The notes beneath the pieces are model-generated. The model made no database searches. It worked only from the letters and a program-made list of their open reading frames with translations, and was not told the origin of the DNA. Positions 1-64,000 of a stretch of DNA of 64,000 nt are shown piece by piece (within the stretch, counting starts at the first letter, position 1; the number at the start of each line of letters is the position of its first letter). Origin of the DNA: Aggregatilineales bacterium (GTDB lineage: Bacteria > Chloroflexota > Anaerolineae > Aggregatilineales > J027); assembly GCA_965215855.1 (NCBI GenBank), contig CBDCER010000001.1, positions 17,531-81,530 of the forward strand, in the 5' to 3' direction. The position numbers and the translations under genes were made by a program.

Positions 1-936
1 GGCTCCGAGTTCGCGCTGGATGATCGTTTGGATATAGCCAATCATGTCCCGCGCTGCGCCGAGTACCTGGGGTGTACAGCGCAGTGAATAGGGATCTTGT
101 ACGCGGGGGTCGTCGGCCCGGTGATCTGGCAGAATCGTGCTGCCCGCCAGCAACTCGCGCATCTGCCGGGCAACCGCCGCCTGCCCGGCTTGCTGTCGGA
201 TGTTGTGGACGCGCGGGTCGAGGAAAGAGTCGGTCGCACGGCAGGCATCAATTGAGAGGGCCGCCGCTCCTATTGCCGCAGCCAGGAGCCGCTTGGCATC
301 CATGACCAGCAATGCGCTCATCGCGGCCATTAGGTGCGTGCCATTGATGAGCGCCAACCCCTCTTTGGCATCCAGTATGACTGGCGTGATTCCTCGTTGT
401 GCCAGCGCCTCACTGCCAGACAAGATTCCACCATTCAGCACGGCGCTGCCTTCACCAATCAAAACACTCACGATGTGGGCGAGTGGGGCCAGATCACCAC
501 TCGCCCCCACTGATCCTCGCGATGGCACAACGGGCGTGATGCCAGCATTCAGCAGCCTGATGAGGTTCTCGACCACGACGGAGCGCACGCCAGAATGTCC
601 GCGCACTAGGCTGGCGGCTAGAATCAGCATGGCGGCCCGCACCACGTCATCTGGCAGCGGTTCGCCGATACCGGCGGCGTGGCTGCGAATCAGATTGCGC
701 TGAACCTGCTGGACCTGCTCTGGCGGAATCCGGACCCGGCTCAGGCTGCCGAAACCGGTGTTGATGCCATAGGCGACTTGCTGCTGTTCGACGACATCAT
801 CGACCACCGCTCGTCCGGTGGCAATTCGCGCATAGGCCTCGGCGTGCAACTCTACAGGTCGCCCATGCCGCGCTACTGCTTCCAGGTCGGCAAGTTGGAG
901 TGGGTTGCCGTCTATTGCCAGCGGTGTATCAGCCAT
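1..936 (-). CDS. hutH: histidine ammonia-lyase, N-terminal ~312 codons (3' end runs off the window start)
   Basis: Own minus-strand translation from ATG 936-934: MADTPLAIDGNPLQLADLEAV...VVPSRGSVGASGDLAPLAH (Ala-Ser-Gly MIO motif). Not in the ORF track because it is open at the window edge. The plus-strand ORFs here are shadow frames. Confidence 0.85.
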   Translation of the reverse strand, partial: MADTPLAIDGNPLQLADLEAVARHGRPVELHAEAYARIATGRAVVDDVVEQQQVAYGINTGFGSLSRVRIPPEQVQQVQRNLIRSHAAGIGEPLPDDVVRAAMLILAASLVRGHSGVRSVVVENLIRLLNAGITPVVPSRGSVGASGDLAPLAHIVSVLIGEGSAVLNGGILSGSEALAQRGITPVILDAKEGLALINGTHLMAAMSALLVMDAKRLLAAAIGAAALSIDACRATDSFLDPRVHNIRQQAGQAAVARQMRELLAGSTILPDHRADDPRVQDPYSLRCTPQVLGAARDMIGYIQTIIQRELGA

Positions 937-2473
937 TGTTGCCCTCTGGCACGCGCCCGTAGACCTCGGTTAGTTCGCGGATGCGATGGATGATCTCAGC
1001 GGTGAGTTGCTCTGGGTGCAAGCGCCATTGCCAGTTGCCACTTTCGCTGCTGGGATAGTTCATGCGGGCCTCGTTGCCTAAGCCCAACAAGTCCTGCATA
1101 GGCGCAATCGCAATGTCCGCGACTGACATCCAGCCGAGTCGGATCAAATCCCAATGCGCTTCGTCGTCAACCAAAATCCGTGCATATTGCCGTGCGAAGT
1201 GCCGTTCGGCGGCTACAACTGCGGGGTCATCGGTCGTGCCGGTGGTATCGGCGCGACGGAACCAGCCCATGGTGGTTTCGTTGTCGTGTGTGCCGGTGTA
1301 GACGACAGTGTTATGCTCATAGTGGTGCGGCAGAAATTCGTTGGATGTGCCTGATCCGAAGGCGAATTGGATGACAGCCATGCCTGGCAGGTCGAATTGT
1401 TTGCGGAGGGCGGTTACAGCTTGGGTGATGATGCCTAAATCTTCGGCAATGACGGGCAATGAATCGCCCAATGCGCCCTGCATCGCTTCGAAGAATGCCG
1501 CGCGTGGACCGGCCACCCAGCGCCCTTTGACCGCCGTCGGCTCCTCTGCCGGAATCTCCCAATAGTCTTCAAAGCCGCGAAAATGGTCAATGCGGATGAT
1601 GTCTACCATTGTCAGCATGGCTCGGAAGCGTTTGATCCACCAGGCAAAGCCGTTGCGCTGCATTAAGTCCCAGCGGTAGAGGGGATTGCCCCAGCGTTGG
1701 CCGGTGGCGCTGAAATAGTCGGGGGGGACGCCGGCGACGACGGTTGGGTTGCCCATGTCATCCAGGTAGAACAGGTGGGGATTGGCCCATACATCGGCGC
1801 TGTCGTGAGCCACAAAAATCGGAATGTCACCGATAATGCGGATGCCGCGTGCATTGGCCTCGGTTTTCACCGCCCACCATTGCTCGAAAAACAGCCATTG
1901 CATGAACTTTTGATAGCCGATGATGTTGCTTAGGCGTTGGCGGGCGGCGTCCAAAGTTACCGGATCACGCTGGATCAGTTCCACCGGCCACTCGACCCAG
2001 GGGCCGCCGCCGTTGTCGTATTTTAGCGCCATGAACAGGGCGAAATCGTCCAGCCACTCGGCCTGTTGGTTGCAGAACACATGATAGGCATGTTTATCTT
2101 CGTAATGGGTCTCGAAATTCTGATAGGCCTGATATAACCGGCTCATTTTGTAGTCAATGACCGGCCCATAATCCACACGCTCGGCGTAGAAGAGGGGCTG
2201 GTTGTCGTCCAGATCGCCCTGGCTTAACAAGCCTTTCTCGACCAGTCGCTCTAGGTTGATGAGCAAAGGGTTGCCCGCGAAGGCCGAAAACGATTGGTAG
2301 GGCGAGTCGCCGTAGCCGGTGGGGCCGAGGGGGAGAACTTGCCACAATTGCTGGCGGCTGGCGCTCAGGAAGTCGAGGAATTGGTAGGCGGCACTGCCCA
2401 GGTCGCCAATGCCGTGGGGGCCGGGGAGGGAAGTGGGGTGTAACAAAATGCCGCTGGATCGCTCAAATGCCAT
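929..2473 (-). CDS. malQ: 4-alpha-glucanotransferase (amylomaltase, GH77)
   Basis: 514 aa. N-terminus is RSSGILLHPTSLPGPHGIGDLG, with GH77-typical blocks along the length. Stop TGA 929-931 overlaps the hutH ATG (ATGGCTGA). Confidence 0.93.
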   Translation of the reverse strand: MAFERSSGILLHPTSLPGPHGIGDLGSAAYQFLDFLSASRQQLWQVLPLGPTGYGDSPYQSFSAFAGNPLLINLERLVEKGLLSQGDLDDNQPLFYAERVDYGPVIDYKMSRLYQAYQNFETHYEDKHAYHVFCNQQAEWLDDFALFMALKYDNGGGPWVEWPVELIQRDPVTLDAARQRLSNIIGYQKFMQWLFFEQWWAVKTEANARGIRIIGDIPIFVAHDSADVWANPHLFYLDDMGNPTVVAGVPPDYFSATGQRWGNPLYRWDLMQRNGFAWWIKRFRAMLTMVDIIRIDHFRGFEDYWEIPAEEPTAVKGRWVAGPRAAFFEAMQGALGDSLPVIAEDLGIITQAVTALRKQFDLPGMAVIQFAFGSGTSNEFLPHHYEHNTVVYTGTHDNETTMGWFRRADTTGTTDDPAVVAAERHFARQYARILVDDEAHWDLIRLGWMSVADIAIAPMQDLLGLGNEARMNYPSSESGNWQWRLHPEQLTAEIIHRIRELTEVYGRVPEGNNG

Positions 2474-2642
2474 CTTGTTTATTCGCTCCTGAAATCCAAT
2501 GTGGTGAAATTCGGCGTGGGGCTGGCTGTCGGGCGAGATAATGCAGATAAATCATGAACCAGGTAATGTTTTGGGCGGGCAGATACGTTGATCCGCCCCT
2601 ATAGCATACCCCAGATTACGCTTCTTCATGCGGAATTTGGGT

Positions 2643-2690
2643 GACGGGGGCGCTATAGCACCCCCCTACAGTCCGTTGCCGATTTCACCG
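2643..2690 (+). repeat. dispersed GC-palindrome repeat, family 2 (core ACGGGGGCGC-TATA-GCACCCCCCTACA..CCGTT)
   Basis: GGGGGCGC TATA GCACCCCC hairpin-capable core at 2646-2666. Related copies at 13859-13947, 24001-24045 and 48273-48368. Confidence 0.6.
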
Positions 2691-3035
2691 CGAAATCTAT
2701 TCGCAAAATTTCGATAGATGATACCAGACATGGCGGGGATGGGCGATGGTTTGGGTGGGGGAATGGGGCCGGGCACGACGGGAGCGAATCCAGGCCGTGC
2801 CCCAGCTTCTGTATATGCCCGACGCCACCAGTTGGCCCCATACCGGTGTGCGAAAAATCGCCTGCGTGCGGACGAGACTACCCTGCGCCTTCTCAATTTC
2901 TTCGCCGCAACCTGCAAACCGTAGTCGGCAGGCACTATTGGAAGCGGTTGTCCTATGGTGGGGAGCCGCTCGCAACCGGAGCCGCATCTTCGTGATAACG
3001 GTTATCCGGCGCCCTGTGAAGAGAGACTGAGGAGT

Positions 3036-3119
3036 GAGACGCACGCCCACCGCCACCCGCAGGCCGTTGTTGTCGTTCCTGTTGTTCGGGTTGTTGTTGC
3101 GCGAGGACGCACCCGCGTC
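3036..3119 (-). repeat. DGR template repeat (TR), non-coding
   Basis: Coding-sense sequence is ..GAC GCG GGT GCG TCC TCG CGC AAC AAC AAC CCG AAC AAC AGG AAC GAC AAC AAC GGC CTG CGG GTG GCG GTG GGC GTG CGT CTC. It has 19 A, 16 of which differ from the VR copy 231 nt away. All 65 non-A positions are identical. Confidence 0.9.
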
Positions 3120-3163
3120 CATAGCCAGGGAGCCTCATGACGCCTTGCGACGCCACGTCCATC

Positions 3164-3169
3164 ATTATA
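3164..3169 (-). promoter_or_regulatory. candidate -10 box (TATAAT) about 45 nt upstream of the TR
   Basis: Perfect TATAAT on the minus strand between the target-gene stop and the TR. No convincing -35, so this is weak. Confidence 0.25.
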
Positions 3170-3190
3170 CCCCATTTCCAAATTTGCGCG

Positions 3191-3228
3191 ATTCGCGCCT
3201 GCGGCGCGGCAGGGGGAAGTGTCCCCCT
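3191..3228 (-). promoter_or_regulatory. two GC-rich hairpins just downstream of the VR and stop codon (DGR target-site hairpin candidate and/or terminator)
   Basis: AGGGGGA-AGTG-TCCCCCT (3211-3228; 7-bp stem, 4-nt loop) and CGCGCC-TGC-GGCGCG (3194-3208). No clear U-tract follows. Confidence 0.5.
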
Positions 3229-3254
3229 ACAACCCCCTCACAGAGGACAGAGCG

Positions 3255-6140
3255 TCATTGAGAAGGGAGACGCACGCCCACCGCCACCCGCAGGCCGCCG
3301 TAGCCGGCCCCGAGGCGCGGGTTGAAGGAGCGCGAGGACGCACCCGCGCCACGGCTGTGGTACGCCCCGCCCATCAATCGCTTATAATTCGTTGATACAA
3401 AATCAATTTTCAAATCACCGCTGTCATTCAAACACCACTCCCAGACATTCCCGGCCATGTCCAACGCGCCGCAATCCGCCGCGCCGTGTGGAAAGACGCC
3501 GACCGCACTCGTCCGCCCAATACCACCTTCGCTTCCATTGACGCGCCGCGCATCAAACTTCGGCCCCCAGGGGTATCCCTGGGCTGGGTTGCCACCCGTC
3601 GCGGCGTGTATCCATTCCCACTCCGCCGGTAAGCGCACCTCGACATTACCCCCGATGACCAGCGGCGGTTGTTGCTCATCTTCAGGATGCGGCAAGGTTT
3701 CGCCCCGCAAACGAGCCGTCAACCAGCGCGTGAAGGCCACGGCCTGATACCACGACACGTTATCACGGGGATAGTTGTCGTATTTTTGGCGCTGGTTTGC
3801 CATCGACTGTTTGTGGTATTCCTCGGTCAACTCGGCCCACCATTCATCGCGCCCGAAGCCATCCTCGGCCCCCAAAAACGCCTCAAATTGGGAATAGGTG
3901 ACCAGATAGCGGGCGATGTAGAACGGCGCGACGGTGAAGGTTTGCCCTTTGATCTCGATCTGTCCGCCTGGCACCGGACACCAGTCGATTTCGGGCGTGC
4001 CATCGTCGCGGACTCCAATACCGAAACGGTCATCGCCCAGGTTGTGCAATGTCTCGCCAATCACGCTACGGCGGGCGGGGGATGTGTTGATGTCATGCAG
4101 TTCGCGCCACAGACGTTTCTGTTCTGGCTCGGTGAAGTCTAGCATCACACGGGCTTCGGTGTTGTCGGGATCGTACTCTACGCCCAGGTTGCGGCAGGCG
4201 TCCTGGAATTCGTTGATTTTGGCGGTGTTGGGCAACATGAAGTCGGGGCGGTCACGTTCATCCCACCAGCGGGCCTCGCGCTCCAGGCTGCGGATCAGGC
4301 GCAGGTCATCCTGGGTGGCCTCGATCCAGTCCGCCAGGCGTTCCCAGTTGCGTAAAATGGCCTCGTGAGCGACTTCCAGTGTCACAGCGCCGTCCTGGCG
4401 GTCGGTAATCAGGAGGCGGGCATCGGTGAAGGCGGTTACCATGTTCCGTTCGTCGGCGTCCAGGGCGTTCGGATCGATGATGGCGCGTCGCCGGGTGGCT
4501 ACGCCGCGCTCATCGACCTCGACCAGTTCATGGAAGATGGCGTGCAGCAGGGCGGTTTTGGCATCTTCAGCGCCGGATAATTTCGCAAAGACGCCCTCGG
4601 CCCGTTTGCCAATCGCGCCCGCCACGCGGCCAATGGCTTCGTAGTCGGCGAAGGTGATTTGCAGAGATTCCGGGGCGGACGAGGCATGCCTCGCCCCTAC
4701 GCGGCGGGATTCGGCGATTTTGTATAGCTCGTCCAGGGCATAGGCCATCAGTGCCAGTGCGCCGCGATCATGGCCCATGTCATCCAAGATCTGGGATACC
4801 AGTCCGTCTTCGAAGTCCAGGGCGGCGCGTTCGGCAGGGCGGACGATCATTTCGTGCAAAGCGGATAGGGTCGGGGCGGCCAGCGGGAATGTTCCGCGTT
4901 GTAGCAGGTCGGCCAGGGTGGGCAGAGCCAGGCAGCGATGGTAGAAATCGGCGCGGAGGGTGATGACGGCGCGTAAACGGTGGCTGGTGTTGATGGCGAC
5001 GAGCAGGGCGGCGAAGGATTCTAGGTAGGCAGGTTGGTTGAGGGTGAACAATTCCTCAAACTGGTCGATGAACAGCAATAGCTCGGCGTCTGGTGGGTGG
5101 GCAGTCAACGCCGCTGCGCCCCAGTTCAGGATGCTGGCTGGATCTTCGTGCAAGGTAGTCGCCAGTTGGCGGGGCACTTCGCCAACCAACGGCCCGAACC
5201 GTGCCGCTAATGCTGCAAAGGGGTTATCGCCGATTTCGCCGGGCGTAAAACGCAGGTAGACCCACTGCCGCAGGTCGTTGTTCCAGGCGGGGAGCAGCCA
5301 GCCACTGCTATCTGGCAGCGCATCATCCCCCAAACGCGGCAATAATCCGGCCCCCACAAGTGATGATTTACCGGAACCACTGGCCCCAATCACCGCCACA
5401 AATCGCGCCTCGCGCAGGCGTTGCACCAGCCGGTCGGTTTCGCGTCCGCGCCCGAAATAAATGGCGGTTTGCTGATCATTGAAGGGTTTCAGGCCGGGGA
5501 AGGGTGATCCCTGCCAGAGCTGGGGCGGGGCACCGGGTGGTTTCTCGGTGGTGGTGGTGGTGGCGTCGGGGTGCTTCCGCAGATAGCGGAGGTGGCTTTC
5601 CAGTTGTTGGGTGAACAATTCGCGGAAATCTTCGGGTTCCTCATAGCGGTTTTCAAAAACCGGGTCGCCGTCGGGTGTTTTGAAGTCGGCAAAGAAGGTC
5701 TCGACTTTTTGCCATTGGGCCAGGCGTTGTGGGGCGTCGGGTTGGCGCACATCAATTTGGGGGTCAGCCGTTCGCCGATAAACCCACGTCTCCACACCCG
5801 CTGCCAGTGCATCGCTCAACTCGTAGTGTGTGCCCGAATTATACGGCTCACCATCCATCGTCACTTCCGACCCCATCCGCGACCAGAATATCACGATGAC
5901 CAAATCACATTCGGAAGGCTTAATCAAATAACGATCCACCGATTTTTGGGCGTTGACGTTGGCAGGCATCGGCAGCGTCACCCTCGGATCATCCCAACGC
6001 AGCGGCTCCAGCGTGAATTCACCTTTGAATTCATCCTGGAAGTTCATGTCTTCGATGACTTTCGCTGCGATGCCGCGTTCCTCGGAGACATCGCCGGGAG
6101 ACGAGATGAAAATGCGGAGATGGCGGGGATCTGAGGTCAT
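3255..6140 (-). CDS. DGR target: DUF4062-like N-terminal domain + P-loop STAND NTPase + C-terminal FGE-sulfatase/C-type-lectin-fold domain
   Basis: RIFISSPGDVSEERG (DUF4062-like). FPGLKPF..IYFGRGRETDRLVQRL..FVAVIGASGSGKSSLVGAGLLPRL (Walker A) and LLLFIDQFEELF (Walker B). C-terminal YLVTYSQFEAF, NVSWYQAVAFTRWL, GNVWEWC, GGAYHS..GLRVAVG (FGE fold). Start placed at ATG 6140 (AAGGA 7 nt upstream); the ORF track extends to 6218. Confidence 0.85.
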   Translation of the reverse strand: MTSDPRHLRIFISSPGDVSEERGIAAKVIEDMNFQDEFKGEFTLEPLRWDDPRVTLPMPANVNAQKSVDRYLIKPSECDLVIVIFWSRMGSEVTMDGEPYNSGTHYELSDALAAGVETWVYRRTADPQIDVRQPDAPQRLAQWQKVETFFADFKTPDGDPVFENRYEEPEDFRELFTQQLESHLRYLRKHPDATTTTTEKPPGAPPQLWQGSPFPGLKPFNDQQTAIYFGRGRETDRLVQRLREARFVAVIGASGSGKSSLVGAGLLPRLGDDALPDSSGWLLPAWNNDLRQWVYLRFTPGEIGDNPFAALAARFGPLVGEVPRQLATTLHEDPASILNWGAAALTAHPPDAELLLFIDQFEELFTLNQPAYLESFAALLVAINTSHRLRAVITLRADFYHRCLALPTLADLLQRGTFPLAAPTLSALHEMIVRPAERAALDFEDGLVSQILDDMGHDRGALALMAYALDELYKIAESRRVGARHASSAPESLQITFADYEAIGRVAGAIGKRAEGVFAKLSGAEDAKTALLHAIFHELVEVDERGVATRRRAIIDPNALDADERNMVTAFTDARLLITDRQDGAVTLEVAHEAILRNWERLADWIEATQDDLRLIRSLEREARWWDERDRPDFMLPNTAKINEFQDACRNLGVEYDPDNTEARVMLDFTEPEQKRLWRELHDINTSPARRSVIGETLHNLGDDRFGIGVRDDGTPEIDWCPVPGGQIEIKGQTFTVAPFYIARYLVTYSQFEAFLGAEDGFGRDEWWAELTEEYHKQSMANQRQKYDNYPRDNVSWYQAVAFTRWLTARLRGETLPHPEDEQQPPLVIGGNVEVRLPAEWEWIHAATGGNPAQGYPWGPKFDARRVNGSEGGIGRTSAVGVFPHGAADCGALDMAGNVWEWCLNDSGDLKIDFVSTNYKRLMGGAYHSRGAGASSRSFNPRLGAGYGGLRVAVGVRLPSQ
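3267..3350 (-). repeat. DGR variable repeat (VR) inside the 3' end of the STAND/FGE gene
   Basis: Coding sense is ..GGC GCG GGT GCG TCC TCG CGC TCC TTC AAC CCG CGC CTC GGG GCC GGC TAC GGC GGC CTG CGG GTG GCG GTG GGC GTG CGT CTC. It differs from the TR only where the TR has A. Confidence 0.9.
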
Positions 6141-6298
6141 AGGTCGGTCCTTGTGTATCAACATGGTTTCATAGGGCAGTATTTTGATAAGCATAGCGTC
6201 CCTTGCACTACTTGCCAACCTTCACGGGATGGGCGATGCAATTCGTGGCGCGTGTGTTAAAATCGGGGTGATTATTGGGGTGCGATTGAGGACAGTGC

Positions 6299-8881
6299 AT
6301 GAGCCAGCAGATCATTGCCAACCGCTATGAAATCAACGAACTGATTGGCCGGGGAGGGATGGGCAACGTCTATCGGGGCCGCGATACCCAGACGGGCGAT
6401 TCGGTTGCTATCAAACACCTGAAAAGCCATGTCATTGAAGAAAATCCGGAGCTGATCGAACGTTTCAACCGCGAGGGCAAACTTCTCCGCAAGCTGGATC
6501 ATCCCAATATTGTTACTGTGCTGGCAACCATTGAGGAAGACGATAACCATTACATCGTCATGGAACATATCGGTGGCGGGTCGCTGCGCGATATTATGGA
6601 GCAGGACAGCCCTTTGCCCGTGCGGCACGTTCTGGAAATTGGGCTGGATATTGCCGACGCGCTGACGCGTACCCATCGCTTGAACATTATCCACCGCGAC
6701 ATCAAACCGTCGAATGTCTTGATGGCTGAAGATGGGACGCCGCGCCTGACCGATTTCGGTATTGCGCGGGGCGGTGGCGATGGGAAAACTCAACTGACCA
6801 GTACGGGGGCCGTGCTGGGGACTTATGCTTATCTCAGCCCTGAAGCCTGCATGGGGGAAGAACTGGACGCCCGGGCTGACATCTGGGCGTTTGGCGTCAT
6901 GCTATATGAAATGCTGACGGGGCAGCGCCCGTTTGAATATGGGCACGAAGCCGCGACTCTGATCGCTATTTTGCAGGAGGAGACGCCGGATGTGCGCCAG
7001 GCGCGTCCGGATATGCCGGAAGAACTTGCCATTTTGATCGACCATGCTCTCATTAAAGAGCGCGACCAGCGCATTCCCAGTATCCGTCGCGTTGGTGCTG
7101 AGTTGGAAGCGATTTTGTTCTCACTGGATAAACGTAGTAGTGATGGGTCGCGGTTTGCTACCCCCTCCACGTCATCGGCTATGCCAATCTCTGCTTCGCG
7201 CCTGACCCGCTCCCCGACGGATACTGCTGGGGAAGAAAACACCGTACTCATGACTGAAACCGGCTTTGGCAAACGTACATCGCGGTGGCAACGGTTTCTG
7301 GCTGTGGACATTTTTGTTGCATTTGCTATTCTGGTTGTTGCCGTGCTGCTGTTCGCCACTGGTATATTGAGCGGCGATGATGATGCGGAGCAACAACCCA
7401 CAGCGGTCGCCGTTGTCGCTCCCCAGGATTCCGACCACTATATTGTCCTCGTTGCGCAAATGGAACCTCTGACGTCCAATGAACGTGATGTCAGCCGATT
7501 CATTGTCGATAATTTGCAGCAAAAACTGGAGCGCGAAATCACGTTCTCGAACATTCGGGTTTTTGCCTATCCGGGGATTATACGTAGCGAGGCCGAGGCA
7601 CAGATTATTGCTGAAGCCAACAATGCCGTTGTTGTCGTTTGGGGCAACTATACCACTGACGTCATTGAGCTGGAGATTCAATTGGGCGCGACCGCTGTAT
7701 TCGCCGATATACCCATCTCGCGCACTCGGATTCAAGAAGCGACCAACGTGCGCGTTCATATGGAGAATGAACGGTTGGAGTCTATTGCGCCGCAGGTGTT
7801 GGGCGTCATTGCCGTTTTGCAAAATGCCAGTGGCGATGGCTATGAACTGAGCCGCACGGTGGCGATATTGGCTGAACTGGATGTGGTTGATGCTGAGATT
7901 TTTGGCAACAGCGTCGCGGCCCATACCCACCGCTTTTTCCGGTCTTTCTTGATTGATTCGGATGTGGCACTCCAGGAAATCCGCGCTGCTCAGGTACTGG
8001 CGGCTGGCAACCCCATTCTCTATACTGCCGCCGCCAGCGCCTATATGCGTTTCGGCCAGTTGCAGAGCGCCCGCACTGATATTGAGATCGCGTTACGCCT
8101 CGAAACGTCTGATGAATGGGCGATGCCGCTCTATTTGCAGGCCAATGATGCCTTAATAACCAACGATATTGATGCTGCTATTGAAATATATAGCGACATC
8201 ATCATGCTGCGCCCCGATGATTGGTTTCCGCATAATTTCCGGGGCGCGTTGTATTATCTGAAAGCAGATTATCGACAGGCCAGCGTTGATCTCGATACTT
8301 CGCTGAGGCTGGAACCCAACGCCAATTTCCCTTACCTGTTTTCGGTATCCATTGCGTTGCGGGAAGGGCGCATTGCCGACGCTCAACAATTGATGCGGGA
8401 GGTACTCGCTCGCTTTCCTGATCCCTCGTTAGGCAATCGGACCATCACCGCGACCTATGGCGACCAGTTTCCGATCCCCTTTGGCCCGCTGTTCTCAGCT
8501 TTTGGTAATTTGCTGTTGGGGCGCTATGAGGACGTGATTACCGATGCTGAACAGGGTCTAGTGATGGACAGCCAAATACCTGAAATTTATATGTTGCAGG
8601 GATTGGCCCATTGTAATCTGGATGATGATGAATCGGCTGTAGACGCCTATACAGCAGCTATTGAACTGGCTCCGGATTTCTATACGCTTTATTTGTTGCG
8701 CGGTGATGCCCGTTTTCGCGCGGATGATGTTGATGGATCGAATCAGGACGCTGCGACTGCCACTGACCCAGATAATGGCCTGGATAACGCTTTGATGCCG
8801 TATTTATTAGCAGGTGTGCGCGGCGAATTGACCTGCAAGAATTTCTTCAGCTATGAGTTGCCGGAAGAAGATAATGACTGA
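6299..8881 (+). CDS. Ser/Thr protein kinase - single TM - extracytoplasmic domain - TPR repeats
   Basis: GRGGMGNVYRG, AIK, HRDIKPSN, DFG, SPE (Hanks motifs). TM segment FLAVDIFVAFAILVVAVLLFATGIL. TPR-like C-terminal half. Confidence 0.9.
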   Translation: MSQQIIANRYEINELIGRGGMGNVYRGRDTQTGDSVAIKHLKSHVIEENPELIERFNREGKLLRKLDHPNIVTVLATIEEDDNHYIVMEHIGGGSLRDIMEQDSPLPVRHVLEIGLDIADALTRTHRLNIIHRDIKPSNVLMAEDGTPRLTDFGIARGGGDGKTQLTSTGAVLGTYAYLSPEACMGEELDARADIWAFGVMLYEMLTGQRPFEYGHEAATLIAILQEETPDVRQARPDMPEELAILIDHALIKERDQRIPSIRRVGAELEAILFSLDKRSSDGSRFATPSTSSAMPISASRLTRSPTDTAGEENTVLMTETGFGKRTSRWQRFLAVDIFVAFAILVVAVLLFATGILSGDDDAEQQPTAVAVVAPQDSDHYIVLVAQMEPLTSNERDVSRFIVDNLQQKLEREITFSNIRVFAYPGIIRSEAEAQIIAEANNAVVVVWGNYTTDVIELEIQLGATAVFADIPISRTRIQEATNVRVHMENERLESIAPQVLGVIAVLQNASGDGYELSRTVAILAELDVVDAEIFGNSVAAHTHRFFRSFLIDSDVALQEIRAAQVLAAGNPILYTAAASAYMRFGQLQSARTDIEIALRLETSDEWAMPLYLQANDALITNDIDAAIEIYSDIIMLRPDDWFPHNFRGALYYLKADYRQASVDLDTSLRLEPNANFPYLFSVSIALREGRIADAQQLMREVLARFPDPSLGNRTITATYGDQFPIPFGPLFSAFGNLLLGRYEDVITDAEQGLVMDSQIPEIYMLQGLAHCNLDDDESAVDAYTAAIELAPDFYTLYLLRGDARFRADDVDGSNQDAATATDPDNGLDNALMPYLLAGVRGELTCKNFFSYELPEEDND

Positions 8882-11492
8882 GCAAGCGAGACCGATACTC
8901 GCTGACCGTTTTGAAGTGGGTGACCGTTTGGGGCGGGGCGGCATGGGGGATGTCTTTTTAGGCCGCGATTTGCAGACCGGTGATCAGGTTGCCGTCAAAT
9001 TGCTGAAACCGGAAATTGTGGAGCATGATCCTGACCTCGTGAAACGCTTTGACCGCGAGGGCGAGATGCTTCGTAAACTGAACCATCCGAACATCGTTAC
9101 GATTCTGGCAACTTTGCAGGAAGATGGTAAACACTACATTGTCATGGAATATGTTGGCGGCGGTTCTTTGCAGGATTTACTTCAGCAGCAGCCCCAACTG
9201 CCAGTGCAGCGCGTCCTCGAAATCGCTCTCGATATTGCTGACGCACTGACGCGTGCCCATCGCCTAAACATCATTCACCGCGACATCAAACCCGCCAATG
9301 TGCTGATTGATGAGGAAGGGCTGCCGCGCCTGACCGATTTCGGCGTCGCCCATATGGGAGATCGTACCCGCCTGACGGAAACAGGTTCTCTCATTGGGAC
9401 TTATGCTTATCTCAGCCCAGAAGCCTGTCAGGGGGTTGATCTGGATGAGCGTGCTGACATTTGGGCATTTGGTGTGATGCTCTATGAAATGTTGGCCGGA
9501 CAGCGCCCGTTTGTGTCAGATAAGGTCGGCACGTTGCTGGTGCAGATTATGAATCAACCTGTCCCATCCTTGATCGAGTACCGGCCTGATGTTCCCATAG
9601 AATTGGCCGAACTGGTTCATTGGATGCTGGAAAGGGAACGCGAGGATCGCGCCCCGACCGTGCGAGTGGTCGGCGCTCAACTGGAAGGCTTGATGCGCGG
9701 CATTGATACTACGCCCCAGACAGGCCGTGCATCTGTGCAAAAAGTTGATGCGGAAGCCAAATCGCGCTTTGCTACACCAACGCCTTCCAGTGGTGGCCCG
9801 GTGGCGGAAGGCGACACCGCTATTACCCCACCGGAGTCAATCAGGGTTGAATTGCCGGCAAGCTCTAATGTGATTGGGGTTGGACAATCACATTGGCTGA
9901 AGTGGGTTACGGTGATTATTGGCATCCTGGCGGTTGCAGCGGTCGTCATCGCCGGCATGTTTTATGGGGGAAGGCGCGATGATGAAGGCGATACTTCGCG
10001 TCGATCTGTCGATCAAATTGCCAATTATGTCGGTGAAGCTGTTCCCGACGATGAATTTCTGATTTTGGTGGCCCATCTGGAACCTATCAACACAGATGAG
10101 CGCGAGGTTGCCCGCTTCATCATTGACGATTTGAGCCAATATCTTGAAGTCAGCATTCCTGATTCCACCATGCACGTTCGGGAATATCCGGATATTGTTA
10201 TCTCGTCGGAGCGGGCCAGCCGGGCTGCTGCTGCGAATAAAGCTGCTGTGATTGTTTGGGGAAGCTACACTGATACGTTTATTCAACTGGATGTCCAGAT
10301 TGGCTCACTCCATGCGTTTCCATATAACGATTTCCCCCGCGAAGATGTGGAGCGCGTTACCAATCTTCGGGTGCGGATGACGGATGTTTTTGAGGAGTCG
10401 GTCACGCCAGTGGTGTTGAATGCTCTCAATACGTTGTATGCCGCCAACGGCGACGCTTTTGACGTGCTGCGAATCGGCGTGATCGCCAGCCATATGAATC
10501 TTGTGCCAGCCCAGCCGGTTGGTGACAGCCTGGCGGCTTACAGCTATCGGGCCAGCATCGCGCCTTATCTATTCGAGACTCAGGCCGATAGTGATGTGTA
10601 TGCTGAAGAACAACTGGCCGCAGCCCTCACCATCGAGCAGCACCCACTCATCTATACACAGCGCAGTATGTGGTATGTTACACAAGGGCGTTTTGATGAA
10701 TCACGGGAAGACGCCCAAACTGCCATCCTGCGTGGCCCCGATGACTGGGTCATTCCTATGTACGTCATTACAACGGGTTCTGACTTTCAAGAAACGATTG
10801 ATTTGTTTTCCACCATTGTCGAACTTCGCCCCGAAGACTGGTATGCAGCTTACCAACTCGGCGCTCTTTACTATTCTGTGGGAGTGACCGAGCTTGCCAT
10901 CGCTTACTTAGATCAGGCCGTTGCTTTAGAAGCCGAAGCTAGTTTCCCGTATCTTGTCCGGGGAATTATGGCCCTCCACGATGGGCAACTGGCCCTTGCT
11001 GCTCAACTCATGCAAGTTGTCGTAGACAAATTTCCTGATCCATCCTACAGTCGCCGTCTGATGCAGGCGTCTTTTGGTGATCAGGAAGGGTTCTATGTGT
11101 GGGATGCCTATTTGAATGCGGCTACTAGCTTGGCTTTGAGTCAACATAACGATGTGCTGGCAGCTCTGGAGAACATCGTCCTCGAAGTCCCCCTGTCCGA
11201 TTTCAGCCTGTTACAAGGTCTGGCTTATTGCAATCTGGGTGAGTATGCTGCTGCGGAGGAAGCTTATAGCCGTGCCTTGCAGCTTGATCCCGATTTCAGA
11301 ATGCTCTATCTATTTCGGGCCGAAGTCAGCACTCATCAGGAGGATACCGACGGCGCTGTAGCCGATTTTGCACTGGCCCGCCAACATGGCTACGGACCGG
11401 AATTCGATACCGTCATTGCTGCTTATGAAGCGGGTAATCTGACCTGCGAAAACCTCTTCATCTATTCGTCGCAAGCTGCTACCATCGACTGA
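8874..11492 (+). CDS. Ser/Thr protein kinase - TM - TPR, tandem paralog of the upstream gene
   Basis: Same architecture and collinear similarity to 6299-8881, including the C-terminal LTC(K/E)N(F/L)F. ATG 8874 overlaps the upstream stop (ATGACTGA). The ORF track starts at 8853. Confidence 0.9.
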   Translation: MTEQARPILADRFEVGDRLGRGGMGDVFLGRDLQTGDQVAVKLLKPEIVEHDPDLVKRFDREGEMLRKLNHPNIVTILATLQEDGKHYIVMEYVGGGSLQDLLQQQPQLPVQRVLEIALDIADALTRAHRLNIIHRDIKPANVLIDEEGLPRLTDFGVAHMGDRTRLTETGSLIGTYAYLSPEACQGVDLDERADIWAFGVMLYEMLAGQRPFVSDKVGTLLVQIMNQPVPSLIEYRPDVPIELAELVHWMLEREREDRAPTVRVVGAQLEGLMRGIDTTPQTGRASVQKVDAEAKSRFATPTPSSGGPVAEGDTAITPPESIRVELPASSNVIGVGQSHWLKWVTVIIGILAVAAVVIAGMFYGGRRDDEGDTSRRSVDQIANYVGEAVPDDEFLILVAHLEPINTDEREVARFIIDDLSQYLEVSIPDSTMHVREYPDIVISSERASRAAAANKAAVIVWGSYTDTFIQLDVQIGSLHAFPYNDFPREDVERVTNLRVRMTDVFEESVTPVVLNALNTLYAANGDAFDVLRIGVIASHMNLVPAQPVGDSLAAYSYRASIAPYLFETQADSDVYAEEQLAAALTIEQHPLIYTQRSMWYVTQGRFDESREDAQTAILRGPDDWVIPMYVITTGSDFQETIDLFSTIVELRPEDWYAAYQLGALYYSVGVTELAIAYLDQAVALEAEASFPYLVRGIMALHDGQLALAAQLMQVVVDKFPDPSYSRRLMQASFGDQEGFYVWDAYLNAATSLALSQHNDVLAALENIVLEVPLSDFSLLQGLAYCNLGEYAAAEEAYSRALQLDPDFRMLYLFRAEVSTHQEDTDGAVADFALARQHGYGPEFDTVIAAYEAGNLTCENLFIYSSQAATID

Positions 11493-11528
11493 AAGTGTGG
11501 CAGCCCAATTCCCATAAGGAGTTTTGTT

Positions 11529-13556
11529 ATGCGTTTTAGACCAATGATGATTTTGATGATGCTCGTGGTGTTGTTGCTCTCCGTCGGCCCAACAGCCGCC
11601 ATCGACACACACGATTCATCGCCGTTAGCGTCACAAGATGAGCCAGCACCTTTGCTCAAAATCGGCGAGGTGCAGGGCGCAATTACTGATGACGAAACCG
11701 ACCCGGAGAATTTTAGTTCGCCGTATCGCAATGAGCGCGTGCAGGTATCTGGTGTGGTCACCAACCTCATCATGCTCAACACCGATGGCCGCGAGGTCAG
11801 CGGCTTCTTTTTGCAGGAGACTGCTGAAAACAGTGACGGCGATCCCAACACTTCCGATGGTATTCAAGCGATCATCGGCGCGTCTCCCAGTTTGGATGAC
11901 TACACTCCTGCGGTGGGCGACATCATCACCATTGAGGGCAAGGTTGAGGAGTATTATGGTTTGACGCGCCTGACGCGCCTGGCTTTTGTCAGTCTTGATG
12001 GGCAGGTTGATCACCTGACCGATGCCATTCCACCTGTCGAGATCAATCCGGGCAATGTATTACTGGAAAATTCCATTGTTTATGAACGTTTGGAAGGGAT
12101 GCGGGTTATCGTTCCCGTTCCGACGCTGGTCGTTTCTCCGACACACTTGTTTTCCTCGACCAATGACACAGAAACCTATGTCATTCGTTCCGATCATCCG
12201 GTGGCTCAACGGGAGGACCCACTCACGCGCCGTATCTTCCGTGATCCGCACGAATTGGACGACGGCCTGCCGGGCGAGAATCCGTATCGCATTTCCGTTG
12301 AGGGCAATATTTTGAAGGCAGAAGCGGGTGATTACAACGTCAATCTTCCAGCTTATAATACCTACGACACATTTTCTTCGTCGTTAGTTGGCAACATCGT
12401 GTATAGTTTTGGACGTTATACGCTGCAGATCGAAGCGTTGCCTGACCACGAAGTGAGCCTGTTGCCTGATACCAATGCACCCGTTGAAGCTCCAGACCGT
12501 GCCATCCAGTACACTGTCGCTACCTATAACATCGAAAATTTCTACGACTACTACAACGACCCCATTGATTTCCGCGACACGCCCGGTGACGGCACACTCA
12601 ACTATGTTCCGCTTTCCGTTGAACATTACGATGCGAGAGTCACCAAGCTGGCGTTGTCCATTATCGAAGACCTTCATGCACCGGACATTATCGCGTTCCA
12701 AGAAATTGAAGATCAGGACGTGTGTGTGGGTGGGGGGCAGGTTTATGGCACATGTGCCGATGTTGATAATGCTGATGGGATGCCGGATGTGTTGCAAGAT
12801 GTGGCTATTCGGATCAGTGAACTGACCGACGGCGAAGTCGTCTATATATCGGTCACCGACCGTGAAAGCGCCGATGATCGTGGCATCTCGCAGGGCTATC
12901 TCTACCGTGCAGATCGTGTTGAAATGCCGACGGCTGATCCGACAGACCCCGTCCTCGGTGAGCGTCCTGAAGATCCCGACGCCCGTTATTATGAATTCAA
13001 CCAGTCGGTGAGCAATCCCAAATCGCTCAACCAGCGTTTCGGCCCCGGCACACCGCTGTTCACGCGTCCGCCGCTGGTGGGTCTGTTCCACATCTATCAT
13101 GAGACGGTGGGTGAAGGGGATTATGTGGCGGTTTATCTCTCTGATAACCACTTCAAGAGCGACCCGACTGGCTACAATGCTCTGCGCGAGTTCCAATCGC
13201 TCTACAATCTCAGCTTTGTTGAAGCACTTCAGGCCGAGAATCCTGATGTCTACTTCATCATCCTGGGGGATCTGAATTCCTTCCGCGAATCGCAAGAAAT
13301 GGCAACGCTGGAGCCGACTATGACCAGCCTGTGGGAGATGATTCCTGCCGAGTCGCGCTATACCTATATTTTTGCCGGGCAAACGCAGACACTCGACTAC
13401 ATCTATGCTACACCTAATCTGGTCGACCACCTGGACTCGGTACGTGTCGCCCATATCAATGCCGACTATAGTTTCACCTATGAAACTGATGCGTCGCTGA
13501 GTTGGCGGGCTGCTGATCACGACCCGATTGTCGCAACCTTTAACTTCCCTGAATAG
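11529..13556 (+). CDS. secreted ExeM/NucH-type extracellular nuclease (endonuclease/exonuclease/phosphatase fold)
   Basis: Signal peptide MRFRPMMILMMLVVLLLSVGPTAA. EEP blocks ATYNIENF, AFQEIED, GDLNSF, DHDPIVATF. Confidence 0.8.
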   Translation: MRFRPMMILMMLVVLLLSVGPTAAIDTHDSSPLASQDEPAPLLKIGEVQGAITDDETDPENFSSPYRNERVQVSGVVTNLIMLNTDGREVSGFFLQETAENSDGDPNTSDGIQAIIGASPSLDDYTPAVGDIITIEGKVEEYYGLTRLTRLAFVSLDGQVDHLTDAIPPVEINPGNVLLENSIVYERLEGMRVIVPVPTLVVSPTHLFSSTNDTETYVIRSDHPVAQREDPLTRRIFRDPHELDDGLPGENPYRISVEGNILKAEAGDYNVNLPAYNTYDTFSSSLVGNIVYSFGRYTLQIEALPDHEVSLLPDTNAPVEAPDRAIQYTVATYNIENFYDYYNDPIDFRDTPGDGTLNYVPLSVEHYDARVTKLALSIIEDLHAPDIIAFQEIEDQDVCVGGGQVYGTCADVDNADGMPDVLQDVAIRISELTDGEVVYISVTDRESADDRGISQGYLYRADRVEMPTADPTDPVLGERPEDPDARYYEFNQSVSNPKSLNQRFGPGTPLFTRPPLVGLFHIYHETVGEGDYVAVYLSDNHFKSDPTGYNALREFQSLYNLSFVEALQAENPDVYFIILGDLNSFRESQEMATLEPTMTSLWEMIPAESRYTYIFAGQTQTLDYIYATPNLVDHLDSVRVAHINADYSFTYETDASLSWRAADHDPIVATFNFPE

Positions 13557-13633
13557 CATTAGATTCGGGTGAAGTGAATACACAAAGCCCCCCTATACCG
13601 TTGAGATAAGGATTATGAGGCGGGTTTTTGTTG

Positions 13634-13710
13634 CATTGGGCTAGAACCCCAACGCTCAATGAAAAGGGCATCATGGCCGCATTTTTCACTGAGCGTGAGG
13701 GTTCAAGCCC
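13634..13710 (+). repeat. hairpin repeat, family 1, copy A (more diverged at its 3' arm)
   Basis: TTGGGCTAGAACCCCAACGCTCAATGAAAAGG...TTTTTCACTGAGCG.. matches the copies at 37096-37170 and 45699-45772. Confidence 0.65.
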
Positions 13711-13858
13711 ACGCGGACTCCCCCAAGCATACCTTCGATGCTCCCGTTGGTTGTAGAGGGAGGACTGTTCGTATTCTCAAATCCCGCTCATAAAGCGATG
13801 AATCGTACCAGGCACGAATCCTTTTTTAGTATGATCCTGTCGGCGAACTAGTGTAATA

Positions 13859-13947
13859 GGGTGATTCTTGGATAGGGTGGAGGGTTTGTGAGGGCAGGAG
13901 ACGGGGGCACGGTTACAGCCTCTTATGCCCATCGTCACGCGGATTCT
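13859..13947 (+). repeat. family 2 repeat, long form
   Basis: GGTGATTCTTGGATAGGGTGGAGGGTTTGTGAG..GAGACGGGGGCACGGTTACAGCC.. aligns by eye at about 75% with 48273-48368. Confidence 0.6.
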
Positions 13948-13952
13948 GTGCC

Positions 13953-14855
13953 TTATCCGACGCAGTCGCTCAGAAAATCCAGGATGCGGTTGAAGCGTTC
14001 TGGCGTCAGGGCATGTTCGCCATCATCGCGGAAATGCGTGATATGTTCATTCGATACGGCGCGGGCAATTACCTCGGTGGCATCTTTCGCATAACGGTCA
14101 TTCTCAGCGGAGACAACAAACAACGGGCGCGGTGCGATACAATCCAACAGGTGATATAAATCCCAGCGGGCGGCAAAACCCGGAATGACGAGGGCCAACT
14201 CTAATGCAATATTATGCTCACGCTTGTAGGCATAGGAACACAACGCCCCGCTCGATACTGCAAAACGGATGCGAGGTTCCAGTGCTGCCTGAAATAGCAC
14301 GGTATTGCCGCCATAAGAATGTCCCAGCGCACCGATTTTAGTGGTGTCCATCTGTGGATGATGCGCTAACAGCGATAGAGCAGTGGACGCATCGGAAAGC
14401 ACTTTTCGCATCAAGGTGTCGCCCTGTGTCAGCCGGTTTCCCATTTCGATGTAGTGCTGGATGTCATCGTGTTCGTGGGGTTCGATACCGGTGGCGTTGC
14501 GGCGGCGGTCTTCAAAACAAATCGAATCGGGAGCTAGAATCATAAAGCCGCGTTTTGCCAGTTCTGGGCCAAATGCCTGCAAGGGATCGCCCGCAATGCC
14601 CATGATCTCGCTCTTGCCCAGGTAGCGTTGGCTGGCGTGTTGGTGATGGACCAGCACTGCGGGAAATGGTCCGTCGCCATCTGGGGATAGCAGGAATGCT
14701 GGAATCTCATCGCCATCGGCAGCCTTGTATATGATTCGTTGTCGGGTAAATCCGGTGTCGGGCACGGTTTCCAGAACTTCATAATCTATCGCTGTTTCAA
14801 TACGTTCCAAATTCAAAAAGCGCCGGATGTCTTCACGCAGCGTTGATGGATTCAT
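13953..14855 (-). CDS. alpha/beta hydrolase (dienelactone-hydrolase-like)
   Basis: GHSYGG nucleophile elbow, C-terminal His region and overall length. Confidence 0.7.
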   Translation of the reverse strand: MNPSTLREDIRRFLNLERIETAIDYEVLETVPDTGFTRQRIIYKAADGDEIPAFLLSPDGDGPFPAVLVHHQHASQRYLGKSEIMGIAGDPLQAFGPELAKRGFMILAPDSICFEDRRRNATGIEPHEHDDIQHYIEMGNRLTQGDTLMRKVLSDASTALSLLAHHPQMDTTKIGALGHSYGGNTVLFQAALEPRIRFAVSSGALCSYAYKREHNIALELALVIPGFAARWDLYHLLDCIAPRPLFVVSAENDRYAKDATEVIARAVSNEHITHFRDDGEHALTPERFNRILDFLSDCVG

Positions 14856-15021
14856 TCAAGCAACCTCCTCCTGATAACATCGCTGTGCCTATTATCCGCC
14901 AAGCGCGAATCTGACACAAAAACAGGCATTCATCATACCTCACCAACATCCTCACATTTTCTACACAACCTTGCCGGACAATGACGCTATACAACCATTC
15001 ATCTACTGGAGTGTCTAAATA

Positions 15022-16320
15022 ATGTCTTCAATATCAATCACGCAGGAACTCGCAACACCACAAACACCGGTCAAGGAAATATCCAAGACCATGCGAACTT
15101 TTCTCATTGTCTGGCTGGGGCAATTTGTGTCGGTTATCGGCAGTAGCATGACCGGTTTTGGCCTGGGCGTATATGTTTATCAGCGAAGCGGATCGGCTAC
15201 GGATTTCACGCTAATCTTCCTCTTCACCATGTTGCCACGCGCACTGTTCGCTCCGTTAGCCGGTTCATTGGCAGACCGCTGGAACCGTCGCTGGCTTATG
15301 ATTCTGAGCGATACCGGCGCGGGAATCACTACTATCGCGGCCGCACTGCTGCTGGCTTTTGGTGATCTGGCCCTGTGGCATATTTACGTTATTGTGTTCA
15401 TCAACGCTTTTTTCAATGCGCTGCAAGGGCCAGCCTATGCGGCTTCCATCGCCCAACTCGTTCCCAAACAGCACTACGGTCGGGTCAGCGGGATGGTCCA
15501 ATTGGGTGAGGCTTTTGGGCAGATTGCAGCGCCGGTATTGGCTGGGGTATTGATCAGCACAGTTGGCCTGTCGGGGATCCTGAGTCTGGACATGATTACG
15601 TTTTTCTTTGCCGTGACAACCCTGATGTTGGTACGCTTTCCCGCCGTTCAAGCGTCGTCTGACCATGCTTCGTCTGAGGAAAACGAGCTTTCCGGCTGGC
15701 TGGAAGGCTGGCGCTATCTGAAAGCTCGTCCTGGTTTGCTGGCGCTGGTGCTGAGTTTCTCGCTGACGAACTATTTCGTGGGCAATGCCGAAGCTCTGCT
15801 GACGCCGCTGATCCTCACGTATGCCTCGACAAGTGCCCTGGGAACCGTGTTGTCGGTAGGTGGTCTGGGAATGCTGGTTGGAAGCATTGGGATGAGTATT
15901 TGGGGTGGCGGTGAGCGCAAAGTGTATACCTCAATGGGTTTCTATGGTCTATTGGGCGTCATGGTGATCTTGATGGGCCTGACCAGTAACCTGTTCATTG
16001 TGGCAGTTGTGTTGTTCGTCGCTTTCCTGTCTGTGCCGCTGACGATAGGCGCAAACAACGCCATTGTGATGAGTAAGGTCGATCAGCGTGTGCAAGGGCG
16101 GGTGTTCGCGCTACGGATAATGCTGAATACCGGCGCTTTCGCGCTGGCTTATATGACCGCTGGGCCGTTGGCAGACCAGGTTTTCGTGCCGCTGGTGGGT
16201 GAAGAAGGCATTGCAACGCTGTTCATCGTAATGGGCATCCTGGCGATGTTAACGGCAATTGGTGGGCTACTCTATACACCGCTGCGCCGGGTCGAGATTG
16301 ACCTGTTGGATGCGGAATAG
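15022..16320 (+). CDS. MFS transporter
   Basis: About 12 hydrophobic segments. GSLADRWNRRWLMILSD loop motif typical of the MFS_3/EntS-like group. Confidence 0.8.
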   Translation: MSSISITQELATPQTPVKEISKTMRTFLIVWLGQFVSVIGSSMTGFGLGVYVYQRSGSATDFTLIFLFTMLPRALFAPLAGSLADRWNRRWLMILSDTGAGITTIAAALLLAFGDLALWHIYVIVFINAFFNALQGPAYAASIAQLVPKQHYGRVSGMVQLGEAFGQIAAPVLAGVLISTVGLSGILSLDMITFFFAVTTLMLVRFPAVQASSDHASSEENELSGWLEGWRYLKARPGLLALVLSFSLTNYFVGNAEALLTPLILTYASTSALGTVLSVGGLGMLVGSIGMSIWGGGERKVYTSMGFYGLLGVMVILMGLTSNLFIVAVVLFVAFLSVPLTIGANNAIVMSKVDQRVQGRVFALRIMLNTGAFALAYMTAGPLADQVFVPLVGEEGIATLFIVMGILAMLTAIGGLLYTPLRRVEIDLLDAE

Positions 16321-16330
16321 ATTGAGGCAA

Positions 16331-16360
16331 GGGGCGGCACTGGTCGCCCCGATTTTGTTT
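16331..16360 (+). terminator. candidate intrinsic terminator between convergent genes
   Basis: GGGGCG-8 nt-CGCCCC followed by GATTTTGTTT. Confidence 0.45.
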
Positions 16361-16386
16361 GCATCACATGATTTCCAGCATTATCC

Positions 16387-17421
16387 TCATGGGCTAAATT
16401 CTTCAATCACCAGATTGTCGCTATCGAAACTCACTACCGACACTTGCTCGACCCGTACTCCAATCCGGTTCTCGATCAATAAATCCGTCAGTTGATCACC
16501 GTCAATCAAAATCACTGGAATCGTATTCGGCAACCGTGCTACCTCCAGCGCTCCTTTACTGAAACTGCTGGTCGTGATAATCATGCCCTGGTCAATATCC
16601 TCCATCGCCAGCATATCGCCGCGAAACTGGCTGACCACCGGACGCCCGACATTGGCTTGCACACGCTTGACTTGAATGGCGGTATGCACCTGCATGATGC
16701 CGACCGCGACATCGGCTACCACGTCCACGCCACCATCGACTGCCCGGCGCGTCACCATGATATTGTTGTAGCCGATTTTCCCTAATAAGCGCCCAACTAG
16801 GTTCTCAAACGCAAAGGGATCCATGTGGTTGACTACATTCAACAACTGTTGCTTGACCATCTCGCGTTGTTGTTGGGCCATCTGGGTGATGGTATCGACC
16901 TCGTGTTCCCATTCTGCTAGTCCGAAAATACCCGGTCCATCGCGCCGGAACAGTGATGCCAAGCCCTTTTGTTGAATATCACGGTACAGTTGGGCGGAAA
17001 GTGATGCTTCGGGGGCCATGCTCTGGGGGTTGATTAGCTGCCATTCTACAGCCAGTTCGGCGATTTCCGTGTAGCGCATGGGGCGGCCCTCAGCTTTTAA
17101 CACCTCATAGGCCGCCTCTTTATAGGTCAAAAACTCGCCATATTGCTGGAAGATCACATGATCCAGGTAGTTGTCGGGCAGAGGGTCGTCTGCCATTCGC
17201 AACGCGTAGCGCCCGCGCTCTACACGCTTGAAGGGGGAGATGTCTTGCCCTTCGCGCTCACGCCGCAGACTGGCTGTGACCACCGCTGCCATTGTTTGAC
17301 GCGGGGTACGCCCCATCGCTTCGATCAAGCCCTGTTCCAACGCCAGGCGCGTGATCTCGGCGATTGATAATGGTCGCTCCGCTTGCCGCAATACTTCAAT
17401 CGCGGCCTGTAAAAAGGTCAT
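16387..17421 (-). CDS. Mrr-like restriction endonuclease with two N-terminal HARE-HTH-like modules
   Basis: Two copies of the ..A(A/I)(Y)EVL..(G/E)RP(M/L)..EI..LA.. helix module. C-terminal [28 protein letters not shown] (Mrr_cat-like core). Confidence 0.7.
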
Positions 17422-19220
17422 TCATCATCCAGCCGCAAAACAGCCATGAACGCTTCCTGCGGCACTTCCACACTGCCAATCATCTTCATGCGCTTCTTGC
17501 CTTTTTTCTGCTTTTCCAGCAATTTGCGCTTACGAGTTACATCGCCACCATAGCACTTTGCCAACACGTCTTTACGCAGGGCTTTTACATTGGCCCGACT
17601 GATGACGCGCTTCCCGACCGCAGCTTGCACTGGCACGACAAATTGCTGGCGCGGAATCAGTTCTTTCAGTTTCGAGACAAGGCGTTGCCCTTTATAGTAG
17701 GAATGGTCGCGATGGACGATCATCGTTAAGGCATCGACTGGGTCACCATTGACCAGTACATCCAATTTCACCAAGTCCTCCGCCCGATATTCTAGGAATT
17801 GGTAATCCAGGCTGGCATAGCCCTGTGTCACACTTTTCAGGCGATCATAGAACTCGACAATTAGCTCTGACAGGGGGAGGTTATAGGTCAGCATCACCCG
17901 TGTTGGGTCAAAATACTCCATGTTGACATATTCGCCACGCTTGCCCGTCACCAGATCCATGATCTTGCCGATGTAGCGTTCTGGCGTGAAAATCTGGATT
18001 CGCATCCAGGGTTCGCGGATTTCCTCAATGCCCGATTCATCTGGCAGAGCTGCCGGACTGTCAATAACTAACACTTCGCCACCGCGCAGCGCCACCTGAT
18101 ATTCCACACTGGGCGCTGTTGCCAGAATGTCCAGGTCATATTCACGTTCCAGACGCTCCTGGACGATGACCATGTGGAACAAGCCCAGGAAGCCTACACG
18201 GAAGCCCTGGTTTAGCGCCTGCGACGTTTCGGGCACGTAACTCACCGACGCATCATTTAGCTGCAGCTTTTCTAGCGCCTCGCGCAAATCACCATAATCA
18301 TCATTATCCACCGGATAGAATCCCGCGAATACCATCGGTTTGGCGGGATCGTAGCCCGACAGTGGATCAGTTGCACCATTGATGACCGTTGTTACGGTAT
18401 CGCCCACGCGGCAATCGCGCACGGTCTTCAACCCGGTGGCAATGTAGCCTACGCTGCCAATCGTCAATGCGCCGGTTTTGGTCATGCCGGGTGTGAAAAC
18501 GCCGACTTCAATCGGCTCGAATTTGCCGTCGGTAGACATCAAATACAGTTTGTCGCGGTGATTCAATTTCCCATCGACCACGCGCACATAGGAAATTACG
18601 CCCCGATAGCTGTCGTAGTGGCTATCGAATACGAGTGCGCGTAGTGGGGAATCCGGATCGCCCTGCGGAGCAGGTATGTAATCGACCACCGCTTGCAAAA
18701 TCGCCTCGACGTTTTCACCTGTCTTGGCACTGACCTGGATCACACGCTCTGGATCGAGTCCGATCAAATCGACGATTTCCTGCGTTACCTCATCGGGACG
18801 GGCGGCGGGCAAGTCGATTTTATTCACCACCGGAATGATTTCTAGGTCGGCTTCCATCGCCAGGTATAGATTCGCCAGCGTTTGGGCCTCAATACCCTGA
18901 GAGGCATCTACCACGAGCAACGCGCCTTCACAGGCTTGCAAGGCCCGGCTGACTTCGTAGGCGAAATCGACGTGACCTGGCGTGTCGATCAGGTTCATTT
19001 CATAGGCGCTGCCGTCGGCTGCCGACCACTCCATCCGCACCGCTGAGGCTTTGATGGTTACGCCACGTTCGCGCTCTAATTCCATGTCATCCAGCAATTG
19101 CTCTTTCATCTGGCGCTCGTCGATAGTGCCGGTTACCTGCAACAAGCGATCTGCCAGCGTGCTTTTGCCATGGTCGATATGCGCGATAATACAAAAGTTC
19201 CGAATATGGGAGACTTCCAT
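17418..19220 (-). CDS. lepA: translation elongation factor 4
   Basis: [36 protein letters not shown] and C-terminal LepA blocks. Confidence 0.95.
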
Positions 19221-19419
19221 CTGTCAACCTGTGTATGCTAATTCAATACGAAAACATGGGACGTCAACGGGGCTGTAATGGGGTACTGATGTCGTTTAAC
19301 GAAATCGCACGGGTAGTAATGTCCATACCCTGATTAATGTGTTAAACAGCATTAGCGCCCCGGTTCCCGCCATCCAAACATCTCGGTATCGCTTTCTCAA
19401 GCGGTATACGCGAGATCAA

Positions 19420-20025
19420 TTAATAATTGCCGTCTACCCATTCTGGGCTTTGTTCCGGTACTTGCGGGCTAGTAGCTTGTGGCGGACTGACTTCATATGG
19501 TGACCGCTGCCCGGTTATATCGCGTCGTCGTTGTCGAGCTGGTTGTTGGGCCTCGCCACCGGCCAGCATCACCTCGCGCCCATCGCTACTGGCCTCGCTC
19601 TGCACGGTTCCACAAGCCGGACAGAGATTCCACGACAGTTCCAGCAATTCATCGCACTGATAGCATGGTTTCTTCAAACGGGTGTGGCAATAGGGACATG
19701 CCTGCCAATGGTGCTTGCTGGGACGCCCACAGCCAGGGCAGGCTGGTTTTTCTTCGATTTCTTGTAGCAAGGCCTCTTCTTCTAGCGAGCGTTCATAGGC
19801 ATCGGCCAGTGTCTCGCGAGGACGCAGCATCACGTAGATAATCAGCCCAAAGATATTCAGGACGGCAACCACCAGCGCCGCTGCCACTTGGGCCAACGGG
19901 TCGCGCGAGCGGGCCTTCATGTCGTTATACGTCCAGATGATAAACGCCACCGAGAACGCTGTCACGACCGCGCCGACAATTGTGGTCAGGGCCAGCACAA
20001 GACTATTTAGTGTTGCGTCGTCCAT
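19420..20025 (-). CDS. membrane protein: PLDc_N-like TM hairpin + double zinc-ribbon
   Basis: Two TM segments, then CPGCG..CPYCH..CYQC..CPACG. Confidence 0.6.
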   Translation of the reverse strand: MDDATLNSLVLALTTIVGAVVTAFSVAFIIWTYNDMKARSRDPLAQVAAALVVAVLNIFGLIIYVMLRPRETLADAYERSLEEEALLQEIEEKPACPGCGRPSKHHWQACPYCHTRLKKPCYQCDELLELSWNLCPACGTVQSEASSDGREVMLAGGEAQQPARQRRRDITGQRSPYEVSPPQATSPQVPEQSPEWVDGNY

Positions 20026-20258
20026 TTACGTTGCCTCAATTCCTGTACGCTATCGAGGCGAAGTATATCATGCGCTGTGAATGCTGTGCAACATGCAAGA
20101 GTCGATCTCGCTGCACTTGTACTCCCGCCCGCTAACGCTACATCGCTACGTTCGATGCGATGACGTGGCGTGGGATATTGTTATTATCGGAAGAAGTTCA
20201 TTCGAATGCACGGTGCGCTTCTGTGAATAGCCCCCAGTCTTTGGTTGGAAGAGAAATG

Positions 20259-20783
20259 TCACTCGTTATCGTCGCGGGGATAAAACATCTGGTCGCGGAT
20301 TCGCAGGTCGGCGTTGCGAATCTTCATGGAAAGGTCAATCGCTAGATTAAACATGAGGCGATAACCGAGCTGGGGATAAGTCTCGCAAAGCTGCAATAGT
20401 TTGTCGCGAGGGATGACAAACAGCCTGGCGGGGCCATTCACACAACGTGCCGACGCCGACCGCCGCCCTTCATCTAGCAAGGCCATCTCACCAAAGGACT
20501 GGCCGCGCCGAGCAATGGCAAGGGTGCGGGGACCAGTAGCCTCCTGCTTGCTGCCAATTAGCCGAGAATCAACCTGAATCGCAATCTCGCCGTTGGCGAC
20601 GACGTACAACTCGTCGCTGTGTCCCTGTTCCACAAACACGGCTTCGTTACGTTTGAATGTGCGTTCGTAGCAGATGGAGGCGATGAGTTCTAATTGATTT
20701 TGATTGAAATCGTAGAAAATATCAGCCTGGCGCAAGATGGCAGTTACTGACATGCCACTCTCCGATGGTTGGGGTACGGGCAA
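20259..20783 (-). CDS. cyclic-nucleotide-binding domain protein (no DNA-binding domain)
   Basis: FGEMALLDEGRRSASARCV phosphate-binding-cassette-like motif. Confidence 0.75.
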   Translation of the reverse strand: MPVPQPSESGMSVTAILRQADIFYDFNQNQLELIASICYERTFKRNEAVFVEQGHSDELYVVANGEIAIQVDSRLIGSKQEATGPRTLAIARRGQSFGEMALLDEGRRSASARCVNGPARLFVIPRDKLLQLCETYPQLGYRLMFNLAIDLSMKIRNADLRIRDQMFYPRDDNE

Positions 20784-21021
20784 AACTTGTCAGATGGTAT
20801 TGTTGCCGATTTTTAGAGATAGCGCTATAGCAACTGCCATAATCCTAGTATGGAACCACCATGCGATTGCACCCCCTACAACCGTATTCTGGATAGGGAT
20901 GAAGACCCCTCAACTTAAAAATCGCTTGACAGATTTTGCTGACACCCGATAGTTGTTTTAAGTTTCCTTGATTATAGCATGGCAGTATAATCGGGGCGCG
21001 GAAATTCATAAGGAATTCGTC

Positions 21022-21384
21022 ATGATGCCAGATCGGCACACATTAGGGAAAATCGGCGAGAAGGTGGCAGCGGCCCATGTTCGGCGGCTGGGCTGGAAAA
21101 TCCTGGCACAGAACTGGCGATGTCCATACGGAGAAATTGATCTGATTGCTCATGATGGCGAAGAAGTGGTGGTTATTGAGGTGCGGACACGGCGGGGTAC
21201 ATGTGAGATGGCGTTGGAAAGCGTTGACCGCAGAAAGCAGAAACGGTTATTGGAACTGGCGACTTGGTATCAGGAAGCTGAATTGTCAACGGATACGCCG
21301 ATACGGATTGATGTGATTGGGGTGGGGCTGCGCTCTGATGGGTTGATGGATGTGGAGATGCTGCACGATGCCATTAGCTGGTGA
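21022..21384 (+). CDS. yraN: YraN-family endonuclease (UPF0102)
   Basis: GE..AA..L...G(W)KIL..NWRC..GEIDLIA..VVIEVRTRR. AAGGA lies 7 nt upstream of ATG 21022. Confidence 0.8.
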   Translation: MMPDRHTLGKIGEKVAAAHVRRLGWKILAQNWRCPYGEIDLIAHDGEEVVVIEVRTRRGTCEMALESVDRRKQKRLLELATWYQEAELSTDTPIRIDVIGVGLRSDGLMDVEMLHDAISW

Positions 21385-22294
21385 ACGACCGCTGGTCGTC
21401 ATTATTGGGCCAACGGCGGTGGGCAAAACTGAGGCGGCAATTCAGGCGGCGCAAGCTTTGGATGGAGAAATCCTCAGCGCCGATAGCCGTCAGATTTACC
21501 GGTATATGGATATTGGTACGGCCAAGCCAACGCCTGCTCAACAAGTGATGGTTCCTCACCATTTGATTGATGTGGTAGCGCCGGATGTAGCGTTTAATGT
21601 GCGTGATTTTCAGGAGCAGGCGACGGCGTTGATTGCGGAGATTCAGGCGCGGGGACGGCTGCCAATGTTGGTGGGAGGCACGGGTCAATACATTTCGGCG
21701 ACGATTGAAGGGTGGCAATTTCCGAGTGTCGCACCGAATAAAGAATTGCGGGCGGAATTGGAGGCTTATGCTGAGGTACACGGTTGGGAGGCGTTGCTGG
21801 AACGGTTGCGACAGCATGATCCGGTGACGGCTGCGGACATCGACGGACGTAACATCCGGCGGGTGGTGCGGGCGTTGGAGGTTTGTATCGAAAGTGGGAG
21901 ACCATATTCGGAATTACGGCAGAAAAAGCCACCTGGTTATACAATAAAGACGATTGGATTGACGCTGGAGGATCGGGCCAAATTGTATGAACGGGCTGAT
22001 TTGAGAATTGAGCGCATGATTGAAGCGGGATTTATTGCTGAAGTGCAGGCGTTGATTGAACGTGGGTATAGCTGGGAGTTGCCAGCGATGAGCGCGTTGG
22101 GATATTTGCAGATAGGGTATTATTTGCGGGGCGAAATGAGCCTGGACGATGCGTTGCAAAAACTCCGCCGCGCCACCCGAACGTTTATCCGGCGACAGTA
22201 TACGTGGTTCCGTAAATATAATGCGGATGCGGTTTGGTTGGAAAGTGATGTGGATGTTGCTGATAACCTGATCGCGCATTTAACGGTTGAATAA
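21368..22294 (+). CDS. miaA: tRNA dimethylallyltransferase
   Basis: VVIIGPTAVGKT P-loop, SADSRQIYRYMDIGTAKP, LVGGTGQY. Overlaps the yraN 3' end. Confidence 0.92.
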   Translation: MPLAGERPLVVIIGPTAVGKTEAAIQAAQALDGEILSADSRQIYRYMDIGTAKPTPAQQVMVPHHLIDVVAPDVAFNVRDFQEQATALIAEIQARGRLPMLVGGTGQYISATIEGWQFPSVAPNKELRAELEAYAEVHGWEALLERLRQHDPVTAADIDGRNIRRVVRALEVCIESGRPYSELRQKKPPGYTIKTIGLTLEDRAKLYERADLRIERMIEAGFIAEVQALIERGYSWELPAMSALGYLQIGYYLRGEMSLDDALQKLRRATRTFIRRQYTWFRKYNADAVWLESDVDVADNLIAHLTVE

Positions 22295-22341
22295 GAAGAC
22301 TGGAACTTGATTTGAGACGTGCCAGACGTGCTGTTACCCGA

Positions 22342-23067
22342 ATGGAAAATATCAATATGGTGCTGGGTCTGATTGGGCTGGGTCTTGTAATTTCGCTGGG
22401 GTTGCCGCAGGTGCTTCCAGAGTTGAAGCGGGGGGCGATTTGTACCAATTTGCCGCAGCCGCGAGGTGGCAACAGTCGTTCATTGCTGGCGATTTCCAGT
22501 ATTGACAACGGCAGTCAGGATTTAGAAATTGAAGTCGAGTTTATGAATGAGAATCGCAATGTGTCGGACGACCCCATCATCAAATTGGGGGAGTCGATTG
22601 ATTTGCGAGTGTTTTTCATCAACCATGATAAGGGGCCGATTACGCTGTACTATCGGGATAATCGGAACACAGTTGGTGATCTAGATCAGTTGTTGAATGC
22701 GGTGATGGGACTGATTATTGAAATCGAACCGGTTGCGTCAGATACGGTGGCGGTCAATGAGGCGGTGCGCTCGGAAACACGGCAGGTGACGACGTTTGCG
22801 CTAGAGCATTTGTATAATCTGCCTTCGCACAGCCGGTGCTATGTTGAAGTTACGCTGACACGCGACCGGTTGAATATGCCACCGGGAGAATATCGGATAC
22901 GGGTTCATTATCGAAACGGCAGCCGGGGAGTTTTCATACCGGCAACGCCCGCCGGTAGCCGTCCGACTCAGACCCCGATATTCGATGCTACTGATATTGT
23001 GAAGCAAGGGCTGGGTGTTTATGTGGGAACCTCCAGCAGTAACGAAATCCGTTTCACATTCGAGTGA
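22342..23067 (+). CDS. hypothetical membrane-anchored protein
   Basis: N-terminal TM segment VLGLIGLGLVISLGL. No recognisable domain. Start is uncertain (22312 or 22342). Confidence 0.5.
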   Translation: MENINMVLGLIGLGLVISLGLPQVLPELKRGAICTNLPQPRGGNSRSLLAISSIDNGSQDLEIEVEFMNENRNVSDDPIIKLGESIDLRVFFINHDKGPITLYYRDNRNTVGDLDQLLNAVMGLIIEIEPVASDTVAVNEAVRSETRQVTTFALEHLYNLPSHSRCYVEVTLTRDRLNMPPGEYRIRVHYRNGSRGVFIPATPAGSRPTQTPIFDATDIVKQGLGVYVGTSSSNEIRFTFE

Positions 23068-23926
23068 CATTGGTCAGGGCGTCGGCAAAGCGATGGGCGA
23101 GCCAGACGCTTGTTGCCAGTGCCCCGCTCGGCAACAGTACCAGCATGGGAGCCTGGGAAAGCGTGCCCTGCGCCTGTTCAATCATCACACCCCAATCGGG
23201 ATGGGAAGGATCACCACCCAAGCCAATGAAGGCTAACGCTGCTCCATAGAGTAATGACCACGCAAAAATCACCGAGGCAAAGGCCACTAAAGTCGGCAAG
23301 GCGGTGGGAATGATGTGGCGTGTCAAAATACGCCAGCGCCCAGCGCCAATACTATGAGCGCCTTCGATATGTGGGGCGGATTGGGCGACGTGGAGAGCAT
23401 CGGTGGCAAGGCGGGTGTAGGGGCCGAGATTCGCTAACCCGACGGCAATGGCTAGAGTCCACAGATTGCCTTCGAGCAAAGTCCGCACGACGAGGGCCAA
23501 CAAGAGCGCCGGAAATGCCAGCAGCGCATCAGTTAGAGCGGCACTGAGGTGATGGATGATGGTGGAGCCAGTGAAGGACAGGCTGCTCAAGGCCAATCCC
23601 CCAATGACAGCGATGGTGGTTGCAAGGAGGGCACTGCTGAGGGTGCGGCGTCCGCCAATAGCAAGGCGGCTCCATTCGTCGCGGCCTAGGCGGTCTGTGC
23701 CGAGCCAGTGATCGGCGGAGGGGGAATCGAGTTCGCGACCTGATTCGGCGAAGATGGGGTCGTGGGTCGCGAGTAGGGGGGCGATGAGTAAGAAGAAGGC
23801 CAGGACGGTCAGGGGAAACCAGTGCCAGAAGGTGATGCGGCGCAGGCATTTTAGGAAGCCCCCCTCTAACTCCTCCCAAACATGGAGGGAGGACCGGGGT
23901 GTTGGTGGGTTGCTGTGTGTCGTCAT
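23054..23926 (-). CDS. ABC transporter permease (peptide/nickel type, DppC/OppC-like)
   Basis: Multi-TM protein with a binding-protein-dependent transport signature region. Confidence 0.8.
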   Translation of the reverse strand: MTTHSNPPTPRSSLHVWEELEGGFLKCLRRITFWHWFPLTVLAFFLLIAPLLATHDPIFAESGRELDSPSADHWLGTDRLGRDEWSRLAIGGRRTLSSALLATTIAVIGGLALSSLSFTGSTIIHHLSAALTDALLAFPALLLALVVRTLLEGNLWTLAIAVGLANLGPYTRLATDALHVAQSAPHIEGAHSIGAGRWRILTRHIIPTALPTLVAFASVIFAWSLLYGAALAFIGLGGDPSHPDWGVMIEQAQGTLSQAPMLVLLPSGALATSVWLAHRFADALTNVTRM

Positions 23927-24000
23927 GGCAAGTTGCCTGGTGGGTTTAGCGGAGTAGAGCAGGCGACAACGAGGGAAGTAGTGTGGATACTGAGGTGGGT

Positions 24001-24045
24001 AACGAGGGCGCTATAACCTCCCCCCGCAGTTGTGTCGTTTGGCAA
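24001..24045 (+). repeat. family 2 repeat copy (degenerate) inside the permease-permease spacer
   Basis: ACGAGGGCGCTATAACCTCCCCCCGCAGTTGTGTCGTTTGG compares with ACGGGGGCGCTATAGCACCCCCCTACAGTCCGTTG at 2644. Confidence 0.5.
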
Positions 24046-24106
24046 ATTTGGTGTGGTGGCAGGTGGTTGGTGGTGATGGGTTGTCATGAATAGGGCGCTC
24101 ATCATG

Positions 24107-25018
24107 CTATCTCAGGCGAGGATCTAGGAGGCGGCGGGCGATTCCGCTGAAGCCGTTGGCACTTAGGTAAATGAGTGCGCTCAACAAGGCGAGGGCTTGC
24201 ACCACCGGATAGTCACGGTTGAGGACGGATTGAAAAAGCAGATTGCCGAGGCCGCGCCGTACAAACAGAACTTCGATGACGACTGTACCGCTTAACAAAA
24301 AGCCAGCCTGGAGGGCGATGGCGCTTAGGGTAGGTAGTAGGGCGACACGCAGGGCATGGTCGAGCAGGTCAATGGGCGGCAGACCTTTGGCGCGGGCAGT
24401 CAGCATATAAGGCTGGCGGAAGGTATCACGCAGATTGATGCTGAGAACCTGGGCCACGCCGCCAGCAGTGTGGAAACCGAGTGTGAAGGCAGGCAAGATC
24501 AGGTGGAGCGGCGTGCGCGATCCGAAGGCAGGCAGGATAGCAAATTGGCGGGTGAAAATGTGGATTAGCAAAAGGGCAGTGACATAGAAGGGAACGGCCT
24601 GTGCTAGCACGATTAGGTTGTTGCTGAGATGGCGCAACCAGTGGGGTGATTCCAGGGCACTGAAAATGCCGAGGGTGATGCCGAGGGCGGTCATGATGCC
24701 GAATGCGGCTAATCCTAGTGCCAGGGTCGGCCCCAGGCGGCTCAAAATCATTTGCCCGACGGATTCACTAGAGGTCAGTGAATGGCCCAAATCGCCGCGC
24801 AGCAAATCTCCCAGATAGCGAGCATATTGCGTAAGCCAATGGTCGTCCAGGCCGAGGGCGGCGCGGCGAGCGTTCATTTCTGTGTCGGTGGTGTCGCGGA
24901 AGGTGGCGGTCACAGCATCGCCTGGCAAAACACGTAGGGTGACAAACACCAGGGTCAGTGCCAGCCAAAGAACAACGCCGCCATGCAGCAATGCCAGCAG
25001 AGAATCGCGAGGTTTCAC
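24107..25018 (-). CDS. ABC transporter permease (DppB/OppB-like)
   Basis: LRVLPGD N-terminal motif, TARAKGL EAA-loop region. Confidence 0.85.
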   Translation of the reverse strand: MKPRDSLLALLHGGVVLWLALTLVFVTLRVLPGDAVTATFRDTTDTEMNARRAALGLDDHWLTQYARYLGDLLRGDLGHSLTSSESVGQMILSRLGPTLALGLAAFGIMTALGITLGIFSALESPHWLRHLSNNLIVLAQAVPFYVTALLLIHIFTRQFAILPAFGSRTPLHLILPAFTLGFHTAGGVAQVLSINLRDTFRQPYMLTARAKGLPPIDLLDHALRVALLPTLSAIALQAGFLLSGTVVIEVLFVRRGLGNLLFQSVLNRDYPVVQALALLSALIYLSANGFSGIARRLLDPRLR

Positions 25019-25028
25019 GGCTCGTTGG

Positions 25029-26696
25029 CTATTGATAAACCAGATTGGTCAACAAGGGCCACCAGCCTTGACCTGTGTAAATCAGCCCATCAATGCGGGT
25101 GGTCAGTCCGACGATGTTGGTATAGTCGCGGATCGGCAACACGATGGCCTGTTCCATGATGCGGCGTTGGGTGGCCGAATATAGTTCTGCGCGGCGACCT
25201 TGATCGGGCGTTTGGGTGGCTTCGCGCAGCCAGGTATCCAGTTCAGGATCGCTGTAACGTGACCAATTGCTGGAGCCATCGGATAGGTAGAACCGGTTAA
25301 TGATGCTGGGGTCTGCGCCGAAATCGTTGATCGCTAACAGGTTGAACTCGCCATTACGGGCGTACTCGATCAAATCGGGAAAGCTGCCGACTTGTATCAG
25401 TTCGACTTCGATGCCCATTGAGCGCCATTGGCTTTCCAGAAGTTGTGTGACTTCGGGCAAAAAGCCAAATCCAGCGAAGACGACTCGTAATTGAAGGGGT
25501 TGCCCGTTTTTCTCCAGGATACCATCTCCATCGGTGTCTTCAACATTGGCACGTGTGAAGAGGTTGCGGGCCTGTTCGGGGCTATAGCGATACATGGTTT
25601 CTACTGAGGCATCGTAGTAGGGCATGGACGCTGAAAGAGGGCCGTAGCCAGTTGATGAGTATTGGTCGTAGAAGACTGTGCCGACAATGGCCTCACGGTT
25701 GGTGGCGTAGAGAAGTGCCTGCCGAACGAGCAAGTCGTCGGTGGGGAAGCTTTGGGTGTTGAAATAGAACTGCAAAGGCTGACCGGGAATCGGCTGGGGA
25801 TGCAGCTTGAAATCCCGGTTGCGAAGCAGAAGTTCGGCGTCGGTGGGTGGTAATTCTCCAATGACATCGACTGCACCGGATTCAAGAGCAAGGAGGCGTG
25901 TTTCGGGAGCCTCGTAAAAGCGAAAAATGATACGATCTACTGAATTGTCGGCGTAATCGGCGTAATAAGATGGTCCCCAGGCGTAGTCTGAATTGCGCTC
26001 CAGAACCAATCTATCTGCGTGAACATATTCAACAAAACGATAGGGGCCAGTGCCGACCTGATGGGCTTGATAAGTGGCGTCGGAGGTGTTGGCAAGGGCT
26101 GTCGGGCTGGCGATACCCAGATAGGGTTGACTGAGGGCATCTAGTAATGGGGTGTAGGGTTCGCTGAGGATCAGTGTAATGCGATAGGGGGCGTCCTCGT
26201 AGAGGTTGTAGCCGAGAAATGGCCCTAACAATGACTTGGATTTTTGGGAGCCAGTCTCAGGGTCGAGGATGCGGTCAAGGGTTACGCCCACTGCATCAGC
26301 ATTGAAGGGTGTGCCATCATGAAAGGTTACATCCTGGCGCAACTGGAAGGTGTAGGACAGGCCGTCGGGGCTGATTTCAGGCAGATCAATGGCGAGGCCA
26401 GGCACAAACTCGAAGGTTTGGGGATGGCGATAGACTAGTGTGTCGTAGACGCTGTGGAGCGGAATGCCCAATTCAGCAGATTGGTGAATGTGGGGGTCAA
26501 TGCCGCTGGGCAGCAAGGTCAGCCCATAAGTAATGGTGGTCAGATCGCCCGACTCTTCGGCAGTGGACGGCTCGGATAGTATGGTGCTGAGAACGGCCAG
26601 GGCCATTGCCCCAGCGGCACACACAAATACTCCTAGTAATGGTAGCCACAGTCCGCGACGCGATGGCCGGGTGCGGCGAATCTCCATTAAACCCAT
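25029..26696 (-). CDS. ABC transporter substrate-binding protein, family 5 (peptide/nickel)
   Basis: N-terminal TM/signal anchor and SBP_bac_5-like length and blocks. Start is uncertain (26696, 26687 or 26780). Confidence 0.8.
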   Translation of the reverse strand: MGLMEIRRTRPSRRGLWLPLLGVFVCAAGAMALAVLSTILSEPSTAEESGDLTTITYGLTLLPSGIDPHIHQSAELGIPLHSVYDTLVYRHPQTFEFVPGLAIDLPEISPDGLSYTFQLRQDVTFHDGTPFNADAVGVTLDRILDPETGSQKSKSLLGPFLGYNLYEDAPYRITLILSEPYTPLLDALSQPYLGIASPTALANTSDATYQAHQVGTGPYRFVEYVHADRLVLERNSDYAWGPSYYADYADNSVDRIIFRFYEAPETRLLALESGAVDVIGELPPTDAELLLRNRDFKLHPQPIPGQPLQFYFNTQSFPTDDLLVRQALLYATNREAIVGTVFYDQYSSTGYGPLSASMPYYDASVETMYRYSPEQARNLFTRANVEDTDGDGILEKNGQPLQLRVVFAGFGFLPEVTQLLESQWRSMGIEVELIQVGSFPDLIEYARNGEFNLLAINDFGADPSIINRFYLSDGSSNWSRYSDPELDTWLREATQTPDQGRRAELYSATQRRIMEQAIVLPIRDYTNIVGLTTRIDGLIYTGQGWWPLLTNLVYQ

Positions 26697-26855
26697 AGAA
26701 TAGTCACCTACATTGTTCTTGAAATCAATCGAATCATTAGGCGAGTATAACCCAAATGGGTAACAAATTTGCAGAGTCAAAAATTTGAACTTATCATAAT
26801 GGGAAGCTACACTTTAGTCAGGTTTTCAAGTAAATTTACGTAAGGAGATTAACTG

Positions 26856-28136
26856 ATGCAACGCCGAACTATGGTATTGTTTTTGGCGCTAATTATGGCG
26901 CTGACGATGGTATTCCCGGTGGCCGCCGCTTCGCAGCCAACGATTGAGGCTGAAGGTGTGCGCCAGGTGGAGGGCGAGACCATTCGTGTGGGAACGGACG
27001 CTGCTTATCCGCCATTTGAAGAAATTGATGAGGAAAGTGGCGATTTCGTGGGCTTCGACATTGATTTGATGGAGGCCATTGCTGAGGATGCCGGTTTCGA
27101 GATTGAGTGGATTAATGCGCCGTTTGATACGATCTTTACCGCGTTGTCGGAAGGCGAATTTGACGCCGTGATTTCGGCTTCGACGATTACTGAAGCACGC
27201 GAGGAAATTATTGATTTCTCGATTCCGTATTTTGTGGCAAGCCAGAGCATTTCGGTGTCGGTGGATATGGCAGAAGCCGTAGCCGGGCCAGATGATTTGT
27301 CTGGGCTGCGCGTGGGTGTGCAATTGGGAACCACTGGCGAGGCTTATGCACAAGAGTTGGAAGGCATTGAAATTTCTAGCTTCGACACCGCACCGCTGGC
27401 ATTTCAGGCGCTCGGTCAAGGCGATGTGGATGCGGTGATCGTTGATACACCGACCTCGGAAGAAATTATCGCCACTAACCCGGAACTAAACGTGATGATT
27501 GTAGGCGACCCGTTGACCGAGGAATTCTATGGCGTGGCTGTGCGCGAAGACTTCCCCGAATTGTTGGAAGCGATCAACATTTCGTTGGAAAACGTGATTG
27601 CCGATGGTACGTATGCTGAATTATATGGCAACTGGTTTGATACACCTGTGCCTTCCATGTTTGTGGTGGATGACATGGACGATGGTGATATGGGCGAGAT
27701 GGGCACGATTGCCGACCTGGCAGGCGAAATCCCCAATCTGAGCACATTGATTGTGGCAACAGATCTGGTTGGTCTGAGTGATATTCTGGCGGAAGAAGGC
27801 CCGATGACCATTTTTGCGCCGAGCGATGAGGTGTTTGATGCCAATCAGGATGTTGTGGGTATTCTGTTGAGTGACTTTGAGTTGACGACACGGACGCTGC
27901 AATATCACATTGTTGAGGGAGCGTACACGGTGGAAGACCTGATGGCGCTGGATGGCGAGACCCTGGTGTCGTTGGAAGGCACGGAACTGTCTGTCACAGT
28001 GGAGGATGGCACGGTGTACGTCAATGGCGCGATGATCGTTGAAGGCGATTTGATGGCTTCGAACGGTGTTGTGCATGTGATTGATGGGATTTTGTTGTTG
28101 CCGGAGACGATGGAAATGATGGGTGAGGGCGAGTAA
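26856..28136 (+). CDS. fusion: amino-acid ABC substrate-binding domain (family 3) + C-terminal fasciclin (FAS1) domain
   Basis: Signal peptide. IRVGTDAAYPPFE..GFDIDLM..VISASTIT (PBPb). Then MTIFAPSDEVF, LQYHIVEG, NGVVHVIDGILLLP (FAS1 H1/YH/H2 motifs). Confidence 0.8.
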   Translation: MQRRTMVLFLALIMALTMVFPVAAASQPTIEAEGVRQVEGETIRVGTDAAYPPFEEIDEESGDFVGFDIDLMEAIAEDAGFEIEWINAPFDTIFTALSEGEFDAVISASTITEAREEIIDFSIPYFVASQSISVSVDMAEAVAGPDDLSGLRVGVQLGTTGEAYAQELEGIEISSFDTAPLAFQALGQGDVDAVIVDTPTSEEIIATNPELNVMIVGDPLTEEFYGVAVREDFPELLEAINISLENVIADGTYAELYGNWFDTPVPSMFVVDDMDDGDMGEMGTIADLAGEIPNLSTLIVATDLVGLSDILAEEGPMTIFAPSDEVFDANQDVVGILLSDFELTTRTLQYHIVEGAYTVEDLMALDGETLVSLEGTELSVTVEDGTVYVNGAMIVEGDLMASNGVVHVIDGILLLPETMEMMGEGE

Positions 28137-28295
28137 GCGACCTCTGCGGACATTGCCTGGAAACTTAAAACGAATGGATGTGTGCGGAAACTGAGCATAT
28201 GACATTGGTTCTAGGTTTTTGATAGTGGGGGTACTTTGTAGTCTATAGCGCCCCTCTACAAGCGGGTACACTGTCTGCACTCTGAATAATATAGA

Positions 28296-28322
28296 CCGCC
28301 GGGTACACCCCCGGCGGTTTTT
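28296..28322 (+). terminator. intrinsic terminator
   Basis: CCGCCGGG-TACACC-CCCGGCGG followed by TTTTT. Confidence 0.7.
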
Positions 28323-28337
28323 GTAGGCCATTATCTT

Positions 28338-30389
28338 TTGAGAAAGAGCAATATTGTGAGCGAGCCACCTAACGAGCAGGAAAAACCCCCTGTCTTTGAA
28401 CAACCAGTGGGCATGTGGCATCGGTTGATTTATTTGGCATCGGGGTCACCCTGGTGGGCAATATTTTTGATATTGGGGATTGTGGCACTGGCTTATAGCA
28501 TGTACAGCGACCCCACGAAACGCGATGTTTTGAGCTTTCTGGCAGATCGGCCCGCCGTTACCACTGACGAAAAATATGATGTTACTTATGACATCAAACT
28601 CGATGTGTTGTTGGTGCAAGAAACGGTTAGGGTCAAAGACCCTAACGACTTTAACCCTATCCCTGGCCGAATTACGATACTGGGAGAGGATGTCGTCGTG
28701 CGGGAGGAGAACGCGATATGGCAATGCCCAGAAAATGCGCCGGAGGACTGTCTGGAACAACGTGGGACCGTCATCACCTATCGGGACTATGATGTGCCAG
28801 CAGGCCAGGAGCCAGATGACTATGTGACGTTGGAAGGGTTGGTTATCCCTGACACTGAAAATGTGTTTGGGATGGATGTGAAGTTGCCTAATGGGGAAAT
28901 TGTGTCCATCTTCACGACCTGGATCACAGATGAGCGCGAAGGCACACTGGCCTGTAACCGGCTGATTGATCCTGATTGTGAAACATTGGTGGGGCGACTG
29001 GTTACCTTCGAGCGTTCCTACATTGCCAGTCAAGCGCTTGAAGTGCGCTCGGATGCACTGATTCGATATACCGAAGATGGATATGAAGACGAGATTCGCT
29101 CGTTCTTCATTGAGGAGCGTCGCGAGGAGATGCTGGCTTGTGAGGAAGGCGCCCCGCCGGATTGCGAGGCGCTTCCGATCACAGTTGTTACCATCACTGA
29201 GAAAATCACCGGTGTTGAAATCGGCGGTACGGATGACTATGTTGAAGTCCGGACAGTGGAACAGCAGACGGTGGAAGTGGCGCGAGACCAGATCATCAGT
29301 ATGGAAACTGGTCTGGTGGAATGTGATCAAGATGCCGATAGCCGTTGTCAGGATTTTGAGGGGACGCTGGTACGGGTTAAGGGCGAGGTGCTGGCAGGAC
29401 ATTTAACGTTGGAAAATGCCACGCACTATTATGTGCAATTCGCTGGCCGGGAAGAACCAATCCGTTATAATCGCCAGGACATCGTGAGCGAAGAGCGCAG
29501 TCCAGAACAATGTGAGGCTACGGACCAGGATCCGCCTTGTCAGATTACACTAACGTTGGAAGAACGGACCATCGGCGGGCGTATCAGGGATACCGATACG
29601 GGCATTGTCATTGAAACTGTGCCAGAAAAAATAATCCGGATTAATCACGACGACATCGTGAATACCTCGCGGCGTGTGCCAGCTAGTTGTGCCTTGAACA
29701 ATCTGCGGGCCTGTAACGAGGGTATCTGGCTGACGTGGTTCGTGACATTGGTGGCGTATAGTTTTGCGTTGGTGATTGGGTTGGTGTTTGGCATCATGCG
29801 TGTCTCGTCGAACCCCATCTTTTATCACCTTTCAACAGTCTATGTCGAATTGGTACGTGGTATTCCGCTGCTGGTTATTTTGCTGTATTCGGCGTTTGTG
29901 ATCGCCCCGACTATTCGGGATGCTGGCGGCATTATTGGAGATACTTGGGAGAGTCTGAACAGTATCGAAAAGCAGATATTGGGGACAGACCTGTTTCTGA
30001 TTGAGGCATTGTTGGGACTGTCGATTGGGTATGGCGCGTTTCTGTCGGAGGTGTTCCGGGCCGGTATTCAGTCGATTTCACGCGGGCAGATGGAAGCCGC
30101 CCGCAGTCTGGGTATGAACTATTTTCAGGCGATGCGGTATATCATTTTGCCGCAGGCGGTACGTGTTGTGCTGCCGCCATTGGGTAACAATTTCATTGCC
30201 ATGCTGAAAGATACATCGCTGATTGCGATATTGGCTTTGCCGGAATTGTTGCAACGAGGACGCTTCTATGCCAGCGCGACATTCCAGGTGATTTTGGTCT
30301 ATACGGCGGTGGCATTGTACTATGTGATTATGACGTTGGTATTATCGATGTTGGTGCGATTGATCGAACGCTGGTCGCGTTTGCCATAA
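28338..30389 (+). CDS. amino-acid ABC permease (HisM/GlnP type) with a ~470-aa N-terminal extracytoplasmic Cys-pair repeat domain
   Basis: C-terminal 200 aa: VELVRGIPLLVILL..GQMEAARSLGM..LPPLGNNFIAMLKDTSL. The N-terminal domain has six CX7-8C motifs. Start codon is uncertain (TTG 28338, GTG 28355 or a downstream ATG). Confidence 0.8.
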   Translation: MRKSNIVSEPPNEQEKPPVFEQPVGMWHRLIYLASGSPWWAIFLILGIVALAYSMYSDPTKRDVLSFLADRPAVTTDEKYDVTYDIKLDVLLVQETVRVKDPNDFNPIPGRITILGEDVVVREENAIWQCPENAPEDCLEQRGTVITYRDYDVPAGQEPDDYVTLEGLVIPDTENVFGMDVKLPNGEIVSIFTTWITDEREGTLACNRLIDPDCETLVGRLVTFERSYIASQALEVRSDALIRYTEDGYEDEIRSFFIEERREEMLACEEGAPPDCEALPITVVTITEKITGVEIGGTDDYVEVRTVEQQTVEVARDQIISMETGLVECDQDADSRCQDFEGTLVRVKGEVLAGHLTLENATHYYVQFAGREEPIRYNRQDIVSEERSPEQCEATDQDPPCQITLTLEERTIGGRIRDTDTGIVIETVPEKIIRINHDDIVNTSRRVPASCALNNLRACNEGIWLTWFVTLVAYSFALVIGLVFGIMRVSSNPIFYHLSTVYVELVRGIPLLVILLYSAFVIAPTIRDAGGIIGDTWESLNSIEKQILGTDLFLIEALLGLSIGYGAFLSEVFRAGIQSISRGQMEAARSLGMNYFQAMRYIILPQAVRVVLPPLGNNFIAMLKDTSLIAILALPELLQRGRFYASATFQVILVYTAVALYYVIMTLVLSMLVRLIERWSRLP

Positions 30390-30403
30390 TCAGGGGATGA
30401 GAG

Positions 30404-31162
30404 ATGTCAAATAAAGCAAAAAACGTGCCGATTATCGAGATTCGGAATATCCACAAGCGATTTCGCACGTCGCGAGGGATTGTGCATGCCTTGAACGATG
30501 TGTCGCTGGATGTGGGAAGCGGCGAAGTGGTGACGGTGATCGGGCCGAGCGGGTCGGGCAAGAGTACATTGCTGCGCTGTATCAACCGGTTGGAGACGTT
30601 CGATAGTGGCTCGATTGTGGTGGACGGCATTCCGTTGCAGGGAGCCAGGAATATTAACCGTGTGCGGGCTGAAGTGGGCATGGTTTTCCAGAGCTTCAAT
30701 TTGTTTCCGCACAAGAGCGTGTTAGAGAACATTACGCTGGCGCAGAAGGTTGTGCGGAAGCGGAAGAAGGGCGCTTCGGCGGAAAAGGCACGGATGTTGT
30801 TGGAGAAGGTGGGGATTCCTGAAAAAGAGGATTCTTATCCGAGCCAGTTGTCGGGGGGGCAACAGCAGCGGGTGGCGATTGCGCGGGCGTTGGCGATGGA
30901 CCCCAAGATCATGCTGTTTGATGAACCGACGTCGGCGCTTGATCCAGAGATGATTAATGAAGTGCTGGACGTGATGCTGGAGTTGGCCCAGGAAGGTATG
31001 ACGATGGTGGTGGTGTCGCATGAGATGGGCTTTGCGCGGGCGGCATCGGATCGGACGATATTTATGGACGAAGGTAGTATTGTTGAGGTGAACGATCCTG
31101 AGAGTTTATTTAGTAATCCGCAACACGAACGGACGGTGAAGTTTTTGAGTAAGATTTTGTGA
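30404..31162 (+). CDS. amino-acid ABC transporter ATP-binding protein
   Basis: [34 protein letters not shown]. Confidence 0.93.
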
Positions 31163-31191
31163 GAATGCGGCGTGCCGTCGAACGCTCGATA

Positions 31192-31509
31192 TTATTCTGC
31201 TGGAGGATGGCTGGAATAAGGCTGGATGGTCGCCAGTTCGGCGGCCTCTGTTTTTTGAGCATGGTATAAATCCCAGCGGAGTTGTAGATTCAGCCAGAAA
31301 TCGGGGGTTGTACCGAAGTATTTCGATAGGCGTAGTGCGAGACCAGGGGTCAGGCGATGATTGTGGTTCAGCAGGCCGTCGATTTGGTCTTCGGGTAAGT
31401 GAATGGCTTCAGCCAACTGGCGGGGAGAAATGCCTATTGGGAGGAGGAATTCTTCTCGCAACATGTCACTGGGATGCGTTGGTTCGCGGTGGGTGGGTAG
31501 TCGTACCAT
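31192..31509 (-). CDS. higA: HigA-family antitoxin (XRE HTH)
   Basis: HPSDMLREEFL.P.GIS..QLAEAI......I..LL......TP..ALRLSKYFGTTPDFWLNLQ. Confidence 0.8.
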   Translation of the reverse strand: MVRLPTHREPTHPSDMLREEFLLPIGISPRQLAEAIHLPEDQIDGLLNHNHRLTPGLALRLSKYFGTTPDFWLNLQLRWDLYHAQKTEAAELATIQPYSSHPPAE

Positions 31510-31533
31510 GATTGAGCTTTCTTTCACCTATCA

Positions 31534-31827
31534 CTAATGGTAATCTACAATTTCCACGCTATCAGGGCCGGATTCGGTCCAGACGAAGCAAATACGATAC
31601 TGGTTGTTGATGCGGATGCTATATTGGCCTTCCCGATCCCCTCTTAGCATTTCCAACCGATTGCCCGGTGGGATGCGCAGATCAGTCAGTTCTCTGGCTG
31701 AATCCAAAAGATCCATTTTGCGGCCAGCAACCTTCCAAAGTTGAGGAGGGCATATACGTCTGGCAGCTTTGGTGTTTCTGCCGTTGAAGACATCTTCGGT
31801 TCCGGCGTTTTGAAACGACTGGATCAT
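31534..31827 (-). CDS. higB: HigB-family toxin (RelE/ParE superfamily)
   Basis: MIQSFQNAGTEDVFNG..LDSA....DLRIPPGNRLE.L.GDREGQYSIRIN.QYRICF.W. The toxin gene precedes the antitoxin gene. Confidence 0.8.
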   Translation of the reverse strand: MIQSFQNAGTEDVFNGRNTKAARRICPPQLWKVAGRKMDLLDSARELTDLRIPPGNRLEMLRGDREGQYSIRINNQYRICFVWTESGPDSVEIVDYH

Positions 31828-31871
31828 AACATTTATCATAGCACAAACCGCGTCGCTCAGAATTCGAGGGG

Positions 31872-31881
31872 ACAATACCAG
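31872..31881. repeat. target-site duplication ACAATACCAG (left)
   Basis: Identical 10-mer directly abuts both IS ends. Confidence 0.8.
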
Positions 31882-33099
31882 TAGGGCAATCGCATATGAA
31901 GTCTTTAGGGACAGACAACTTTGCGTAAATAATCATTATCCCAGCCTGCCATTTTGCGTTTGGCGGCAATGCCGACGTTAACCGAGGTTTCTTGTTTGAG
32001 CAAGTTTAGGGCTAGATGGCGAAGAACAGCCATGTTTTGTGGCCCATGATCTTTGCGAATACGCGATTCATCTTCACGAAAGGCAATGTCGAGAACCCAG
32101 TGTAAGCCATTCTCAATTTGCCAATGCTCACGAATGGCTTCCAAGAAATCTTGAGCAGCTGCTTGCCAACTGCTGATGAAATATCGGTCTGAGGTCTCAG
32201 TTTTCTGCGGCGTAACGCGGACTGTCACTAATTTGACGAGCGTGTTCAATTTTTTCCAGGCCAAACCCCGCCGTAAGTAATGACGATGTTCAGGTTCAGA
32301 GACGATCCAGACTTGCCGAAACTCCTGACGATCATGGCCGGTGCTTTCGCGCTGGGCGGTCTGATAGACGACATCTTGATAATGCTCAAACTCAAACCCC
32401 TCGAATAGCATCTGCAAGTCTTCATACAGGGTTCCCTGGTTCTTTTTCACCGCCAGAATATAGTCAGCTTGCGCCTCGACAATTTGCTCGGCAATCTCGG
32501 TTTGGGTGTTGAGCGCGTCCAATGTAACCACACAGCCCGTGATGTCCAGTTGAGCCAATAGCGCCGGGATGGCGGTGATTTCATTGGATTTGTCATTGAC
32601 CTTCTTTTGTCCCAGCACTAGCCGGTTCTCACTGACCCAGGCACTCACCATCCAAATACCTTCCCGACCCTTGCGGCGATCCTGACTCCGTCGCAGTTTC
32701 TTACCATCCACGGCCACCAGTTGTTCCTGACTACGTTTGCACAAACTGGCTGTCCATTTCACAAAACTTGCTTGGAATGCGCTTTCATCCAGCCAGCGGA
32801 AAAAGCGCCCAAAGGTGTCATGCGAGGGAATGCCCTTCTCCAAATCTAGAAAACCACCTAACCATTCTTGCTTGGCTTTTCCATAACGTTCTACATCTGT
32901 CCATCCATCAGCCCCACAGATTACCGCTAAGATAGATATCGTTACGATATTGACCAGCGGATGCGTGATATTCACTCCTGTTCGTGGGTCTTCCAGATCC
33001 GAAAAGTAGGACATGATACTGGTTTCAGAAAACATGGCAGCACCTTTTTGGCTACCATTTTCCTTCATTAAGGATTAAGATTCCATATGCGATCGCCCT
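31882..33099 (-). mobile_element. ISAs1-family insertion sequence (1218 bp)
   Basis: Imperfect terminal inverted repeats TAGGGCAATCGCATATGAAGTCTT / TAGGGCGATCGCATATGGAATCTT (about 22 of 26 match). Single transposase ORF and a flanking 10-bp direct repeat. Confidence 0.85.
31905..33068 (-). CDS. ISAs1-family (H-repeat-associated) DDE transposase
   Basis: F..L.DPR......H.L..I..I...AV.CGA.GW..........K..WL..FL.L..GIPSHDTF.R.F N-terminal signature plus a DDE_Tnp_1-like C-terminus. Confidence 0.85.
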   Translation of the reverse strand: MKENGSQKGAAMFSETSIMSYFSDLEDPRTGVNITHPLVNIVTISILAVICGADGWTDVERYGKAKQEWLGGFLDLEKGIPSHDTFGRFFRWLDESAFQASFVKWTASLCKRSQEQLVAVDGKKLRRSQDRRKGREGIWMVSAWVSENRLVLGQKKVNDKSNEITAIPALLAQLDITGCVVTLDALNTQTEIAEQIVEAQADYILAVKKNQGTLYEDLQMLFEGFEFEHYQDVVYQTAQRESTGHDRQEFRQVWIVSEPEHRHYLRRGLAWKKLNTLVKLVTVRVTPQKTETSDRYFISSWQAAAQDFLEAIREHWQIENGLHWVLDIAFREDESRIRKDHGPQNMAVLRHLALNLLKQETSVNVGIAAKRKMAGWDNDYLRKVVCP

Positions 33100-33109
33100 A
33101 ACAATACCA
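33100..33109. repeat. target-site duplication ACAATACCAG (right)
   Basis: See 31872-31881. Confidence 0.8.
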
Positions 33110-33136
33110 GATGCCTCAAATATTGCATTAGAGCGC

Positions 33137-33880
33137 TCATTTTGTTGAGTTGGGTGAAATATCATCTAGCGTGGGTTGGTAGTTGCCTTCGACCCATTGG
33201 CTGCTGTCGGCGCTGATTTCTTTTTTCCAGATAGGGACAATTTCTTTTAGACGATCGATGCCATAGCGGGCGGCTTCAAAGCACCCCTGGTCGCGGTGAC
33301 CAGACGAGCAGGCGATGAGAATGGTGGGTTCGCCTACGTTGAGCGTGCCAATGCGTTGCACGATGGCGATGCCTTGCACCAGCGGCCATTGCTCGCGGAT
33401 TTCGGCGGCAACCTGCCGCATTTTAGCTTCGGCCATCGGTGCATAGGCCTCATATTCCAATCGTAGCGTGTTGATGGTTGCGCCGTCTTTGCTGGTTTTG
33501 CCGCGTACATAGCCGCTGAACAATGCCACTGCGCCGGTCGCCGGAATCACGATTTGGGCTGTCAGGTTGTTGAGGTCGATGGGCTGTTCGGCCAGCAGGA
33601 AGATCTCTGGCCCCTGACTGCCGCCGGACACCGGTGGGAAAAATGCGACTTCGTCATGGTTGGCAATGGGGTGGCCGGGAAATACATACTCTTGATTGAC
33701 AGCGGCCAGAGCGTGTGGCAAGGCGTCGTGCAGGGCTGGAAACTGTGCGATGAGTTGTTGACGAACGTCGTCAATTGTGCTGGTGGTGGGTAGTTGAAGC
33801 GAGAGATGGTTTGTCCCGGCTAGGTCTTTCAACGTGGCGAAGAACTTCACGGTGATGGCGATAGTGTGTGATTCAGTCAA
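33137..33880 (-). CDS. moaDE: molybdopterin synthase MoaD-MoaE fusion
   Basis: N-terminal ThiS/MoaD fold ending in FFPPVSGG, continuing in frame into a MoaE-like domain (GAVALFSGYVR...VPIWKKE). Confidence 0.8.
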   Translation of the reverse strand: MTESHTIAITVKFFATLKDLAGTNHLSLQLPTTSTIDDVRQQLIAQFPALHDALPHALAAVNQEYVFPGHPIANHDEVAFFPPVSGGSQGPEIFLLAEQPIDLNNLTAQIVIPATGAVALFSGYVRGKTSKDGATINTLRLEYEAYAPMAEAKMRQVAAEIREQWPLVQGIAIVQRIGTLNVGEPTILIACSSGHRDQGCFEAARYGIDRLKEIVPIWKKEISADSSQWVEGNYQPTLDDISPNSTK

Positions 33881-33891
33881 CAGAATACCCT

Positions 33892-34401
33892 CTAGGGTTG
33901 TTCGGCGCGATAGTGTCCACTTTGGCCGCCGGATTTTTCGAGCAGGCGAATGCCCTCCAGCCGCATCTCACGATCCATGGCTTTTGCCATATCGTAGACG
34001 GTCAGGGCAGCTACACTGACGGCAGTTAAGGCTTCCATTTCCACGCCGGTTTTGCCAGTGGTGCGGGCTGTGGCTTGGATAATAACGGCATGGGCGTCGG
34101 CATCCAGTGTAAAACTCAGGTCAATATGCGTGAGGGGCAGGGGATGGCAAAGGGGAATGAGGTCGGCAGTATGCTTGGCGGCCATGATACCTGCAATGCG
34201 GGCGACGGTAATCACATCTCCTTTTTTGATATTGCCATCGCGCACGGCAGCAAACGTGTGTTCGTTCATCAAGACACGCCCTTGGGCTATGGCTGTCCGT
34301 TCGGTGTCGGGTTTATGACCGACATCGACCATGCGGGCTGTGCCCTGGGCATCCAGATGCGTCAGGTTATTCTTTGGCTTTGGGTTCAAAGGGTGTGACA
34401 T
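33892..34401 (-). CDS. moaC: cyclic pyranopterin monophosphate synthase
   Basis: [35 protein letters not shown]. Start is at 34401 or 34416, and both overlap the upstream FHA gene. Confidence 0.9.
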
Positions 34402-34885
34402 CCTCAAAGGTGGCACGCATAACCAGGCGGCCTAAGCGTAGCTCATCGCCATCGCGCAAAATACGCGGTTCGTTGGGGATGATGTGCTGGCCGTTGAGAT
34501 AGGTGTGGTTTGCGCTGCCCAGATCGATAAGAACGATGGTGTCGTTTTGCTGTCGTAGCAAGGCATGTCGCCGTGAAACGCCAGCATCTAATCCACCGTA
34601 TGGGTTAAGGTCAACTTCGGGGGAAGAGTCGCCATGAGAACGACCGATGACCATATCGGGTTTTTCGAAGATGACACGGAGCGGTTTGCTATGTCCGCGA
34701 ATATTAAAAATGACGGCGGTCTTGCTATCGAAACGCGCCGTGCCCCAGCGTCGCTTCGGGATGACCGGGGTTTCATCTTTTTGATTGAACACCCTGGTGC
34801 TGACTACTGTTGTCAGTGGCAGCCCACAACGATAGCAATGGACATCAGTTTCTTTATTGGTGGCTCCACATTGTGGACATTCCAT
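34367..34885 (-). CDS. zinc-ribbon + FHA domain protein
   Basis: CPQCG..CYRCG, then IGRS......VDL.......VSRRHA.L......I.L.DLGS.N.TYLNG..I. Confidence 0.8.
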
Positions 34886-35061
34886 TGTCCAATGACCCCT
34901 TTAGCTTGAAGTGATTTCTTTGAATATAACGCATGGTTCTTTTCGCTGGCAAGTTTGTGCTATATATTTGGTCGGCTTTGCGGCATAATGATGTTCCACG
35001 TTCCACGTGAATATCATGATATACTTCAACCGAGATATATTCAAGACAAGTTGAGGACAAA

Positions 35062-35979
35062 GTGGGTTCTTTACGTAAAGGATTAGCCAAAACACGCAGC
35101 TCGTTTTTTGGACGCATTGCACAGGCATTGGGCCGGACGGCCATTACTGACGATACCTGGGATGATATTGAGGCCATGTTTTTGCAGGCTGATGTGGGAG
35201 TTCCAACGACCCTAGTGTTGTTGGAGCGTTTGCAGGCGCGTGTCCGCAAAGAAGGCATCAAGCAGACAGATCAGCTTAACGACGCGATTAAAGCGGAGTT
35301 GCGCGAGTTGCTCTCAATGCCAACACCGCTGAACATCAGTGGGCGTTTACTATCCGTCGTCATGATTGTGGGGGTGAATGGGTCGGGTAAAACCACGACT
35401 ATCGGCAAGCTGGCGCGACGTATGCAGTTGAATAATCGCAAGACCATCATCGCGGCTGGGGACACTTTTCGGGCGGCAGCCATTGACCAGCTAAAAATCT
35501 GGGGCGAACGGGCCAATGTACCAGTCATTGCTGGAGAGCCTGGCATGGATCCTGGTGCGGTAGTTTACGATTCAGTTGAGGCGGCGCGTGCCCGTGAAGC
35601 TGAAATCTTAATTGTCGATACGGCAGGACGCCTGCATTCTAATTACAATTTGATGCAGGAACTTCGCAAGGTGCGGAATGTCATCAACAAAGTTGTTGAC
35701 GATGCGCCGCACGAGATATTGTTGGTGTTGGATGGAACCACCGGCCAAAATGCACTAAATCAGGCAAAGAAATTCCAAGAATTCGTTGATGTGACGGGCG
35801 TGATTATTACGAAACTGGATAGTACAGCCAAAGGTGGCATGTTGTTTGCGATCCAGCAAGAACTGAGCTTGCCGGTTCATTATGTTGGCATCGGCGAATC
35901 GATTTATGATTTGATTGCGTTTGACCCGGATCGCTTCATTGATGATCTCTTTGAAGACCAGAACGGCGAAGACGATTAA
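35062..35979 (+). CDS. ftsY: signal recognition particle receptor
   Basis: [35 protein letters not shown] start. Confidence 0.92.
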
Positions 35980-35999
35980 CCGCTAAAGGAGCATAACTC

Positions 36000-37086
36000 A
36001 TGGAAGCACTTATCAGCCGCCTTAACGAGATGCGCGAACGTATTGAGCATTTAATGGAGCGTCTTTGACATCGCGAACAAGGAAAAGAACCTGGCGACGC
36101 TGGAAGCTGATTCTGCGAAGTCAGATTTTTGGGATGACCCTTCCTCGGCGCAGGTGATCATGCAGCGGATTGCTCGGCTGCGATCTGAAATTGATCGTTG
36201 GCAGGGGGCGCACCACGAAATCGTGGAAACGTTGGAACTGGCCGAACTGCGCGATGACAGTTTGCAAGCTGAGTTGACGGCTGAGGTGGACCGGTTGGCG
36301 GAAACGGTCGAGACCTTGTCATTTCAGGCGATGTTAAGTGGTGAATATGATGGCGAAGATGCGATTATTGCCATTCATGCAGGTGCAGGCGGCACAGACG
36401 CGCAGGATTGGGCGGGAATGCTGACACGCATGTATTTGCGGTGGGCCGAAACACACAAGCATAAGACCGAAATTATTGATGAGATGGCGGGCGATGAGGC
36501 CGGCATCAAGAGCATCACGATTGCGGTGCAAGGCGAGTGGGCCTATGGATATTTACGAGCCGAGCGCGGTGTGCATCGACTGGTCAGGATCAGCCCGTTC
36601 GATTCTAACAGCCGCCGTCATACATCTTTTGCATTGATTGAGGTCTGGCCGGATATTCATGGCGAGATTGAGATTGAAATTAATGATAAAGACTTGCAAA
36701 TCGACACGTTCCGGGCTGGTGGAGCGGGGGGGCAGCATGTCCAGAAGAACGATACAGCTGTCCGTATCACCCATTTGCCGACGGGCATTGTGGTTTCGTG
36801 CCAGAACCAACGCAGCCAGTTGCAAAACCTGAATCGTGCTATGCAAGTCCTCAAGAGTCGTATGCTGGAGATGGAATTGCAAAAACGCGAGGAGGAATTC
36901 GCGCAGTTGAAGGGTGAGCATGTCAGTGCCGAATGGGGCAACCAGATTCGGTCGTATGTGTTGCATCCATACCAGATGGTCAAAGATTTGCGGACTCAGC
37001 ATGAGACGGGGCGTGTGAATGCCGTTTTGGATGGCGACCTGGATGATTTTATTCATGCCTATTTGCGCTATAAAGTCGGCGGATAA
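36000..37086 (+). CDS. prfB: peptide chain release factor 2 (requires programmed +1 frameshift at 36063-36069)
   Basis: Frame 0 reads MEALISRLNEMRERIEHLMERL then TGA. The +1 frame continues DIANKEKNLATLEADSAKSDFWDD... and later GGAGGQHVQK (GGQ) and an SPF-region equivalent. Confidence 0.93.
36055..36069 (+). other. RF2 autoregulatory +1 frameshift site
   Basis: GGAGCG TCTT TGA C: an SD-like GGAG, then CTT TGA C, the canonical slippery and stop context. Confidence 0.9.
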
Positions 37087-37095
37087 GTTTAGCCG

Positions 37096-37170
37096 TATAG
37101 GCTGAACCCTAATACCCAATGAAAAGGACTGCGCCGCCATATTATTCACTGAGCATGGTAGTTGCAGCAC
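37096..37170 (+). repeat. hairpin repeat, family 1, copy B
   Basis: GGCTGAACCCTAATACCCAATGAAAAGG...TTATTCACTGAGCATGGTAGTTGCAG. Confidence 0.7.
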
Positions 37171-37189
37171 CATGCCACACTGCACTTTA

Positions 37190-37221
37190 ACGAGGCACAT
37201 AGTTGCCTCGTTTTTGTTTTT
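37190..37221 (+). terminator. intrinsic terminator after prfB
   Basis: ACGAGGCA-CATAGT-TGCCTCGT followed by TTTTGTTTTT. Confidence 0.7.
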
Positions 37222-37272
37222 CACTATGCTTGGATTAATCGAGAAACTCTAAAACTATGCAGAGGTGGAGTT

Positions 37273-38544
37273 GTGAGTGAAGAACTGCAAGCCAAAGTTG
37301 ATGGACTGCGGCGTGATTATGAAAAGTTGATGGACGCTGTTGCGATGAGTGATGTTACCGAGGAGTTGGGCGACACGGCGACCGAAATCGCAGGGTTGCC
37401 AGGTAAGGTTCAGCAAATCCGCAGCGCGGGCTATGCGTATGCCAGCTATTTGGAAAATAAAGTGGAAACGTTGGATCGGCAATGGGGCGAGGTGCGTCAT
37501 CAGATCCAACAGGCAATCCGCACGGAATTCATGAATTCGCGTGGCGAAATCGCAGAACTGGATACGTTGTGGGATCAACTGGACGCTGCGATGACTGGTG
37601 AAACTCTTAGCGCAGCGGGTGGATCAGGTGGCATGATGGGAAGCCTGAGTAACCTGGGAGATAAGATGAAAAGCAAGCGCCAGGGCCAGGGGTTGGGCGC
37701 AATGATTCAATCTGCACTGGATGAAGGTGAATCGGACGCAGAAGATTTTATGTCGTCCCTGAAAAAGTTCTCGGCGCAATCGTCGGCCCGGCCAGCCACA
37801 GCCAGCTTGGGGGCGGTCAGTGCAGCGCAGGTAGAAGGCGTGATGGGGCAAGTTGAGAGTGCCATGCGGCGGACTGAATCGACCATTAGTGCTGCTAAGT
37901 CGCGGATTCGTGGATTATATGGGCAAGTGCCGCAGAACGTCAGCCAAACCCTCAGCCAGATTCGCAACATCGAGACGTATCTGGAACGCGCCCAAAATGC
38001 GACCTTCGATTGGCGGGCGGGCGAAGATGTGTATATGGTGGTCAAGGCTGAGTGGAAGAAGACCGGCAAGAAGAAGGATGATCCGGATGGTTTCTTCTAC
38101 ATCTCGAATCAGCGCATTATGATGGAGCAGGTCGAAAAGAAAGGTGGTTTTATGGGCTTCGGTGGCAAGAAGGTCGAAGACCTGTTGTGGGAAGCACCGA
38201 TTGGCTCGATAGAAGATGTTTCGTATGAGAACAAGGGTATGTTCGGCGGCATTGACCTGATCCACATTAAATTTGGCTCTGGCGGGCCATTTGCGGAGGT
38301 GACGGTTGAGGTTAAAGATGGCTTTGATTCTAAGGTCTTTGCCAGCAAGCTGAAGCAAGCCGCCAGCGGTGAGATTGAGAAAGAACGTGGACTGGAACGG
38401 GATCAGGCATTGGTAGAAGCGATTGCCGATGCGCCGACGATGTGCCCGGTGTGTGGTGCAAACTTTGACCAGGAAATCGTGCGGGGCATGACACAATTGG
38501 AATGTGCTTATTGCGGAGCGGTAGTGCGTTTGGGCACGTCGTAG
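37273..38544 (+). CDS. hypothetical protein (coiled-coil N-terminus, PH-like middle, C-terminal zinc ribbon)
   Basis: GTG 37273 preceded by GAGGTGGAG. The ORF-track N-terminus (from 37162) would run through the repeat and terminator. C-terminal CPVCG..CAYCG. Confidence 0.55.
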   Translation: MSEELQAKVDGLRRDYEKLMDAVAMSDVTEELGDTATEIAGLPGKVQQIRSAGYAYASYLENKVETLDRQWGEVRHQIQQAIRTEFMNSRGEIAELDTLWDQLDAAMTGETLSAAGGSGGMMGSLSNLGDKMKSKRQGQGLGAMIQSALDEGESDAEDFMSSLKKFSAQSSARPATASLGAVSAAQVEGVMGQVESAMRRTESTISAAKSRIRGLYGQVPQNVSQTLSQIRNIETYLERAQNATFDWRAGEDVYMVVKAEWKKTGKKKDDPDGFFYISNQRIMMEQVEKKGGFMGFGGKKVEDLLWEAPIGSIEDVSYENKGMFGGIDLIHIKFGSGGPFAEVTVEVKDGFDSKVFASKLKQAASGEIEKERGLERDQALVEAIADAPTMCPVCGANFDQEIVRGMTQLECAYCGAVVRLGTS

Positions 38545-38579
38545 GCCCTGGCGGTATAGCGAAATAGGTAGGCGCAATG

Positions 38580-38609
38580 GGCGAGTGTTCAACTCGCCTT
38601 TGTTTTTTT
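38580..38609 (+). terminator. intrinsic terminator
   Basis: GGCGAGT-GTTCA-ACTCGCC followed by TTTGTTTTTTT. Confidence 0.75.
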
Positions 38610-38750
38610 GGGGGGCTTGTTAGCTACTTTCCGAAACTTGTTCGTGTTCGTAGTCTCGGGCGGTGTTGTAGTCATAGTGAATTTGGTGACGATGTTACAA
38701 TAGGTGGCGTTGAATTCTGGTCATTTATTTTGATGATGGAGCAGAGAATC

Positions 38751-39227
38751 ATGAGTAACAATCAGGCCGTGCGACAACAACTCGTCAATCTTCTGATTGA
38801 ACGACAGGCGCATATGACTTTTGAGGATGCTGTCGCCAAATTCCCGGCGGAACACATCAATACACGCCCGCCAAATGTGGACTATACATTTTGGCATTTG
38901 ATCGAACATATTCGGATTTGTCAGTGGGATATTTTGGACTATATCCGTAATCCCGATTATACAGAGCCTAAATTCCCGGAGGGCGTGTGGCCTGCGCCAG
39001 ATGCCACGACCGATATGACGGGGTGGAACCGGACGATTGAGCAGTTTTTGGCAGATCGGGAAACATTGGCAGCTATGGTGCGTGATGCGACGGTGGACTT
39101 GTATGTCCAGATTCCACATGGCTATCCGGGACACAATATTCTGCGTGAGGTTCTGGTGGTGGCCGATCATAATGCTTACCATATCGGCGAATTGGGTGTG
39201 CTGCGGCAGAGTATGGGGTTGTGGTAG
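38751..39227 (+). CDS. DinB-superfamily metal-dependent protein
   Basis: FWHLIEHI...DHNAYHIGEL His pattern. GGAG lies 8 nt upstream of ATG 38751. Confidence 0.7.
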   Translation: MSNNQAVRQQLVNLLIERQAHMTFEDAVAKFPAEHINTRPPNVDYTFWHLIEHIRICQWDILDYIRNPDYTEPKFPEGVWPAPDATTDMTGWNRTIEQFLADRETLAAMVRDATVDLYVQIPHGYPGHNILREVLVVADHNAYHIGELGVLRQSMGLW

Positions 39228-39349
39228 CGAGTTCAGACATAGCGACAGAATAGATTTGGCTGAACCAGACTTCACGAGACCTGACCCATATCCTCACATT
39301 TTCTTCACAGCTTTGTGGGATGGTAGGTACAAAGCAATGAAGGAGGATT

Positions 39350-39928
39350 GTGATGAAGATGGGATCGTTGGAGAAACGGCTGGTTAATCGAAAAGGGCAT
39401 AGTCGGCATGTTGCGGACCGGGCCGAGCGATTGTTGCAGCATACAGATGCTGAAGCAGGACAGGCGTATCTGGATGTCGGGTGTGGCAATGGGGCGGCCC
39501 CGATCCGAGTAGCTGGACGACACGGATTATGGGTGACAGGGGCGGACGTTGATCCCGACCAGATTCGGTTGGCAGAAGAGGCGAGCCAACACCTGGCAGA
39601 TGCACGGTTTGTGACAGCGAACGCGACGGATTTGCCGTTTGAGGATGAGGCGTTCGATATTGTGTCTACAGCTAAAGCGACGCATCATATTCCTAATTGG
39701 GAAAAGGCACTAGCGGAAATGGTGCGTGTGTTGAAGCCAGGTGGATATTTGATCTATGTTGACCTGGTGGCTCCGGGATGGGTAGCGCGGATTGGTGAGA
39801 CGCTGGCTGGAAACCGTGCTGGGTTCCCGACGGCTCGCGGCCTGGCATCAATTGTTGAGCAGCAGGGATTGACGGTGGTGTATGAGAGCAAGACGGGCCT
39901 GATGGTCGAAAAAGTATGGCGCAAGTAG
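39350..39928 (+). CDS. class I SAM-dependent methyltransferase
   Basis: LDVGCGNGAAP (motif I), FDIV, LKPGGYL. Confidence 0.8.
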   Translation: MMKMGSLEKRLVNRKGHSRHVADRAERLLQHTDAEAGQAYLDVGCGNGAAPIRVAGRHGLWVTGADVDPDQIRLAEEASQHLADARFVTANATDLPFEDEAFDIVSTAKATHHIPNWEKALAEMVRVLKPGGYLIYVDLVAPGWVARIGETLAGNRAGFPTARGLASIVEQQGLTVVYESKTGLMVEKVWRK

Positions 39929-39992
39929 CGTGTGCTATGGATGGGGGCGGGCGGGTGTGGCTCGCCTCCGTATGGTTTTCTATGGAGCCACG

Positions 39993-40682
39993 ATGAACGA
40001 ATTGATCTTGATTGTTGAAGATGAGGCGAAGATTGCGCGAATTGCACGCGATTATCTGGAGCAAAATGCTTTTCGGGTAATCATTGCCGAGGATGGGATA
40101 TTGGGGCTAGCAGCGGCACGCCATGATAAGCCTGATTTGGTGGTGCTGGATCTGAATTTACCGGGGATAGATGGCCTAGATTTATGCCGTGTATTGCGGA
40201 AAGAGTCGGAAGTGCCAATTATTATGCTGACGGCGCGGGTGGATGAAATTGACCGGTTGATTGGTTTGGAGTTGGGGGCAGATGATTATATCACTAAGCC
40301 GTTTTCGCCGCGTGAGTTGGTGGCGCGGGTGAAGGCGGTTTTGCGACGGACACAGGGGCGAGTACGTGAGACAGGGGTAATCCGAGCGGTTGATCTGGAA
40401 ATTGATGTGGAGGGTCATCGAGTCGCCTGTCGAGGAGAAACGATTAACCTGACGCCGAGCGAGTTCACGCTGTTGGCGATTCTGGCGCGGCATCCAGGGC
40501 AAACATTCACACGAGAGCAGTTGCTCAACCGGCTGTATGGTGTGGACTATGGCGGATATTCGCGGAGTGTGGATGCTCATATCAAAAATCTGCGACAAAA
40601 GCTGGAGGATGATCCGGGCGAGCCGCGTTACGTGCTGACGGTGTATGGGGTGGGGTATAAATTCACTGACGAGGCAGGATGA
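39993..40682 (+). CDS. OmpR/PhoB-family response regulator
   Basis: ILIVEDE...DLVVLDLNLPGIDG...KPF. C-terminal winged helix (LTPSEFTLL, YGVGYKF). Confidence 0.92.
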   Translation: MNELILIVEDEAKIARIARDYLEQNAFRVIIAEDGILGLAAARHDKPDLVVLDLNLPGIDGLDLCRVLRKESEVPIIMLTARVDEIDRLIGLELGADDYITKPFSPRELVARVKAVLRRTQGRVRETGVIRAVDLEIDVEGHRVACRGETINLTPSEFTLLAILARHPGQTFTREQLLNRLYGVDYGGYSRSVDAHIKNLRQKLEDDPGEPRYVLTVYGVGYKFTDEAG

Positions 40683-41752
40683 TGCGGCAGCAGTATACGC
40701 GGCAAATAGATCGAACGTTGCGCCAGCGGTTCTTGTTCTTCCGATTTGTAGGTGTTTTCGGAGTCATGACGCTTATGGTGGTGAGTGGGTTCATGATCTT
40801 GAGCATTCTGTTCTGGCGCGACCCGGCGCGTGAAGTCTGGATTATTGGGTGTAGCGCAGCGTTCTTGTTGCCCTTCGTGGGCTGGGGGTTGGCGATTCAT
40901 GCGTTTCGGGATATTGCGAGACCATTGGCCCAGTTGATGGATGCTGCGGAGGTGGTTGCTGCCGGCAATCTGAATGTGCAGATAGATGCCAATGCGCCGG
41001 GCGGGTTCGGACGATTGATCGAGACGTTTAACCGAATGGTACGTGAATTGGCACGGACTGATGAACAGCGCCGCAATTTGACGGCGGACATTGCCCACGA
41101 GTTGCGAACCCCGTTGCATATCATTCAGGGCAATCTGGAAGGTGTTCTGGATGGTATTTATGCGCCGACTGATGACCATATCCAATCGATTCTGGATGAA
41201 ACACAGTTATTGGCGCGGCTGGTGGAAGACTTGCGGGTGTTGTCATTGGCCGAAGCCGGGCAATTGGTATTGCGAAAAACACGCGTGTTGGTTGGTGAGT
41301 TACTATCGGATGTGGAGACCAGTTTTGAAGGACAGGCCGCGGCCAATGATATTGCATTGCAGGTGCGCGTGGATGAAGATGTGGCGAAACGGGCCATTGA
41401 GATTGACGTGGTGCGGATCAATCAGGTGTTGGGTAATTTGTTGGTGAATGCCCTGCGTCATACGCCAGCAGGCGGCACGATTACATTGAAGGCAATGGAC
41501 AAAGTGGGTCAGGTGGGGTTGATTGTGCAGGATACTGGGCCAGGGATTCCGGTGGAACAATTGCCGTTTGTCTTTGATCGATTCTGGCGGGGTGATGCGG
41601 CGCGGACACGACAGGAGGGTATGGGTGGTGGATTGGGGTTGGCGATTGTGAAGCAATTGGTGGCAGTCCATGACGGGAGTGTTGAGGTGGCGAGTATCGA
41701 AGGGGAAGGGGCAGTGTTCGGCGTGTGGTTGCCAGTTTGGGATGAGGAGTGA
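40679..41752 (+). CDS. sensor histidine kinase (TM-HAMP-HisKA-HATPase)
   Basis: ADIAHELRTPL H-box, N/G1/G2 boxes (NALRHTP, DTGPGI, GLGLAIV). ATGA overlap with the regulator gene. Confidence 0.9.
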   Translation: MMRQQYTRQIDRTLRQRFLFFRFVGVFGVMTLMVVSGFMILSILFWRDPAREVWIIGCSAAFLLPFVGWGLAIHAFRDIARPLAQLMDAAEVVAAGNLNVQIDANAPGGFGRLIETFNRMVRELARTDEQRRNLTADIAHELRTPLHIIQGNLEGVLDGIYAPTDDHIQSILDETQLLARLVEDLRVLSLAEAGQLVLRKTRVLVGELLSDVETSFEGQAAANDIALQVRVDEDVAKRAIEIDVVRINQVLGNLLVNALRHTPAGGTITLKAMDKVGQVGLIVQDTGPGIPVEQLPFVFDRFWRGDAARTRQEGMGGGLGLAIVKQLVAVHDGSVEVASIEGEGAVFGVWLPVWDEE

Positions 41753-41816
41753 AACTTGCCCGACCTGATGAGCATGATATAATCCATAATGGGTTTTCCT
41801 AATGGCATTATAAAAA

Positions 41817-43358
41817 GTGAGATCGTGCGGCGTGAGTATTCAAGATGATCCCCTGAAACGTTATGATACGTGTTTGCGGTTGATATCACAGATCAGCCAA
41901 CAAGTTATCAACGGGCGTAATCCTGCTGATACAGTGCGCTATATTCTGGAGAGTGTGGCCGACATCGCCGGGGCTACATTTGCCCGATTGGTTTTGGGGG
42001 ATAATGGACGCCTAGAATCATTTGCCAGTGGTCATCAGAATGGAGAATTGGCGGAAATAGATGCGGTAGTACACCAGCAGACTCAACAGGGCAAAGAACC
42101 AATCTTGATACAGGTAGATCAGCAAGATGAGTTCTCAGCACTGGATGGCATTGTACGGCTGGTTCAGATGGTCGGGGTGGATGCTGGTAATGGTCGGCAG
42201 GGTACGCTGTGGATGGGTTTCCAGAAAGCACCGGAACTGTCGGCAGATACGGAATCTATCGTCCAAATGTTTGTGCAGCAGGCCGTTGTGGTCAGTTTGA
42301 TACATGTAGCCCGCACAGAGCGAGAGCAACTGTCGGCGCTGTTGGTGAATGATGTGGAACCCATTATTATCGTGGATACCAATTATCGTATCCGGGTATT
42401 CAATCCGGCAGCCGAGACCTTGTTTGGGATCGAAGCACGCGAAGCGCGCGGTAGGCCGTTTGAGGCCGTTGTCGAGAGTGAGGTGTTGGTTAATTTGTGG
42501 CAGGATGGCGCGGCTGATGCGGTGGAATATGCCTCGGAGGATGGGCGCACGTTTTCGCCGCATGTGGGGACCGTTAGAGCGGAGGATGGTACGGAACGTG
42601 GCTGGCTGATGGTGTTGCGGGACGTGACGCGTTTCAAGCGCCTGAGCGAGAATATGAGCGATTTCTTACATACGGTTTCGCATGATATTCGCTCGCCGAT
42701 GACGGCTGCTAAAGGGTATGTTGATATGCTCCAGATGGTCGGGCAGGTCAATGATACTCAGGAGCGGTTTATCTACAAGATTTTGTCTAGCATTAATGAT
42801 ATGACGAATCTGGTGGAGAAGGTGTTGGATGCGGGGCGGCTTGATCCGGAGATGGATGTTTATGACATCCGGCGCGAGACATGTGACCCTGCCCAGATTG
42901 TGAAGAAAGTGGTATCGACCTTGGGGGCGGCGGCAGAGAAGAAGCAGATTATGTTGACGGCTGATGTATCGCCGCAAGTCCCGGTGATGAATATTGATGA
43001 GATGATGGTTGAGCGGGCGCTGGTGAATTTGGTGGAGAACGCGATCAAGTATACGCCAGAAGGTGGCGAAGTGCAGGTGATCGGCCAGGTGAAAGATAAC
43101 TATCTGGTGTTGACGGTGAGTGATAACGGATTTGGGATTTCGCCGGATGACCAAGAACGGCTTTTTGAACGCGGCCAACGCGTGCGGCGTAAGGAACATA
43201 AAGCCATTCGAGGGTCGGGCCTAGGCCTGTTCATTGTGAAAAACGTGGCCCGCAAACACAGCGGCTATGCCACGCTCGATAGTACCGTGGGACAGGGCAG
43301 CACGTTTTCCATCATGATTCCGTTGCAAGGCAATAATCTTGTGGGTGGCGGTGGCTAG
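41817..43358 (+). CDS. cytoplasmic sensor histidine kinase (GAF-PAS-HisKA-HATPase)
   Basis: HTVSHDIRSPM H-box, NAIKYTP, DNGFGI, GLGLFIV. Confidence 0.85.
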   Translation: MRSCGVSIQDDPLKRYDTCLRLISQISQQVINGRNPADTVRYILESVADIAGATFARLVLGDNGRLESFASGHQNGELAEIDAVVHQQTQQGKEPILIQVDQQDEFSALDGIVRLVQMVGVDAGNGRQGTLWMGFQKAPELSADTESIVQMFVQQAVVVSLIHVARTEREQLSALLVNDVEPIIIVDTNYRIRVFNPAAETLFGIEAREARGRPFEAVVESEVLVNLWQDGAADAVEYASEDGRTFSPHVGTVRAEDGTERGWLMVLRDVTRFKRLSENMSDFLHTVSHDIRSPMTAAKGYVDMLQMVGQVNDTQERFIYKILSSINDMTNLVEKVLDAGRLDPEMDVYDIRRETCDPAQIVKKVVSTLGAAAEKKQIMLTADVSPQVPVMNIDEMMVERALVNLVENAIKYTPEGGEVQVIGQVKDNYLVLTVSDNGFGISPDDQERLFERGQRVRRKEHKAIRGSGLGLFIVKNVARKHSGYATLDSTVGQGSTFSIMIPLQGNNLVGGGG

Positions 43359-43379
43359 ATGGATTTGAACACACAAAAG

Positions 43380-43406
43380 CGCCCGGCGGACGGGCGTTTG
43401 TTTTTT
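43380..43406 (+). terminator. intrinsic terminator
   Basis: CGCCCG-GCGGA-CGGGCG followed by TTTGTTTTTT. Confidence 0.75.
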
Positions 43407-43419
43407 ATGGGGTAGGTGT

Positions 43420-45309
43420 ATGTCGATACGGGTACTGTCGGAGACGGTGGCGGCACAAATCGCAGCGGGCGAGGTTGTGGAGCGCCCGGCATCGGTGGTT
43501 AAAGAGCTGCTCGAAAATGCGCTGGATGCTGGAGCTACCACGCTGGCTGTCGAAATCCGTGGGGCTGGACAGCAGTTAATCCGGGTGCGGGATAATGGGC
43601 ACGGAATTCCGGCGAATGAGGCCGAGTTGGCATTGCAACGACACGCGACCAGCAAGATTATGGATATTCACGATCTGGCACAATTGCATACATTGGGTTT
43701 TCGGGGCGAGGCGTTGCATAGCATTGCTGCGGTCAGTCGCCTGACGCTGACGACTCGTCATTATGACGAAGACATGGGTACACGGATTGTGGGCGAAGGT
43801 GGACGGGTGCTGGATGTGCGGGGCATTGGTGCGCCAGTGGGGACAACGGTGGAGGTAGCCGATTTATTCTACAATGTTCCGGCGCGACGCAAGTTTTTGA
43901 AAAGTGATGCTACTGAAAAGCGACATATCGTGACAGTGGTGACTCAGTATGCGATAGCCTATCCTGATGTGCGGTTTCAGTTAGGGGTAGAGGGGCGCGA
44001 AACCTTTCATAGTTCCGGGGGAGGGGATTTGGCGGATGTCGTGATTGCGGCGATGGGGCTGGATGTGTTCCGCGAGATGGTGGAAATCGTGCCGCTGGCT
44101 CCGCTGCGCCCGGACTTGCCGCCAATTGAGGTGTGGGGCTATACCACGACGCCGACTCTGGATCGGGCTAATCGCTCGCAAATTCATCTGTTCGTCAATG
44201 GACGCTTGATTGCTGATCAACGGCTGACGTATGCGGTGGTGCAGGCGTATCACACGCTGCTACCGTCGGGGCGCTATCCGATGGCGGTGGTAATGATCCA
44301 GATGTCGCCTGATGAAGTGGATGTGAACGTGCATCCAACAAAGGCCGAGGTGCGGTTTCGGTCGCCGGACGCTGTGTTTTCAGCAGTGCAGCGTGCCGTG
44401 CGGCGGGCGGTGGTGCAGGGAGTCGAAGCGCCGTCGCTGTCGCCGGTGGAGCTGCCTTCGGAGGCTGATGTTGAGCGGGCGCAACGGTATGCCACGCTGC
44501 AATCGGCAGGCCGCACCGAGCGTCATGATGACACTGATCAGCAACTATCACTGGATTTCGAGCCAACGTCACCGGGTCGCTATAGCCGGCATGTTGCGCC
44601 AGATGATGAAGCGTATGAAGATCCATTCTTCCCGACAGCGACGCCGCCCCATCTGGTGCAGGCCGCGATGCAGGAGCCGGTTGATCCGGAAGCGATACCG
44701 GATGGCATCGGGATGCCGCAGCGCCCGCGCACCTTGCCGATTTTGCGGGTGGTGGGGCAAGTGACCGCGACGTATATCATCGCTGAGGGGCCAGCCGGTA
44801 TGTACATGATTGACCAACACGCCGCGCACGAGCGCATTCTGTATGAGCAATTTATGGCGGCATATCAGGCGCAAGATATGGCGGTGCAACAGGTGTTGGG
44901 CACGGCGACGGTGGAAATGGGGCCGGTGCAAGCGCAATTGTTGGAAGAATATGCCGAGACATTGGCTGCAATTGGGTTCGAGGTGGAAGCATTTGGCAAG
45001 AACACATTTCGGGTGTTGGCGGTTCCGGCCATGCTGGCGGATCGTGATCCAGGGGATGTGTTGGCACAATTGTTGCAGGATGCTGAAACAGGGGAGGAGC
45101 CAGGGGCACGGACCATTGAGGACAAGATCGTGCGACGGGTATGCAAGGCGGCGGCAGTGAAAGCCGGGCAGGTGTTGAGCCATGCTGAAATGCAAGGATT
45201 GGTGCGCCAATTGGAACGTTGTGCTAATCCACATACGTGCCCGCATGGCCGCCCGACGCTGATTCATTTGAGCAAAACACAACTGGAGCGCGAGTTTGGA
45301 CGAGGGTAG
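43420..45309 (+). CDS. mutL: DNA mismatch repair protein MutL
   Basis: IAAGEVVERPASVVKELLENALDAGAT, DNGHGI, GFRGEAL. C-terminal QHAAHERILYE and CPHGRP. Confidence 0.95.
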   Translation: MSIRVLSETVAAQIAAGEVVERPASVVKELLENALDAGATTLAVEIRGAGQQLIRVRDNGHGIPANEAELALQRHATSKIMDIHDLAQLHTLGFRGEALHSIAAVSRLTLTTRHYDEDMGTRIVGEGGRVLDVRGIGAPVGTTVEVADLFYNVPARRKFLKSDATEKRHIVTVVTQYAIAYPDVRFQLGVEGRETFHSSGGGDLADVVIAAMGLDVFREMVEIVPLAPLRPDLPPIEVWGYTTTPTLDRANRSQIHLFVNGRLIADQRLTYAVVQAYHTLLPSGRYPMAVVMIQMSPDEVDVNVHPTKAEVRFRSPDAVFSAVQRAVRRAVVQGVEAPSLSPVELPSEADVERAQRYATLQSAGRTERHDDTDQQLSLDFEPTSPGRYSRHVAPDDEAYEDPFFPTATPPHLVQAAMQEPVDPEAIPDGIGMPQRPRTLPILRVVGQVTATYIIAEGPAGMYMIDQHAAHERILYEQFMAAYQAQDMAVQQVLGTATVEMGPVQAQLLEEYAETLAAIGFEVEAFGKNTFRVLAVPAMLADRDPGDVLAQLLQDAETGEEPGARTIEDKIVRRVCKAAAVKAGQVLSHAEMQGLVRQLERCANPHTCPHGRPTLIHLSKTQLEREFGRG

Positions 45310-45313
45310 CGAT

Positions 45314-45691
45314 ATGACGATGCGGTGGTTTTTGTTGGTAGTTCTGAGCATTGTGGTTTTGGGGGCATGTGCAGACGAGGGCGATCCATCGGAGACGGTG
45401 GAGGCGTATTTGGATGCGCGGGTCGCCAGTGATGCTGACCGAATGCGGCAATTGTCGTGTGCTGAATGGGAAGCGCAGGCCATGTTGCAGGCGGATTCTT
45501 TTCGGTCGATGAATGCACGGGTCGAAGGGCTTTCCTGCGAGCGCGATGGCGAGGACGGGAACTATACGTTGGTGGCGTGCGAAGGGGTTATCGTGACGAC
45601 GTATAATGGCGAAACTCGTGAATGGCCGATTGGAACATATCGGCTGATTCAGGATGATGGTGAATGGCGGATTTGTGGTGAGGCGGAATAG
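45314..45691 (+). CDS. small lipoprotein, unknown function
   Basis: MTMRWFLLVVLSIVVLGAC lipobox. GAGGG lies 7 nt upstream. Confidence 0.6.
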   Translation: MTMRWFLLVVLSIVVLGACADEGDPSETVEAYLDARVASDADRMRQLSCAEWEAQAMLQADSFRSMNARVEGLSCERDGEDGNYTLVACEGVIVTTYNGETREWPIGTYRLIQDDGEWRICGEAE

Positions 45692-45698
45692 AGGGACG

Positions 45699-45772
45699 CG
45701 TTGGGATTGAACCCCAATGCTCAATGAAAAGGTCATCATCGCCGTGTTTTTCACTGAGCATGGTGGTTGCAG
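45699..45772 (+). repeat. hairpin repeat, family 1, copy C
   Basis: TTGGGATTGAACCCCAATGCTCAATGAAAAGG-loop-TTTTTCACTGAGCATGGTGGTTGCAG. The arms pair at about 18 of 21 positions. Confidence 0.75.
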
Positions 45773-45781
45773 TATCGTACA

Positions 45782-46723
45782 TTATGGCGTAGTGGTTTCA
45801 CTCTGGACAAATTCTTCCCAGAGGACGTTGAGCGTCTGGGCAGTCACCAGATTACGGAAGGTGTAGCCGCTTTGCAGGTTTTCGCCACTGAGATAACAGG
45901 TGCGGGTATCGTCGGGTGTGGTTAGGTGAATGGTTTCTACCAGATCGACCCCTTGATTGGGCAGAGATTCAAGCCCCAGCCACAAGTTCATGACCGGAAC
46001 CTGGTAGTCGGCGGCGATTTTTAGGATGATCTGGTTGAGGAGTAGGGATTTTTCTGGAAATTCGGGGCGGGTGGGGAAGGTACTCATGACCGGCACAACA
46101 TCGTTTTCAATCGTTGTCAGGATGATGGTGCGTAGATAGAAGTCGAAGAACTCGGCCTCGAAGAAGTAGACATCGTTTGTGCCAAACATGATGATGGCGA
46201 AGGCTGAGTTTGAGACGCGATATTCGCACGCCAGCGGACTTTCGTCGGCTTCACACCAGTCGGGATTGGCCCAGATGGGGTCTTGGACGCTGGCGGTGTT
46301 GAAGCCACTTTCTGCCGCTAGACTCGGCGTTGCAAAAGAATTTAGCTCCCAAGCATCTCCTTGCCGGGCGGGGATTTCGCCAAAGAAACTGATGACAGGT
46401 TGCAGGTCTTCGTAATCGCCCAGGTCATAGTCATCCAAGCCGAAAGCGGTCAGGAAATGGGCTGAGGCGGTCATACAATCTCCTACTTTAGAGAATACCT
46501 GCGGATTGCGCCCGGCTTCTTGGCCGCGTTCGTAGATCAGGTGGGCATGGTCGGTAATGTCGGGCAAGAGCGGATAGGCTTCGGGATCAATATTGTCAAC
46601 CTCGGAAGGATCGAAGTCGCCAAAAACGGGGGGACTAAGATCGGGTGGTGTGTTGTCCTGTGCGATAGCTCCGCCAATCCCCAGCAGGCTCAGTAAGCAT
46701 AGTAACAATAATGCGCGTTTCAA
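45782..46723 (-). CDS. secreted SGNH-like hydrolase paralog with Cys in place of the block-I Ser
   Basis: Signal peptide. KVGDCMTAS (versus GDS in the paralogs), IIMFGTNDVYF, ..VETIHLT. Confidence 0.6.
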   Translation of the reverse strand: MKRALLLLCLLSLLGIGGAIAQDNTPPDLSPPVFGDFDPSEVDNIDPEAYPLLPDITDHAHLIYERGQEAGRNPQVFSKVGDCMTASAHFLTAFGLDDYDLGDYEDLQPVISFFGEIPARQGDAWELNSFATPSLAAESGFNTASVQDPIWANPDWCEADESPLACEYRVSNSAFAIIMFGTNDVYFFEAEFFDFYLRTIILTTIENDVVPVMSTFPTRPEFPEKSLLLNQIILKIAADYQVPVMNLWLGLESLPNQGVDLVETIHLTTPDDTRTCYLSGENLQSGYTFRNLVTAQTLNVLWEEFVQSETTTP

Positions 46724-46831
46724 CGTATTCCTCCAACTTACGATACAAGATGCGATATATCAGGGTATAGCATATCTGTGCGCTGGTGACAATGATGCCA
46801 GAATTTCTGTGAATAGCAGGGTGATCGTATA

Positions 46832-46861
46832 TTGACGCCAGGTGTGGATGCTGGATAGCAT
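46832..46861 (+). promoter_or_regulatory. candidate promoter TTGACG-N17-ATAGCAT
   Basis: Same hexamer, spacing and ATAGCAT element recur upstream of the paralog at 48592-48621. Confidence 0.35.
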
Positions 46862-46910
46862 AAGTGCAAGAAGGGAAAAAGAATCGCGGTTAATCAATTA
46901 GGACAGCCTT

Positions 46911-48230
46911 ATGAAGAGAATGCTAGTAAATCTCATTTTGATATGTGTGTTGGTGACGGTTGCCACGGGAACGCTTTTTGCTCAGGATGGCGGGAGTGCA
47001 ACGACAGGCGCAGAACTCAATGTGCGTAGTGGGCCTGGGTTGGGTAATCCTATTGTGGCAGTGTTGCCGCAGGAAACTGTCGTTGTGACAGATGGGCGCA
47101 ATGGAGCCGGAGACTGGATACTCATTCATACGCAGGATGGTAGTGTGGGCGGCTGGGTGGCGGCGGCATATTTGCGGGGGCTTAATGCTGCGGCGTTGCC
47201 AGTGGTGGCGGGAGATGTGCAGACTCCGCCGGAGACGGGTGATGTGCCATCGGGTGACACGGCCCGGACGCGCGTGGCTCTGAATGTGCGAACTGGCCCT
47301 GGACTAGGATATGAACGTATTACGACGCTCACATTTAATGCCACGGTGATTATTGATCAGCAATCGGGTGTATGGTCGCATATCCATACGCCGGATGGTG
47401 TGATTACCGGTTGGGTGGCAACCGAATATTTGGTGATTGGGACACCTGAAACCGTTGGTGGGCCGGGGACTGGTGTGAGCCTGAGCGGTGGTGTGCTTGC
47501 TAATTCGCGTGCTATTTATGCACACGGGCAGAGTTTGGGTAACCATGCCAACGCGATTATCAGAATAGGTGATAGTAACTCGGTGGGGATGGCTTTCCTC
47601 TGTCCTTTCCAGTATGGCAATTATGATCTGGCCGGACACACTTATTTGCTGGATACCATTGCGTTTTTTAGCCAGTCGGGATCATTGTGTGTCAATGATG
47701 TGACCACGCGCAACGGGTTTTCATCGTTTAGTATGCTGGATCCGTTATCGGCAGATCCGGGGTTGTGTGCGGCGGGTGAAACGCCTTTGGATTGTGCGTT
47801 ACGGCGCAGGCGCCCCAGCGTGGCGATCATCTATTTGGGGCTGAATGATATGTCTTCACTGACTCGGACTGAGTTCAGTAGTTTTTTGAGCCAGGTAGTA
47901 TCGCAATTGTCCAATCACGGAACCATTCCGGTGTTGAATACATTCCCAATTTCTAATGAATTGGCAGCGGCAGGTTTGTATGATCCGGGATTCAATTCGA
48001 TTATTCGACAGGTTGCTGCTCAGTATCAAGTTCCGTTGCTCGATTTGCAGCAAATGGCTGCTAATTTCCCTAATCAGGGAACGGGACCGGATGGCTATCA
48101 TCTGTCGTTTGAACAGTATGACTTCATTTCATTAGCTGATCCTGCTGTGACAACCTATGGTCGTAATTTGCGGGAGCTGAGGACGCTGCAAATGTTGGAT
48201 GCAATTTTGCACAATGTTGTCAATGGCTAA
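46911..48230 (+). CDS. secreted 2xSH3b + SGNH/GDSL hydrolase-fold protein
   Basis: Signal peptide. Two LNVR(S/T)GPGLG...GW(V)...YL SH3b modules. IRIGDSNS (block I), YLGLNDM (block III), PDGYHLS (block V). Confidence 0.75.
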   Translation: MKRMLVNLILICVLVTVATGTLFAQDGGSATTGAELNVRSGPGLGNPIVAVLPQETVVVTDGRNGAGDWILIHTQDGSVGGWVAAAYLRGLNAAALPVVAGDVQTPPETGDVPSGDTARTRVALNVRTGPGLGYERITTLTFNATVIIDQQSGVWSHIHTPDGVITGWVATEYLVIGTPETVGGPGTGVSLSGGVLANSRAIYAHGQSLGNHANAIIRIGDSNSVGMAFLCPFQYGNYDLAGHTYLLDTIAFFSQSGSLCVNDVTTRNGFSSFSMLDPLSADPGLCAAGETPLDCALRRRRPSVAIIYLGLNDMSSLTRTEFSSFLSQVVSQLSNHGTIPVLNTFPISNELAAAGLYDPGFNSIIRQVAAQYQVPLLDLQQMAANFPNQGTGPDGYHLSFEQYDFISLADPAVTTYGRNLRELRTLQMLDAILHNVVNG

Positions 48231-48272
48231 TGTCGATCCCAAACATGACTCTGTTACGAATTGACGTGGTAA

Positions 48273-48368
48273 GGTGATTGTGGGGTAGGGTGGAGAGTGT
48301 GTGAGAATAAGAGACGGGGGCGCGGTCGCACCCTCCTACACCCGTTTCGCCCGTCGCCATGCGAGTTC
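48273..48368 (+). repeat. family 2 repeat, long form
   Basis: GGTGATTGTGGGGTAGGGTGGAGAGTGTGTGAG..GAGACGGGGGCGCGGTCGCACCCTCCTACACCCGTTTCGCC. Confidence 0.6.
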
Positions 48369-48591
48369 CGCATAGGAGTGTGGTACACAGCGAGCGCGGT
48401 GTACACTCAAAAGCTCATGCTTCAAACGGCTTCTCAAGGTTCGCCAACAGACAAACATGGGGAGGGTCTTCGTAGAGCGCGATTCAGGTACTCCCCTATA
48501 TTTTGGCGGAATTAAAGGAGGTTGCTTTTTGTGCTGAGATCAAGAACGCCAGACTAGAACACAGAGGTTCTGCATGGAAGGGGGATTGTGC

Positions 48592-48621
48592 TTGACGTCG
48601 TAGGTAGCCACCAGATAGCAT
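48592..48621 (+). promoter_or_regulatory. candidate promoter TTGACG-N17-ATAGCAT
   Basis: See 46832-46861. Confidence 0.35.
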
Positions 48622-48676
48622 ATTGTTAAAGTGGGAGTATGAAAATTTACAAAGGTTCTCATTTAGGATGGGTACT

Positions 48677-49999
48677 ATGAAGCGAATTGTGCTGAACATG
48701 GTTTTGGTAGGCGTGTTGATGGCAGTTGCCACCGGCCCGTTGGTTCTTGCTCAGGATGGAGGCACAGTGCGGACTGGGGCCGAATTGAATGTGCGTTCTG
48801 GCCCAGGGCTAGAGTTTCCATTGGTGGGCGTATTACCCCAGGAAACGGTTGTTGTTCCGGATGGGCGCAATGGGGCGGGCAACTGGATTCTCATACATAC
48901 GCCAGATGGTAGCGTAGAAGGATGGGTGGCGGCTGGCTATTTGCGGGGGCTGAATGTGACGGCGCTGACCATTGTGACTGGCGAGGTTCCCGTGCCCCCA
49001 GCGGCGGGTGGTGTGCCTGAAGGTGATACGGCCAGAACCCGCGTAGCTTTGAATGTGAGGACGGGTCCCGGACTGGGATATGAGCGAATAACGACGCTCT
49101 CCTATAACACAACTGTGATTGTCGATCAGCAGTCGGGGGCGTGGTCGCATATTCGCACGCCGAACGGCACGATTACGGGTTGGGTGGCGACGGAGTATCT
49201 TGTTTTTGGGACACCAGCACCAATTATTCCAGGGGGTACACCAGCTTCCACCAGTTTAACGGGCGGTGTTCTTGGCAAAGCCCGCACAACTTATGCTCGT
49301 GGGCAGAATCGTGGCAACCGCGCCAATGCATTTATCCGGGTGGGTGATAGCAATTCAGCGGGGACGGCTTTCCTGTGTCCCTTCAATTATGGGAACTATG
49401 ACCTGGCGGGGCATGTCTATTTGCAGGATACCATTAACTTTTTCAATCAGACGGGTTCATTTTGTGCCAATGATGCGACAGCTCGCAATGGATTTTCGAC
49501 GTTTAGCATCCTCGATCCATTATCAGCAGATCAGGGGATATGCACACTTGGCGAAACACCGTTGGAGTGTGCGGTGCGGACGCGGCAACCTAGTGTGGCG
49601 ATCATCTATCTGGGCCTGTCTGACATGGCAACACTGACTCGTGGTGAGTTCAGGACTAACATGAACCAAATTGTGACGCAATTTGTCAACCTGGGCGTGA
49701 TTCCGGTGTTGAACACATTCCCCATTTCTGACCAATTGGCGTTTTTGTATGATCCTGAATTTAACGCAATCATTCGACAGATTGCTGTGCAACAGCAGGT
49801 TCCGTTGCTGGATTTGCAGCAAATGACGCTCAATTATCCCAATCAAGGAACGGGGCCAGACGGGTATCACTTGTCGTATGAACAATATGATTTCATGTCG
49901 TTTGCGGAACCGGCAGTGGAGACCTATGGTCGCAATCTGCGCGAGTTGGTGACGCTGCAAATGTTGGATGAGATTATGCACAATGTGATGGGGGGCTAG
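48677..49999 (+). CDS. secreted 2xSH3b + SGNH hydrolase-fold protein, close tandem paralog
   Basis: Collinear with 46911-48230, with most residues identical by eye. Start moved to MKRIVLN (ATG 48677) by analogy with MKRMLVN. Confidence 0.75.
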   Translation: MKRIVLNMVLVGVLMAVATGPLVLAQDGGTVRTGAELNVRSGPGLEFPLVGVLPQETVVVPDGRNGAGNWILIHTPDGSVEGWVAAGYLRGLNVTALTIVTGEVPVPPAAGGVPEGDTARTRVALNVRTGPGLGYERITTLSYNTTVIVDQQSGAWSHIRTPNGTITGWVATEYLVFGTPAPIIPGGTPASTSLTGGVLGKARTTYARGQNRGNRANAFIRVGDSNSAGTAFLCPFNYGNYDLAGHVYLQDTINFFNQTGSFCANDATARNGFSTFSILDPLSADQGICTLGETPLECAVRTRQPSVAIIYLGLSDMATLTRGEFRTNMNQIVTQFVNLGVIPVLNTFPISDQLAFLYDPEFNAIIRQIAVQQQVPLLDLQQMTLNYPNQGTGPDGYHLSYEQYDFMSFAEPAVETYGRNLRELVTLQMLDEIMHNVMGG

Positions 50000-51354
50000 T
50001 GATTTTGCGGTTGACATGGCGCTGGATGGGGGGGGTGATTCTGGTTGGGTTGATAGCCAGCGGGTGTGTTGAGGAGGCGACGCCTATGCCGCCACGCACC
50101 GATACGCCGCTATTGCCACCGATGGTGGTGCAGGTGAGCTATACACCGTCGGCTACGGCTTCACCCAGCCGGACGCCCCGCCCCAGTGTCACCCCTAGCC
50201 CGACTTTTGCCCTTGAAGTTTTGGCGTTGACGGTCACAGCTACGCCATTGCCCACCGCTTCCCCTACGGTGGTGGCCGAAGCAGTGGAGACGGATCCGGA
50301 AGAAGACACGGTCGATGGACAGGTGCTAGAAGAGCGAGGGGGATTGCGCCTGCGTCGTTTGCCGACGACCGATAGTACCGTTTTGCTGAATCTGCCAGCG
50401 GGCACCGACCTGAATATCATGGGGCGTTCCGCTGACAACAATTGGGTGCTGGTCGAAATCCCAGAAGGTTTTACGGGGTGGGTATGGACTGATTATGTGG
50501 ATTTGTATGTTGCGTTGGATGGGATTCCAGCGATTGCCAACCCTGAACCTGAGCCGTATTTTGAGGTTTCGCCGCCGCCTGATGCACAGAATCCTGGGGC
50601 GGGGGGCCTTGTGGTGACGGGCGGGGCACGCGAGATTTATCTGCAGGGGCAGCAGCTTGGCAATCGGCGGAATGTATTCACCAAAGTGGGCGACAGCATC
50701 AGCGCCTCGCCTTATTCGCTGAAGCAGTTTGTGTGGGGCTATGATCTTGGTGATTTTGGCTATTTGTTACCGGCTTTGCAATTCTTCTCTGCGGAAAATC
50801 TGGGGGATGGCAATTCGTTTAATCACAGTTCAATGGCGGCGGTTAATTCATGGATCACCTTCTATGTGCTGGATCCCACCTATGCACCGGCTGACCGATG
50901 TCAACCGGGTGAAACGCCGCTGGCATGTGAATATCGAGTTATCCGGCCAGCCGTTTCGTTGATAATGATTGGGACGAACGATTCACCAGCATTTCCGGCG
51001 TCAACGTATCGGGAGAATATGCGCCAGATAATTGAGATTTCGATAGAGCATGGGGTTATTCCAGTCCTCAGCACGCTGCCGTCGCGGATCGACTTCGACC
51101 ACAAAATCGCGGAATATAACCAGGTGTTGGTCAGTCTCTCGCAGAGTTATGATGTCCCATTGTGGGATTATGCGGCGGTGATGAATCCGCTGCCGAATCG
51201 GGGTATGGGGCTGGATGGTATTCATCCTTCGATCCCACCCAGCCCCGCTGATGTTACGACCTTTCGTGGCGACCCCTTAAATTACGGCTATACGGTTCGC
51301 AATCTGACGGCTCTGCAAATGCTGGATATACTTTGGCGCCAGGTAATGTATTAA
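49999..51354 (+). CDS. secreted/lipoprotein SH3b + SGNH hydrolase-fold protein, diverged paralog
   Basis: P/T/S-rich linker and one SH3b module. KVGDSISAS, MIGTNDS, LDGIHPS. GTG start overlaps the upstream TAG. Confidence 0.7.
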   Translation: MILRLTWRWMGGVILVGLIASGCVEEATPMPPRTDTPLLPPMVVQVSYTPSATASPSRTPRPSVTPSPTFALEVLALTVTATPLPTASPTVVAEAVETDPEEDTVDGQVLEERGGLRLRRLPTTDSTVLLNLPAGTDLNIMGRSADNNWVLVEIPEGFTGWVWTDYVDLYVALDGIPAIANPEPEPYFEVSPPPDAQNPGAGGLVVTGGAREIYLQGQQLGNRRNVFTKVGDSISASPYSLKQFVWGYDLGDFGYLLPALQFFSAENLGDGNSFNHSSMAAVNSWITFYVLDPTYAPADRCQPGETPLACEYRVIRPAVSLIMIGTNDSPAFPASTYRENMRQIIEISIEHGVIPVLSTLPSRIDFDHKIAEYNQVLVSLSQSYDVPLWDYAAVMNPLPNRGMGLDGIHPSIPPSPADVTTFRGDPLNYGYTVRNLTALQMLDILWRQVMY

Positions 51355-52937
51355 CGCAAGAAACTGGCCGTATAGTAAAACGTGTGTGTACATTGCGGGT
51401 CGCTGTCAAATACCTGTTGCCATGTCATGGTCCAGGTGGTCGAACTAGTGAACGTCAGGGTCAAGTTCAGGTTGGCGTTGCCCAAGCGATTGCGTCCGTT
51501 GTATACATAAGTATCGCCGCCGACTGACCACATGTTATAGGGTGTTGGCTCCTGGCCGCGCCAAGAAATGGTGTTGCCGCTGGGTGTGATGGCTGCCAGA
51601 TGCTCGCAAAGCACGACGGGCGGGGTGTTGCACGTGCCGCTCATGTTGTCGGCGCTGGGGACGGCTTGCCAGATGGATGTGCCGGGAGGAACAAGTGCTG
51701 ATGCTGTTCCGCTACCGCCGCCACCACTGCCGCCTGATCCGCCACTGGTACTGGCGGTCGGGATATTGGATGACACTTCGGCGACCAACTCGCACGCTCC
51801 GGCGGTCTGAATGCTGTCTTGCAGAACCCAAGCGCGATTGCCATCGACACTAACACGCCACCAGACATCCTCGTTTTCATCGTTGACCCAACCAGTGACT
51901 CGATAATGTGAGTCGGCGTGCGCCTCGGCTACCAACTCTGAATCAATATCTGCCATCCGGTAAGCATTGACAACTGTATCGTCCAAGATGCCCGCCACAC
52001 AGCTGAGGGTGTCGTCTGCAATGAGGCCATAGGGCAATCCCACTACCTCGGCAAACGCATAGCTCTCTTGCGTTGTCGTGGGTTCGGTATCGACGGCGGC
52101 CTGTACAACGGCTCCAGCTTCAGCGGATATGGTGTTGATGCTGGTTGTCCCTTCCAGGACAGTAATTTGCAAGGTGTCATCGTTGTCGGCTTTGAGGAGT
52201 AGGGTTGTGGTTTGGAAAGCCAGATCAATGCCGTTAACTTGCAAATGAGCGGCGTTGTCTCCGGTATATTGCACCAATAGACCGACTGTGCCAGCGCCAC
52301 AAGTGGTTTGCTCGGAATCGGTGGTCAAATTGAGGACTTGCATGGGTTCAGTATATAGATCGTCTAGAACAACCAGATCATCGAGTTCGCCGTCGGCAAA
52401 TTCCAATAGGGGGGCGTAAATCCAGGCCATGGACTCCTCGGTGCGAATATGCACCCAATCGCCTGCTGCGTTTTTGCCGTCGATGGTTCCAGTGCCTCCA
52501 ATGCGGAAGCTGCCGACCACACTGAAGTCGATGCCGGGGCCGCCGCGTAGGTTGATGTTGACGCTGGCGGTGTTGCTAGCTTCGATGGTAGGACGGTCGC
52601 CGCTGATTTGGTTGGTGACTGTGGTGTCGCCGAATAGGGCTATTTGTATGGGCTGGTCGGTGTCGCTAGTGGAGATTTGCAGAACAACGGCATCCCAGGA
52701 CTCTATTTCAGGGTCGAGTGCTTGCGTTTCCAGGGTATCGAGTGTGGCGAGGTCTACGATCTCATCTTGAACGCAAGCCTGGCCGGGAGCAAGTCCCATA
52801 CATGCGGATTGCACGGATGTCATCAACTCAGCCAGCTTGTCGGTGCAGTCGGCAGTGGTTTGGGCAACTGCCGCTGAACGCGAGAAGACTAATCCTAATA
52901 GAATGGCGATGGGTATCCAATGAAGTAGTTTTCGCAT
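51351..52937 (-). CDS. secreted SH3b-domain protein, otherwise unknown
   Basis: Signal peptide MRKLLHWIPIAILLGLVFSRSAAVA (AAGGAAG RBS). INLRGGPGIDF..GDWVHI SH3b module. GGSGGSGGGGSG linker. Confidence 0.6.
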   Translation of the reverse strand: MRKLLHWIPIAILLGLVFSRSAAVAQTTADCTDKLAELMTSVQSACMGLAPGQACVQDEIVDLATLDTLETQALDPEIESWDAVVLQISTSDTDQPIQIALFGDTTVTNQISGDRPTIEASNTASVNINLRGGPGIDFSVVGSFRIGGTGTIDGKNAAGDWVHIRTEESMAWIYAPLLEFADGELDDLVVLDDLYTEPMQVLNLTTDSEQTTCGAGTVGLLVQYTGDNAAHLQVNGIDLAFQTTTLLLKADNDDTLQITVLEGTTSINTISAEAGAVVQAAVDTEPTTTQESYAFAEVVGLPYGLIADDTLSCVAGILDDTVVNAYRMADIDSELVAEAHADSHYRVTGWVNDENEDVWWRVSVDGNRAWVLQDSIQTAGACELVAEVSSNIPTASTSGGSGGSGGGGSGTASALVPPGTSIWQAVPSADNMSGTCNTPPVVLCEHLAAITPSGNTISWRGQEPTPYNMWSVGGDTYVYNGRNRLGNANLNLTLTFTSSTTWTMTWQQVFDSDPQCTHTFYYTASFLR

Positions 52938-53032
52938 AAAACGCTTCCTTTGATAAACACTACGATGCAAGTCGATTGTTGCCTTCTATTGTGATGATCA
53001 TTATAGCACTAAGCCAGGGCAGCTGGAGGGAT

Positions 53033-54145
53033 TTAGGGAGCGGTGGCGGCCAGGATCAGAGGGGCGATCAGCTCGCTCAATTGTTGGTTACCTGCGGGGG
53101 TTAAATGGACGGGGCTATCGGTGAATTCGTCAGGAGCAATGGTGTCCCATAAATCGTGGAAGGGCCAGCTGTTTTCTGCGGTGATTTGGGCGAGCAATTG
53201 GCGATAATCGTCGTAGACCCAGCGTGGGTAGAAGTAATTATAGCGGAGGTCGCTGTTTTCGCCGTCGCTGATGAACATGGGTTCGTTGATGAGCAACATG
53301 GGAACATTACCGCGCCGCGCAAAGCCCGCCGCCAATACATCGAAGGCCAGCAATGTTTCATCAACTCGTTGCGGATCACGCCCTTTCCATTGGATGTTTT
53401 CATCGAAATCGGACTGCCGGAGTTGGTAGGTGTCGGGATAGTATTGGTCGATGCCAGTTGTCATCCACATGACGCCATAGGTCTGCAATCGGAGCAAGTC
53501 GGCCAGGGCACGGCGTTGGCCGATTAGGGTTGTTTGTGGGAATTCGTATTCGATGAAGCGTGAATGGGTGGCGGGCAGGTCTAGGTCAAAACGCGTGATT
53601 AGGTCGCGGACGGTTGTGGGGTTGTTGTAGACCAGCGGCGACTCGATTTGTTCATGGCGCGGAAAAGACTCCAGAGTGCATAGCCAGATTATCAGGTCAA
53701 CATCATAGTGCATAGCTTGATCGAGCAAGAGCAGGTCTTTGGTCAATGACATGGTGGGATAGCCCAGATTGTAGACACGAATCTGGTGACTATCAGGGGT
53801 GGACAAGTCGGCGGCGTTGAGGTGACCAGCCAGGGTATCTTGTGGCTCTAGCAGGAAGCCCCATACACTGGAGTCGCCGAGGAGAACCACGCGATATTCG
53901 TCGTCAGCTTTGGGGTGACTGATTTGGTGTGAGGCGAACATCGCGTTGAGATTGTTGAGGCTCAAGTTATAGGAGAGCGCCGCGTTTTCGCTATAGGGCA
54001 GTCTTTCACGGCCTGGGAGGAGCCTGTTGTACACTGAGAGACGCCCCAATAAGGGGAGGGGATTTGTCAGTGCGAACAGCAGATTGCACGCGACCAACAG
54101 CATACCAGCTTTGACCAACACCCGCAGCAAAAAGCCTCGACTCAT
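53033..54145 (-). CDS. SGNH-like partner of the MBOAT (AlgJ/AlgX/DltD-like role inferred)
   Basis: N-terminal TM segment and VVLLGDSSVWG block I. ATGA start/stop overlap with the upstream MBOAT gene. Confidence 0.6.
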   Translation of the reverse strand: MSRGFLLRVLVKAGMLLVACNLLFALTNPLPLLGRLSVYNRLLPGRERLPYSENAALSYNLSLNNLNAMFASHQISHPKADDEYRVVLLGDSSVWGFLLEPQDTLAGHLNAADLSTPDSHQIRVYNLGYPTMSLTKDLLLLDQAMHYDVDLIIWLCTLESFPRHEQIESPLVYNNPTTVRDLITRFDLDLPATHSRFIEYEFPQTTLIGQRRALADLLRLQTYGVMWMTTGIDQYYPDTYQLRQSDFDENIQWKGRDPQRVDETLLAFDVLAAGFARRGNVPMLLINEPMFISDGENSDLRYNYFYPRWVYDDYRQLLAQITAENSWPFHDLWDTIAPDEFTDSPVHLTPAGNQQLSELIAPLILAATAP

Positions 54146-55581
54146 GCCCAAACTCCCCACAATTTCAAAAACACTTCACTGGCCGTCGTAGAGTCGGGCA
54201 AGCTGAACCAGACCCATCCTAACGCGACATATTGGAAGGTCAGGATATTGCCAACGACGGCCCATGCCTGTCGGCGGTGCGGGTGTTGTTGGAGGGCACG
54301 GTATTGTTGCCGGGTTCTATCGCTCCACAGTTTATGGATGAACAACCCGACGCCGTGCCACACGCCCCAAATGAAAAAATTAACTGTAATGCCATGCCAA
54401 AGACCGATGATGGTCATGGTGGTGAGGTGGGCGGCGAACAATATCAAGCTAGGGTTGGGACGCGGTTTCAGGCGCAAGAGCGAGCGCGATAGTGGAAAGA
54501 AGATATAGAAGCGTACCCAATTGCTCAAGGTCATGTGCCAGTTTTGCCAGAAAGCAGTGATGTTGCTTCGGAAATAAGGGCGGTTGAAATTTTCGGGCAG
54601 GCGCACGCCTAATAGAACGCCGATACCAATTGCAATATCGGTATAGCCGCTGAAGTCTAAAAAGAGACGCCATGCGTAGAGATAGACGTGCAACCACAAG
54701 CCAGTTGTGCTGGTAATTTGGGATGCATTGGTGGCGTTGAGGGCAATCAGAGCCAGGGTATCGGCCAGGACAAATTTCTTGAATACCCCAACGGCAATGC
54801 GTGTCAGGCCATCGCCCAGGCGTGGGGCGTGCCAGAGGCGCTGAGTCGATAGATCACGCAAATCGCCCAAGAAACGCTCGGCACGGTCAATGGGTCCGGC
54901 GGTGAGAGCCGGGAAGAATATGATATAGGTTAGATGTTCACGCAAGGAAAGGGTGGGTAGCTTCTGAGTTTGCCGATCGCGTAGCATGTGGAGCAGACGA
55001 AAGGCAACATAGGAGAAACCAAGCCATTGAATATCGGTGGCGTCAGCAAGATCGACAGATTGGCCGCTGAAACCGCGTAACCACTCGCTCAAGGCGATAC
55101 TCAGCGTTTCGGCCTTCAATGTGACAAAGATGCCAACGACAAGCAAGATCATCAATAGTGGCAAGCGCCCCCAGCGGCGTTTGATGATGGTTAACAGGCC
55201 CAAAATGAAAGTGATGACGGCCAGCGAGAGCAATACCCAGACAATATCTGGGGGACGCGATGGTGTGGGGCGCAAGCTGGGCACGAGGTAGCGGGTACTG
55301 GTAATTGCAAATACGGTCAGGAGAGTGAGACCGAGCGCCAGGCTATCTTCGCGTTGATACTGGTACTCGGTGGCCCGAACCATTAACCAGACCAACACAC
55401 TCAAGGCCAGGGTTGCGGTGGGGAGTGCAAAGTCGAGATAACGAATGCGCAACGCGGGTTGCAGCCAGTATAGGGCGACAATACTGATGAGCATTAGACC
55501 CCAACTGCGGAGTCGTCCAGGGAGCAGCAAACTATAAAACAGTGCCCCGGTGCTTGCAATCAGGATTTGGGTCAATGTCAT
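54142..55581 (-). CDS. MBOAT-family membrane O-acyltransferase (AlgI/DltB/PatA-like)
   Basis: Poly-TM protein. FWQNWHMTLSNW and IIGLWHGITVNFFIWGVWHG (conserved His). Start set at MTLTQILIAS. Confidence 0.8.
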   Translation of the reverse strand: MTLTQILIASTGALFYSLLLPGRLRSWGLMLISIVALYWLQPALRIRYLDFALPTATLALSVLVWLMVRATEYQYQREDSLALGLTLLTVFAITSTRYLVPSLRPTPSRPPDIVWVLLSLAVITFILGLLTIIKRRWGRLPLLMILLVVGIFVTLKAETLSIALSEWLRGFSGQSVDLADATDIQWLGFSYVAFRLLHMLRDRQTQKLPTLSLREHLTYIIFFPALTAGPIDRAERFLGDLRDLSTQRLWHAPRLGDGLTRIAVGVFKKFVLADTLALIALNATNASQITSTTGLWLHVYLYAWRLFLDFSGYTDIAIGIGVLLGVRLPENFNRPYFRSNITAFWQNWHMTLSNWVRFYIFFPLSRSLLRLKPRPNPSLILFAAHLTTMTIIGLWHGITVNFFIWGVWHGVGLFIHKLWSDRTRQQYRALQQHPHRRQAWAVVGNILTFQYVALGWVWFSLPDSTTASEVFLKLWGVWA

Positions 55582-55703
55582 CGGGCTGTGTTTCCTGGTT
55601 TGGCGTTGGCGAGTGAATATCTGTGAGTGACGGGGAGGGGTTGAGTTGCTCCCCGCCATTCATTACAACATGATACAGTCGCTTTGTTAGCTCGATTGTT
55701 TTG

Positions 55704-56945
55704 CTACGCCTCGTCTTCGGCTGGCCCCAAGAAGGGGATTTCGCCCTTCGACCATGCCACCAATAACGGCACGGCGATGAAGATTGATGAATAGGTACCA
55801 CTGGTTAGGCCGACCAGCAAAATGACTACAAATTGCCGAATGGTCTCGCCACCAAACAGCACAATGGCGATCATGACGAAGATGGCGTTTAGCTGAGTCG
55901 CCAGTGAACGGTGAACAGTTTCCAATACACTGCGATTGACAATCAGTTCGTAATTTTCGCCGCGACGACGTGGAATATTCTCACGGATGCGGTCAAAGAC
56001 GACGATTGAGTCTTGCACTGAGAACCCGACAACCGTCAGCAGCGCCGTCAAAAAGAGCGCATCCACCTGCCAATCCAGGATCATCCCCATAATGGACATA
56101 ACGCTGACCATTACCATAATGTCATGGACCATGGCGATGATGGCGCACGCGCCATAGCGAAAGGCATGAGGGACTTTGCGAAAAGCGAAGCGAATGAAGA
56201 TCAAGATGACGCCAGCGGCAGCCAGAGTTGCCAGAAATGCCGCACGTGTGACTTCACTGCCAACGGATTCAGAGACCTGGGAAACATTGGTTGAAGCGCG
56301 ATCTAGTTGGGCAATCTCAGTCTCCAGACGGTTTTCAATCTCGGTCACTTCCTCTGTTGTCAATTCGTTGGTGCGAACTGACCAACGGCTGCCGTCGGGA
56401 TATTCAATAGCTTCAGATTGCAGAGATGCCATGTCGAACTCAAGGTCGCCCAGAGTTTCCACTGTGTTTTCGTTGGTCAATGCGGCGGTAATGTTCTCGG
56501 CGCTAACGGCGTCCTCAAATTGAAGAATGAGGATGCCCCCCCCTTCAACCTGGCGATCAATGCCGTTGGACGATGCGACGTCATTAAGTGGGCCGACCTC
56601 GTCTTCCAATAAGGATAGTAGATTCTCGAATTCGATCTCTGACAACTGAGTCGCAGAATGGAGTGACCAACGGCTGTCTTCAGGGAAATCGGTTTGCTCG
56701 ACAGCACTGAGTTTCTGGACGATAATGTCATCCAGGTCGAAGTCTTTGAGGACATCGCGGATGGCTTGTTCGTCAACAGCTTCGCGGAATTGCAGCGATA
56801 GCAGTGTGCCACCTGTGAAGTCGATGCTTAATTGTAGTGGCGAGCCAGTAGAGAGGGTCGAAAAGATCAGGGTCGCTATGCCCGCCAGAATAATGAGGCC
56901 GGAGAAGATGAAATAGTACCGGCGGCGTTCTACCAGATTAAACAT
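55704..56945 (-). CDS. secF: protein translocase subunit SecF (with enlarged periplasmic insert)
   Basis: IDFTGGT, DSIVVFDRIREN, C-terminal TM bundle. Confidence 0.9.
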   Translation of the reverse strand: MFNLVERRRYYFIFSGLIILAGIATLIFSTLSTGSPLQLSIDFTGGTLLSLQFREAVDEQAIRDVLKDFDLDDIIVQKLSAVEQTDFPEDSRWSLHSATQLSEIEFENLLSLLEDEVGPLNDVASSNGIDRQVEGGGILILQFEDAVSAENITAALTNENTVETLGDLEFDMASLQSEAIEYPDGSRWSVRTNELTTEEVTEIENRLETEIAQLDRASTNVSQVSESVGSEVTRAAFLATLAAAGVILIFIRFAFRKVPHAFRYGACAIIAMVHDIMVMVSVMSIMGMILDWQVDALFLTALLTVVGFSVQDSIVVFDRIRENIPRRRGENYELIVNRSVLETVHRSLATQLNAIFVMIAIVLFGGETIRQFVVILLVGLTSGTYSSIFIAVPLLVAWSKGEIPFLGPAEDEA

Positions 56946-56963
56946 GGGATTGTGTCTCCTCTC

Positions 56964-58484
56964 CTATGCGCCCATCAAGCGGGTATTTTTGCGAAGGATG
57001 TCGCCAAACAGATCCAAAATGAGTGACAGCCAGGTGCGGGTGACGATGATGGCTGTGAACAGGTTGATGGACAACCCCAGGAACAGGGTGATGGCGAAAC
57101 CCTGCACGGCGCTGGCTCCGAAAGTGCGTCCGAAGAAGAACAGAATGACGCAGATAATCATGGTTGACAGGTTGGAGTCACGGATGGAGATCCAAGCACG
57201 TTCAAAACCTAGTTCAACTGAACGATCCAGCTTCTTGCCACTGCGGAGTTCTTCTTTCATGCGTTCAAAAATGAGGATGTTGCCATCGACGGCTGTGCCG
57301 ATGGAGATTAGAAAGCCAGTGATGGCGGGTAGGGTGAGCGTGACCGGGATGGCCTTGTAAAGCGCGAAGTTGATGGCGGAAAAAACCAGCAAGGCTAACG
57401 CGGCGGCGATACCTGGCACGCGATAGTAGATCATCATGAAGAGCAATACCACGATGACACCAATGACACCAGCCCGAATGGAGCGATTGATCGAGATTTC
57501 GCCCAGGGTGGGGCCAATCTGATCGAAGGCTTCAACTTCCAGTGGAACAGGCAACGAACCGTAGCGCAATTGCACGGCCAGCGAACGGGCTTCGTCACGG
57601 GTGAATGTGCCGCTGATGGACCCTGTGCCCGTGATAGACCCCTGGATCACTGGAGCCGACAGCACGACGCCGTCCAGCACAATCGCCATCGGTTGCCCGA
57701 CGTTAGCGGCAGTGTGGGCGCCGAAGATGTCGTCACCTTCGTCGGTGAGGGTGAAATTTACCTGCCAGCGGTTTGAGTTGGGGTCAATAACCGCAACGGC
57801 ATCATCCAAGCCACTACCGGTCATGACAGTGTGGAAAGCCGGGCCATCGGATGTGCCATCTCGCCCGACGGGCTGCCCATTGGCACATTCCGAGATGTTG
57901 CTGTCGTCCTGAGCTATGGCGGGCATGGCTTGGGGTGGGATTGTTTTGCCGAAGATGCGTTGCGTGGCGGCAGGGGCTTCATCAACGGGAGTTTCGGCAG
58001 GTTGCTCATCGGTGGTTTCGCCCTGACTGGCACGTTCGCGCGATTCCGCGATTTCCTGTTGTCTGTCGGTGATAACGCAATCGCCCTCGTTGATGACGGT
58101 GGGCAAGTTGGCGAAATCTACGAATTCGAGCAGGCCGGTTTCCTGTACAGTCTGGAGGGCTAGCTCGCGGTCACTGACGCCGGGTAGCTCGACGATGATG
58201 CGGCTGCCACTCAACTGCACGTTGGCTTCCGTCAGACCCAGGCCATTGACACGGCGCTCAATGATGTCGCGAGCCACGTCCATTTCGGCTTCATCGACGT
58301 CGGCGTCATCAAGAGCCGCTCGCAACAGAACGCGCGAGCCACCTTTGAGATCAAGACCCTGGATGACTTTGAAGTCTCTGTCAATTCCGGCGGCATGAAT
58401 GCCGGGGTTATTGGGTAAATCTATCCATACAGAAACAATGGTGATGACAAGAATCACCACCAACCAGAAACGGTATTGGGACAT
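56964..58484 (-). CDS. secD: protein translocase subunit SecD
   Basis: GLDLKGG, LTLPAITGFLISIGTAVDGNILIFERMKEE. Confidence 0.92.
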   Translation of the reverse strand: MSQYRFWLVVILVITIVSVWIDLPNNPGIHAAGIDRDFKVIQGLDLKGGSRVLLRAALDDADVDEAEMDVARDIIERRVNGLGLTEANVQLSGSRIIVELPGVSDRELALQTVQETGLLEFVDFANLPTVINEGDCVITDRQQEIAESRERASQGETTDEQPAETPVDEAPAATQRIFGKTIPPQAMPAIAQDDSNISECANGQPVGRDGTSDGPAFHTVMTGSGLDDAVAVIDPNSNRWQVNFTLTDEGDDIFGAHTAANVGQPMAIVLDGVVLSAPVIQGSITGTGSISGTFTRDEARSLAVQLRYGSLPVPLEVEAFDQIGPTLGEISINRSIRAGVIGVIVVLLFMMIYYRVPGIAAALALLVFSAINFALYKAIPVTLTLPAITGFLISIGTAVDGNILIFERMKEELRSGKKLDRSVELGFERAWISIRDSNLSTMIICVILFFFGRTFGASAVQGFAITLFLGLSINLFTAIIVTRTWLSLILDLFGDILRKNTRLMGA

Positions 58485-58587
58485 AAATTATTATCCTCGA
58501 TCCGGGTTGTAAATTCTTGGTACAGCGGTGAAAAATGTTACCATCAGTGAAATCTTTTGCCAATGGGAGATAATCATTGGGAACGAT

Positions 58588-59160
58588 TCATTCCACCACC
58601 ACAGATTGCATTTGCGCCGCCAGACTATCAATGTCGGTGCTGTTTTGTGTCATGATTTCGGCCAGCACGGCTATATCTGCTTTATCCTTCGCTCTGGGGA
58701 TCCATGCAGGATTCATATATTCGGGATGCGTTTTTAGGGCATATTGGAACTCTGGGCGGACAGAGTGTAGTTGTATCCCCATGAAATCTATGATTTCGTT
58801 GTTTAACCATTTGTGCGTAAATGAGATATAGCCTTTTGGTCCGTTGTGATGCCATATTGCGACATCACCTTCGATATCCAGGCAGCCGAGATGTATCTTA
58901 ATGTCATCATCGGTGGCCTTCAGATCGCCATTTTCCAGGATACGGGTATGCCAGTCGTTATTCTTCAGTAGTAGTTCTATTGAGGGAAGGAAATTGTACA
59001 AATCGACAATCAGATGTTCAGTGTCTTCATGTTCTCGTAGAAGTTTTCCAGAATATATATCAGCGACGAAGCCACCCCATACATAGGCCACGGTTCCTAC
59101 GCTTTGCGCGATAACTTCAACAAGCGCCAGAGCGTTGAGGTTACGCTGATTCTTGCTCAT
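58588..59160 (-). CDS. nucleotidyltransferase-fold protein, ANT(2'')/Lnu-like
   Basis: VWGGFVADIYSGKLLREHEDTEHLI resembles the WIGGGWAIDA..R.H.DIDL core of aminoglycoside 2''-nucleotidyltransferases (recognised from memory). Confidence 0.45.
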   Translation of the reverse strand: MSKNQRNLNALALVEVIAQSVGTVAYVWGGFVADIYSGKLLREHEDTEHLIVDLYNFLPSIELLLKNNDWHTRILENGDLKATDDDIKIHLGCLDIEGDVAIWHHNGPKGYISFTHKWLNNEIIDFMGIQLHSVRPEFQYALKTHPEYMNPAWIPRAKDKADIAVLAEIMTQNSTDIDSLAAQMQSVVVE

Positions 59161-59488
59161 CTGTCACCGTACTCGTTGGCTCTGGGATACCCTGGGCGAT
59201 GCGAATGTTGCGAGCCAGTTCATCGGGATCGTAGGGGCGTTGGAGGGCGGCGGCCAGGATGCGGACCTCGAGGTTGTCGGCCAGACGCAGGCGAGCGACA
59301 CCGACTTCGACATCGAGTTCTGTGATGGTTCCGATTAAGCCACCATAGGTAATCACTTCATCACCGACATCAAGCGTTTGGAGATATTGGATGTGTTTTT
59401 TGTAGTCCCGTTGTTTCGGGAAGGTGAAAAGTGCCCAATAGGCGGTGATGATGATCAGGATGATGGCGAGGCCGAAGATATAATCCAT
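59141..59488 (-). CDS. yajC: preprotein translocase subunit YajC
   Basis: Single TM segment, then L..GDEV.T.GG..G.I. Confidence 0.85.
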   Translation of the reverse strand: MDYIFGLAIILIIITAYWALFTFPKQRDYKKHIQYLQTLDVGDEVITYGGLIGTITELDVEVGVARLRLADNLEVRILAAALQRPYDPDELARNIRIAQGIPEPTSTVTDEQESA

Positions 59489-59676
59489 TCAGGTATTGCT
59501 CCTTATGAAAGCCGGTTCCAATATTTTCAATATAGCAAATCGTGGACCGGATTGTAGTATCTTGATGAGTATAGCGCGGGCTATCGAAAAGTATATGTTC
59601 GATTCGGGTGATTTTGTGATAACATCCAATCCGGTTCTAACAGAACGAGATTATAGATGGAAAGATATAGACACTT

Positions 59677-60411
59677 ATGCGAGTGATAACTCATGAAGCG
59701 GTAATTCAACGCAATCGGCGGATTGCCCAATATAGCTTTATTTTCAGTCTGGTGGCGTTGTTGGCGGCGTTCTTGTTTGGCAATAGCTTGGCGGCCAGCA
59801 ATGAGTCGGTGGCATTTTACTTTAACTGTGGTGTGCTGCCCACCTTATTTTTGATTATCCTGTTTTCGGTGCGAATGGCGAATAGCTGGATACGGGAGCC
59901 TGTGCCCTGGGAAGCATTGCAAGAGGGCTTGCGGGGTCTCAGTTCTAAGGCGACACTGTATCATTTTGTGTTGCCAGGCCGCCATGTGTTGCTGAGTCCG
60001 ATGGGCGTATATGTGTTGTATCCGCTGTTTCATGATCGGTTGATTGTGGTGAAGGATGATCGATGGTCGATGCCGGGAGGCATTTTATCGCGGATTCTGA
60101 CGTTTATGCGGCAAGAAGGACTTCGTAATCCAACAGCAGAAGCGCAGGCGGAAGCACAGGCGTTGCAAAAGTATTTTGACAATAAATTTCCGGAGTTTGC
60201 GATGGAAGTACATCCGATCATCGTGTTTACCAGTCCGGGGGCGCAGGCATCGCTGGAAGGCGACCAGAGTGTGCCGGTGACGTTTGCATTGGGGGAACAT
60301 GATCCATCTTTGAAAGGATATCTGAAATCGCTGAAGGATCGTGAACGGCCTACATTGAGCGAGGAGCAGGTGGAACGGCTGGATAGTGAACTGATCTATC
60401 TTACTGATTGA
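59677..60411 (+). CDS. hypothetical membrane protein (possibly NERD-like)
   Basis: Two N-terminal TM segments. The LYHFVLPGRHVLLSPMGVYVL segment is reminiscent of NERD domains, but this is weak. Confidence 0.4.
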   Translation: MRVITHEAVIQRNRRIAQYSFIFSLVALLAAFLFGNSLAASNESVAFYFNCGVLPTLFLIILFSVRMANSWIREPVPWEALQEGLRGLSSKATLYHFVLPGRHVLLSPMGVYVLYPLFHDRLIVVKDDRWSMPGGILSRILTFMRQEGLRNPTAEAQAEAQALQKYFDNKFPEFAMEVHPIIVFTSPGAQASLEGDQSVPVTFALGEHDPSLKGYLKSLKDRERPTLSEEQVERLDSELIYLTD

Positions 60412-62222
60412 TCCGCATGAACAGACAAACCTTGGCATGGATGGGGGTGGCCCTGCTGTTGTTGGGCGTGTTTGCATTGCGGGTTTACCGGTTGAATGCG
60501 GTTGATCTGCGGGGGGATGAAGCATTTACCGCCGTGCATTGGACGACCACGCCGCTGACGGATGACTGGTTGGAGCTGATTAAGACCGAAGCTCATCCGC
60601 CGGGGGCGTTTTTCGCGTATTGGGGGTGGCGCGAACTCGTTGGTGAGTCAGCGTTTGCATTGCGATCATTGCCAGTCTTCAGCGGGGTTGTTGGGGCGGC
60701 AGCAGCTATGGCGTTGGCCCGGCGTTGGCTCGGTGACTGGCGGTTGGTGGGGATGGCGGCGACGTTGTGGGCATTCAATCCATTCTTGATCTGGCACGCG
60801 CAGGACGCCCGAATGTATAGCACTGTGGCTGCGTTGACGCCATTGACGTTCTACTGGCTGGTTCGGGCGCTGGATCAACCCCAACAATGGCGTGGTTGGC
60901 GACCTTATATTGTGTTACAAACGGCGGGCATATACCTTTATTTCTTCGAGGTATTTTCAGTAGCAACCCAGGTCATCTATTTCTTGACATTTCGACAGCG
61001 CAGGGTGTTGACGGCGGCACTGCGAGCCTGGGTTATGGTCGGGGCGCTATGTCTGCCGGTAGCGGGGCAGATCTATTGGCTGATGTTTGAGGCCGAGTAT
61101 CAGGGAACGGCGGCGCGGGCCGATTTGGGCATATTATTTGAGCGATTTATTCCTACGTTGTTGTTTGGCGAGAATATCGTATTGCTGGGAGTTGGTTTAG
61201 GATTGTTCGCGGCCTTTAGTATAGGACTGATGATGATAAAGCGGCGCGAGGCGTGGTTGTTGACCGCATGGGTTGTTGTACCCCTGATTGCGTTGTACCT
61301 GGCGGCTCATGCAGCAAGCATCTTCCGCCCGCGTTATGTTATTCAGGCGATTCCGGCGTTGATTTTGGGATTACTGATGCTGGGTTACTCAATTGGTAGT
61401 CGTTTGAGTCCGAAGTTGGGTATCTATGTGGCGGCAGGCGTTGTGGCGATTGTGGGGAGTATCTCGGCGGTAGAGGTGGTTGATTACTTCTACAACGATC
61501 CGCCGAAAGCACCTGATTGGGAAGGGTTGACTGGCTATTTGGAAGCTCGGACGACTACCCATGATTTGGTGCTGGCAGGGCAGCCGGATCCTGCGTTGGA
61601 ATACTACTATCGTGGGCCGGGCATGGTGCAATATATTCCAGTGGATAATACGAATCCGACAGGCGCATTTGCCGATATGCTGCCGACTTATGATGGTATT
61701 TTTGTGTTGAGTGGTGAGCGAACTGGCGATGCTACACGCTATTTTGCAGAAAACGCTCAACATATCCCTGGCGACCAATGGCCGGGCGTGGTGCAGTATC
61801 GTCCCTGGACGGTTGATGCCCGCGAGATACAGCAGCCGATGGATGTGCAGTATGCGGATGTCGCCATATTGCGGGGATATACGGTGCAGAGGGATAGCGT
61901 GGTGATGCTGTATTGGGAGCCGCTGCGACGTACTGAAGTTGATCATAGTATTTTGCTGCATCTGGAAGCTGGCGATGGTCGGGTGGTGGCGTTGGATCAT
62001 GGGGTAGCGGGGGCAGTGATTTCTACACGGGAATGGGAACCAGGCGTTTTATACCGTGATCCAGTGGCGTTGCCAGTGGAGTTGGAAACTGGACGCTACC
62101 TGGTTCGCGTCGGTTTATATGAAACAGGTAATCCTGACAACAAAATACCGCTGGCCGGTGTGGATGCCGAGCGGCAGTATCAGGGACGTTATGTGATTGG
62201 GGAGTTAAGCATCAAGCGGTAG
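60408..62222 (+). CDS. GT39/ArnT-like (PMT_2) membrane glycosyltransferase
   Basis: LRVYRLNAVDLRGDEAFT N-terminal motif and about 10 TM segments, followed by a soluble C-terminal domain. Confidence 0.7.
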   Translation: MIRMNRQTLAWMGVALLLLGVFALRVYRLNAVDLRGDEAFTAVHWTTTPLTDDWLELIKTEAHPPGAFFAYWGWRELVGESAFALRSLPVFSGVVGAAAAMALARRWLGDWRLVGMAATLWAFNPFLIWHAQDARMYSTVAALTPLTFYWLVRALDQPQQWRGWRPYIVLQTAGIYLYFFEVFSVATQVIYFLTFRQRRVLTAALRAWVMVGALCLPVAGQIYWLMFEAEYQGTAARADLGILFERFIPTLLFGENIVLLGVGLGLFAAFSIGLMMIKRREAWLLTAWVVVPLIALYLAAHAASIFRPRYVIQAIPALILGLLMLGYSIGSRLSPKLGIYVAAGVVAIVGSISAVEVVDYFYNDPPKAPDWEGLTGYLEARTTTHDLVLAGQPDPALEYYYRGPGMVQYIPVDNTNPTGAFADMLPTYDGIFVLSGERTGDATRYFAENAQHIPGDQWPGVVQYRPWTVDAREIQQPMDVQYADVAILRGYTVQRDSVVMLYWEPLRRTEVDHSILLHLEAGDGRVVALDHGVAGAVISTREWEPGVLYRDPVALPVELETGRYLVRVGLYETGNPDNKIPLAGVDAERQYQGRYVIGELSIKR

Positions 62223-62661
62223 TATCTTCGATCAGCAGGTCTGTGAGACGCTGCAAATCCCCTTCCATTTCTGATGATAAGAAACCATTTAGGACCATGC
62301 CAGAGATGAATGCCAGTACCGGGCTGAAATCAACGGCAACTGTATATTCGACGGCGGTCCCTGACCGGGTATCCTGAGTTTCAGATTGAAGCGCCCAACT
62401 GATTTTGAGTGGAAAGGGTTGCTCGGTCTGAAAATGGAGATTCTGATCTTCAAGGCCCTCGACATGGCCTTCAGTCTCGATGAATTTGCCACCGGGAAGA
62501 TCAATCACGGCACGGACGGCTCCCTGGTCACCAGTGCGCTCCAATACCGTTACCGAGTGCAGTCGTTTGACGACACGGGCCAGCTTGTCGGGGTTGGAGA
62601 GGACACTGTAGATTGTGGTAGGTGAATGGGGGAACCAGCGTGAACGTGTGATGGACTGCAT
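62212..62661 (-). CDS. SRPBCC-superfamily protein
   Basis: Size and beta-rich pattern typical of polyketide-cyclase/CoxG-like proteins. Confidence 0.55.
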   Translation of the reverse strand: MQSITRSRWFPHSPTTIYSVLSNPDKLARVVKRLHSVTVLERTGDQGAVRAVIDLPGGKFIETEGHVEGLEDQNLHFQTEQPFPLKISWALQSETQDTRSGTAVEYTVAVDFSPVLAFISGMVLNGFLSSEMEGDLQRLTDLLIEDTTA

Positions 62662-62792
62662 CGACCAAAACTTCCTTTAATATTGAGATGGTTGGTTGGC
62701 ATCGGGACATGAGTTGAATGTTCTGGGACGGAACTATTTCCGCCCCATTATACTATAGCCCTGTCGAGAATTGCATTAATTTCTCGTTTGAA

Positions 62793-63896
62793 CTACTGAT
62801 TTTGCAGATCGTTCAAGCGAGCTTCCCATTTGTTGTAGAGGCGCTCGTACATCTTTTCACTGAGTTCGCCAGCGGCCAGTCGGGTATCCAGGTTGTCGAG
62901 CAACGCCTGAATTTCCTCTAGGGTAGTGGGGTTGGAAGGCGGTGGGGCCGCAGCCGGTGGTTGCTGTTGTTGGGGCTGATTTTGTTGGGCCATCTGGTTC
63001 TGCATCTGTTGCATTTGCTGCATCATCTGCATCATCATCTGGTTTTGCATTTGTTGTTGCTGGGCTGCCTGGGGATTCATCTGATTGCCCATCTGCTGGC
63101 CCATGCCGAAACCTAGCCCAGCAGAGGCCATGCCACCAGCCATGCCCTCATTTTCAGCAGCAGACCGCATGACATCCAATTGCTCCATGCGGAAGAAATC
63201 TTCTTTGCTACCGACCAGATTGATGGCTTCCTCGCGGGTCAGTTGTTTACGTTGGAAAGGACGCGCTTCGAATGCCTTGATCCGCATTCCCATGGCTTGA
63301 AAACCCTCGTTGAGCAGTGCCAGCGATGCACCTTCTAGTTCGGTGAGCATGGCGTTGGCATCCTGTTCGGTCTGGACGGCCTGTTGACTGAGAATCTGCG
63401 TGATTTCGCCCAGAAGGAGGGTTTGGATACGATCACGAAGGTCACCAATACGCAGGATAGGTCGCCCGACAGCGTATTGTTTGACAAAGCGCACCGGGTC
63501 TTCAATGCCGATGTCTACGACGCCATTGGTCATCAATTGCATGACACCGATGCCCTGTTGAGTGTAGATGGTAATGGGTGGGTTGGTTCCCCAGCGTACC
63601 TGGGGCAGGTCTTTCATGTTGACGAAGAATACTTCGGCGGTGAAGGGATTGCGCCCACCGGTCACCAGCCCAATCAGGCCGGAAAGTAGCGGTAGGTTGG
63701 CGGTGGTCAGTGTGTGTGCGCCGGGGCCGAGGGCGTCCAAAACCTGACCGCGACTGACGAAGACCGCCGCCTGGCTTTCCATCACGATACATTGTGACCC
63801 CATGCGAAAGTCGCCAGCACCGGCTTGTGGTTCGCGGTAGACCAACTCGTCTTCCATGACGTTGGGGTGGTCAACAACGTCAATAATACGTGGCAT
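62793..63896 (-). CDS. SPFH (band-7)-domain protein with Q/M-rich low-complexity linker and C-terminal SHOCT domain
   Basis: N-terminus DVV.......L.Y......GDF..GSQ..V.ESQ.AVF...G (YdjI-like SPFH). QQQQMQNQMMMQMMQQMQQMQNQMAQQNQPQQQQ. SHOCT-like LAAGELSEKMYERLYNKWEARL. AAGGAG RBS. Confidence 0.7.
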   Translation of the reverse strand: MPRIIDVVDHPNVMEDELVYREPQAGAGDFRMGSQCIVMESQAAVFVSRGQVLDALGPGAHTLTTANLPLLSGLIGLVTGGRNPFTAEVFFVNMKDLPQVRWGTNPPITIYTQQGIGVMQLMTNGVVDIGIEDPVRFVKQYAVGRPILRIGDLRDRIQTLLLGEITQILSQQAVQTEQDANAMLTELEGASLALLNEGFQAMGMRIKAFEARPFQRKQLTREEAINLVGSKEDFFRMEQLDVMRSAAENEGMAGGMASAGLGFGMGQQMGNQMNPQAAQQQQMQNQMMMQMMQQMQQMQNQMAQQNQPQQQQPPAAAPPPSNPTTLEEIQALLDNLDTRLAAGELSEKMYERLYNKWEARLNDLQNQ

Positions 63897-63929
63897 GATA
63901 AAGACTCCTTATCAACTTGTAGAATATTC

Positions 63930-64000
63930 TCAGGCGATACCCTTAATCACATCATCACGCAGGTCATAAGCCTGATTCGCTTCGACCATCAGGTTTTCAA
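63930..64000 (-). CDS. 3' end of an unidentified gene (partial)
   Basis: Minus-strand frame reads ..ENLMVEANQAYDLRDDVIKGIA* and is open to the window edge. Confidence 0.3.
   Translation of the reverse strand, partial: ENLMVEANQAYDLRDDVIKGIA

Follow-up and report, generated by a model that had tools for sequence, protein, structure and literature searches.

How is a DGR target diversified when its template lies beside it and the gene of the enzyme does not? The question is raised by a locus near the start of the 64,000-nt stretch of DNA analysed here (the window), in which a template repeat (TR) and a variable repeat (VR) stand close together at the end of a target gene. The earlier note on this DNA had left three options for the reverse transcriptase (RT), namely that it lies beyond the start of the window, that it acts in trans, or that it has been lost. 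The features of the locus are collected in Table 1.

Table 1. Positions of the cassette features and flanking genes in the window.
Feature	Position	Strand	Remarks
hutH	1-936	minus	Lyase_aromatic, E 1.3e-119; window ends inside hutH
malQ	929-2473	minus	Glyco_hydro_77, E 3.6e-182
DGR-RNA-like module	2762-3160	minus	37-43 nt upstream of TR, TR, and 266 nt downstream
Hairpin element, 63 nt	2762-2824	minus	3' end of the conserved block
Long-range duplex, downstream strand	2874-2888	minus	predicted; RNAalifold columns 276-290
UACG-tetraloop stem-loop	2903-2940	minus	CCUGCCGAC-UACG-GUUUGCAGG; covariance model R1
Stem-loop directly 3' of TR	2972-3012	minus	RNAalifold pair table (columns 152-192) and single-sequence fold
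Template repeat (TR)	3028-3117	minus	20 adenines
VR-TR spacer	3118-3258	minus	141 nt, no avd gene; contains hairpin and TATAAT
Long-range duplex, upstream strand	3124-3136	minus	predicted; RNAalifold columns 25-37
Inverted repeat AGGGGGA-CACT-TCCCCCT	3211-3228	minus	GC-rich, 7 bp, 4-nt loop; read from the sequence, and DNA fold
Variable repeat (VR)	3259-3348	minus	last 30 codons of target gene
Parts of VR	3297-3329; 3330-3348, 3259-3296	minus	variable core; constant flanks
Target gene	3255-6140	minus	961 aa from ATG at 6140

The repeat pair and its target gene

A repeat search of the window returned the near-repeat pair 3028-3117 and 3259-3348, which is 90 nt long and 81% identical. Read on the minus strand, TR and VR mismatch at 17 positions, 16 of which are TR adenines; 16 of the 20 TR adenines are altered in VR, with no mismatch at the 69 other non-A positions outside the IMH end. 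The sole non-A mismatch lies within the last 5 nt, as expected, because IMH and IMH* should differ there. The variable adenines occupy positions 1 and 2 of AAC, AGG and GAC codons, in frame; the 33-nt TR core (3066-3098), with 18 of the 20 adenines, consists of three AAC codons, CCG, two AAC, AGG, AAC, GAC and two AAC. The 30-nt and 19-nt flanks common to TR and VR each occur exactly twice in the window (shuffle expectation 0.00 and 0.06, respectively). The minus-strand repeat at 3028-3117 is a genuine DGR TR, non-coding, and that at 3259-3348 is its coding VR, with all differences but one at TR adenines. An adenine-specific near-repeat of this kind, with AAC codons, with a VR ending a CLec/FGE-fold domain, is also found in canonical DGRs of the Bordetella phage BPP-1 type (target-avd-TR-RT). 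Their representative here, L045, has a full-length DUF4062-nSTAND1-FGE homologue together with bAvd, TR and RT. The TR of the window is homologous to the TRs of the RT-linked loci L045, L040, L031 and L109, and with L045 the homology includes the TR core.

The VR lies at the C-terminus of its target, in which Pfam recognises DUF4062 (E 1.6e-5), an nSTAND1 NTPase (E 6.7e-101) and a C-terminal FGE-sulfatase/C-type-lectin fold (residues 759-978, E 4.3e-29). The ORF extends to a TTG at 6218 in the ORF listing, giving 987 aa; a database protein of 961 aa (P0001) is 100% identical to the target and is the single member of its 90% cluster. A STAND NTPase with a C-terminal FGE/CLec domain that bears the VR is the architecture of nSTAND-CLec conflict-system sensors, and the target is a putative sensor of this conflict-system type (DUF4062-nSTAND1-CLec).

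The target-site elements of a DGR are also present. A GC-rich identical stretch of 30 nt followed by diverging TR and VR ends, i.e., the IMH/IMH* feature, is kept both in the window and in a related locus, L081, and the GC-rich 3' end of the homology is followed by a hairpin, as in L045 and other canonical DGRs. DGR target-site hairpins are GC-rich, have a 4-nt loop and lie 4-34 bp downstream. In the window, the 7-bp hairpin lies 26 nt past the stop codon and 30 nt past the end of the TR/VR homology, and it is 100% identical in L081. It is a candidate hairpin/cruciform target-recognition element, although its loop, CACT, departs from the GRNA consensus of canonical DGRs.

The spacer between VR and TR, put at 147 nt by the earlier note, measures 141 nt. 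The same position in canonical relatives is taken by a bAvd ORF, recognised by Pfam in L045 and L114 and by jackhmmer homology in L040. The TATAAT at 3164-3169 (minus strand), proposed as a promoter of the TR, is indeed there, but does little to support a dedicated promoter, since the promoter scan found no acceptable -35 partner. Beyond the TR, the order malQ, then hutH, was confirmed by Pfam. The intervening stretch of about 560 nt, described as lacking a credible ORF, is 554 nt long (2474-3027), and Pfam gave no match for its two ORFs (141 aa, reading through TR, and 89 aa); the 141-aa ORF is disrupted by a 1-nt indel relative to L081.

RT and Avd genes in the window and around the related block

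The cassette differs from canonical DGRs in that neither RT nor avd accompanies it, and the absence described in the earlier note holds across all 64 kb by tblastn, RT HMM, bAvd HMM and Pfam. With seven DGR RTs as tblastn queries, the best match in the window had an E value of 5.9; an HMM of 15 DGR RTs, run with --max against every stop-to-stop ORF of 40 aa or more, gave a best E value of 2.2; Pfam found no RVT_1 among about 50 window ORFs; and the best bAvd HMM match in the window had an E value of 1.3. A regex search agreed that no window ORF carries RT motifs: apart from YLDD in MalQ it found four other Y/F-x-DD strings, none of them in an RT context. RT and CLec database searches returned no protein on the source contig or on the L081 contig. 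An accessory gene (avd or HRDC) accompanies about 74% of DGRs and hence is not universal; the cassette of the window contains neither.

L081 is a 612-kb metagenome contig with a 63%-identical homologue of the target and the same block of about 3.45 kb. The conserved block (about 2762-6200, minus strand) starts about 60 nt upstream of the ATG at 6140 and ends at 2762 in the window and at 13766 in L081, and it is flanked by unrelated genes in the two genomes. Around the L081 block, neither RT nor Avd was found in the 10 kb upstream or in the 9.4 kb downstream, which makes an RT just beyond position 1 of the window unlikely. Moreover, the two genomes have homologous VR-TR spacers without avd, so the state without Avd and RT predates their split. 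The target ORF is intact in both, and a comparison of their VRs shows 13 differences, every one of them at a TR adenine, with all 70 non-A positions identical. Of the three options of the earlier note, action in trans is therefore favoured, as the same block with the same borders recurs in another neighbourhood without RT or Avd for about 10 kb and its VR has diverged at adenines only, and loss is a possible outcome.

The window ends inside hutH, and DGRs have been documented with ORFs nested among their components and with RT-target distances that form a continuum, so that an RT, with or without avd, could be imagined beyond hutH, more than 3.6 kb from TR and separated from it by two housekeeping genes. 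We regard such a stretched cis arrangement as highly improbable, given that the L081 block ends at the same nucleotide and gives way to unrelated genes, and that the RT lies at most about 2.2 kb from TR in 15 of 15 RT-linked relatives, in most of them at most about 0.6 kb.

The non-coding module beside the TR

The module matches L081 13348-13766 with 94% identity over 421 nt, and 14 substitutions were counted in 395 nt. Over the entire non-coding block (about 490 nt), the divergence between the two genomes is about 4%, as against a pS of 0.45 and a dS of 0.70 in the adjoining 228 CLec codons, and the drop in divergence is located at the 5' edge of VR.

A covariance model (R1), trained only on RT-linked relatives (10 loci), had 88% of its cells paired, compared with 45-47% when slid, and compensatory changes in 9 of 10 pairs. 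Its best match in the whole window is the UACG-capped stem-loop (18.9 bits, E 0.033), which corresponds to the YACG stem-loop conserved 3' of TRs in RT-linked relatives of the clade. The match lies about 88-125 nt past TR, not directly after it. In a held-out locus (L034), the match of the model lies 11 nt past TR. The Avd-binding element of BPP-1 has an 11-bp stem and a UNCG tetraloop (bioRxiv 10.1101/2023.10.23.563531). As a tetraloop-capped stem-loop after TR that resembles this element, as in canonical DGRs, the stem-loop at 2903-2940 is by analogy a candidate Avd-binding stem-loop. Unlike canonical DGRs, the window has an extra hairpin between TR and this stem-loop, in which RNAalifold found one compensatory pair relative to L081 (C-G to U-A, window 3008/2977). 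RNAalifold, run on the two sequences, also predicted a 12-bp long-range duplex that brackets TR and is kept in both genomes; it is possibly an analogue of the 'cPRT stop' duplex. The 63-nt hairpin element at the 3' end has a second copy in L081, 784 nt further on, and for that reason it may be a REP-like repeat and not part of a DGR RNA. With a repeated element at the 3' border, which could be a recombination hot spot, the argument that a shared border means shared ancestry is weakened.

Does the module still function, or is the locus a frozen relic that has lost its matching RT-Avd, whether in cis or in trans, so that TR, VR and module are inert and the VR is fixed? The L081 substitutions did not spare the base pairs predicted from the window alone (5 pairs broken, 5.1 expected at random), and the fold of the module is no more stable than that of shuffles (z -0.59); the low divergence may thus reflect recent common ancestry or gene conversion and not selection. 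Every stage of DGR decay is present among relatives, including an 83-aa RT stub beside a TR-less target (L162), a partial RT (L018) and an Sp-like hairpin remnant without TR (L003). Leftovers have been published as well, namely Nostoc all3226 and T. denticola isolates that have VRs but neither RT nor TR. An inert locus, however, would not be expected to combine a TR that, apart from the IMH end, departs from VR at adenines only, intact target ORFs in two genomes, VR divergence confined to adenines after the block without RT and Avd arose, and a non-coding block about 4% divergent next to synonymous sites that differ by 45%. We consider the relic rather unlikely.

In L081, VR and TR fail to match at a 3-nt indel and at non-A sites: the 3-nt insertion and the C>T change found in the L081 TR are both absent from the L081 VR, which indicates that this TR copy has not templated the VR since. 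The window TR accounts for both VRs with A-only changes. Besides agreeing with a relic, this fit of the L081 VR to the window-type, ancestral TR would also be seen if the VR were rewritten as a remote target from a master TR of the same sequence in a complete DGR elsewhere, the local module being an unused by-product of segmental duplication. DGRs of the clade commonly have several targets, with remote VRs, and duplicated DGR loci with one common TR sequence are described in PB-PSB1. A redundant copy, on the other hand, should decay, and the adenines of TR are preserved in both modules, as are the TR-specific 3' end and the stem-loop capped by UACG. Moreover, the VR is not without a TR of its own, a complete one lying one spacer away; a flank search found no further TR or VR copy in 64 kb; and exact-match scans of three collections, from which the source genome is absent, found no other copy. 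A passenger TR is in our view improbable.

Proposed supply of RT-Avd from another locus and its precedents

That the locus is a self-contained satellite DGR cassette without enzyme genes, with RT-Avd acting from another locus, is, judging from the sequence, moderately probable. We infer both the enzyme and its present-day activity: an RT-Avd encoded at another locus would have acted on the cassette in the past and probably does so today. The cassette comprises its own upstream region, a putative sensor gene ending in VR, marks of the homing site (the GC-rich homology end and the 7-bp hairpin) and a non-coding TR module, some 400 nt long, that is laid out like a DGR RNA, i.e., TR bracketed by the predicted duplex and followed by stem-loops, including the UACG-capped one. 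The module would be transcribed from the -10-like box or by read-through from the target gene; the RT-Avd complex would bind the 3' stem-loops of its RNA and copy TR into adenine-mutagenised cDNA, which would then replace the adjacent VR. According to the account of Guo et al. cited in PMC5758913, DGR RNA given with RT and Avd in trans works experimentally.

The earlier note went too far in calling the arrangement undescribed, as precedents exist in Nostoc and Thiohalocapsa. In Thiohalocapsa sp. PB-PSB1, diversification in trans was inferred for RT-less 'degenerate' loci (Dore et al. 2024, PMC10907252). The main text gives a match to the TR of DGR 2 for the VRs of both DGR 4 and DGR 5, and Dataset S1 assigns the DGR 4 VRs to a TR at about 2.12 Mb, with the target at about 3.60 Mb (PMC10907252), so those loci behave as remote targets. 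Chromosomal clade-5-type DGRs there target nSTAND/NACHT-CLec conflict proteins, an architecture shared by the target of the window, in multicellular bacteria (PMC10907252). Unlike those RT-less loci, the one in the window has retained a complete TR RNA module of its own, and it lacks avd too. L081 has a MITE-like insertion between VR and TR, and the PB-PSB1 loci were remodelled by MITE-like elements (PMC10907252).

In Nostoc sp. PCC 7120, all3226 is, like the target of the window, a CLec-domain gene, in that case a paralogue, with TR-VR homology and no proximal RT gene or pseudogene; one sentence calls this homology a 'remnant' and takes it to mean that the machinery for diversification was removed (Vallota-Eastman et al. 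2020, PMC7517822). In contrast to the present case, the all3226 report shows neither a conserved RNA module nor a second genome, nor VR divergence restricted to adenines (PMC7517822). Remote or non-adjacent targets, on which the RT acts far from its gene, are known from Treponema denticola and Trichodesmium erythraeum (Wu et al. 2018, PMC5758913; Pfreundt et al. 2014, PMC4143802), and in Trichodesmium the TR is transcribed separately, as a 265-nt RNA from a promoter of its own (PMC4143802). In these systems, however, TR adjoins RT and only the VRs are dispersed, whereas here TR is dispersed along with VR.

As a more tentative extension, RT-Avd complexes in filamentous Chloroflexota may serve several scattered TR RNAs, each TR being packaged with its own target as an enzyme-less 'TR-VR satellite' of about 3.5 kb that moves or recombines as a unit, with VR as the natural crossover point. 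If RT-Avd uses TR RNAs from other loci, a single enzyme could act on several hypermutation targets, each programmed independently, and the features by which it recognises the RNA could be read from satellites, because only the functional RNA is kept in them. One enzyme with many private templates would then form a distributed hypermutation network hidden from RT-anchored surveys. The cassette, with its putative promoter, target, VR, hairpin and TR RNA, would also lend itself, as a compact natural design, to the engineering of DGR diversification in trans.

By their own statement, the survey approach of Roux et al. misses remote targets (PMC8144416), and as large DGR surveys start at the RT gene, enzyme-less cassettes with their own TR are invisible to them. 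An independent second case is L114, where the order target-bAvd-TR is followed by an M20 peptidase and the 12.2-kb contig holds no RT. Together with the window and L081, it brings the RT-less cassettes with a TR to 3 of the 19 TR-bearing loci in our small survey, which suggests that such cassettes may not be rare among conflict-system targets.

The repeats and the search for enzyme genes

[quoted passage not shown] In minus-strand orientation the copies differ at 17 positions, 16 of which coincide with adenines of the TR; of its 20 adenines, 16 are altered in the VR. The only other difference lies within the last 5 nt; the ends of the TR and the VR of a DGR normally differ. The TR adenines sit in in-frame AAC, AGG and GAC codons, and the VR constitutes the last 30 codons of the target gene. 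The constant flanks, of 19 nt and 30 nt, each occur in exactly two copies in the 64 kb (expected, 0.06 and 0.00). Exact matches to the 26-nt core of the repeats were absent from GTDB genomes, JGI metagenomes and IMG/VR, collections that lack the source genome. The layout described in the earlier note holds, with its gap sizes amended: 141 nt instead of 147 nt from VR to TR, and 554 nt instead of about 560 nt from TR to malQ.

Coordinates of the target gene, the repeats and neighboring genes in the window and in L081, a homologous locus of a second genome
Feature	Locus	Coordinates	Strand	Remarks
Target ORF	window	3255-6140/6218	minus	961/987 aa; DUF4062, nSTAND1 (E 6.7e-101), FGE-sulfatase/CLec (E 4.3e-29), by Pfam
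VR	window	3259-3348	minus
TR	window	3028-3117	minus
malQ	window	929-2473	minus	same strand as target; downstream of TR
hutH, truncated	window	1-936	minus	same strand as target; after malQ
VR	L081	12874-12962
TR	L081	13409-13500

The claim that no reverse transcriptase (RT) or accessory (Avd) gene accompanies this cassette was borne out by all searches of the window. The RT motif scan gave Y/F-x-DD strings out of context only, tblastn with seven DGR RTs of related loci reached a best E of 5.9, and an HMM of 15 such RTs did no better than E 2.2 when run unfiltered on all stop-to-stop ORFs of 40 aa or more. The bAvd HMM gave a best E of 1.3. No RVT_1 domain was found by Pfam in about 50 ORFs, which are ordinary chromosomal genes (lepA, miaA, ftsY, prfB, mutL, secDF, moaCE, ABC transporters, kinases). 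Likewise, the stretch between TR and malQ contains no credible ORF, as had been proposed: its ORFs have no Pfam match and no RT or Avd HMM signal, and a 1-nt indel relative to L081 also speaks against a coding reading.

Two tandem, overlapping Ser/Thr-kinase-TPR paralogues (6299-8881 and 8853-11492) are divergent from the target gene, and may be its partners in one conflict or signalling system.

The same block in a second genome

A protein search with the target retrieved its identical database copy (P0001, on a 242,552-bp contig) and one homologue clearly closer than the rest, P0002, with 63% identity, encoded in L081 on the 612,236-bp metagenome contig ena:ERZ25072999:ctg320144_7x_l. In L081, neither RT nor Avd gave a signal over 10 kb upstream and 9.4 kb downstream. 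The alignment of the two loci consists of a single conserved block, which starts about 60 nt before the start codon and comprises the gene with its VR, 95 nt after the stop codon, and the TR with 37 nt of upstream and 266 nt of downstream sequence, ending at window position 2762 and L081 position 13766. Outside it the sequences are unrelated: the block is flanked by malQ-hutH and the Ser/Thr kinases in the window, and by CoA-binding, enoyl-CoA hydratase and nucleotidyltransferase genes in L081. The sole large difference within the block is a MITE-like insertion of about 305 nt between VR and TR of L081 (13056-13365), bordered by a duplication of about 13 nt (junction copies AAATGGAGTATAC and AAATGGAATATAC). 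An 88-nt stretch of the insertion has 77% identity with intergenic DNA of the window (13720-13805), which suggests a mobile element family common to both genomes.

A hairpin-forming element of 63-74 nt, GGGGCACGGCCTGGATTCGCTCCCGTCGTGCCCGGCCCC (window 2762-2824, minus strand; L081 13704-13777), closes the block on its 3' side. L081 has a second copy 784 nt further on (14488-14561), and the other 165 loci have none. The element may be a REP-like repeat or a terminator, and these last 63 nt of the block, being repeated, could be a recombination hot spot.

Since both copies share the borders and the avd-less VR-TR spacer, the comparison indicates that the block lacked RT and avd already in their common ancestor. 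The alternative that an RT gene lies just beyond hutH, where the window ends, appears very improbable.

The divergence between the two copies is uneven. It is saturated at the N-terminus of the gene, falls to a dS of about 0.7 (pS 0.45) in the 228 CLec codons before the VR, and drops sharply on entry into the VR from its 5' side. The constant codons of the VR have no synonymous changes, the 95 nt after the stop codon have about 6 differences, and the non-coding, DGR-RNA-like module around the TR (2762-3160, minus strand) has 14 substitutions in 395 nt, with 94% identity over 421 nt. The low divergence of the non-coding block may reflect a younger common ancestor of the segment from VR to module than of the rest of the gene. 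Recombination at the VR could have this effect, because no other stretch is kept identical among paralogues.

The VRs themselves, with their variable cores at window 3297-3329 and L081 12893-12925, have since come to differ at 13 positions, all 13 of them among the 20 TR-adenine sites, and at none of the 70 non-adenine positions. This bears the mark of DGR mutagenesis rather than of ordinary drift, which changed about 4% of the neighboring non-coding DNA and none of those 70 positions. The window TR accounts for both VRs by adenine-only changes. Two changes in the L081 TR, a 3-nt insertion (AAC to AAT CAC) and a C>T substitution, are missing from its own VR. The simplest reading, towards which we lean with some reserve, is that an RT-Avd pair encoded elsewhere has used the cassette and may still do so. 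Another source of such changes would be a master TR at a different locus, the local TR then being a passenger; this seems to us quite unlikely. A protein-database search with the RT of L045, a canonical RT-linked relative, placed none of its best 120 matches on the contig of the window or of L081, a result that is uninformative because thousands of RTs exist. With the CLec domain alone as the query for paralogous targets, the best match had 54% identity, and none was on either contig.

Use of the cassette by an RT-Avd pair encoded elsewhere would be consistent with several published findings: a plasmid-borne avd-TR-brt works in trans, according to PMC5758913, which cites Guo et al.; trans diversification was inferred in PB-PSB1 (PMC10907252); and in Trichodesmium the TR RNA is independently transcribed (PMC4143802).

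The RNA module and the target site

Rfam gave no match at E<=1 in window 1-7000. Ten RT-linked TRs of related loci are followed by a hairpin whose 10-bp stem is capped by a YACG tetraloop. In its alignment 88% of cells pair, compared with 45-47% when the partner was slid, and 9 of 10 pairs have changes on both sides. A covariance model trained solely on those ten loci found its best match of the whole window inside the TR module (2903-2940, minus strand; 18.9 bits, E 0.033), and also matched L081 at the homologous position. Held-out loci, about 1 Mb in all, gave three matches at E<=1, including one 11 nt past the TR of locus L034. The hairpin with a UCACGAA loop at about 2972-3012 was discarded as the conserved one, as the model picked 2903-2940 instead. 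The UACG hairpin had no exact match in IMG/VR. RNAalifold predicted two structures: pairing of 3124-3136 with 2874-2888, which gives a 12-bp duplex around the TR, and a TR-adjacent hairpin with one compensatory change, C-G to U-A. In the published BPP-1 DGR RNA, which our YACG hairpin matches, the Avd-binding element is an 11-bp stem with a UNCG tetraloop, and the 'cPRT stop' is a duplex that joins sequence before the TR to sequence after it; stem-loops of this kind were predicted for 207 of 278 Avd-containing DGRs (bioRxiv 10.1101/2023.10.23.563531).

Compared with shuffled sequence, the TR module shows no excess stability (z -0.59). The zero broken pairs in the RNAalifold structure, which would speak for purifying selection on RNA structure, proved to be an artefact of a fit to two sequences: on the structure predicted from the window only, the L081 substitutions broke 5 pairs, against 5.1 for random changes of the same type. 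Therefore, the low non-coding divergence is not attributable to structural selection.

Downstream of the VR, a GC-rich inverted repeat (7-bp stem, 4-nt loop) lies 30 nt past the end of homology and is identical in L081; its size and distance fit the range of DGR target hairpins, but it does not have their GRNA loop (PMC3240598). The TATAAT box at 3164-3169, which the earlier note proposed as a promoter of the TR, is real (TATACT in L081), but the promoter scan found no -35 box, so that a sigma-70 promoter was not accepted. A near-perfect palindrome, GGGGGCGCTATAGCACCCCC, lies upstream of malQ (2646-2665); motifs that resemble it, of a TATGCT(A/T)TA-like form, occur ahead of malQ, the target gene and the TR, and may be the -10 region of this organism.

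Related loci and other genes of the window

Among 166 loci retrieved with the target protein as query, 18 have a TR/VR pair, the window not counted. An RT is encoded in 15 of the 18, L040 is cut by a contig end, and L081 and L114 have none. Most TR-bearing loci have a bAvd-like ORF, usually adjoining the TR. L114 (5828-10847 of a 12.2-kb JGI contig) is an independent RT-less cassette: its target gene (982 aa), bAvd (8831-9181) and TR (9246-9388) are followed by a Peptidase_M20 gene in the place of the RT, and no RT signal was found on the entire contig.

Other relatives are eroded. L162 is a decayed DGR, with an 83-aa C-terminal stub of a DGR RT (12994-13266, minus strand) convergent to a 48%-identical nSTAND1-FGE target without a TR, among plasmid or ICE-like genes (Replic_Relax, ParA, primase, integrase). 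L003 has, at 12678-12800, a YACG stem-loop found by the covariance model and then sequence like the TR-downstream region of locus L006, about 560 nt after the target gene, with a small minus-strand ORF between and no TR or RT; this is probably a DGR RNA remnant. L018 has a partial RT. Such decay among relatives (the L162 stub, the L018 RT, the Sp-like remnant of L003), as well as the drift of the L081 TR from its VR, would fit a frozen relic, in which the cassette is no longer served and the VR is fixed; we regard this as unlikely, yet as an explanation of some weight.

In L164 (6849-20443), four tandem nSTAND1/NACHT-FGE paralogues, one with TIR_2, have no RT within 10 kb; their C-terminal regions give weak TR/VR profile matches (nhmmer E 3e-8 to 4e-4), and they may be remote DGR targets. 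Such targets have no TR of their own, unlike the cassette, which is a DGR component set and not a complete DGR: TR/VR pair, target fold and target site are present, the RNA architecture is probably present in part, and adjacent RT and Avd are absent. Among the degenerate loci of PB-PSB1, the VRs of DGR 4 are assigned by Dataset S1 to a distantly located TR, and the text matches the VRs of DGR 4 and 5 to the DGR 2 TR (PMC10907252). The arrangement had been taken to be undescribed, which is too strong: the nearest precedent is Nostoc all3226, for which one sentence mentions 'remnant TR-VR homology' without a proximal RT (PMC7517822). What is new is a complete avd-less, RT-less block of TR RNA plus target in two genomes and different contexts, with evidence from the VR comparison for adenine mutagenesis at a time when the enzyme genes had already left the block.

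In L163 (10001-17122), a target homologue with 47% identity adjoins prfB-ftsY-moaC-moaE, which in the window lie at 33137-37086, 30 kb from the cassette, and the housekeeping proteins of the two are 64-73% identical; thus, the target genes occupy different chromosomal positions in related Anaerolineae. The window prfB (RF2) ORF (36154-37086) has no in-frame N-terminus, and about 90 nt upstream there is a CTTTGAC (36063-36069), which we take to be the classic programmed +1 frameshift site. Among the housekeeping genes there are also an IS4-type DDE transposase (DDE_Tnp_1 plus associated domain; 31905-33068, minus strand) and an Mrr-like restriction endonuclease with a HARE-HTH domain (16387-17421, minus strand). 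Five consecutive SH3_3/GDSL-lipase paralogues occupy 45782-52970, one with GDSL only, three with both domains and one with SH3_3 only. The outermost two lie on the minus strand, the three between them on the plus strand.

Follow-up and report, generated by a model that had tools for sequence, protein, structure and literature searches.

A diversity-generating retroelement target locus in Chloroflexota with a conserved template RNA gene and no nearby reverse transcriptase

The target gene and its protein

The window analysed here is a 64-kb stretch of DNA carrying, on its minus strand, a large gene that ends in a variable repeat (VR) and is followed by a template repeat (TR) and a structured RNA region, as in a diversity-generating retroelement (DGR; Table 1). 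The protein was identical to a database entry (P0001). With its central nSTAND1 domain and single C-terminal CLec/FGE domain it fits the STAND-CLec antigen-sensor architecture, and by this analogy we consider it a putative STAND-type antigen or immune sensor with a tip rewritten by a DGR. The C-terminal domain matched FGE-family PDB chains, and its dN/dS was ~0.15 when compared with the homolog in a related locus (L001, see below). The VR and the stop codon of the 961-987 aa ORF (the length depending on the start codon) were separated by 9 nt. A reading of the sequence alone had placed the VR at the C-terminus of a large ORF, and this was borne out. The FGE-sulfatase/C-type-lectin domain covers the VR. 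The closest named matches of LepA were from Chloroflexota/Anaerolineales MAGs (82-85% identity). Filamentous growth is generally known for Anaerolineae.

Table 1. Features of the locus, in positions of the window
Feature	Position	Strand	Details
DGR target gene	3255..6140	(-)	961 aa from ATG 6140; maximal ORF from TTG 6218
DUF4062 domain of target protein	~6116-5811	(-)	Pfam E=1.6e-5
nSTAND1 NTPase domain of target protein	~5504-4245	(-)	Pfam E=7e-101
FGE-sulfatase/C-type-lectin fold of target protein	~3944-3285	(-)	Pfam E=4e-29
VR	3267..3350	(-)	last ~30 codons of target gene; 16/19 A-templated sites differ from TR
GC-rich hairpin 1	3209..3230	(-)	9-bp stem, 4-nt loop CACT; 36 nt past VR end
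GC-rich hairpin 2	3194..3208	(-)	CGCGCC-GCA-GGCGCG, GNA triloop; 58 nt past VR end; DNA fold
TATAAT box	3164..3169	(-)	candidate -10 element of an independent TR-RNA transcript; read from sequence
Leader hairpin of TR RNA	3136..3157	(-)	9-bp stem, GCAA tetraloop (GNRA)
Leader:spacer duplex, 5′ strand	3122..3139	(-)	pairs with 2890-2871, bracketing TR
TR	3036..3119	(-)	non-coding; 19 adenines in 8 AAC, 2 GAC and 1 AGG codon-equivalents
A-free GC-rich 3′ block of TR	3065-3036	(-)	30 nt
Linker from TR to spacer core	2951..3035	(-)	alignments: kept in L001, variable or absent in other relatives
Structured spacer ("Sp-like") RNA 3′ of TR	2760..2950	(-)	homologous to TR-RT spacer of RT-linked DGRs
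Spacer 5′ hairpin	2933-2910	(-)	
Spacer 3′ strand of TR-bracketing duplex	2890-2871	(-)	
Conserved single-stranded A-rich stretch of spacer	2817-2805	(-)	CAUAUACAGAAGC
Terminal hairpin of spacer	2804-2764	(-)	

The TR/VR pair

The TR and VR, re-aligned on the minus strand, were 84 nt long each and lay 231 nt apart, and a repeat search of the window recovered the pair independently. The TR was composed of 19 A, 29 G, 27 C and 9 T. Its adenines accounted for every one of the 16 mismatches, three adenines were unchanged and none of the 65 non-A positions differed, a distribution with a probability of 1.5e-14 if 16 mismatches were to land on 19 of 84 positions by chance. The changes comprised A>G (7), A>T (5) and A>C (4), a near-random spectrum. 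The adenine-specific pattern described in the sequence-only reading was therefore exact on re-alignment, and a tabulation by template base gave zero mismatches at non-adenine positions of the TR. The assignment of the two copies was also unambiguous: a bias in the reverse direction was absent, because the VR showed no A-specific differences against the TR.

The codon comparison from TR to VR (AAC>TCC, AAC>TTC, AAC=AAC, CCG=CCG, AAC>CGC, AAC>CTC, AGG>GGG, AAC>GCC, GAC>GGC, AAC>TAC, AAC>GGC) was correct as first given. Alignment and codon tabulation also upheld the description of the A-rich copy as non-coding with an AAC-codon design. Its adenines occupy codon positions 1-2, and stop codons cannot be reached from its AAC, GAC and AGG codons. 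The earlier variant counts were right, with 4^19 = 2.7e11 DNA variants and 15^8 x 3 x 4^2 = 1.23e11 peptides.

Homology between the copies ended abruptly on the 5′ side (3120/3351) and faded on the 3′ side past 3036/3267 (ACTCCTCA versus CCTTCTCA). The 3′ block was, as claimed, identical in the two copies, A-free, GC-rich and followed by diverging sequence; it occurred twice in the window, against zero expected occurrences. The labels IMH and IMH* may be applied to this block and its diverging flank as candidates, by sequence analogy.

Two GC-rich hairpins were found between the VR and the TR. Hairpin 1, taken from the DNA fold centroid, was 94% conserved in L001. Its size fits the rule of a 7-10 bp stem with a 4-nt loop (Guo et al. 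2011), although the loop is not GRNA, and it is a candidate target-recognition hairpin or cruciform. In L001, hairpin 2 differed solely at the N position of the loop (GTA), and three relatives (L035, L036 and L002) had hairpins of the GCGCG-GAA/ACA type at a similar distance from their own VRs. The loops in the window differ from the phage GRNA consensus, and their distances from the VR (36 and 58 nt) exceed the phage range of 4-34 nt.

A locus of this kind might instead have nothing to do with a DGR and have arisen by tandem duplication of the 3′ end of the gene, with drift or selection acting afterwards. Genes are known to undergo segmental duplication of their 3′ ends, which is a general point and nothing specific to this locus. 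Against this stand the confinement of all 16 differences to the adenines of one copy with a near-random spectrum, the position of the A-rich copy within an RNA homologous to DGR spacers, and the DGR RT and bAvd genes carried by relatives of equal layout. We give this explanation next to no credence; ordinary duplication is effectively refuted by the mismatch table. The locus is almost certainly a DGR TR/VR pair.

The TR-RNA gene

The TR was part of a non-coding unit of ~400 nt (~3157-2760, minus strand). A clear -35 element was absent at the TATAAT box and a consensus promoter scanner made no call there. The closest RT-linked relative (L002) also had TATAAT, and other relatives had -10-like boxes, likewise just 5′ of the leader hairpin. 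That a TR-RNA promoter lies at this box is something we only infer.

The leader hairpin was found at the equivalent place in every relative, with differing stem sequences and with GCAA, GAAA or UUCG loops. The leader was further predicted to pair with the spacer in a duplex of 16 bp (dG -24.3 kcal/mol), which was matched by 1% of shuffled leaders and was also predicted in the MFE fold of the whole unit. Both the duplex, with different sequences, and the leader hairpin were present in 12 of 12 loci. An analogous element is the "cPRT Stop" duplex described by Handa et al., in whose work TR-flanking RNA elements of the Bordetella phage RNA were required for RT-Avd-dependent cDNA synthesis.

The spacer also contained a long-range helix, and the A-rich stretch and the terminal hairpin came after these elements. 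Of its 35 pairs, 20 covaried, and 91% of the cells were paired, as opposed to 41-45% with the partners slid. No Rfam family matched the spacer RNA. Under a covariance model the window spacer scored 144 bits, second-best among all loci, and was the sole copy in the window; L039, which had been left out of model building, was recovered at 95 bits. The window spacer had no private deviation from the consensus: all 11 of its deviations were common to L001, and 8 were also found in the RT-linked L002. Judging from its sequence, the TR-RNA gene of the window is complete and intact.

Absence of RT and Avd from the window

No DGR RT motif (I/LGxxxSQ ... YxDD) was found in any frame of the 64-kb window, which extends 61 kb from the TR in one direction and 3 kb in the other. 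Searching the window by phmmer with six related DGR RTs gave a best E-value of 0.07 and none below 0.05, tblastn of the window was negative for RT, and Pfam scans of all its large ORFs revealed no RVT_1 domain. For Avd, phmmer and tblastn searches of the window with three bAvd probes, confirmed as PF22296, returned a best E-value of 0.03, which is noise. Directly upstream of the target, where L002 has RT and bAvd, there were two Ser/Thr kinase genes; the gene after the TR was malQ. The RTs of L002 and of other relatives belong to a very large, conserved clade, with >8000 matches in a protein search.

The DGR signature reported from the sequence alone was thus right and the notion of a self-contained cassette was wrong, because neither RT nor Avd is encoded in the window. 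The missing reverse transcriptase was the sole omission of that observation.

This absence favours the main rival to servicing of the locus in trans, namely that it is a recently orphaned relic. A complete cassette such as L082 (target-VR-TR-spacer-Avd-RT) would have lost RT and Avd, so that the TR and VR record a frozen last homing and no diversification takes place now. Deletion intermediates exist among the relatives: in L083 the RT is absent and Avd survives only as its C-terminal half, and in L084 the RT is reduced to a 100-aa fragment. Both are clear deletion derivatives, so dead loci commonly arise through loss of RT. "Degenerate" loci have also been described by Dore et al. (PMC10907252). 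On the other side, neither the 0/65 non-A mismatches between TR and VR nor a spacer free of private deviations is in keeping with a relic.

Comparison with related loci

L001 was a second RT-less locus, from which both RT and Avd were likewise absent. It had no flanking synteny in common with the window, and homology between the two stopped at the same base. This shared end, with no remnant of Avd or RT, suggests an old RT-less junction and not a recent one, again unlike the expectation for a recent orphan. The TR unit was 94-96% identical between the two loci, against a dS of 0.65-1.9 for the target genes. The resulting K/dS of ~0.06, compared with 0.12-0.25 for RT-linked pairs, indicates a constraint at least as strong as in the latter, and from these sequence comparisons the TR unit appears to be under purifying selection without an RT in cis.

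The VRs of the window and L001 were identical at 65 of 65 non-A sites and differed at 13 of 19 A sites. Moreover, 20 of 20 four-fold sites were identical within the VRs (P ~4e-6), as opposed to 4 of 9 just upstream. Such homogenisation together with divergence at the A sites is sequence evidence for homing having continued after the two loci split, and it too speaks against a frozen relic.

L001 itself shows signs of decay in its sequence, which are points in favour of the relic. Neither the 3-nt insertion nor the C>T change seen in its TR was present in its own VR, and two private substitutions in its spacer broke a conserved helix. Weighing all of these observations, we regard recent orphaning of the window locus as unlikely, although it is the strongest of the competing explanations.

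For the VR of L001, the match to a window-type TR was closer than that to the mutated TR of its own locus, and another, unmutated TR copy could serve there. This raises the further alternative that the local TR is not operative in the window either: a master DGR elsewhere with a near-identical TR would supply the cDNA and the local unit would be a passenger duplicate. There is a precedent in Thiohalocapsa, where trans diversification of RT-less loci was inferred and their VRs match the TR of the complete locus (PMC10907252). A passenger, however, would not stay at a K/dS of ~0.06 with all structural elements intact. In addition, no further TR, IMH-like block or spacer was present in the 64-kb window, and exact-pattern scans of genome and metagenome collections yielded no other copy of the TR family. 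We consider a passenger TR quite improbable.

L002 (Aggregatilineales MAG JBBSBM010000056) was the closest RT-linked relative of the window TR unit. The two had in common the order target-VR-TR-spacer, the TATAAT box, the leader hairpin and many lineage-specific spacer features. Unlike the window, L002 possessed an RT on the minus strand and a bAvd directly upstream of the target, as well as a second target. Its TR and RT were on opposite strands and 3.4 kb apart, which we count as a precedent for servicing in trans.

A proposed trans-serviced locus

We lean towards the explanation that this is a real DGR target locus in which the template RNA gene has been retained, while RT and Avd are not nearby and act in trans. 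Rather than being recently orphaned, the window would on balance be an RT-less satellite DGR locus still serviced by an RT-Avd encoded elsewhere. This kind of locus and the target class are already known; what is unusual is a TR-RNA gene that is intact and conserved with RT nowhere in 64 kb.

Under trans servicing, the TR RNA would be transcribed from its own promoter, and an RT-Avd complex from another part of the genome would bind it, recognising the conserved spacer and duplex. The spacer would prime cDNA synthesis, the TR would be copied with random misincorporation opposite adenines, and synthesis would halt at the TR-bracketing duplex. The A-free GC-rich 3′ block, together with the hairpins downstream of the VR, would then guide the cDNA into the place of the VR. 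In this way the ligand-binding face of the putative STAND-type antigen sensor could take up to ~1.2e11 variant forms.

A broader suggestion, which we put forward only tentatively and with some doubt, is that RT-less "satellite" modules exist, each a STAND-lectin sensor with its own complete TR-RNA gene comprising promoter, leader hairpin, bracketing duplex and spacer, kept by purifying selection, mobile as a unit from one genomic site to another and all served by a single distant RT-Avd "hub". If so, the DGRs of these filamentous bacteria would form a hub-and-spoke hypermutation network with a private template for each sensor, and RT-centred DGR finders would systematically overlook the spokes.

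This is one more clean case of a DGR rewriting a putative bacterial immune sensor, here a STAND NTPase whose lectin tip is hypervariable. The locus also suggests that selection can preserve a template RNA gene that has no adjoining reverse transcriptase. Since such genes persist with no RT nearby, RT-anchored pipelines (myDGR, DGRscan and similar) will miss loci of this type, and their counts of targets will be too low. An RNA-based handle for finding TR units, one that needs no RT, is offered by the conserved spacer and the bracketing duplex, with a covariance model absent from Rfam. Should trans servicing be confirmed, recognition of the RNA by RT-Avd, and not genomic linkage, sets what is mutagenised, which would be relevant to DGR biology and to the engineering of targeted hypermutation.

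Comparison with known DGR systems

In multicellular bacteria, the targets diversified by clade 5D DGRs are "antigen sensors" of the STAND NTPase-C-type-lectin type (Dore et al. 2024, PMC10907252), and RT-less "degenerate" loci with inferred trans diversification have already been published from that work. The window shares with these DGRs the nSTAND1 domain and single C-terminal CLec/FGE domain with the VR, the AAC-rich TR, the existence of RT-less loci and, probably, a host from a filamentous lineage (Chloroflexota). It is set beside clade 5D by target architecture, having no RT to place in the RT phylogeny. Unlike the loci of Dore et al., it has kept a complete TR-RNA gene, apparently under purifying selection, and has no MITE or transposon scars in place of the RT.

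Adenine-specific transfer from TR to VR into the C-terminus of a C-type-lectin fold is shared with the DGR of Bordetella phage BPP-1, as are the GC-rich 3′ homology block, the hairpins downstream of the VR, the duplex of sequences upstream and downstream of the TR and the structured spacer with A-rich single-stranded segments. BPP-1, however, has a compact phage cassette acting in cis (avd-TR-Sp-brt, target mtd) with the TR directly upstream of brt, whereas the window locus is chromosomal, has its TR directly after the VR and lacks RT and Avd in cis. The hairpins of the window have non-GRNA loops and lie 36-58 nt from the VR, against a range of 4-34 nt, and the target is a tail fibre in BPP-1 and a cytoplasmic STAND NTPase in the window.

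Action at a distance, as proposed for the window, is known from Treponema denticola and Trichodesmium erythraeum (PMC4143802; Wu et al. 2018, PMC5758913). The TR can be expressed there as a separate ncRNA, and distances of >100 kb between targets and RT can occur (PMC4143802; PMC5758913); a stand-alone TR ncRNA is documented in T. erythraeum (PMC4143802), and remote DGR targets and a plasmid-borne avd-TR-brt acting in trans are documented as well. In those remote-target systems the TR stays beside the RT and only the VR genes are remote. In the window, by contrast, target and TR stay together, and it is the RT that is remote or absent.

Template and variable repeats and the target gene

The template repeat (TR) and variable repeat (VR) of the diversity-generating retroelement (DGR) aligned without gaps over 84 nt on re-alignment. 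All 16 differences fell at TR adenines (A>G 7, A>T 5, A>C 4), three adenines were unchanged in the VR, and none of the 65 G, C or T positions had changed. The probability of 16 mismatches all falling on the 19 A positions by chance is 1.5e-14. The same pair was recovered by an independent repeat search of the window, where the A-free 30-nt block GGCCTGCGGGTGGCGGTGGGCGTGCGTCTC occurred exactly twice against zero expected. The sequence-only reading had proposed a DGR from adenine-confined differences; these were borne out and the DGR reading was right. Its codon table and its diversity arithmetic were likewise correct (4^19 = 2.7e11 DNA variants and 15^8 x 3 x 4^2 = 1.23e11 peptides). A stop codon was computed to be unreachable by mutating the A-templated positions. 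The TR with A replaced by N had no match in a genome contig collection, and a 27-nt A-free block had none in a metagenome contig collection, so this TR family is rare.

The target protein carries DUF4062, nSTAND1 (E=7e-101) and a C-terminal FGE-sulfatase domain of the C-type-lectin fold (E=4e-29), which matched FGE-family chains in PDB. It has more than 4,500 homologs, mainly in Chloroflexota MAGs. The LepA of the window was 82-85% identical to that of Chloroflexota/Anaerolineales-like MAGs, placing the source among them. Divergently beside the target are two Ser/Thr protein kinases, paralogous to each other and with TPR repeats at the C-terminus (6299-8881 and 8853-11492, both plus strand). 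Since they are not conserved beside the target of the sister locus L001, a functional link between kinases and STAND sensor is unsupported.

Features of the window element and of two degraded relative loci
Feature	Locus	Position	Strand	Remarks
Target ORF	window	6140-3255	minus	961 aa; maximal ORF from 6218
VR	window	3350-3267	minus	84 nt; last ~30 codons of target
GC-rich hairpin 1	window	3230-3209	minus	after VR; 9 bp, loop CACT
GC-rich hairpin 2	window	3208-3194	minus	after VR; CGCGCC-GCA-GGCGCG
TATAAT box	window	3169-3164	minus	upstream of TR
Leader hairpin	window	3157-3136	minus	upstream of TR; 9 bp, GCAA loop
Leader:spacer duplex	window	3139-3122 with 2890-2871	minus	16 bp, dG -24.3
TR	window	3119-3036	minus	84 nt
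A-rich single-stranded stretch	window	2805-2817	minus	CAUAUACAGAAGC; equivalents in all relatives, consensus AUACAAAAG
Avd remnant	L083	2116-2337	minus	C-terminal half of Avd only, without RT
RT fragment	L084	12970-13269	minus	100 aa after target; without TR or spacer

Absence of reverse transcriptase and Avd in cis

The gene 3′ of the TR (929-2473) is a GH77 4-alpha-glucanotransferase, and the 514-aa ORF after the TR, considered as a reverse transcriptase (RT), was rejected as being this enzyme. No GxxxSQ...YxDD motif was present in any frame of the 64-kb window. Searches with phmmer and tblastn, using six DGR RTs and three bAvd accessory proteins from relatives (confirmed beforehand as RVT_1 and PF22296 bAvd), gave only noise in the window and in L001. 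The window extends 61 kb from the TR in one direction and 3 kb in the other. Among all large ORFs in the window, Pfam scans picked up housekeeping genes, the two kinases, a nuclease of the Mrr type and a single DDE transposase, but no RVT_1. Two ORFs overlapping the TR (2697-3122 and 2953-3165) were rejected as spurious because they had no family matches and lie inside the conserved RNA.

The nuclease (16387-17421, minus strand) combines HARE-HTH with an Mrr_cat restriction-endonuclease fold and also matches NA-iREase1, "NACHT-associated inactive restriction endonuclease"; it may be another conflict-system component. The transposase (31905-33068, minus strand), DDE_Tnp_1 with a DDE_Tnp_1_assoc domain, is separated from the TR by ~29 kb, and no other gene of the window obviously belongs to a mobile element. 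Four paralogous bacterial SH3_3 proteins cluster at 46911-52970, three with GDSL lipase/acylhydrolase domains.

Structure of the TR-RNA gene

The spacer region (2950-2760) shared homology with the TR-RT interval of relatives that carry an RT and were identified via target-protein alignment (L002, L014, L015, L025, L034, L035 and L036). A nine-sequence alignment gave a consensus structure of 35 pairs, 20 with compensatory changes. Paired cells amounted to 91%, against 41-45% with partners slid by 1-3 columns, and none of 500 shuffles matched the observed pairing values. The covariance model built from this alignment matched the window once, at 144 bits, the second-highest score of all, and recovered L039, a locus outside its seed, at 95 bits. 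The unit belonged to no Rfam family, its sole match (E=0.81) being noise, and a sigma-70 and terminator scan of it gave nothing convincing.

The leader hairpin had a counterpart at the equal position in all relatives, with differing stems. The 5′ strand of the leader:spacer duplex comprises 18 nt, stopping 3 nt short of the TR, and its 3′ strand is an invariant spacer block. A duplex as good was obtained in 1% of shuffled leaders. An equivalent duplex of 12-17 bp, differing in sequence, was present in 12 of 12 loci and stopped 1-3 nt before the TR in nearly all of them. Prediction was too noisy with 60-nt and ~280-nt partners and became readable only once limited to the leader and the invariant block. 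Two short local spacer helices proposed by RNAalifold (A4 columns 46-48/65-67 and 68-70/76-78) showed almost no covariation and were rejected; the 3′ strand of this duplex accounts for them better. The window TR, which the duplex abuts, is shorter than in relatives (84 nt against 123-135 nt), as would fit a duplex that marks how far copying extends at the 5′ end.

Both hairpins after the VR were kept in L001, the only change in the second being at the loop N position. The VRs of relatives have similar GNA-capped hairpins at about equal distance downstream. The window hairpins resemble the phage hairpin rule of Guo et al. 2011 without fitting it exactly.

Related loci

TR-spacer units were found at 12 loci; the fetched sequence included an RT for nine of these but not for the other three, the window, L001 and L083. 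The complete order, target-VR-TR-spacer-Avd (antisense)-RT, was seen in L082. In L002, from an Aggregatilineales MAG, the TR follows the VR and the RT lies 3.4 kb off on the opposite strand. Many homologs had no DGR machinery within 10 kb; L085 is an example, as are the four targets arranged in tandem in L086. L083 and L084 are natural decay intermediates of the cassette. Targets in this family are commonly detached from the RT.

The L086 array (6849-20443) comprises three nSTAND1-FGE genes and one TIR-NACHT-FGE gene, adjoining a TIR protein and a type I restriction subunit. RT, TR and spacer were all absent within 10 kb. The setting suggests an array of sensors, whose diversification presumably takes place at a distance.

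The sister locus and probable continued function

L001, on a 612-kb ENA contig, encodes the closest target homolog (P0002, 63% identity), with a TR/VR pair directly 3′ of that gene and neither RT nor Avd within 10 kb on either side. The 415-nt TR-containing block (window 3179-2765) and the 105 nt after the VR were each 94% identical between the loci, versus 73-80% for the target coding sequence. Target-gene dS was 0.65-1.9 (0.72-0.74 in the FGE domain adjoining the VR). The flanks shared no synteny, and in both loci homology broke off at one and the same base, window 2760. Since neither RT-less locus has an Avd or RT remnant at this shared end, both probably inherited the RT-less junction from a common ancestor.

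L001 has features of its own. A partial second copy of the spacer 3′ end (14427-14552; 65 nt, 92% identical to window 2824-2760) follows 0.7 kb after the full spacer, and the two copies bracket two small ORFs without Pfam matches. The span (13769-14552) resembles an insertion or a duplication whose site coincides with the 3′ boundary of the TR unit. A 307-nt insertion (13057-13363), absent from the window and flanked by the duplicated motif AAATGGARTATAC, lies between the VR-flanking hairpins and the TR promoter. Other conflict-type genes nearby encode DUF4062-NB-ARC-TPR and TIR-CHAT proteins (1424-4288 and 18417-21350).

The TR unit evolved at ~0.06 of neighbouring dS, compared with 0.12-0.25 in the RT-linked pairs L035, L036 and L039. 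It is thus at least as constrained as these, favouring continued function. Relative to the consensus of RT-linked spacers, the window spacer had no deviation of its own: each of the 11 recurred in L001, and eight were also present in RT-linked L002. The two VRs were identical at 65 of 65 non-A sites, including 20 of 20 four-fold-degenerate sites (P ~4e-6 at adjacent pS), against only four of nine matching four-fold sites in the 120 nt upstream, and differed at 13 of the 19 A-templated sites. Identity at non-A sites with divergence at A sites implies that a conserved TR has repeatedly overwritten both VRs since the lineages split, each VR being randomised independently.

The main rival, that the element is a recently orphaned relic, is possible, if rather unlikely. 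It draws on a 3-nt insertion and a C>T change in the L001 TR that are absent from its own VR, on two private L001 changes that break a conserved spacer helix, on the obvious deletion derivatives L083 and L084, and on the failure to find an RT for the source genome, there being none in the 64-kb window. Constraint, the intact spacer, the VR comparison and the common RT-less junction together favour continued function. Servicing in trans by an RT and Avd encoded elsewhere is the best-supported mechanism and, on balance, a probable one.

Comparison with known systems

Within a known DGR type, the window element represents a satellite that lacks both RT and Avd and has a TR-RNA gene that is intact and under constraint. 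Its target belongs to the same class as those of clade 5D DGRs, in which a STAND NTPase with a single C-terminal CLec domain forms the "antigen sensor" (Dore et al. 2024, PMC10907252). Detachment from the RT agrees with remote DGR targets (Wu et al. 2018, PMC5758913), with degenerate loci inferred to be diversified in trans (Dore et al. 2024) and with the stand-alone TR ncRNA of Trichodesmium (PMC4143802). Target class and RT-less loci are already published; worth keeping are the RNA model built for the TR unit and the evidence that a TR gene is under selection even where no RT lies in cis. The leader:spacer duplex corresponds to the "cPRT Stop" duplex of Bordetella phage RNA, whose upstream and downstream strands bracket the TR and which was predicted in 207 other DGRs (Handa et al.). 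By analogy with Bordetella phage Sp A56, the conserved A-rich stretch, situated between the long-range helix of the spacer and its terminal hairpin, may supply the priming adenosine.

Follow-up and report, generated by a model that had tools for sequence, protein, structure and literature searches.

A 961-residue protein encoded in the 64-kb stretch of DNA analysed here (hereafter the window) combines an N-terminal DUF4062 domain, a STAND NTPase of the nSTAND1 type and a C-terminal FGE-type C-type-lectin (CLec) domain, whose final codons differ from a nearby template repeat (TR) almost exclusively at the adenines of the latter. We interpret it as an intact cytoplasmic receptor comparable to NLR and Avs proteins, in which the CLec domain would act as sensor, nSTAND1 as switch and DUF4062 as an NADase effector, with the tip of the sensor rewritten by a diversity-generating retroelement (DGR); we assign this interpretation a probability of about 0.6. 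A reading of the sequence alone had already proposed such an effector-switch-sensor logic, and this proposal is supported by Pfam HMMs, AlphaFold2 models and fold searches, which bear out its DUF4062, STAND NTPase and FGE/CLec assignments. The architecture itself is not new and has been published (Kaur 2021, PMC8195603; Doré 2024, PMC10907252); that reading, too, mentioned related architectures from comparative genomics of multicellular bacteria.

The open frame spans positions 3255 to 6218 of the reverse strand, with the start placed at the ATG at 6140 according to the family consensus (MTSDPRHLRIF...). Of 234 residues with a conservation of 90% or more among 75 homologues, the protein retains 217, so the gene is intact and not decayed. 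The coordinates of the gene, its domains and the associated elements are collected in Table 1.

Table 1. Positions in the window of the receptor gene, its predicted domains and motifs, and the elements associated with its diversification
Feature	Position	Strand	Remarks
Target gene	3255..6140	(-)	961-aa DUF4062-nSTAND1-FGE/CLec protein; stop TGA 3255-3257
Predicted N-terminal effector domain, aa 1-195	5556..6140	(-)	Pfam DUF4062 core aa 9-110 = 5811-6116
F11	6108-6110	(-)	Invariant across the family
Candidate catalytic Glu, E107, in motif SGTHYE	5820-5822	(-)	>=90% conserved
nSTAND1 STAND NTPase, aa 213-632	4245..5504	(-)	Pfam E 6.3e-101
Walker A GASGSGKSS, aa 252-260	5361-5387	(-)	K258 invariant
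Walker B LLFIDQFEE, aa 355-363	5052-5078	(-)	D359-E363 invariant
FGE-type C-type-lectin-fold domain (presumed sensor), aa 733-952	3285..3944	(-)	Pfam FGE-sulfatase E 4.1e-29
Variable region (VR), aa 932-961	3259..3348	(-)	Last 30 codons; repeat of TR
10 diversifiable codons, aa 938-940 and 942-948	3297-3329	(-)	Exactly the codons with TR adenines
GC-rich hairpin, 8-bp stem, 4-nt loop (TAGGGGGACACTTCCCCCTG)	3210..3229	(-)	About 30 nt 3' of VR
TATAAT box	3164..3169	(-)	47 nt upstream of TR; candidate -10
Template repeat (TR), 90 nt	3028..3117	(-)	138 nt past the target stop codon
Conserved 3' domain of the TR RNA, folding into six predicted helices	2764..3036	(-)	About 270 nt; nhmmer E 7e-57

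The TR and the variable region (VR), of 90 nt each, show 17 mismatches, 16 of which fall at TR adenines (hypergeometric P = 3.6e-13). A core of 82 nt has 15 mismatches, each at one of its 18 adenines, and is identical at every other position, a pattern indicating that the VR has been rewritten from the TR by a retroelement. The TR contains 20 adenines and, read in the frame of the VR, eight AAC codons, and the match to it confirms both the earlier placement of the VR in the last part of the CLec domain and the earlier count of ten variable residues. The wider family appears to bear the mark of the same process: the alignment columns of the variable codons have entropies of 3.1-3.7 bits, or 2.46 in the case of aa 944, where the median for the domain is 1.64, and K, E, Q, M and W make up just 3.5% of the residues in these columns as against 24% in other variable columns, as would be left by mutagenesis of NNC codons at the very columns that vary here.

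Several elements flanking the VR and TR are reminiscent of those that direct mutagenic retrohoming in other DGRs. A G/C-rich stretch of 30 nt is identical in the TR and VR and is followed by a final 9 nt with three substitutions, of which two lie outside adenines; in this respect the G/C-rich 3' end of the VR resembles an IMH, and its TR counterpart a diverged IMH*. The hairpin beyond the VR is, by analogy, a candidate target-recognition hairpin; its sequence is identical in the related locus L001, and a conserved post-VR element is also common to both targets of another relative, L004 (family D3). The cis roles of the IMH-like end and of the hairpin are those of the BPP-1 paradigm, which we take to apply here. 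Upstream of the TR, the TATAAT box has aligned counterparts at five related loci, which read TATACT, TATAAT, TATATT and TATAGT, and it would serve as the -10 element of a separate TR transcript; a sigma-70 scan did not call it. For the structured domain at the 3' end of the TR RNA, RNAalifold predicted 48 base pairs, of which 19 show compensatory changes, and 98.2% of the cells are paired as against 85.4% in shuffled alignments (0 of 500 reach the observed value) and about 45% in slid controls. This domain is 94% identical to that of L001 and is also found with the complete DGRs of L004 and L011, and Rfam searches of the TR region and of the whole window returned nothing at the gathering score. 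It is plausible that the TR RNA is a substrate for RT-Avd, the reverse transcriptase (RT) and accessory variability determinant (Avd) of a DGR. Scans with the 34-nt constant sequence at the 3' end of the TR and VR (in IUPAC code) gave 0 matches in collections of genomes and of metagenome contigs, and hence neither population variants nor a second TR were seen.

The sequence-only reading described the sensor tip as somatically diversifiable, and of this the cis elements stand, being intact, whereas the RT and Avd genes are absent from the window. A tblastn search of the 64 kb with the RT of the clade itself gave a best E-value of 0.18 and one with the bAvd of L004 a best E-value of 0.98, none of the scanned ORFs of at least 200 aa in the window matched RVT_1, and neither a six-frame scan for the YxDD motif nor a scan of the 550-bp spacer between the TR and MalQ uncovered an RT remnant. 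Within the window, the locus comprises a TR, a VR and cis elements without RT and Avd and is not a complete DGR cassette. Since neither of the two is encoded there, present-day diversification would need a putative RT and Avd supplied in trans. Action of RT and TR in trans has been documented (Kaur 2021, PMC8195603; Doré 2024, PMC10907252). For at least eight of the best 120 homologues of the target, the contig is of the same length as that of one of the best 120 relatives of the clade's RT, a coincidence which suggests that they share contigs.

The same absence favours the principal alternative, namely that the DGR is a fossil, with RT and Avd lost and the VR frozen, leaving a STAND sensor of fixed specificity or a gene heading to decay. 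Truncated RT remnants alone accompany the relatives L002, L019, L023, L028, L044, L048 and L076, and because such remnants are common, decay is evidently frequent in the family; moreover, among 83 related targets, 56 lack both TR and RT in the locus examined (up to 10 kb on each side). The TR of 90 nt is also short beside the 120-132 nt of complete relatives, and family columns 928-931 are hypervariable and yet lie beyond its reach. Against this, all non-adenine positions of the 82-nt core still match, the 3' domain of the TR RNA is intact with its base pairs kept and close to that of L001, the post-VR hairpin is intact, and the target gene is fully conserved. In addition, RT-less loci have been seen to be diversified in trans in Thiohalocapsa (Doré 2024, PMC10907252). 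The complete DGRs of the homologous loci L004 and L011 comprise RT, bAvd, two nSTAND1-FGE targets and a TR just 3' of one target; the RT and TR of L004 do not form one unit either, as they lie about 4 kb apart on opposite strands. On balance, we consider a fossil unlikely, though it is an alternative of real weight.

Turning to the receptor itself, the central region matches 377 of the 379 positions of the nSTAND1 profile (PF20703) and scores 339 bits, where 27.1 would suffice, and nSTAND1 is present in 50 of 50 homologues. The previously reported Walker A (GASGSGKSS) and Walker B (FIDQFEELF, aa 357-365) motifs are both there, and GASGSGKSS and DQFEE are invariant among the homologues. By these criteria the NTPase is a member of the nSTAND1 clade. 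PADLOC found no match to an Avs or any other full-length defence model, its hits being restricted to PDC-S60 and the weak P-loop matches mad3 and mad8. The protein would work in the manner of an Avs and is no member of an Avs family.

The DUF4062 core of the N-terminal domain is recovered marginally by Pfam (E 1.5e-5), its 25.5 bits lying just above the cut-off of 24.7, with 39 of 50 homologues matching the same model at a best E-value of 1.3e-7, and the PADLOC model PDC-S60 matches the N-terminus of the protein with an E-value of 5e-9. Comparison of the sequence of this domain with the PDB gave noise alone. An AlphaFold2 model of the domain (pLDDT 91.3) retrieved nucleoside 2'-deoxyribosyltransferases, TIR-STING and the CMP N-glycosidase BcmB in Foldseek searches; at TM scores of 0.35-0.46 these hits agree weakly with the earlier suggestion of a TIR/nucleoside-deoxyribosyltransferase-like fold. 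The domain contains a RIFISSPGDV motif at aa 9-18, and S102, G103 and T104 ahead of the candidate catalytic glutamate are invariant in the family. F11 and E107 agree, when compared by position and motif, with F11/E87 of Eva01, E97 of KpSwz and E108 of PsAvs2, and a 2026 preprint describes an F11 aromatic motif and a catalytic glutamate in an acidic-SYT/E-Y motif for DUF4062. Three preprints of 2026 identify DUF4062 as a TIR-like NADase that hydrolyses NAD+ in anti-phage defence and also serves as an Avs effector; Avs2, Swarozyc, Vulcan, Vesta and Evangelion all use the domain as their NADase effector, and mutation of the glutamate abolishes defence. Hence, as far as the effector domain is concerned, the earlier view that neither an effector chemistry nor a phenotype had been established is outdated. 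By analogy with these proteins, the N-terminal domain is likely to degrade NAD.

Taken together, these features suggest a mechanism for the receptor. The C-terminal FGE-type CLec domain would be the sensor, and its putative ligand-binding loop of ten codons has been rewritten by mutagenic retrohoming from the TR, which allows up to about 3e10 protein variants. The TR would belong to an RNA of its own that has a likely -10 box and a structured 3' domain, while the RT-Avd would come from elsewhere in the genome. Binding of a ligand, presumably a molecule of a phage or another invader, would free the nSTAND1 NTPase to oligomerise, the oligomer would gather the N-terminal DUF4062 (NIR, TIR-like) domains and thereby switch on NAD+ hydrolysis, and the resulting depletion of NAD+ may lead to growth arrest or abortive infection.

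Two Ser/Thr kinase-TPR genes adjoin the gene divergently; these are absent from the four annotated related loci, and on this ground we rejected a functional tie between them and the target. The window has no defence island around the gene, whose neighbours are housekeeping genes. Such surroundings could also fit a receptor that is not anti-phage at all and serves kin or self/non-self recognition, or the tuning of signals, in a filamentous or multicellular bacterium, in which case NAD+ turnover would be a regulatory output or one of programmed cell death. The host is probably of the Chloroflexota/Anaerolineae type judging by its best homologues, and, as cited in Doré 2024 (PMC10907252), cyanobacterial DGR targets had earlier been proposed to function in signal transduction. 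We nevertheless regard such a role as improbable: quite apart from the lack of conservation of the kinase genes, all DUF4062 proteins tested in bacteria protect against phage (2026 preprints). The L001 locus, for its part, also carries other conflict genes, encoding DUF4062-NB-ARC-TPR and TIR-CHAT proteins.

With the AlphaFold2 model of the C-terminal domain (pLDDT 94.3, pTM 0.93), Foldseek searches retrieved ToxD (5.9e-15), EgtB, FGE and TvpA (2y3c; 3.8e-9), the last a variable protein of a DGR. In this model the residues of the VR are placed in coil, at pLDDT values of 77-89, and indirect evidence is compatible with solvent exposure of the ten variable residues; in a search with the C-terminal 101 aa, the VR aligned to no solved variable protein. 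That the domain is instead an enzyme, with an incidental likeness of TR and VR, as the names given to homologues by NCBI and JGI (in NCBI, 'SUMF1/EgtB/PvdO family nonheme iron enzyme'), the Pfam FGE-sulfatase match and the structural likeness to FGE and EgtB would have it, is barely tenable, and we rejected the nonheme iron enzyme annotation, since the scores with the NCBIfam equivalog models, of 14-48 bits, fall far short of their cut-offs of 350-500, C903 is the last cysteine of the protein, the region of FGE's C336/C341 (mutant entries 2aft and 2afy) being here a cysteine-free stretch that is the hypervariable VR itself, and the mismatches are adenine-specific (P about 4e-13).

Among the closest known systems are the STAND NTPase-FGS proteins with N-terminal TIR- or DRHyd-type effectors that are coupled to DGRs (Kaur 2021, eLife, PMC8195603; Doré 2024, PNAS, PMC10907252, with the clade 5D DGRs and Thiohalocapsa DGR 6). 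Multicellular bacteria, filamentous Chloroflexi among them, are enriched in such systems, which have been proposed to be hypermutating antigen sensors working by the logic suggested here. Like the protein described here, they join an effector or effector-associated domain to nSTAND1 and a VR-bearing FGE-type CLec domain. In DGR 6 of PB-PSB1, though, the N-terminal module is EAD8 in place of DUF4062, and the effectors listed in Kaur 2021 (PMC8195603) are TIR, DRHyd and calcineurin, with DUF4062 not named; the present locus further differs from these systems in having a TR without RT and Avd, and in the shortness of that TR (90 nt, 10 codons).

The analogy with Avs and NLR proteins drawn in the sequence-only reading proves apt, as PsAvs2 is a DUF4062-STAND-TPR protein with a DUF4062 NADase effector (bioRxiv 10.64898/2026.09.04.749371). 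Both proteins have an N-terminal DUF4062 domain, a STAND NTPase and a C-terminal sensor, with a catalytic glutamate near residue 100 (E108 in PsAvs2, the candidate E107 here), the NADase activity being predicted in the present case. The sensor of PsAvs2, in contrast, is a germline-fixed TPR array for phage terminase, as against a DGR-templated CLec loop attached to an NTPase of the nSTAND1 clade. The same preprint is silent on DGRs and lectin sensors, with 0 occurrences of 'retroelement' or 'sulfatase'. Swarozyc, Evangelion, Vulcan, Vesta and human TEP1 also have the TIR-like core of DUF4062 with the N-terminal aromatic residue (F11) and the catalytic glutamate of the acidic-SYT/E-Y motif, of which F11 and E107 are the putative counterparts here, and in this group the domain hydrolyses NAD+ upon activation; they possess other sensing and oligomerisation modules, such as helical stalks and AUX regions, and none has a STAND-CLec combination or a coupling to a DGR. 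With TvpA (2y3c), TaqVP (5vf4) and Mtd, the C-terminal domain has in common the FGE-subtype CLec fold, a VR at the extreme C-terminus and AAC-templated variable residues, which in solved DGR variable proteins are always solvent-exposed and form the binding site. Those are single-domain proteins of the cell surface or phage tail with VRs of 40-45 aa, whereas here the CLec domain is the end module of a cytoplasmic STAND protein of 961 aa and the VR has 30 aa.

With the concept already in print, the locus contributes a further example and a link to the 2026 work on DUF4062/NIR that can be tested, and no new principle; its least-described parts are the RT-less TR cassette and the covarying RNA domain. 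If our interpretation as a DGR-diversified receptor is right, it would unite innate-type NLR logic and antibody-like somatic diversification in one bacterial protein with NAD+ depletion as output. NADase activity or toxicity would then provide a simple readout for what DGR-diversified intracellular STAND sensors recognise, and the same readout would serve the question of whether such sensors confer adaptive-like immunity.

A further proposal, which we put forward tentatively and hold to be rather doubtful, is that the VR, TR and TR RNA form a portable RT-less 'diversification cassette', swapped among divergent NADase-armed STAND receptors that are served by one RT-Avd acting in trans, and including a new family of TR RNAs. 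If this is true, a single retroelement could serve many hypermutable NLR-like sensors scattered as a dispersed repertoire, and the 3' domain of the TR RNA would represent an undescribed RNA family acting as the recognition and priming module for the RT-Avd of the clade. The proposed cassette of about 620 nt (approximately 3383-2765) takes in the final 42 codons of the gene and everything beyond them up to where the structured TR RNA ends, and is 89-94% identical to that of L001, as against just 63% identity between the whole receptors. Identity to L001 is about 82% at the protein level and about 65% at third-codon positions in the FGE domain, and 41% and about 32%, respectively, in the N-terminal domain.

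The gene under study is a single uninterrupted ORF that remains open upstream of 6140 as far as a TTG at 6218, and the ATG at 6140 is the start in the family consensus (MTSDPRHLRIFISSPGDV). Pfam profiles recovered three non-overlapping domains in its product, namely DUF4062, nSTAND1 and FGE-sulfatase, bearing out the three-part effector/STAND/FGE-C-type-lectin (CLec) architecture claimed in an earlier sequence-only reading, and the motifs quoted there were located in the protein. It is a member of the nSTAND1 family and marginally one of the DUF4062 family. The protein retains 217 of the 234 positions conserved at >=90% in 75 homologues; hence the gene is, judged from its sequence, maintained rather than a relic. 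It has more than 4,000 database matches at E <= 1e-10, the best 120 of which are all full-length or almost so (at least 84% query coverage; 41-63% identity) and come mainly from Chloroflexota/Anaerolineae MAGs. In a set of 50 proteins, the window protein plus 49 of these best 120, every member has nSTAND1 and FGE, and 39 have DUF4062.

Features of the target locus, its neighbors and related loci (window positions, unless a locus or residues are named)
Feature	Position	Strand	Remarks
Target gene	3255-6140	-	961 codons
DUF4062	aa 9-110		Pfam E 1.5e-5; 25.5 bits, barely exceeding the gathering score of 24.7 bits
nSTAND1	aa 213-632		Pfam E 6.3e-101; 377/379 profile positions covered
FGE-sulfatase	aa 733-952		Pfam E 4.1e-29
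N-terminal motif	aa 9-18
Walker A	aa 252-260
Walker B	aa 357-365
Variable region (VR)	3259-3348		last 30 codons of target; 90-nt direct repeat with TR
GC hairpin, 8 bp	3210-3229		~30 nt past VR
TATAAT box upstream of TR	3164-3169	-	similar boxes align with it at five related loci
Template repeat (TR)	3028-3117		231 nt downstream of VR; 138 nt beyond target stop codon
Conserved RNA domain	2764-3036	-	~270 nt, directly 3' of TR; aligns to L001, L004, L011, L016, L019
VR/hairpin/TR/RNA-tail block	2765-3383; L001:12839-13763		89-94% nucleotide identity
Ser/Thr kinase-TPR genes	6299-8881, 8853-11492	+	two tandem paralogs; repeat families D1, D6, D8
RT-fragment loci	L002:12994-13260; L076:4052-4318		also L019, L023, L028, L044, L048

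The TR has adenine at 16 of the 17 TR/VR mismatches (hypergeometric P = 3.6e-13); within the 82-nt core no mismatch falls elsewhere, the 15 present altering 15 of its 18 adenines. The TR adenines occur in exactly ten codons (aa 938-940 and 942-948), in agreement with the ten variable residues counted previously; the TR reads AAC at eight of the ten codons, and the ten together permit ~3e10 protein variants. Across the 75 homologues the corresponding columns have entropies of 3.1-3.7 bits (2.46 at aa 944; domain median 1.64), and K/E/Q/M/W account for 3.5% of their residues versus 24% in other variable columns, a bias that marks NNC codons arising from AAC by mutagenesis of its adenines. The 3' end of the repeat has a 30-nt G/C-rich identical run followed by three substitutions within the final 9 nt, of which two are at non-adenine sites, as expected of an IMH/IMH* arrangement. 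By this sequence signature the protein is a target of a diversity-generating retroelement (DGR). The TR is ~90 nt long in the window and in L001, the locus of the nearest homolog, versus 120-132 nt in complete relatives, and family columns 928-931 (window 3349-3362) show DGR-type hypervariability, yet lie outside the window TR/VR homology. The window template therefore appears to be shortened at its 5' end, the boundary of which lies at 3117 with a 1-nt indel.

The C-terminal region (aa 671-961) was modeled with AlphaFold2 from a 76-sequence alignment (pLDDT 94.3, pTM 0.93), and Foldseek matched the model to the FGE-type CLec folds of ToxD (5.9e-15), EgtB, OvsA and FGE in the PDB, and also to the DGR variable protein TvpA (2y3c, 3.8e-9). 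In this model the ten variable residues lie in the coil that joins the last strand to the one before it, with pLDDT there down to 77-89, much as the proposal of an FGE/CLec fold with the VR in its last strand-loop had anticipated. In solved CLec-fold DGR variable proteins the binding site is always built from C-terminal variable residues exposed to solvent (PMC6328139). We rejected an FGE- or EgtB-type enzyme as a reading of this domain, as NCBIfam equivalog scores were 14-48 bits against cut-offs of 350-500 and the target has no cysteine beyond C903.

The RNA domain directly 3' of the TR is common to complete DGRs in other Chloroflexota genomes, and an nhmmer profile detected it in about a dozen fetched loci, mostly adjoining a detected TR or reverse transcriptase (RT) gene; no Rfam family corresponds to it. 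RNAalifold yielded a six-helix structure of 48 pairs, with compensatory changes at 19 of them. In the alignment 98.2% of cells were paired versus 85.4% in shuffles, none of 500 of which attained the observed value, and slid-partner controls gave ~45% paired cells and 1-5 covarying pairs versus the 19 observed. The DGR RNA of the Bordetella phage has a spacer region that serves as an analog, and by this analogy the RT-Avd of this DGR clade (Avd, accessory variability determinant) probably recognizes the domain and primes from it.

Neither RT nor Avd is encoded within the 64-kb window, which reaches just 3 kb past the TR on the malQ side. When the RT and bAvd of the complete DGR at the homologous locus L004 served as tblastn queries, the window gave nothing above noise (best E 0.18 and 0.98, respectively). 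No RT remnant lies in the 550-bp spacer from the TR to malQ, and a Pfam scan of window ORFs of at least 200 aa recovered housekeeping genes only (HutH-like lyase, MalQ, two Ser/Thr kinase-TPR proteins, LepA, MiaA, ABC transporters, FtsY, RF, MutL, SecDF and others). The TR/VR sequence had no match in genome or metagenome collections. Thus, the target locus is not a complete DGR, and its adenine-specific scars, in a window without RT or Avd, demonstrate past retrohoming alone; of the somatically diversifiable sensor tip proposed earlier, the historical part stands, but present-day diversification would need RT and Avd from outside the 64 kb.

At L004 the homolog P0029 lies within a complete DGR comprising target 1, an RT on the opposite strand, bAvd, target 2 and a TR 181 nt past target 2; the layout of L011 is identical. 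A set of 83 related targets, each followed by 600 nt or more of sequence, was examined in loci fetched up to 10 kb on each side; an adenine-biased TR was found at 11, eight of them within 1 kb of the stop codon, and a TR immediately 3' of the target stop is the norm in the clade. A TR unaccompanied by any RT match occurs at three of the 83 (the window, L001 and L016), and 56 have neither in the fetched locus. Many homologous targets elsewhere are flanked by only C-terminal RT fragments (e.g. RT residues 225-313), and RT decay beside STAND-CLec genes seems to be common. At least eight of the best 120 homologs lie on contigs equal in length to that of a best-120 relative of the clade's RT, suggesting that they share contigs. 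Service of the TR by an RT in trans is plausible, because RT and TR RNA are separate units even in the complete DGR at L004, where the RT gene lies ~4 kb from the TR RNA on the opposite strand. Diversification in trans of incomplete DGR loci has been documented (Doré et al. 2024, PMC10907252).

The nearest homolog among the matches listed, P0002 from L001 (a 612-kb ENA metagenome contig), is 63% identical overall, and its locus has different flanking genes and no RT. Identity is uneven along the gene: at the protein level it is 41% in the N-terminal domain, 67% in nSTAND1 and 82-83% in the linker and FGE domain, and at third-codon positions it climbs 5' to 3' from 0.32 to about 0.65-0.7. The last 220 nt of the gene with the spacer to the TR are 89% identical in nucleotides, many mismatches being variable sites, and the 418-nt TR-containing RNA is 94% identical. 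Either very strong constraint on the cassette or recombinational exchange more recent than the rest of the gene could account for these sequences, and the pattern is suggestive of an exchanged cassette, or of gene conversion, among divergent receptors. The L001 neighborhood contains conflict genes, a DUF4062-NB-ARC-TPR protein and a TIR-CHAT protein (L001:1424-4288 and L001:18417-21350), and the window surroundings have nothing comparable.

The N-terminal model (aa 1-200; pLDDT 91.3) has an alpha/beta fold of three layers. Nucleoside 2'-deoxyribosyltransferases (NDTs), TIR-STING and the CMP N-glycosidase BcmB are among its best PDB matches, as the TIR/NDT-like assignment proposed from sequence would predict, but they are interspersed with generic flavodoxin-like folds at low TM-scores (0.35-0.46); the model is consistent with a TIR/NDT-like fold that such matches alone are insufficient to establish. 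According to three 2026 preprints, DUF4062 proteins hydrolyze NAD+ and protect against phage. In a Pseudomonas Avs2 the domain serves as N-terminal effector (bioRxiv 10.64898/2026.09.04.749371), and it powers the Swarozyc, Vulcan, Vesta and Evangelion defenses, its activity requiring a Glu near residue 100 (E97, E98, E103, E108; E87 in Eva01) and the N-terminal aromatic residue F11 (2026 preprints). The earlier statement that no effector chemistry is established is overtaken by this published work. The target has an invariant F11, and E107 within an S-G-T-x-Y-E motif conserved at >=90%, and its effector chemistry is now testable. With the three-domain order borne out, the Avs/NLR-like effector-switch-sensor logic suggested previously is the best-supported one: a ligand would bind the variable CLec loop, the nSTAND1 NTPase would oligomerize in an NTP-dependent manner, and proximity would then activate the N-terminal DUF4062 domains. 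We infer the ligand, the oligomerization, a NADase activity and an immune role.

The sequence-only reading was right that related architectures had been noted in multicellular bacteria, and this architecture is itself already in print. Kaur et al. 2021 (PMC8195603) defined nSTAND1 and proposed such proteins as analogs of hypermutating adaptive-immunity receptors, and clade 5D DGRs of multicellular bacteria, filamentous Chloroflexi included, typically diversify nSTAND1/NACHT-CLec targets (Doré et al. 2024, PMC10907252). The target belongs to none of the PADLOC Avs families, and the preprint on the Pseudomonas Avs2 (PsAvs2), in which DUF4062 is termed NIR, makes no mention of DGRs or lectin sensors (bioRxiv 10.64898/2026.09.04.749371). 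Hence, the observation is confirmed and its interpretation supported, with novelty below that assumed; the sole conceptual addition is the joining of the DGR-STAND and DUF4062/NIR literatures. The target is a well-preserved example, and the RT-less cassette and the covarying TR-RNA domain are both poorly described.

The Ser/Thr kinase-TPR genes point away from the target, whose start is 159 bp distant; lacking conservation at related loci, they are probably unrelated to it. Apart from the target, the sole mobile-element or defense-like genes in the window are an IS4-type DDE transposase (DDE_Tnp_1; 31905-33068, -) and a HARE-HTH plus Mrr-type restriction endonuclease gene (16387-17421, -). A 71-nt intergenic repeat containing ...CAATGAAAAGG...TTTTTCACTGAGC... 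occurs in three copies of 65-85% identity (13633-13703, 37093-37163 and 45698-45768), with no Rfam match at the gathering score. Another repeat, of 50 nt and 78% identity (...CCTCACATTTTCT.CACA...), lies upstream of two unrelated genes (14929-14978 and 39271-39320) and could be a shared regulatory element. Finally, a cluster of SH3_3-domain protein paralogs, some with GDSL lipase domains, spans 46911-51354 (+) and 51351-52970 (-) and includes three tandem copies of ~72-77% nucleotide identity.
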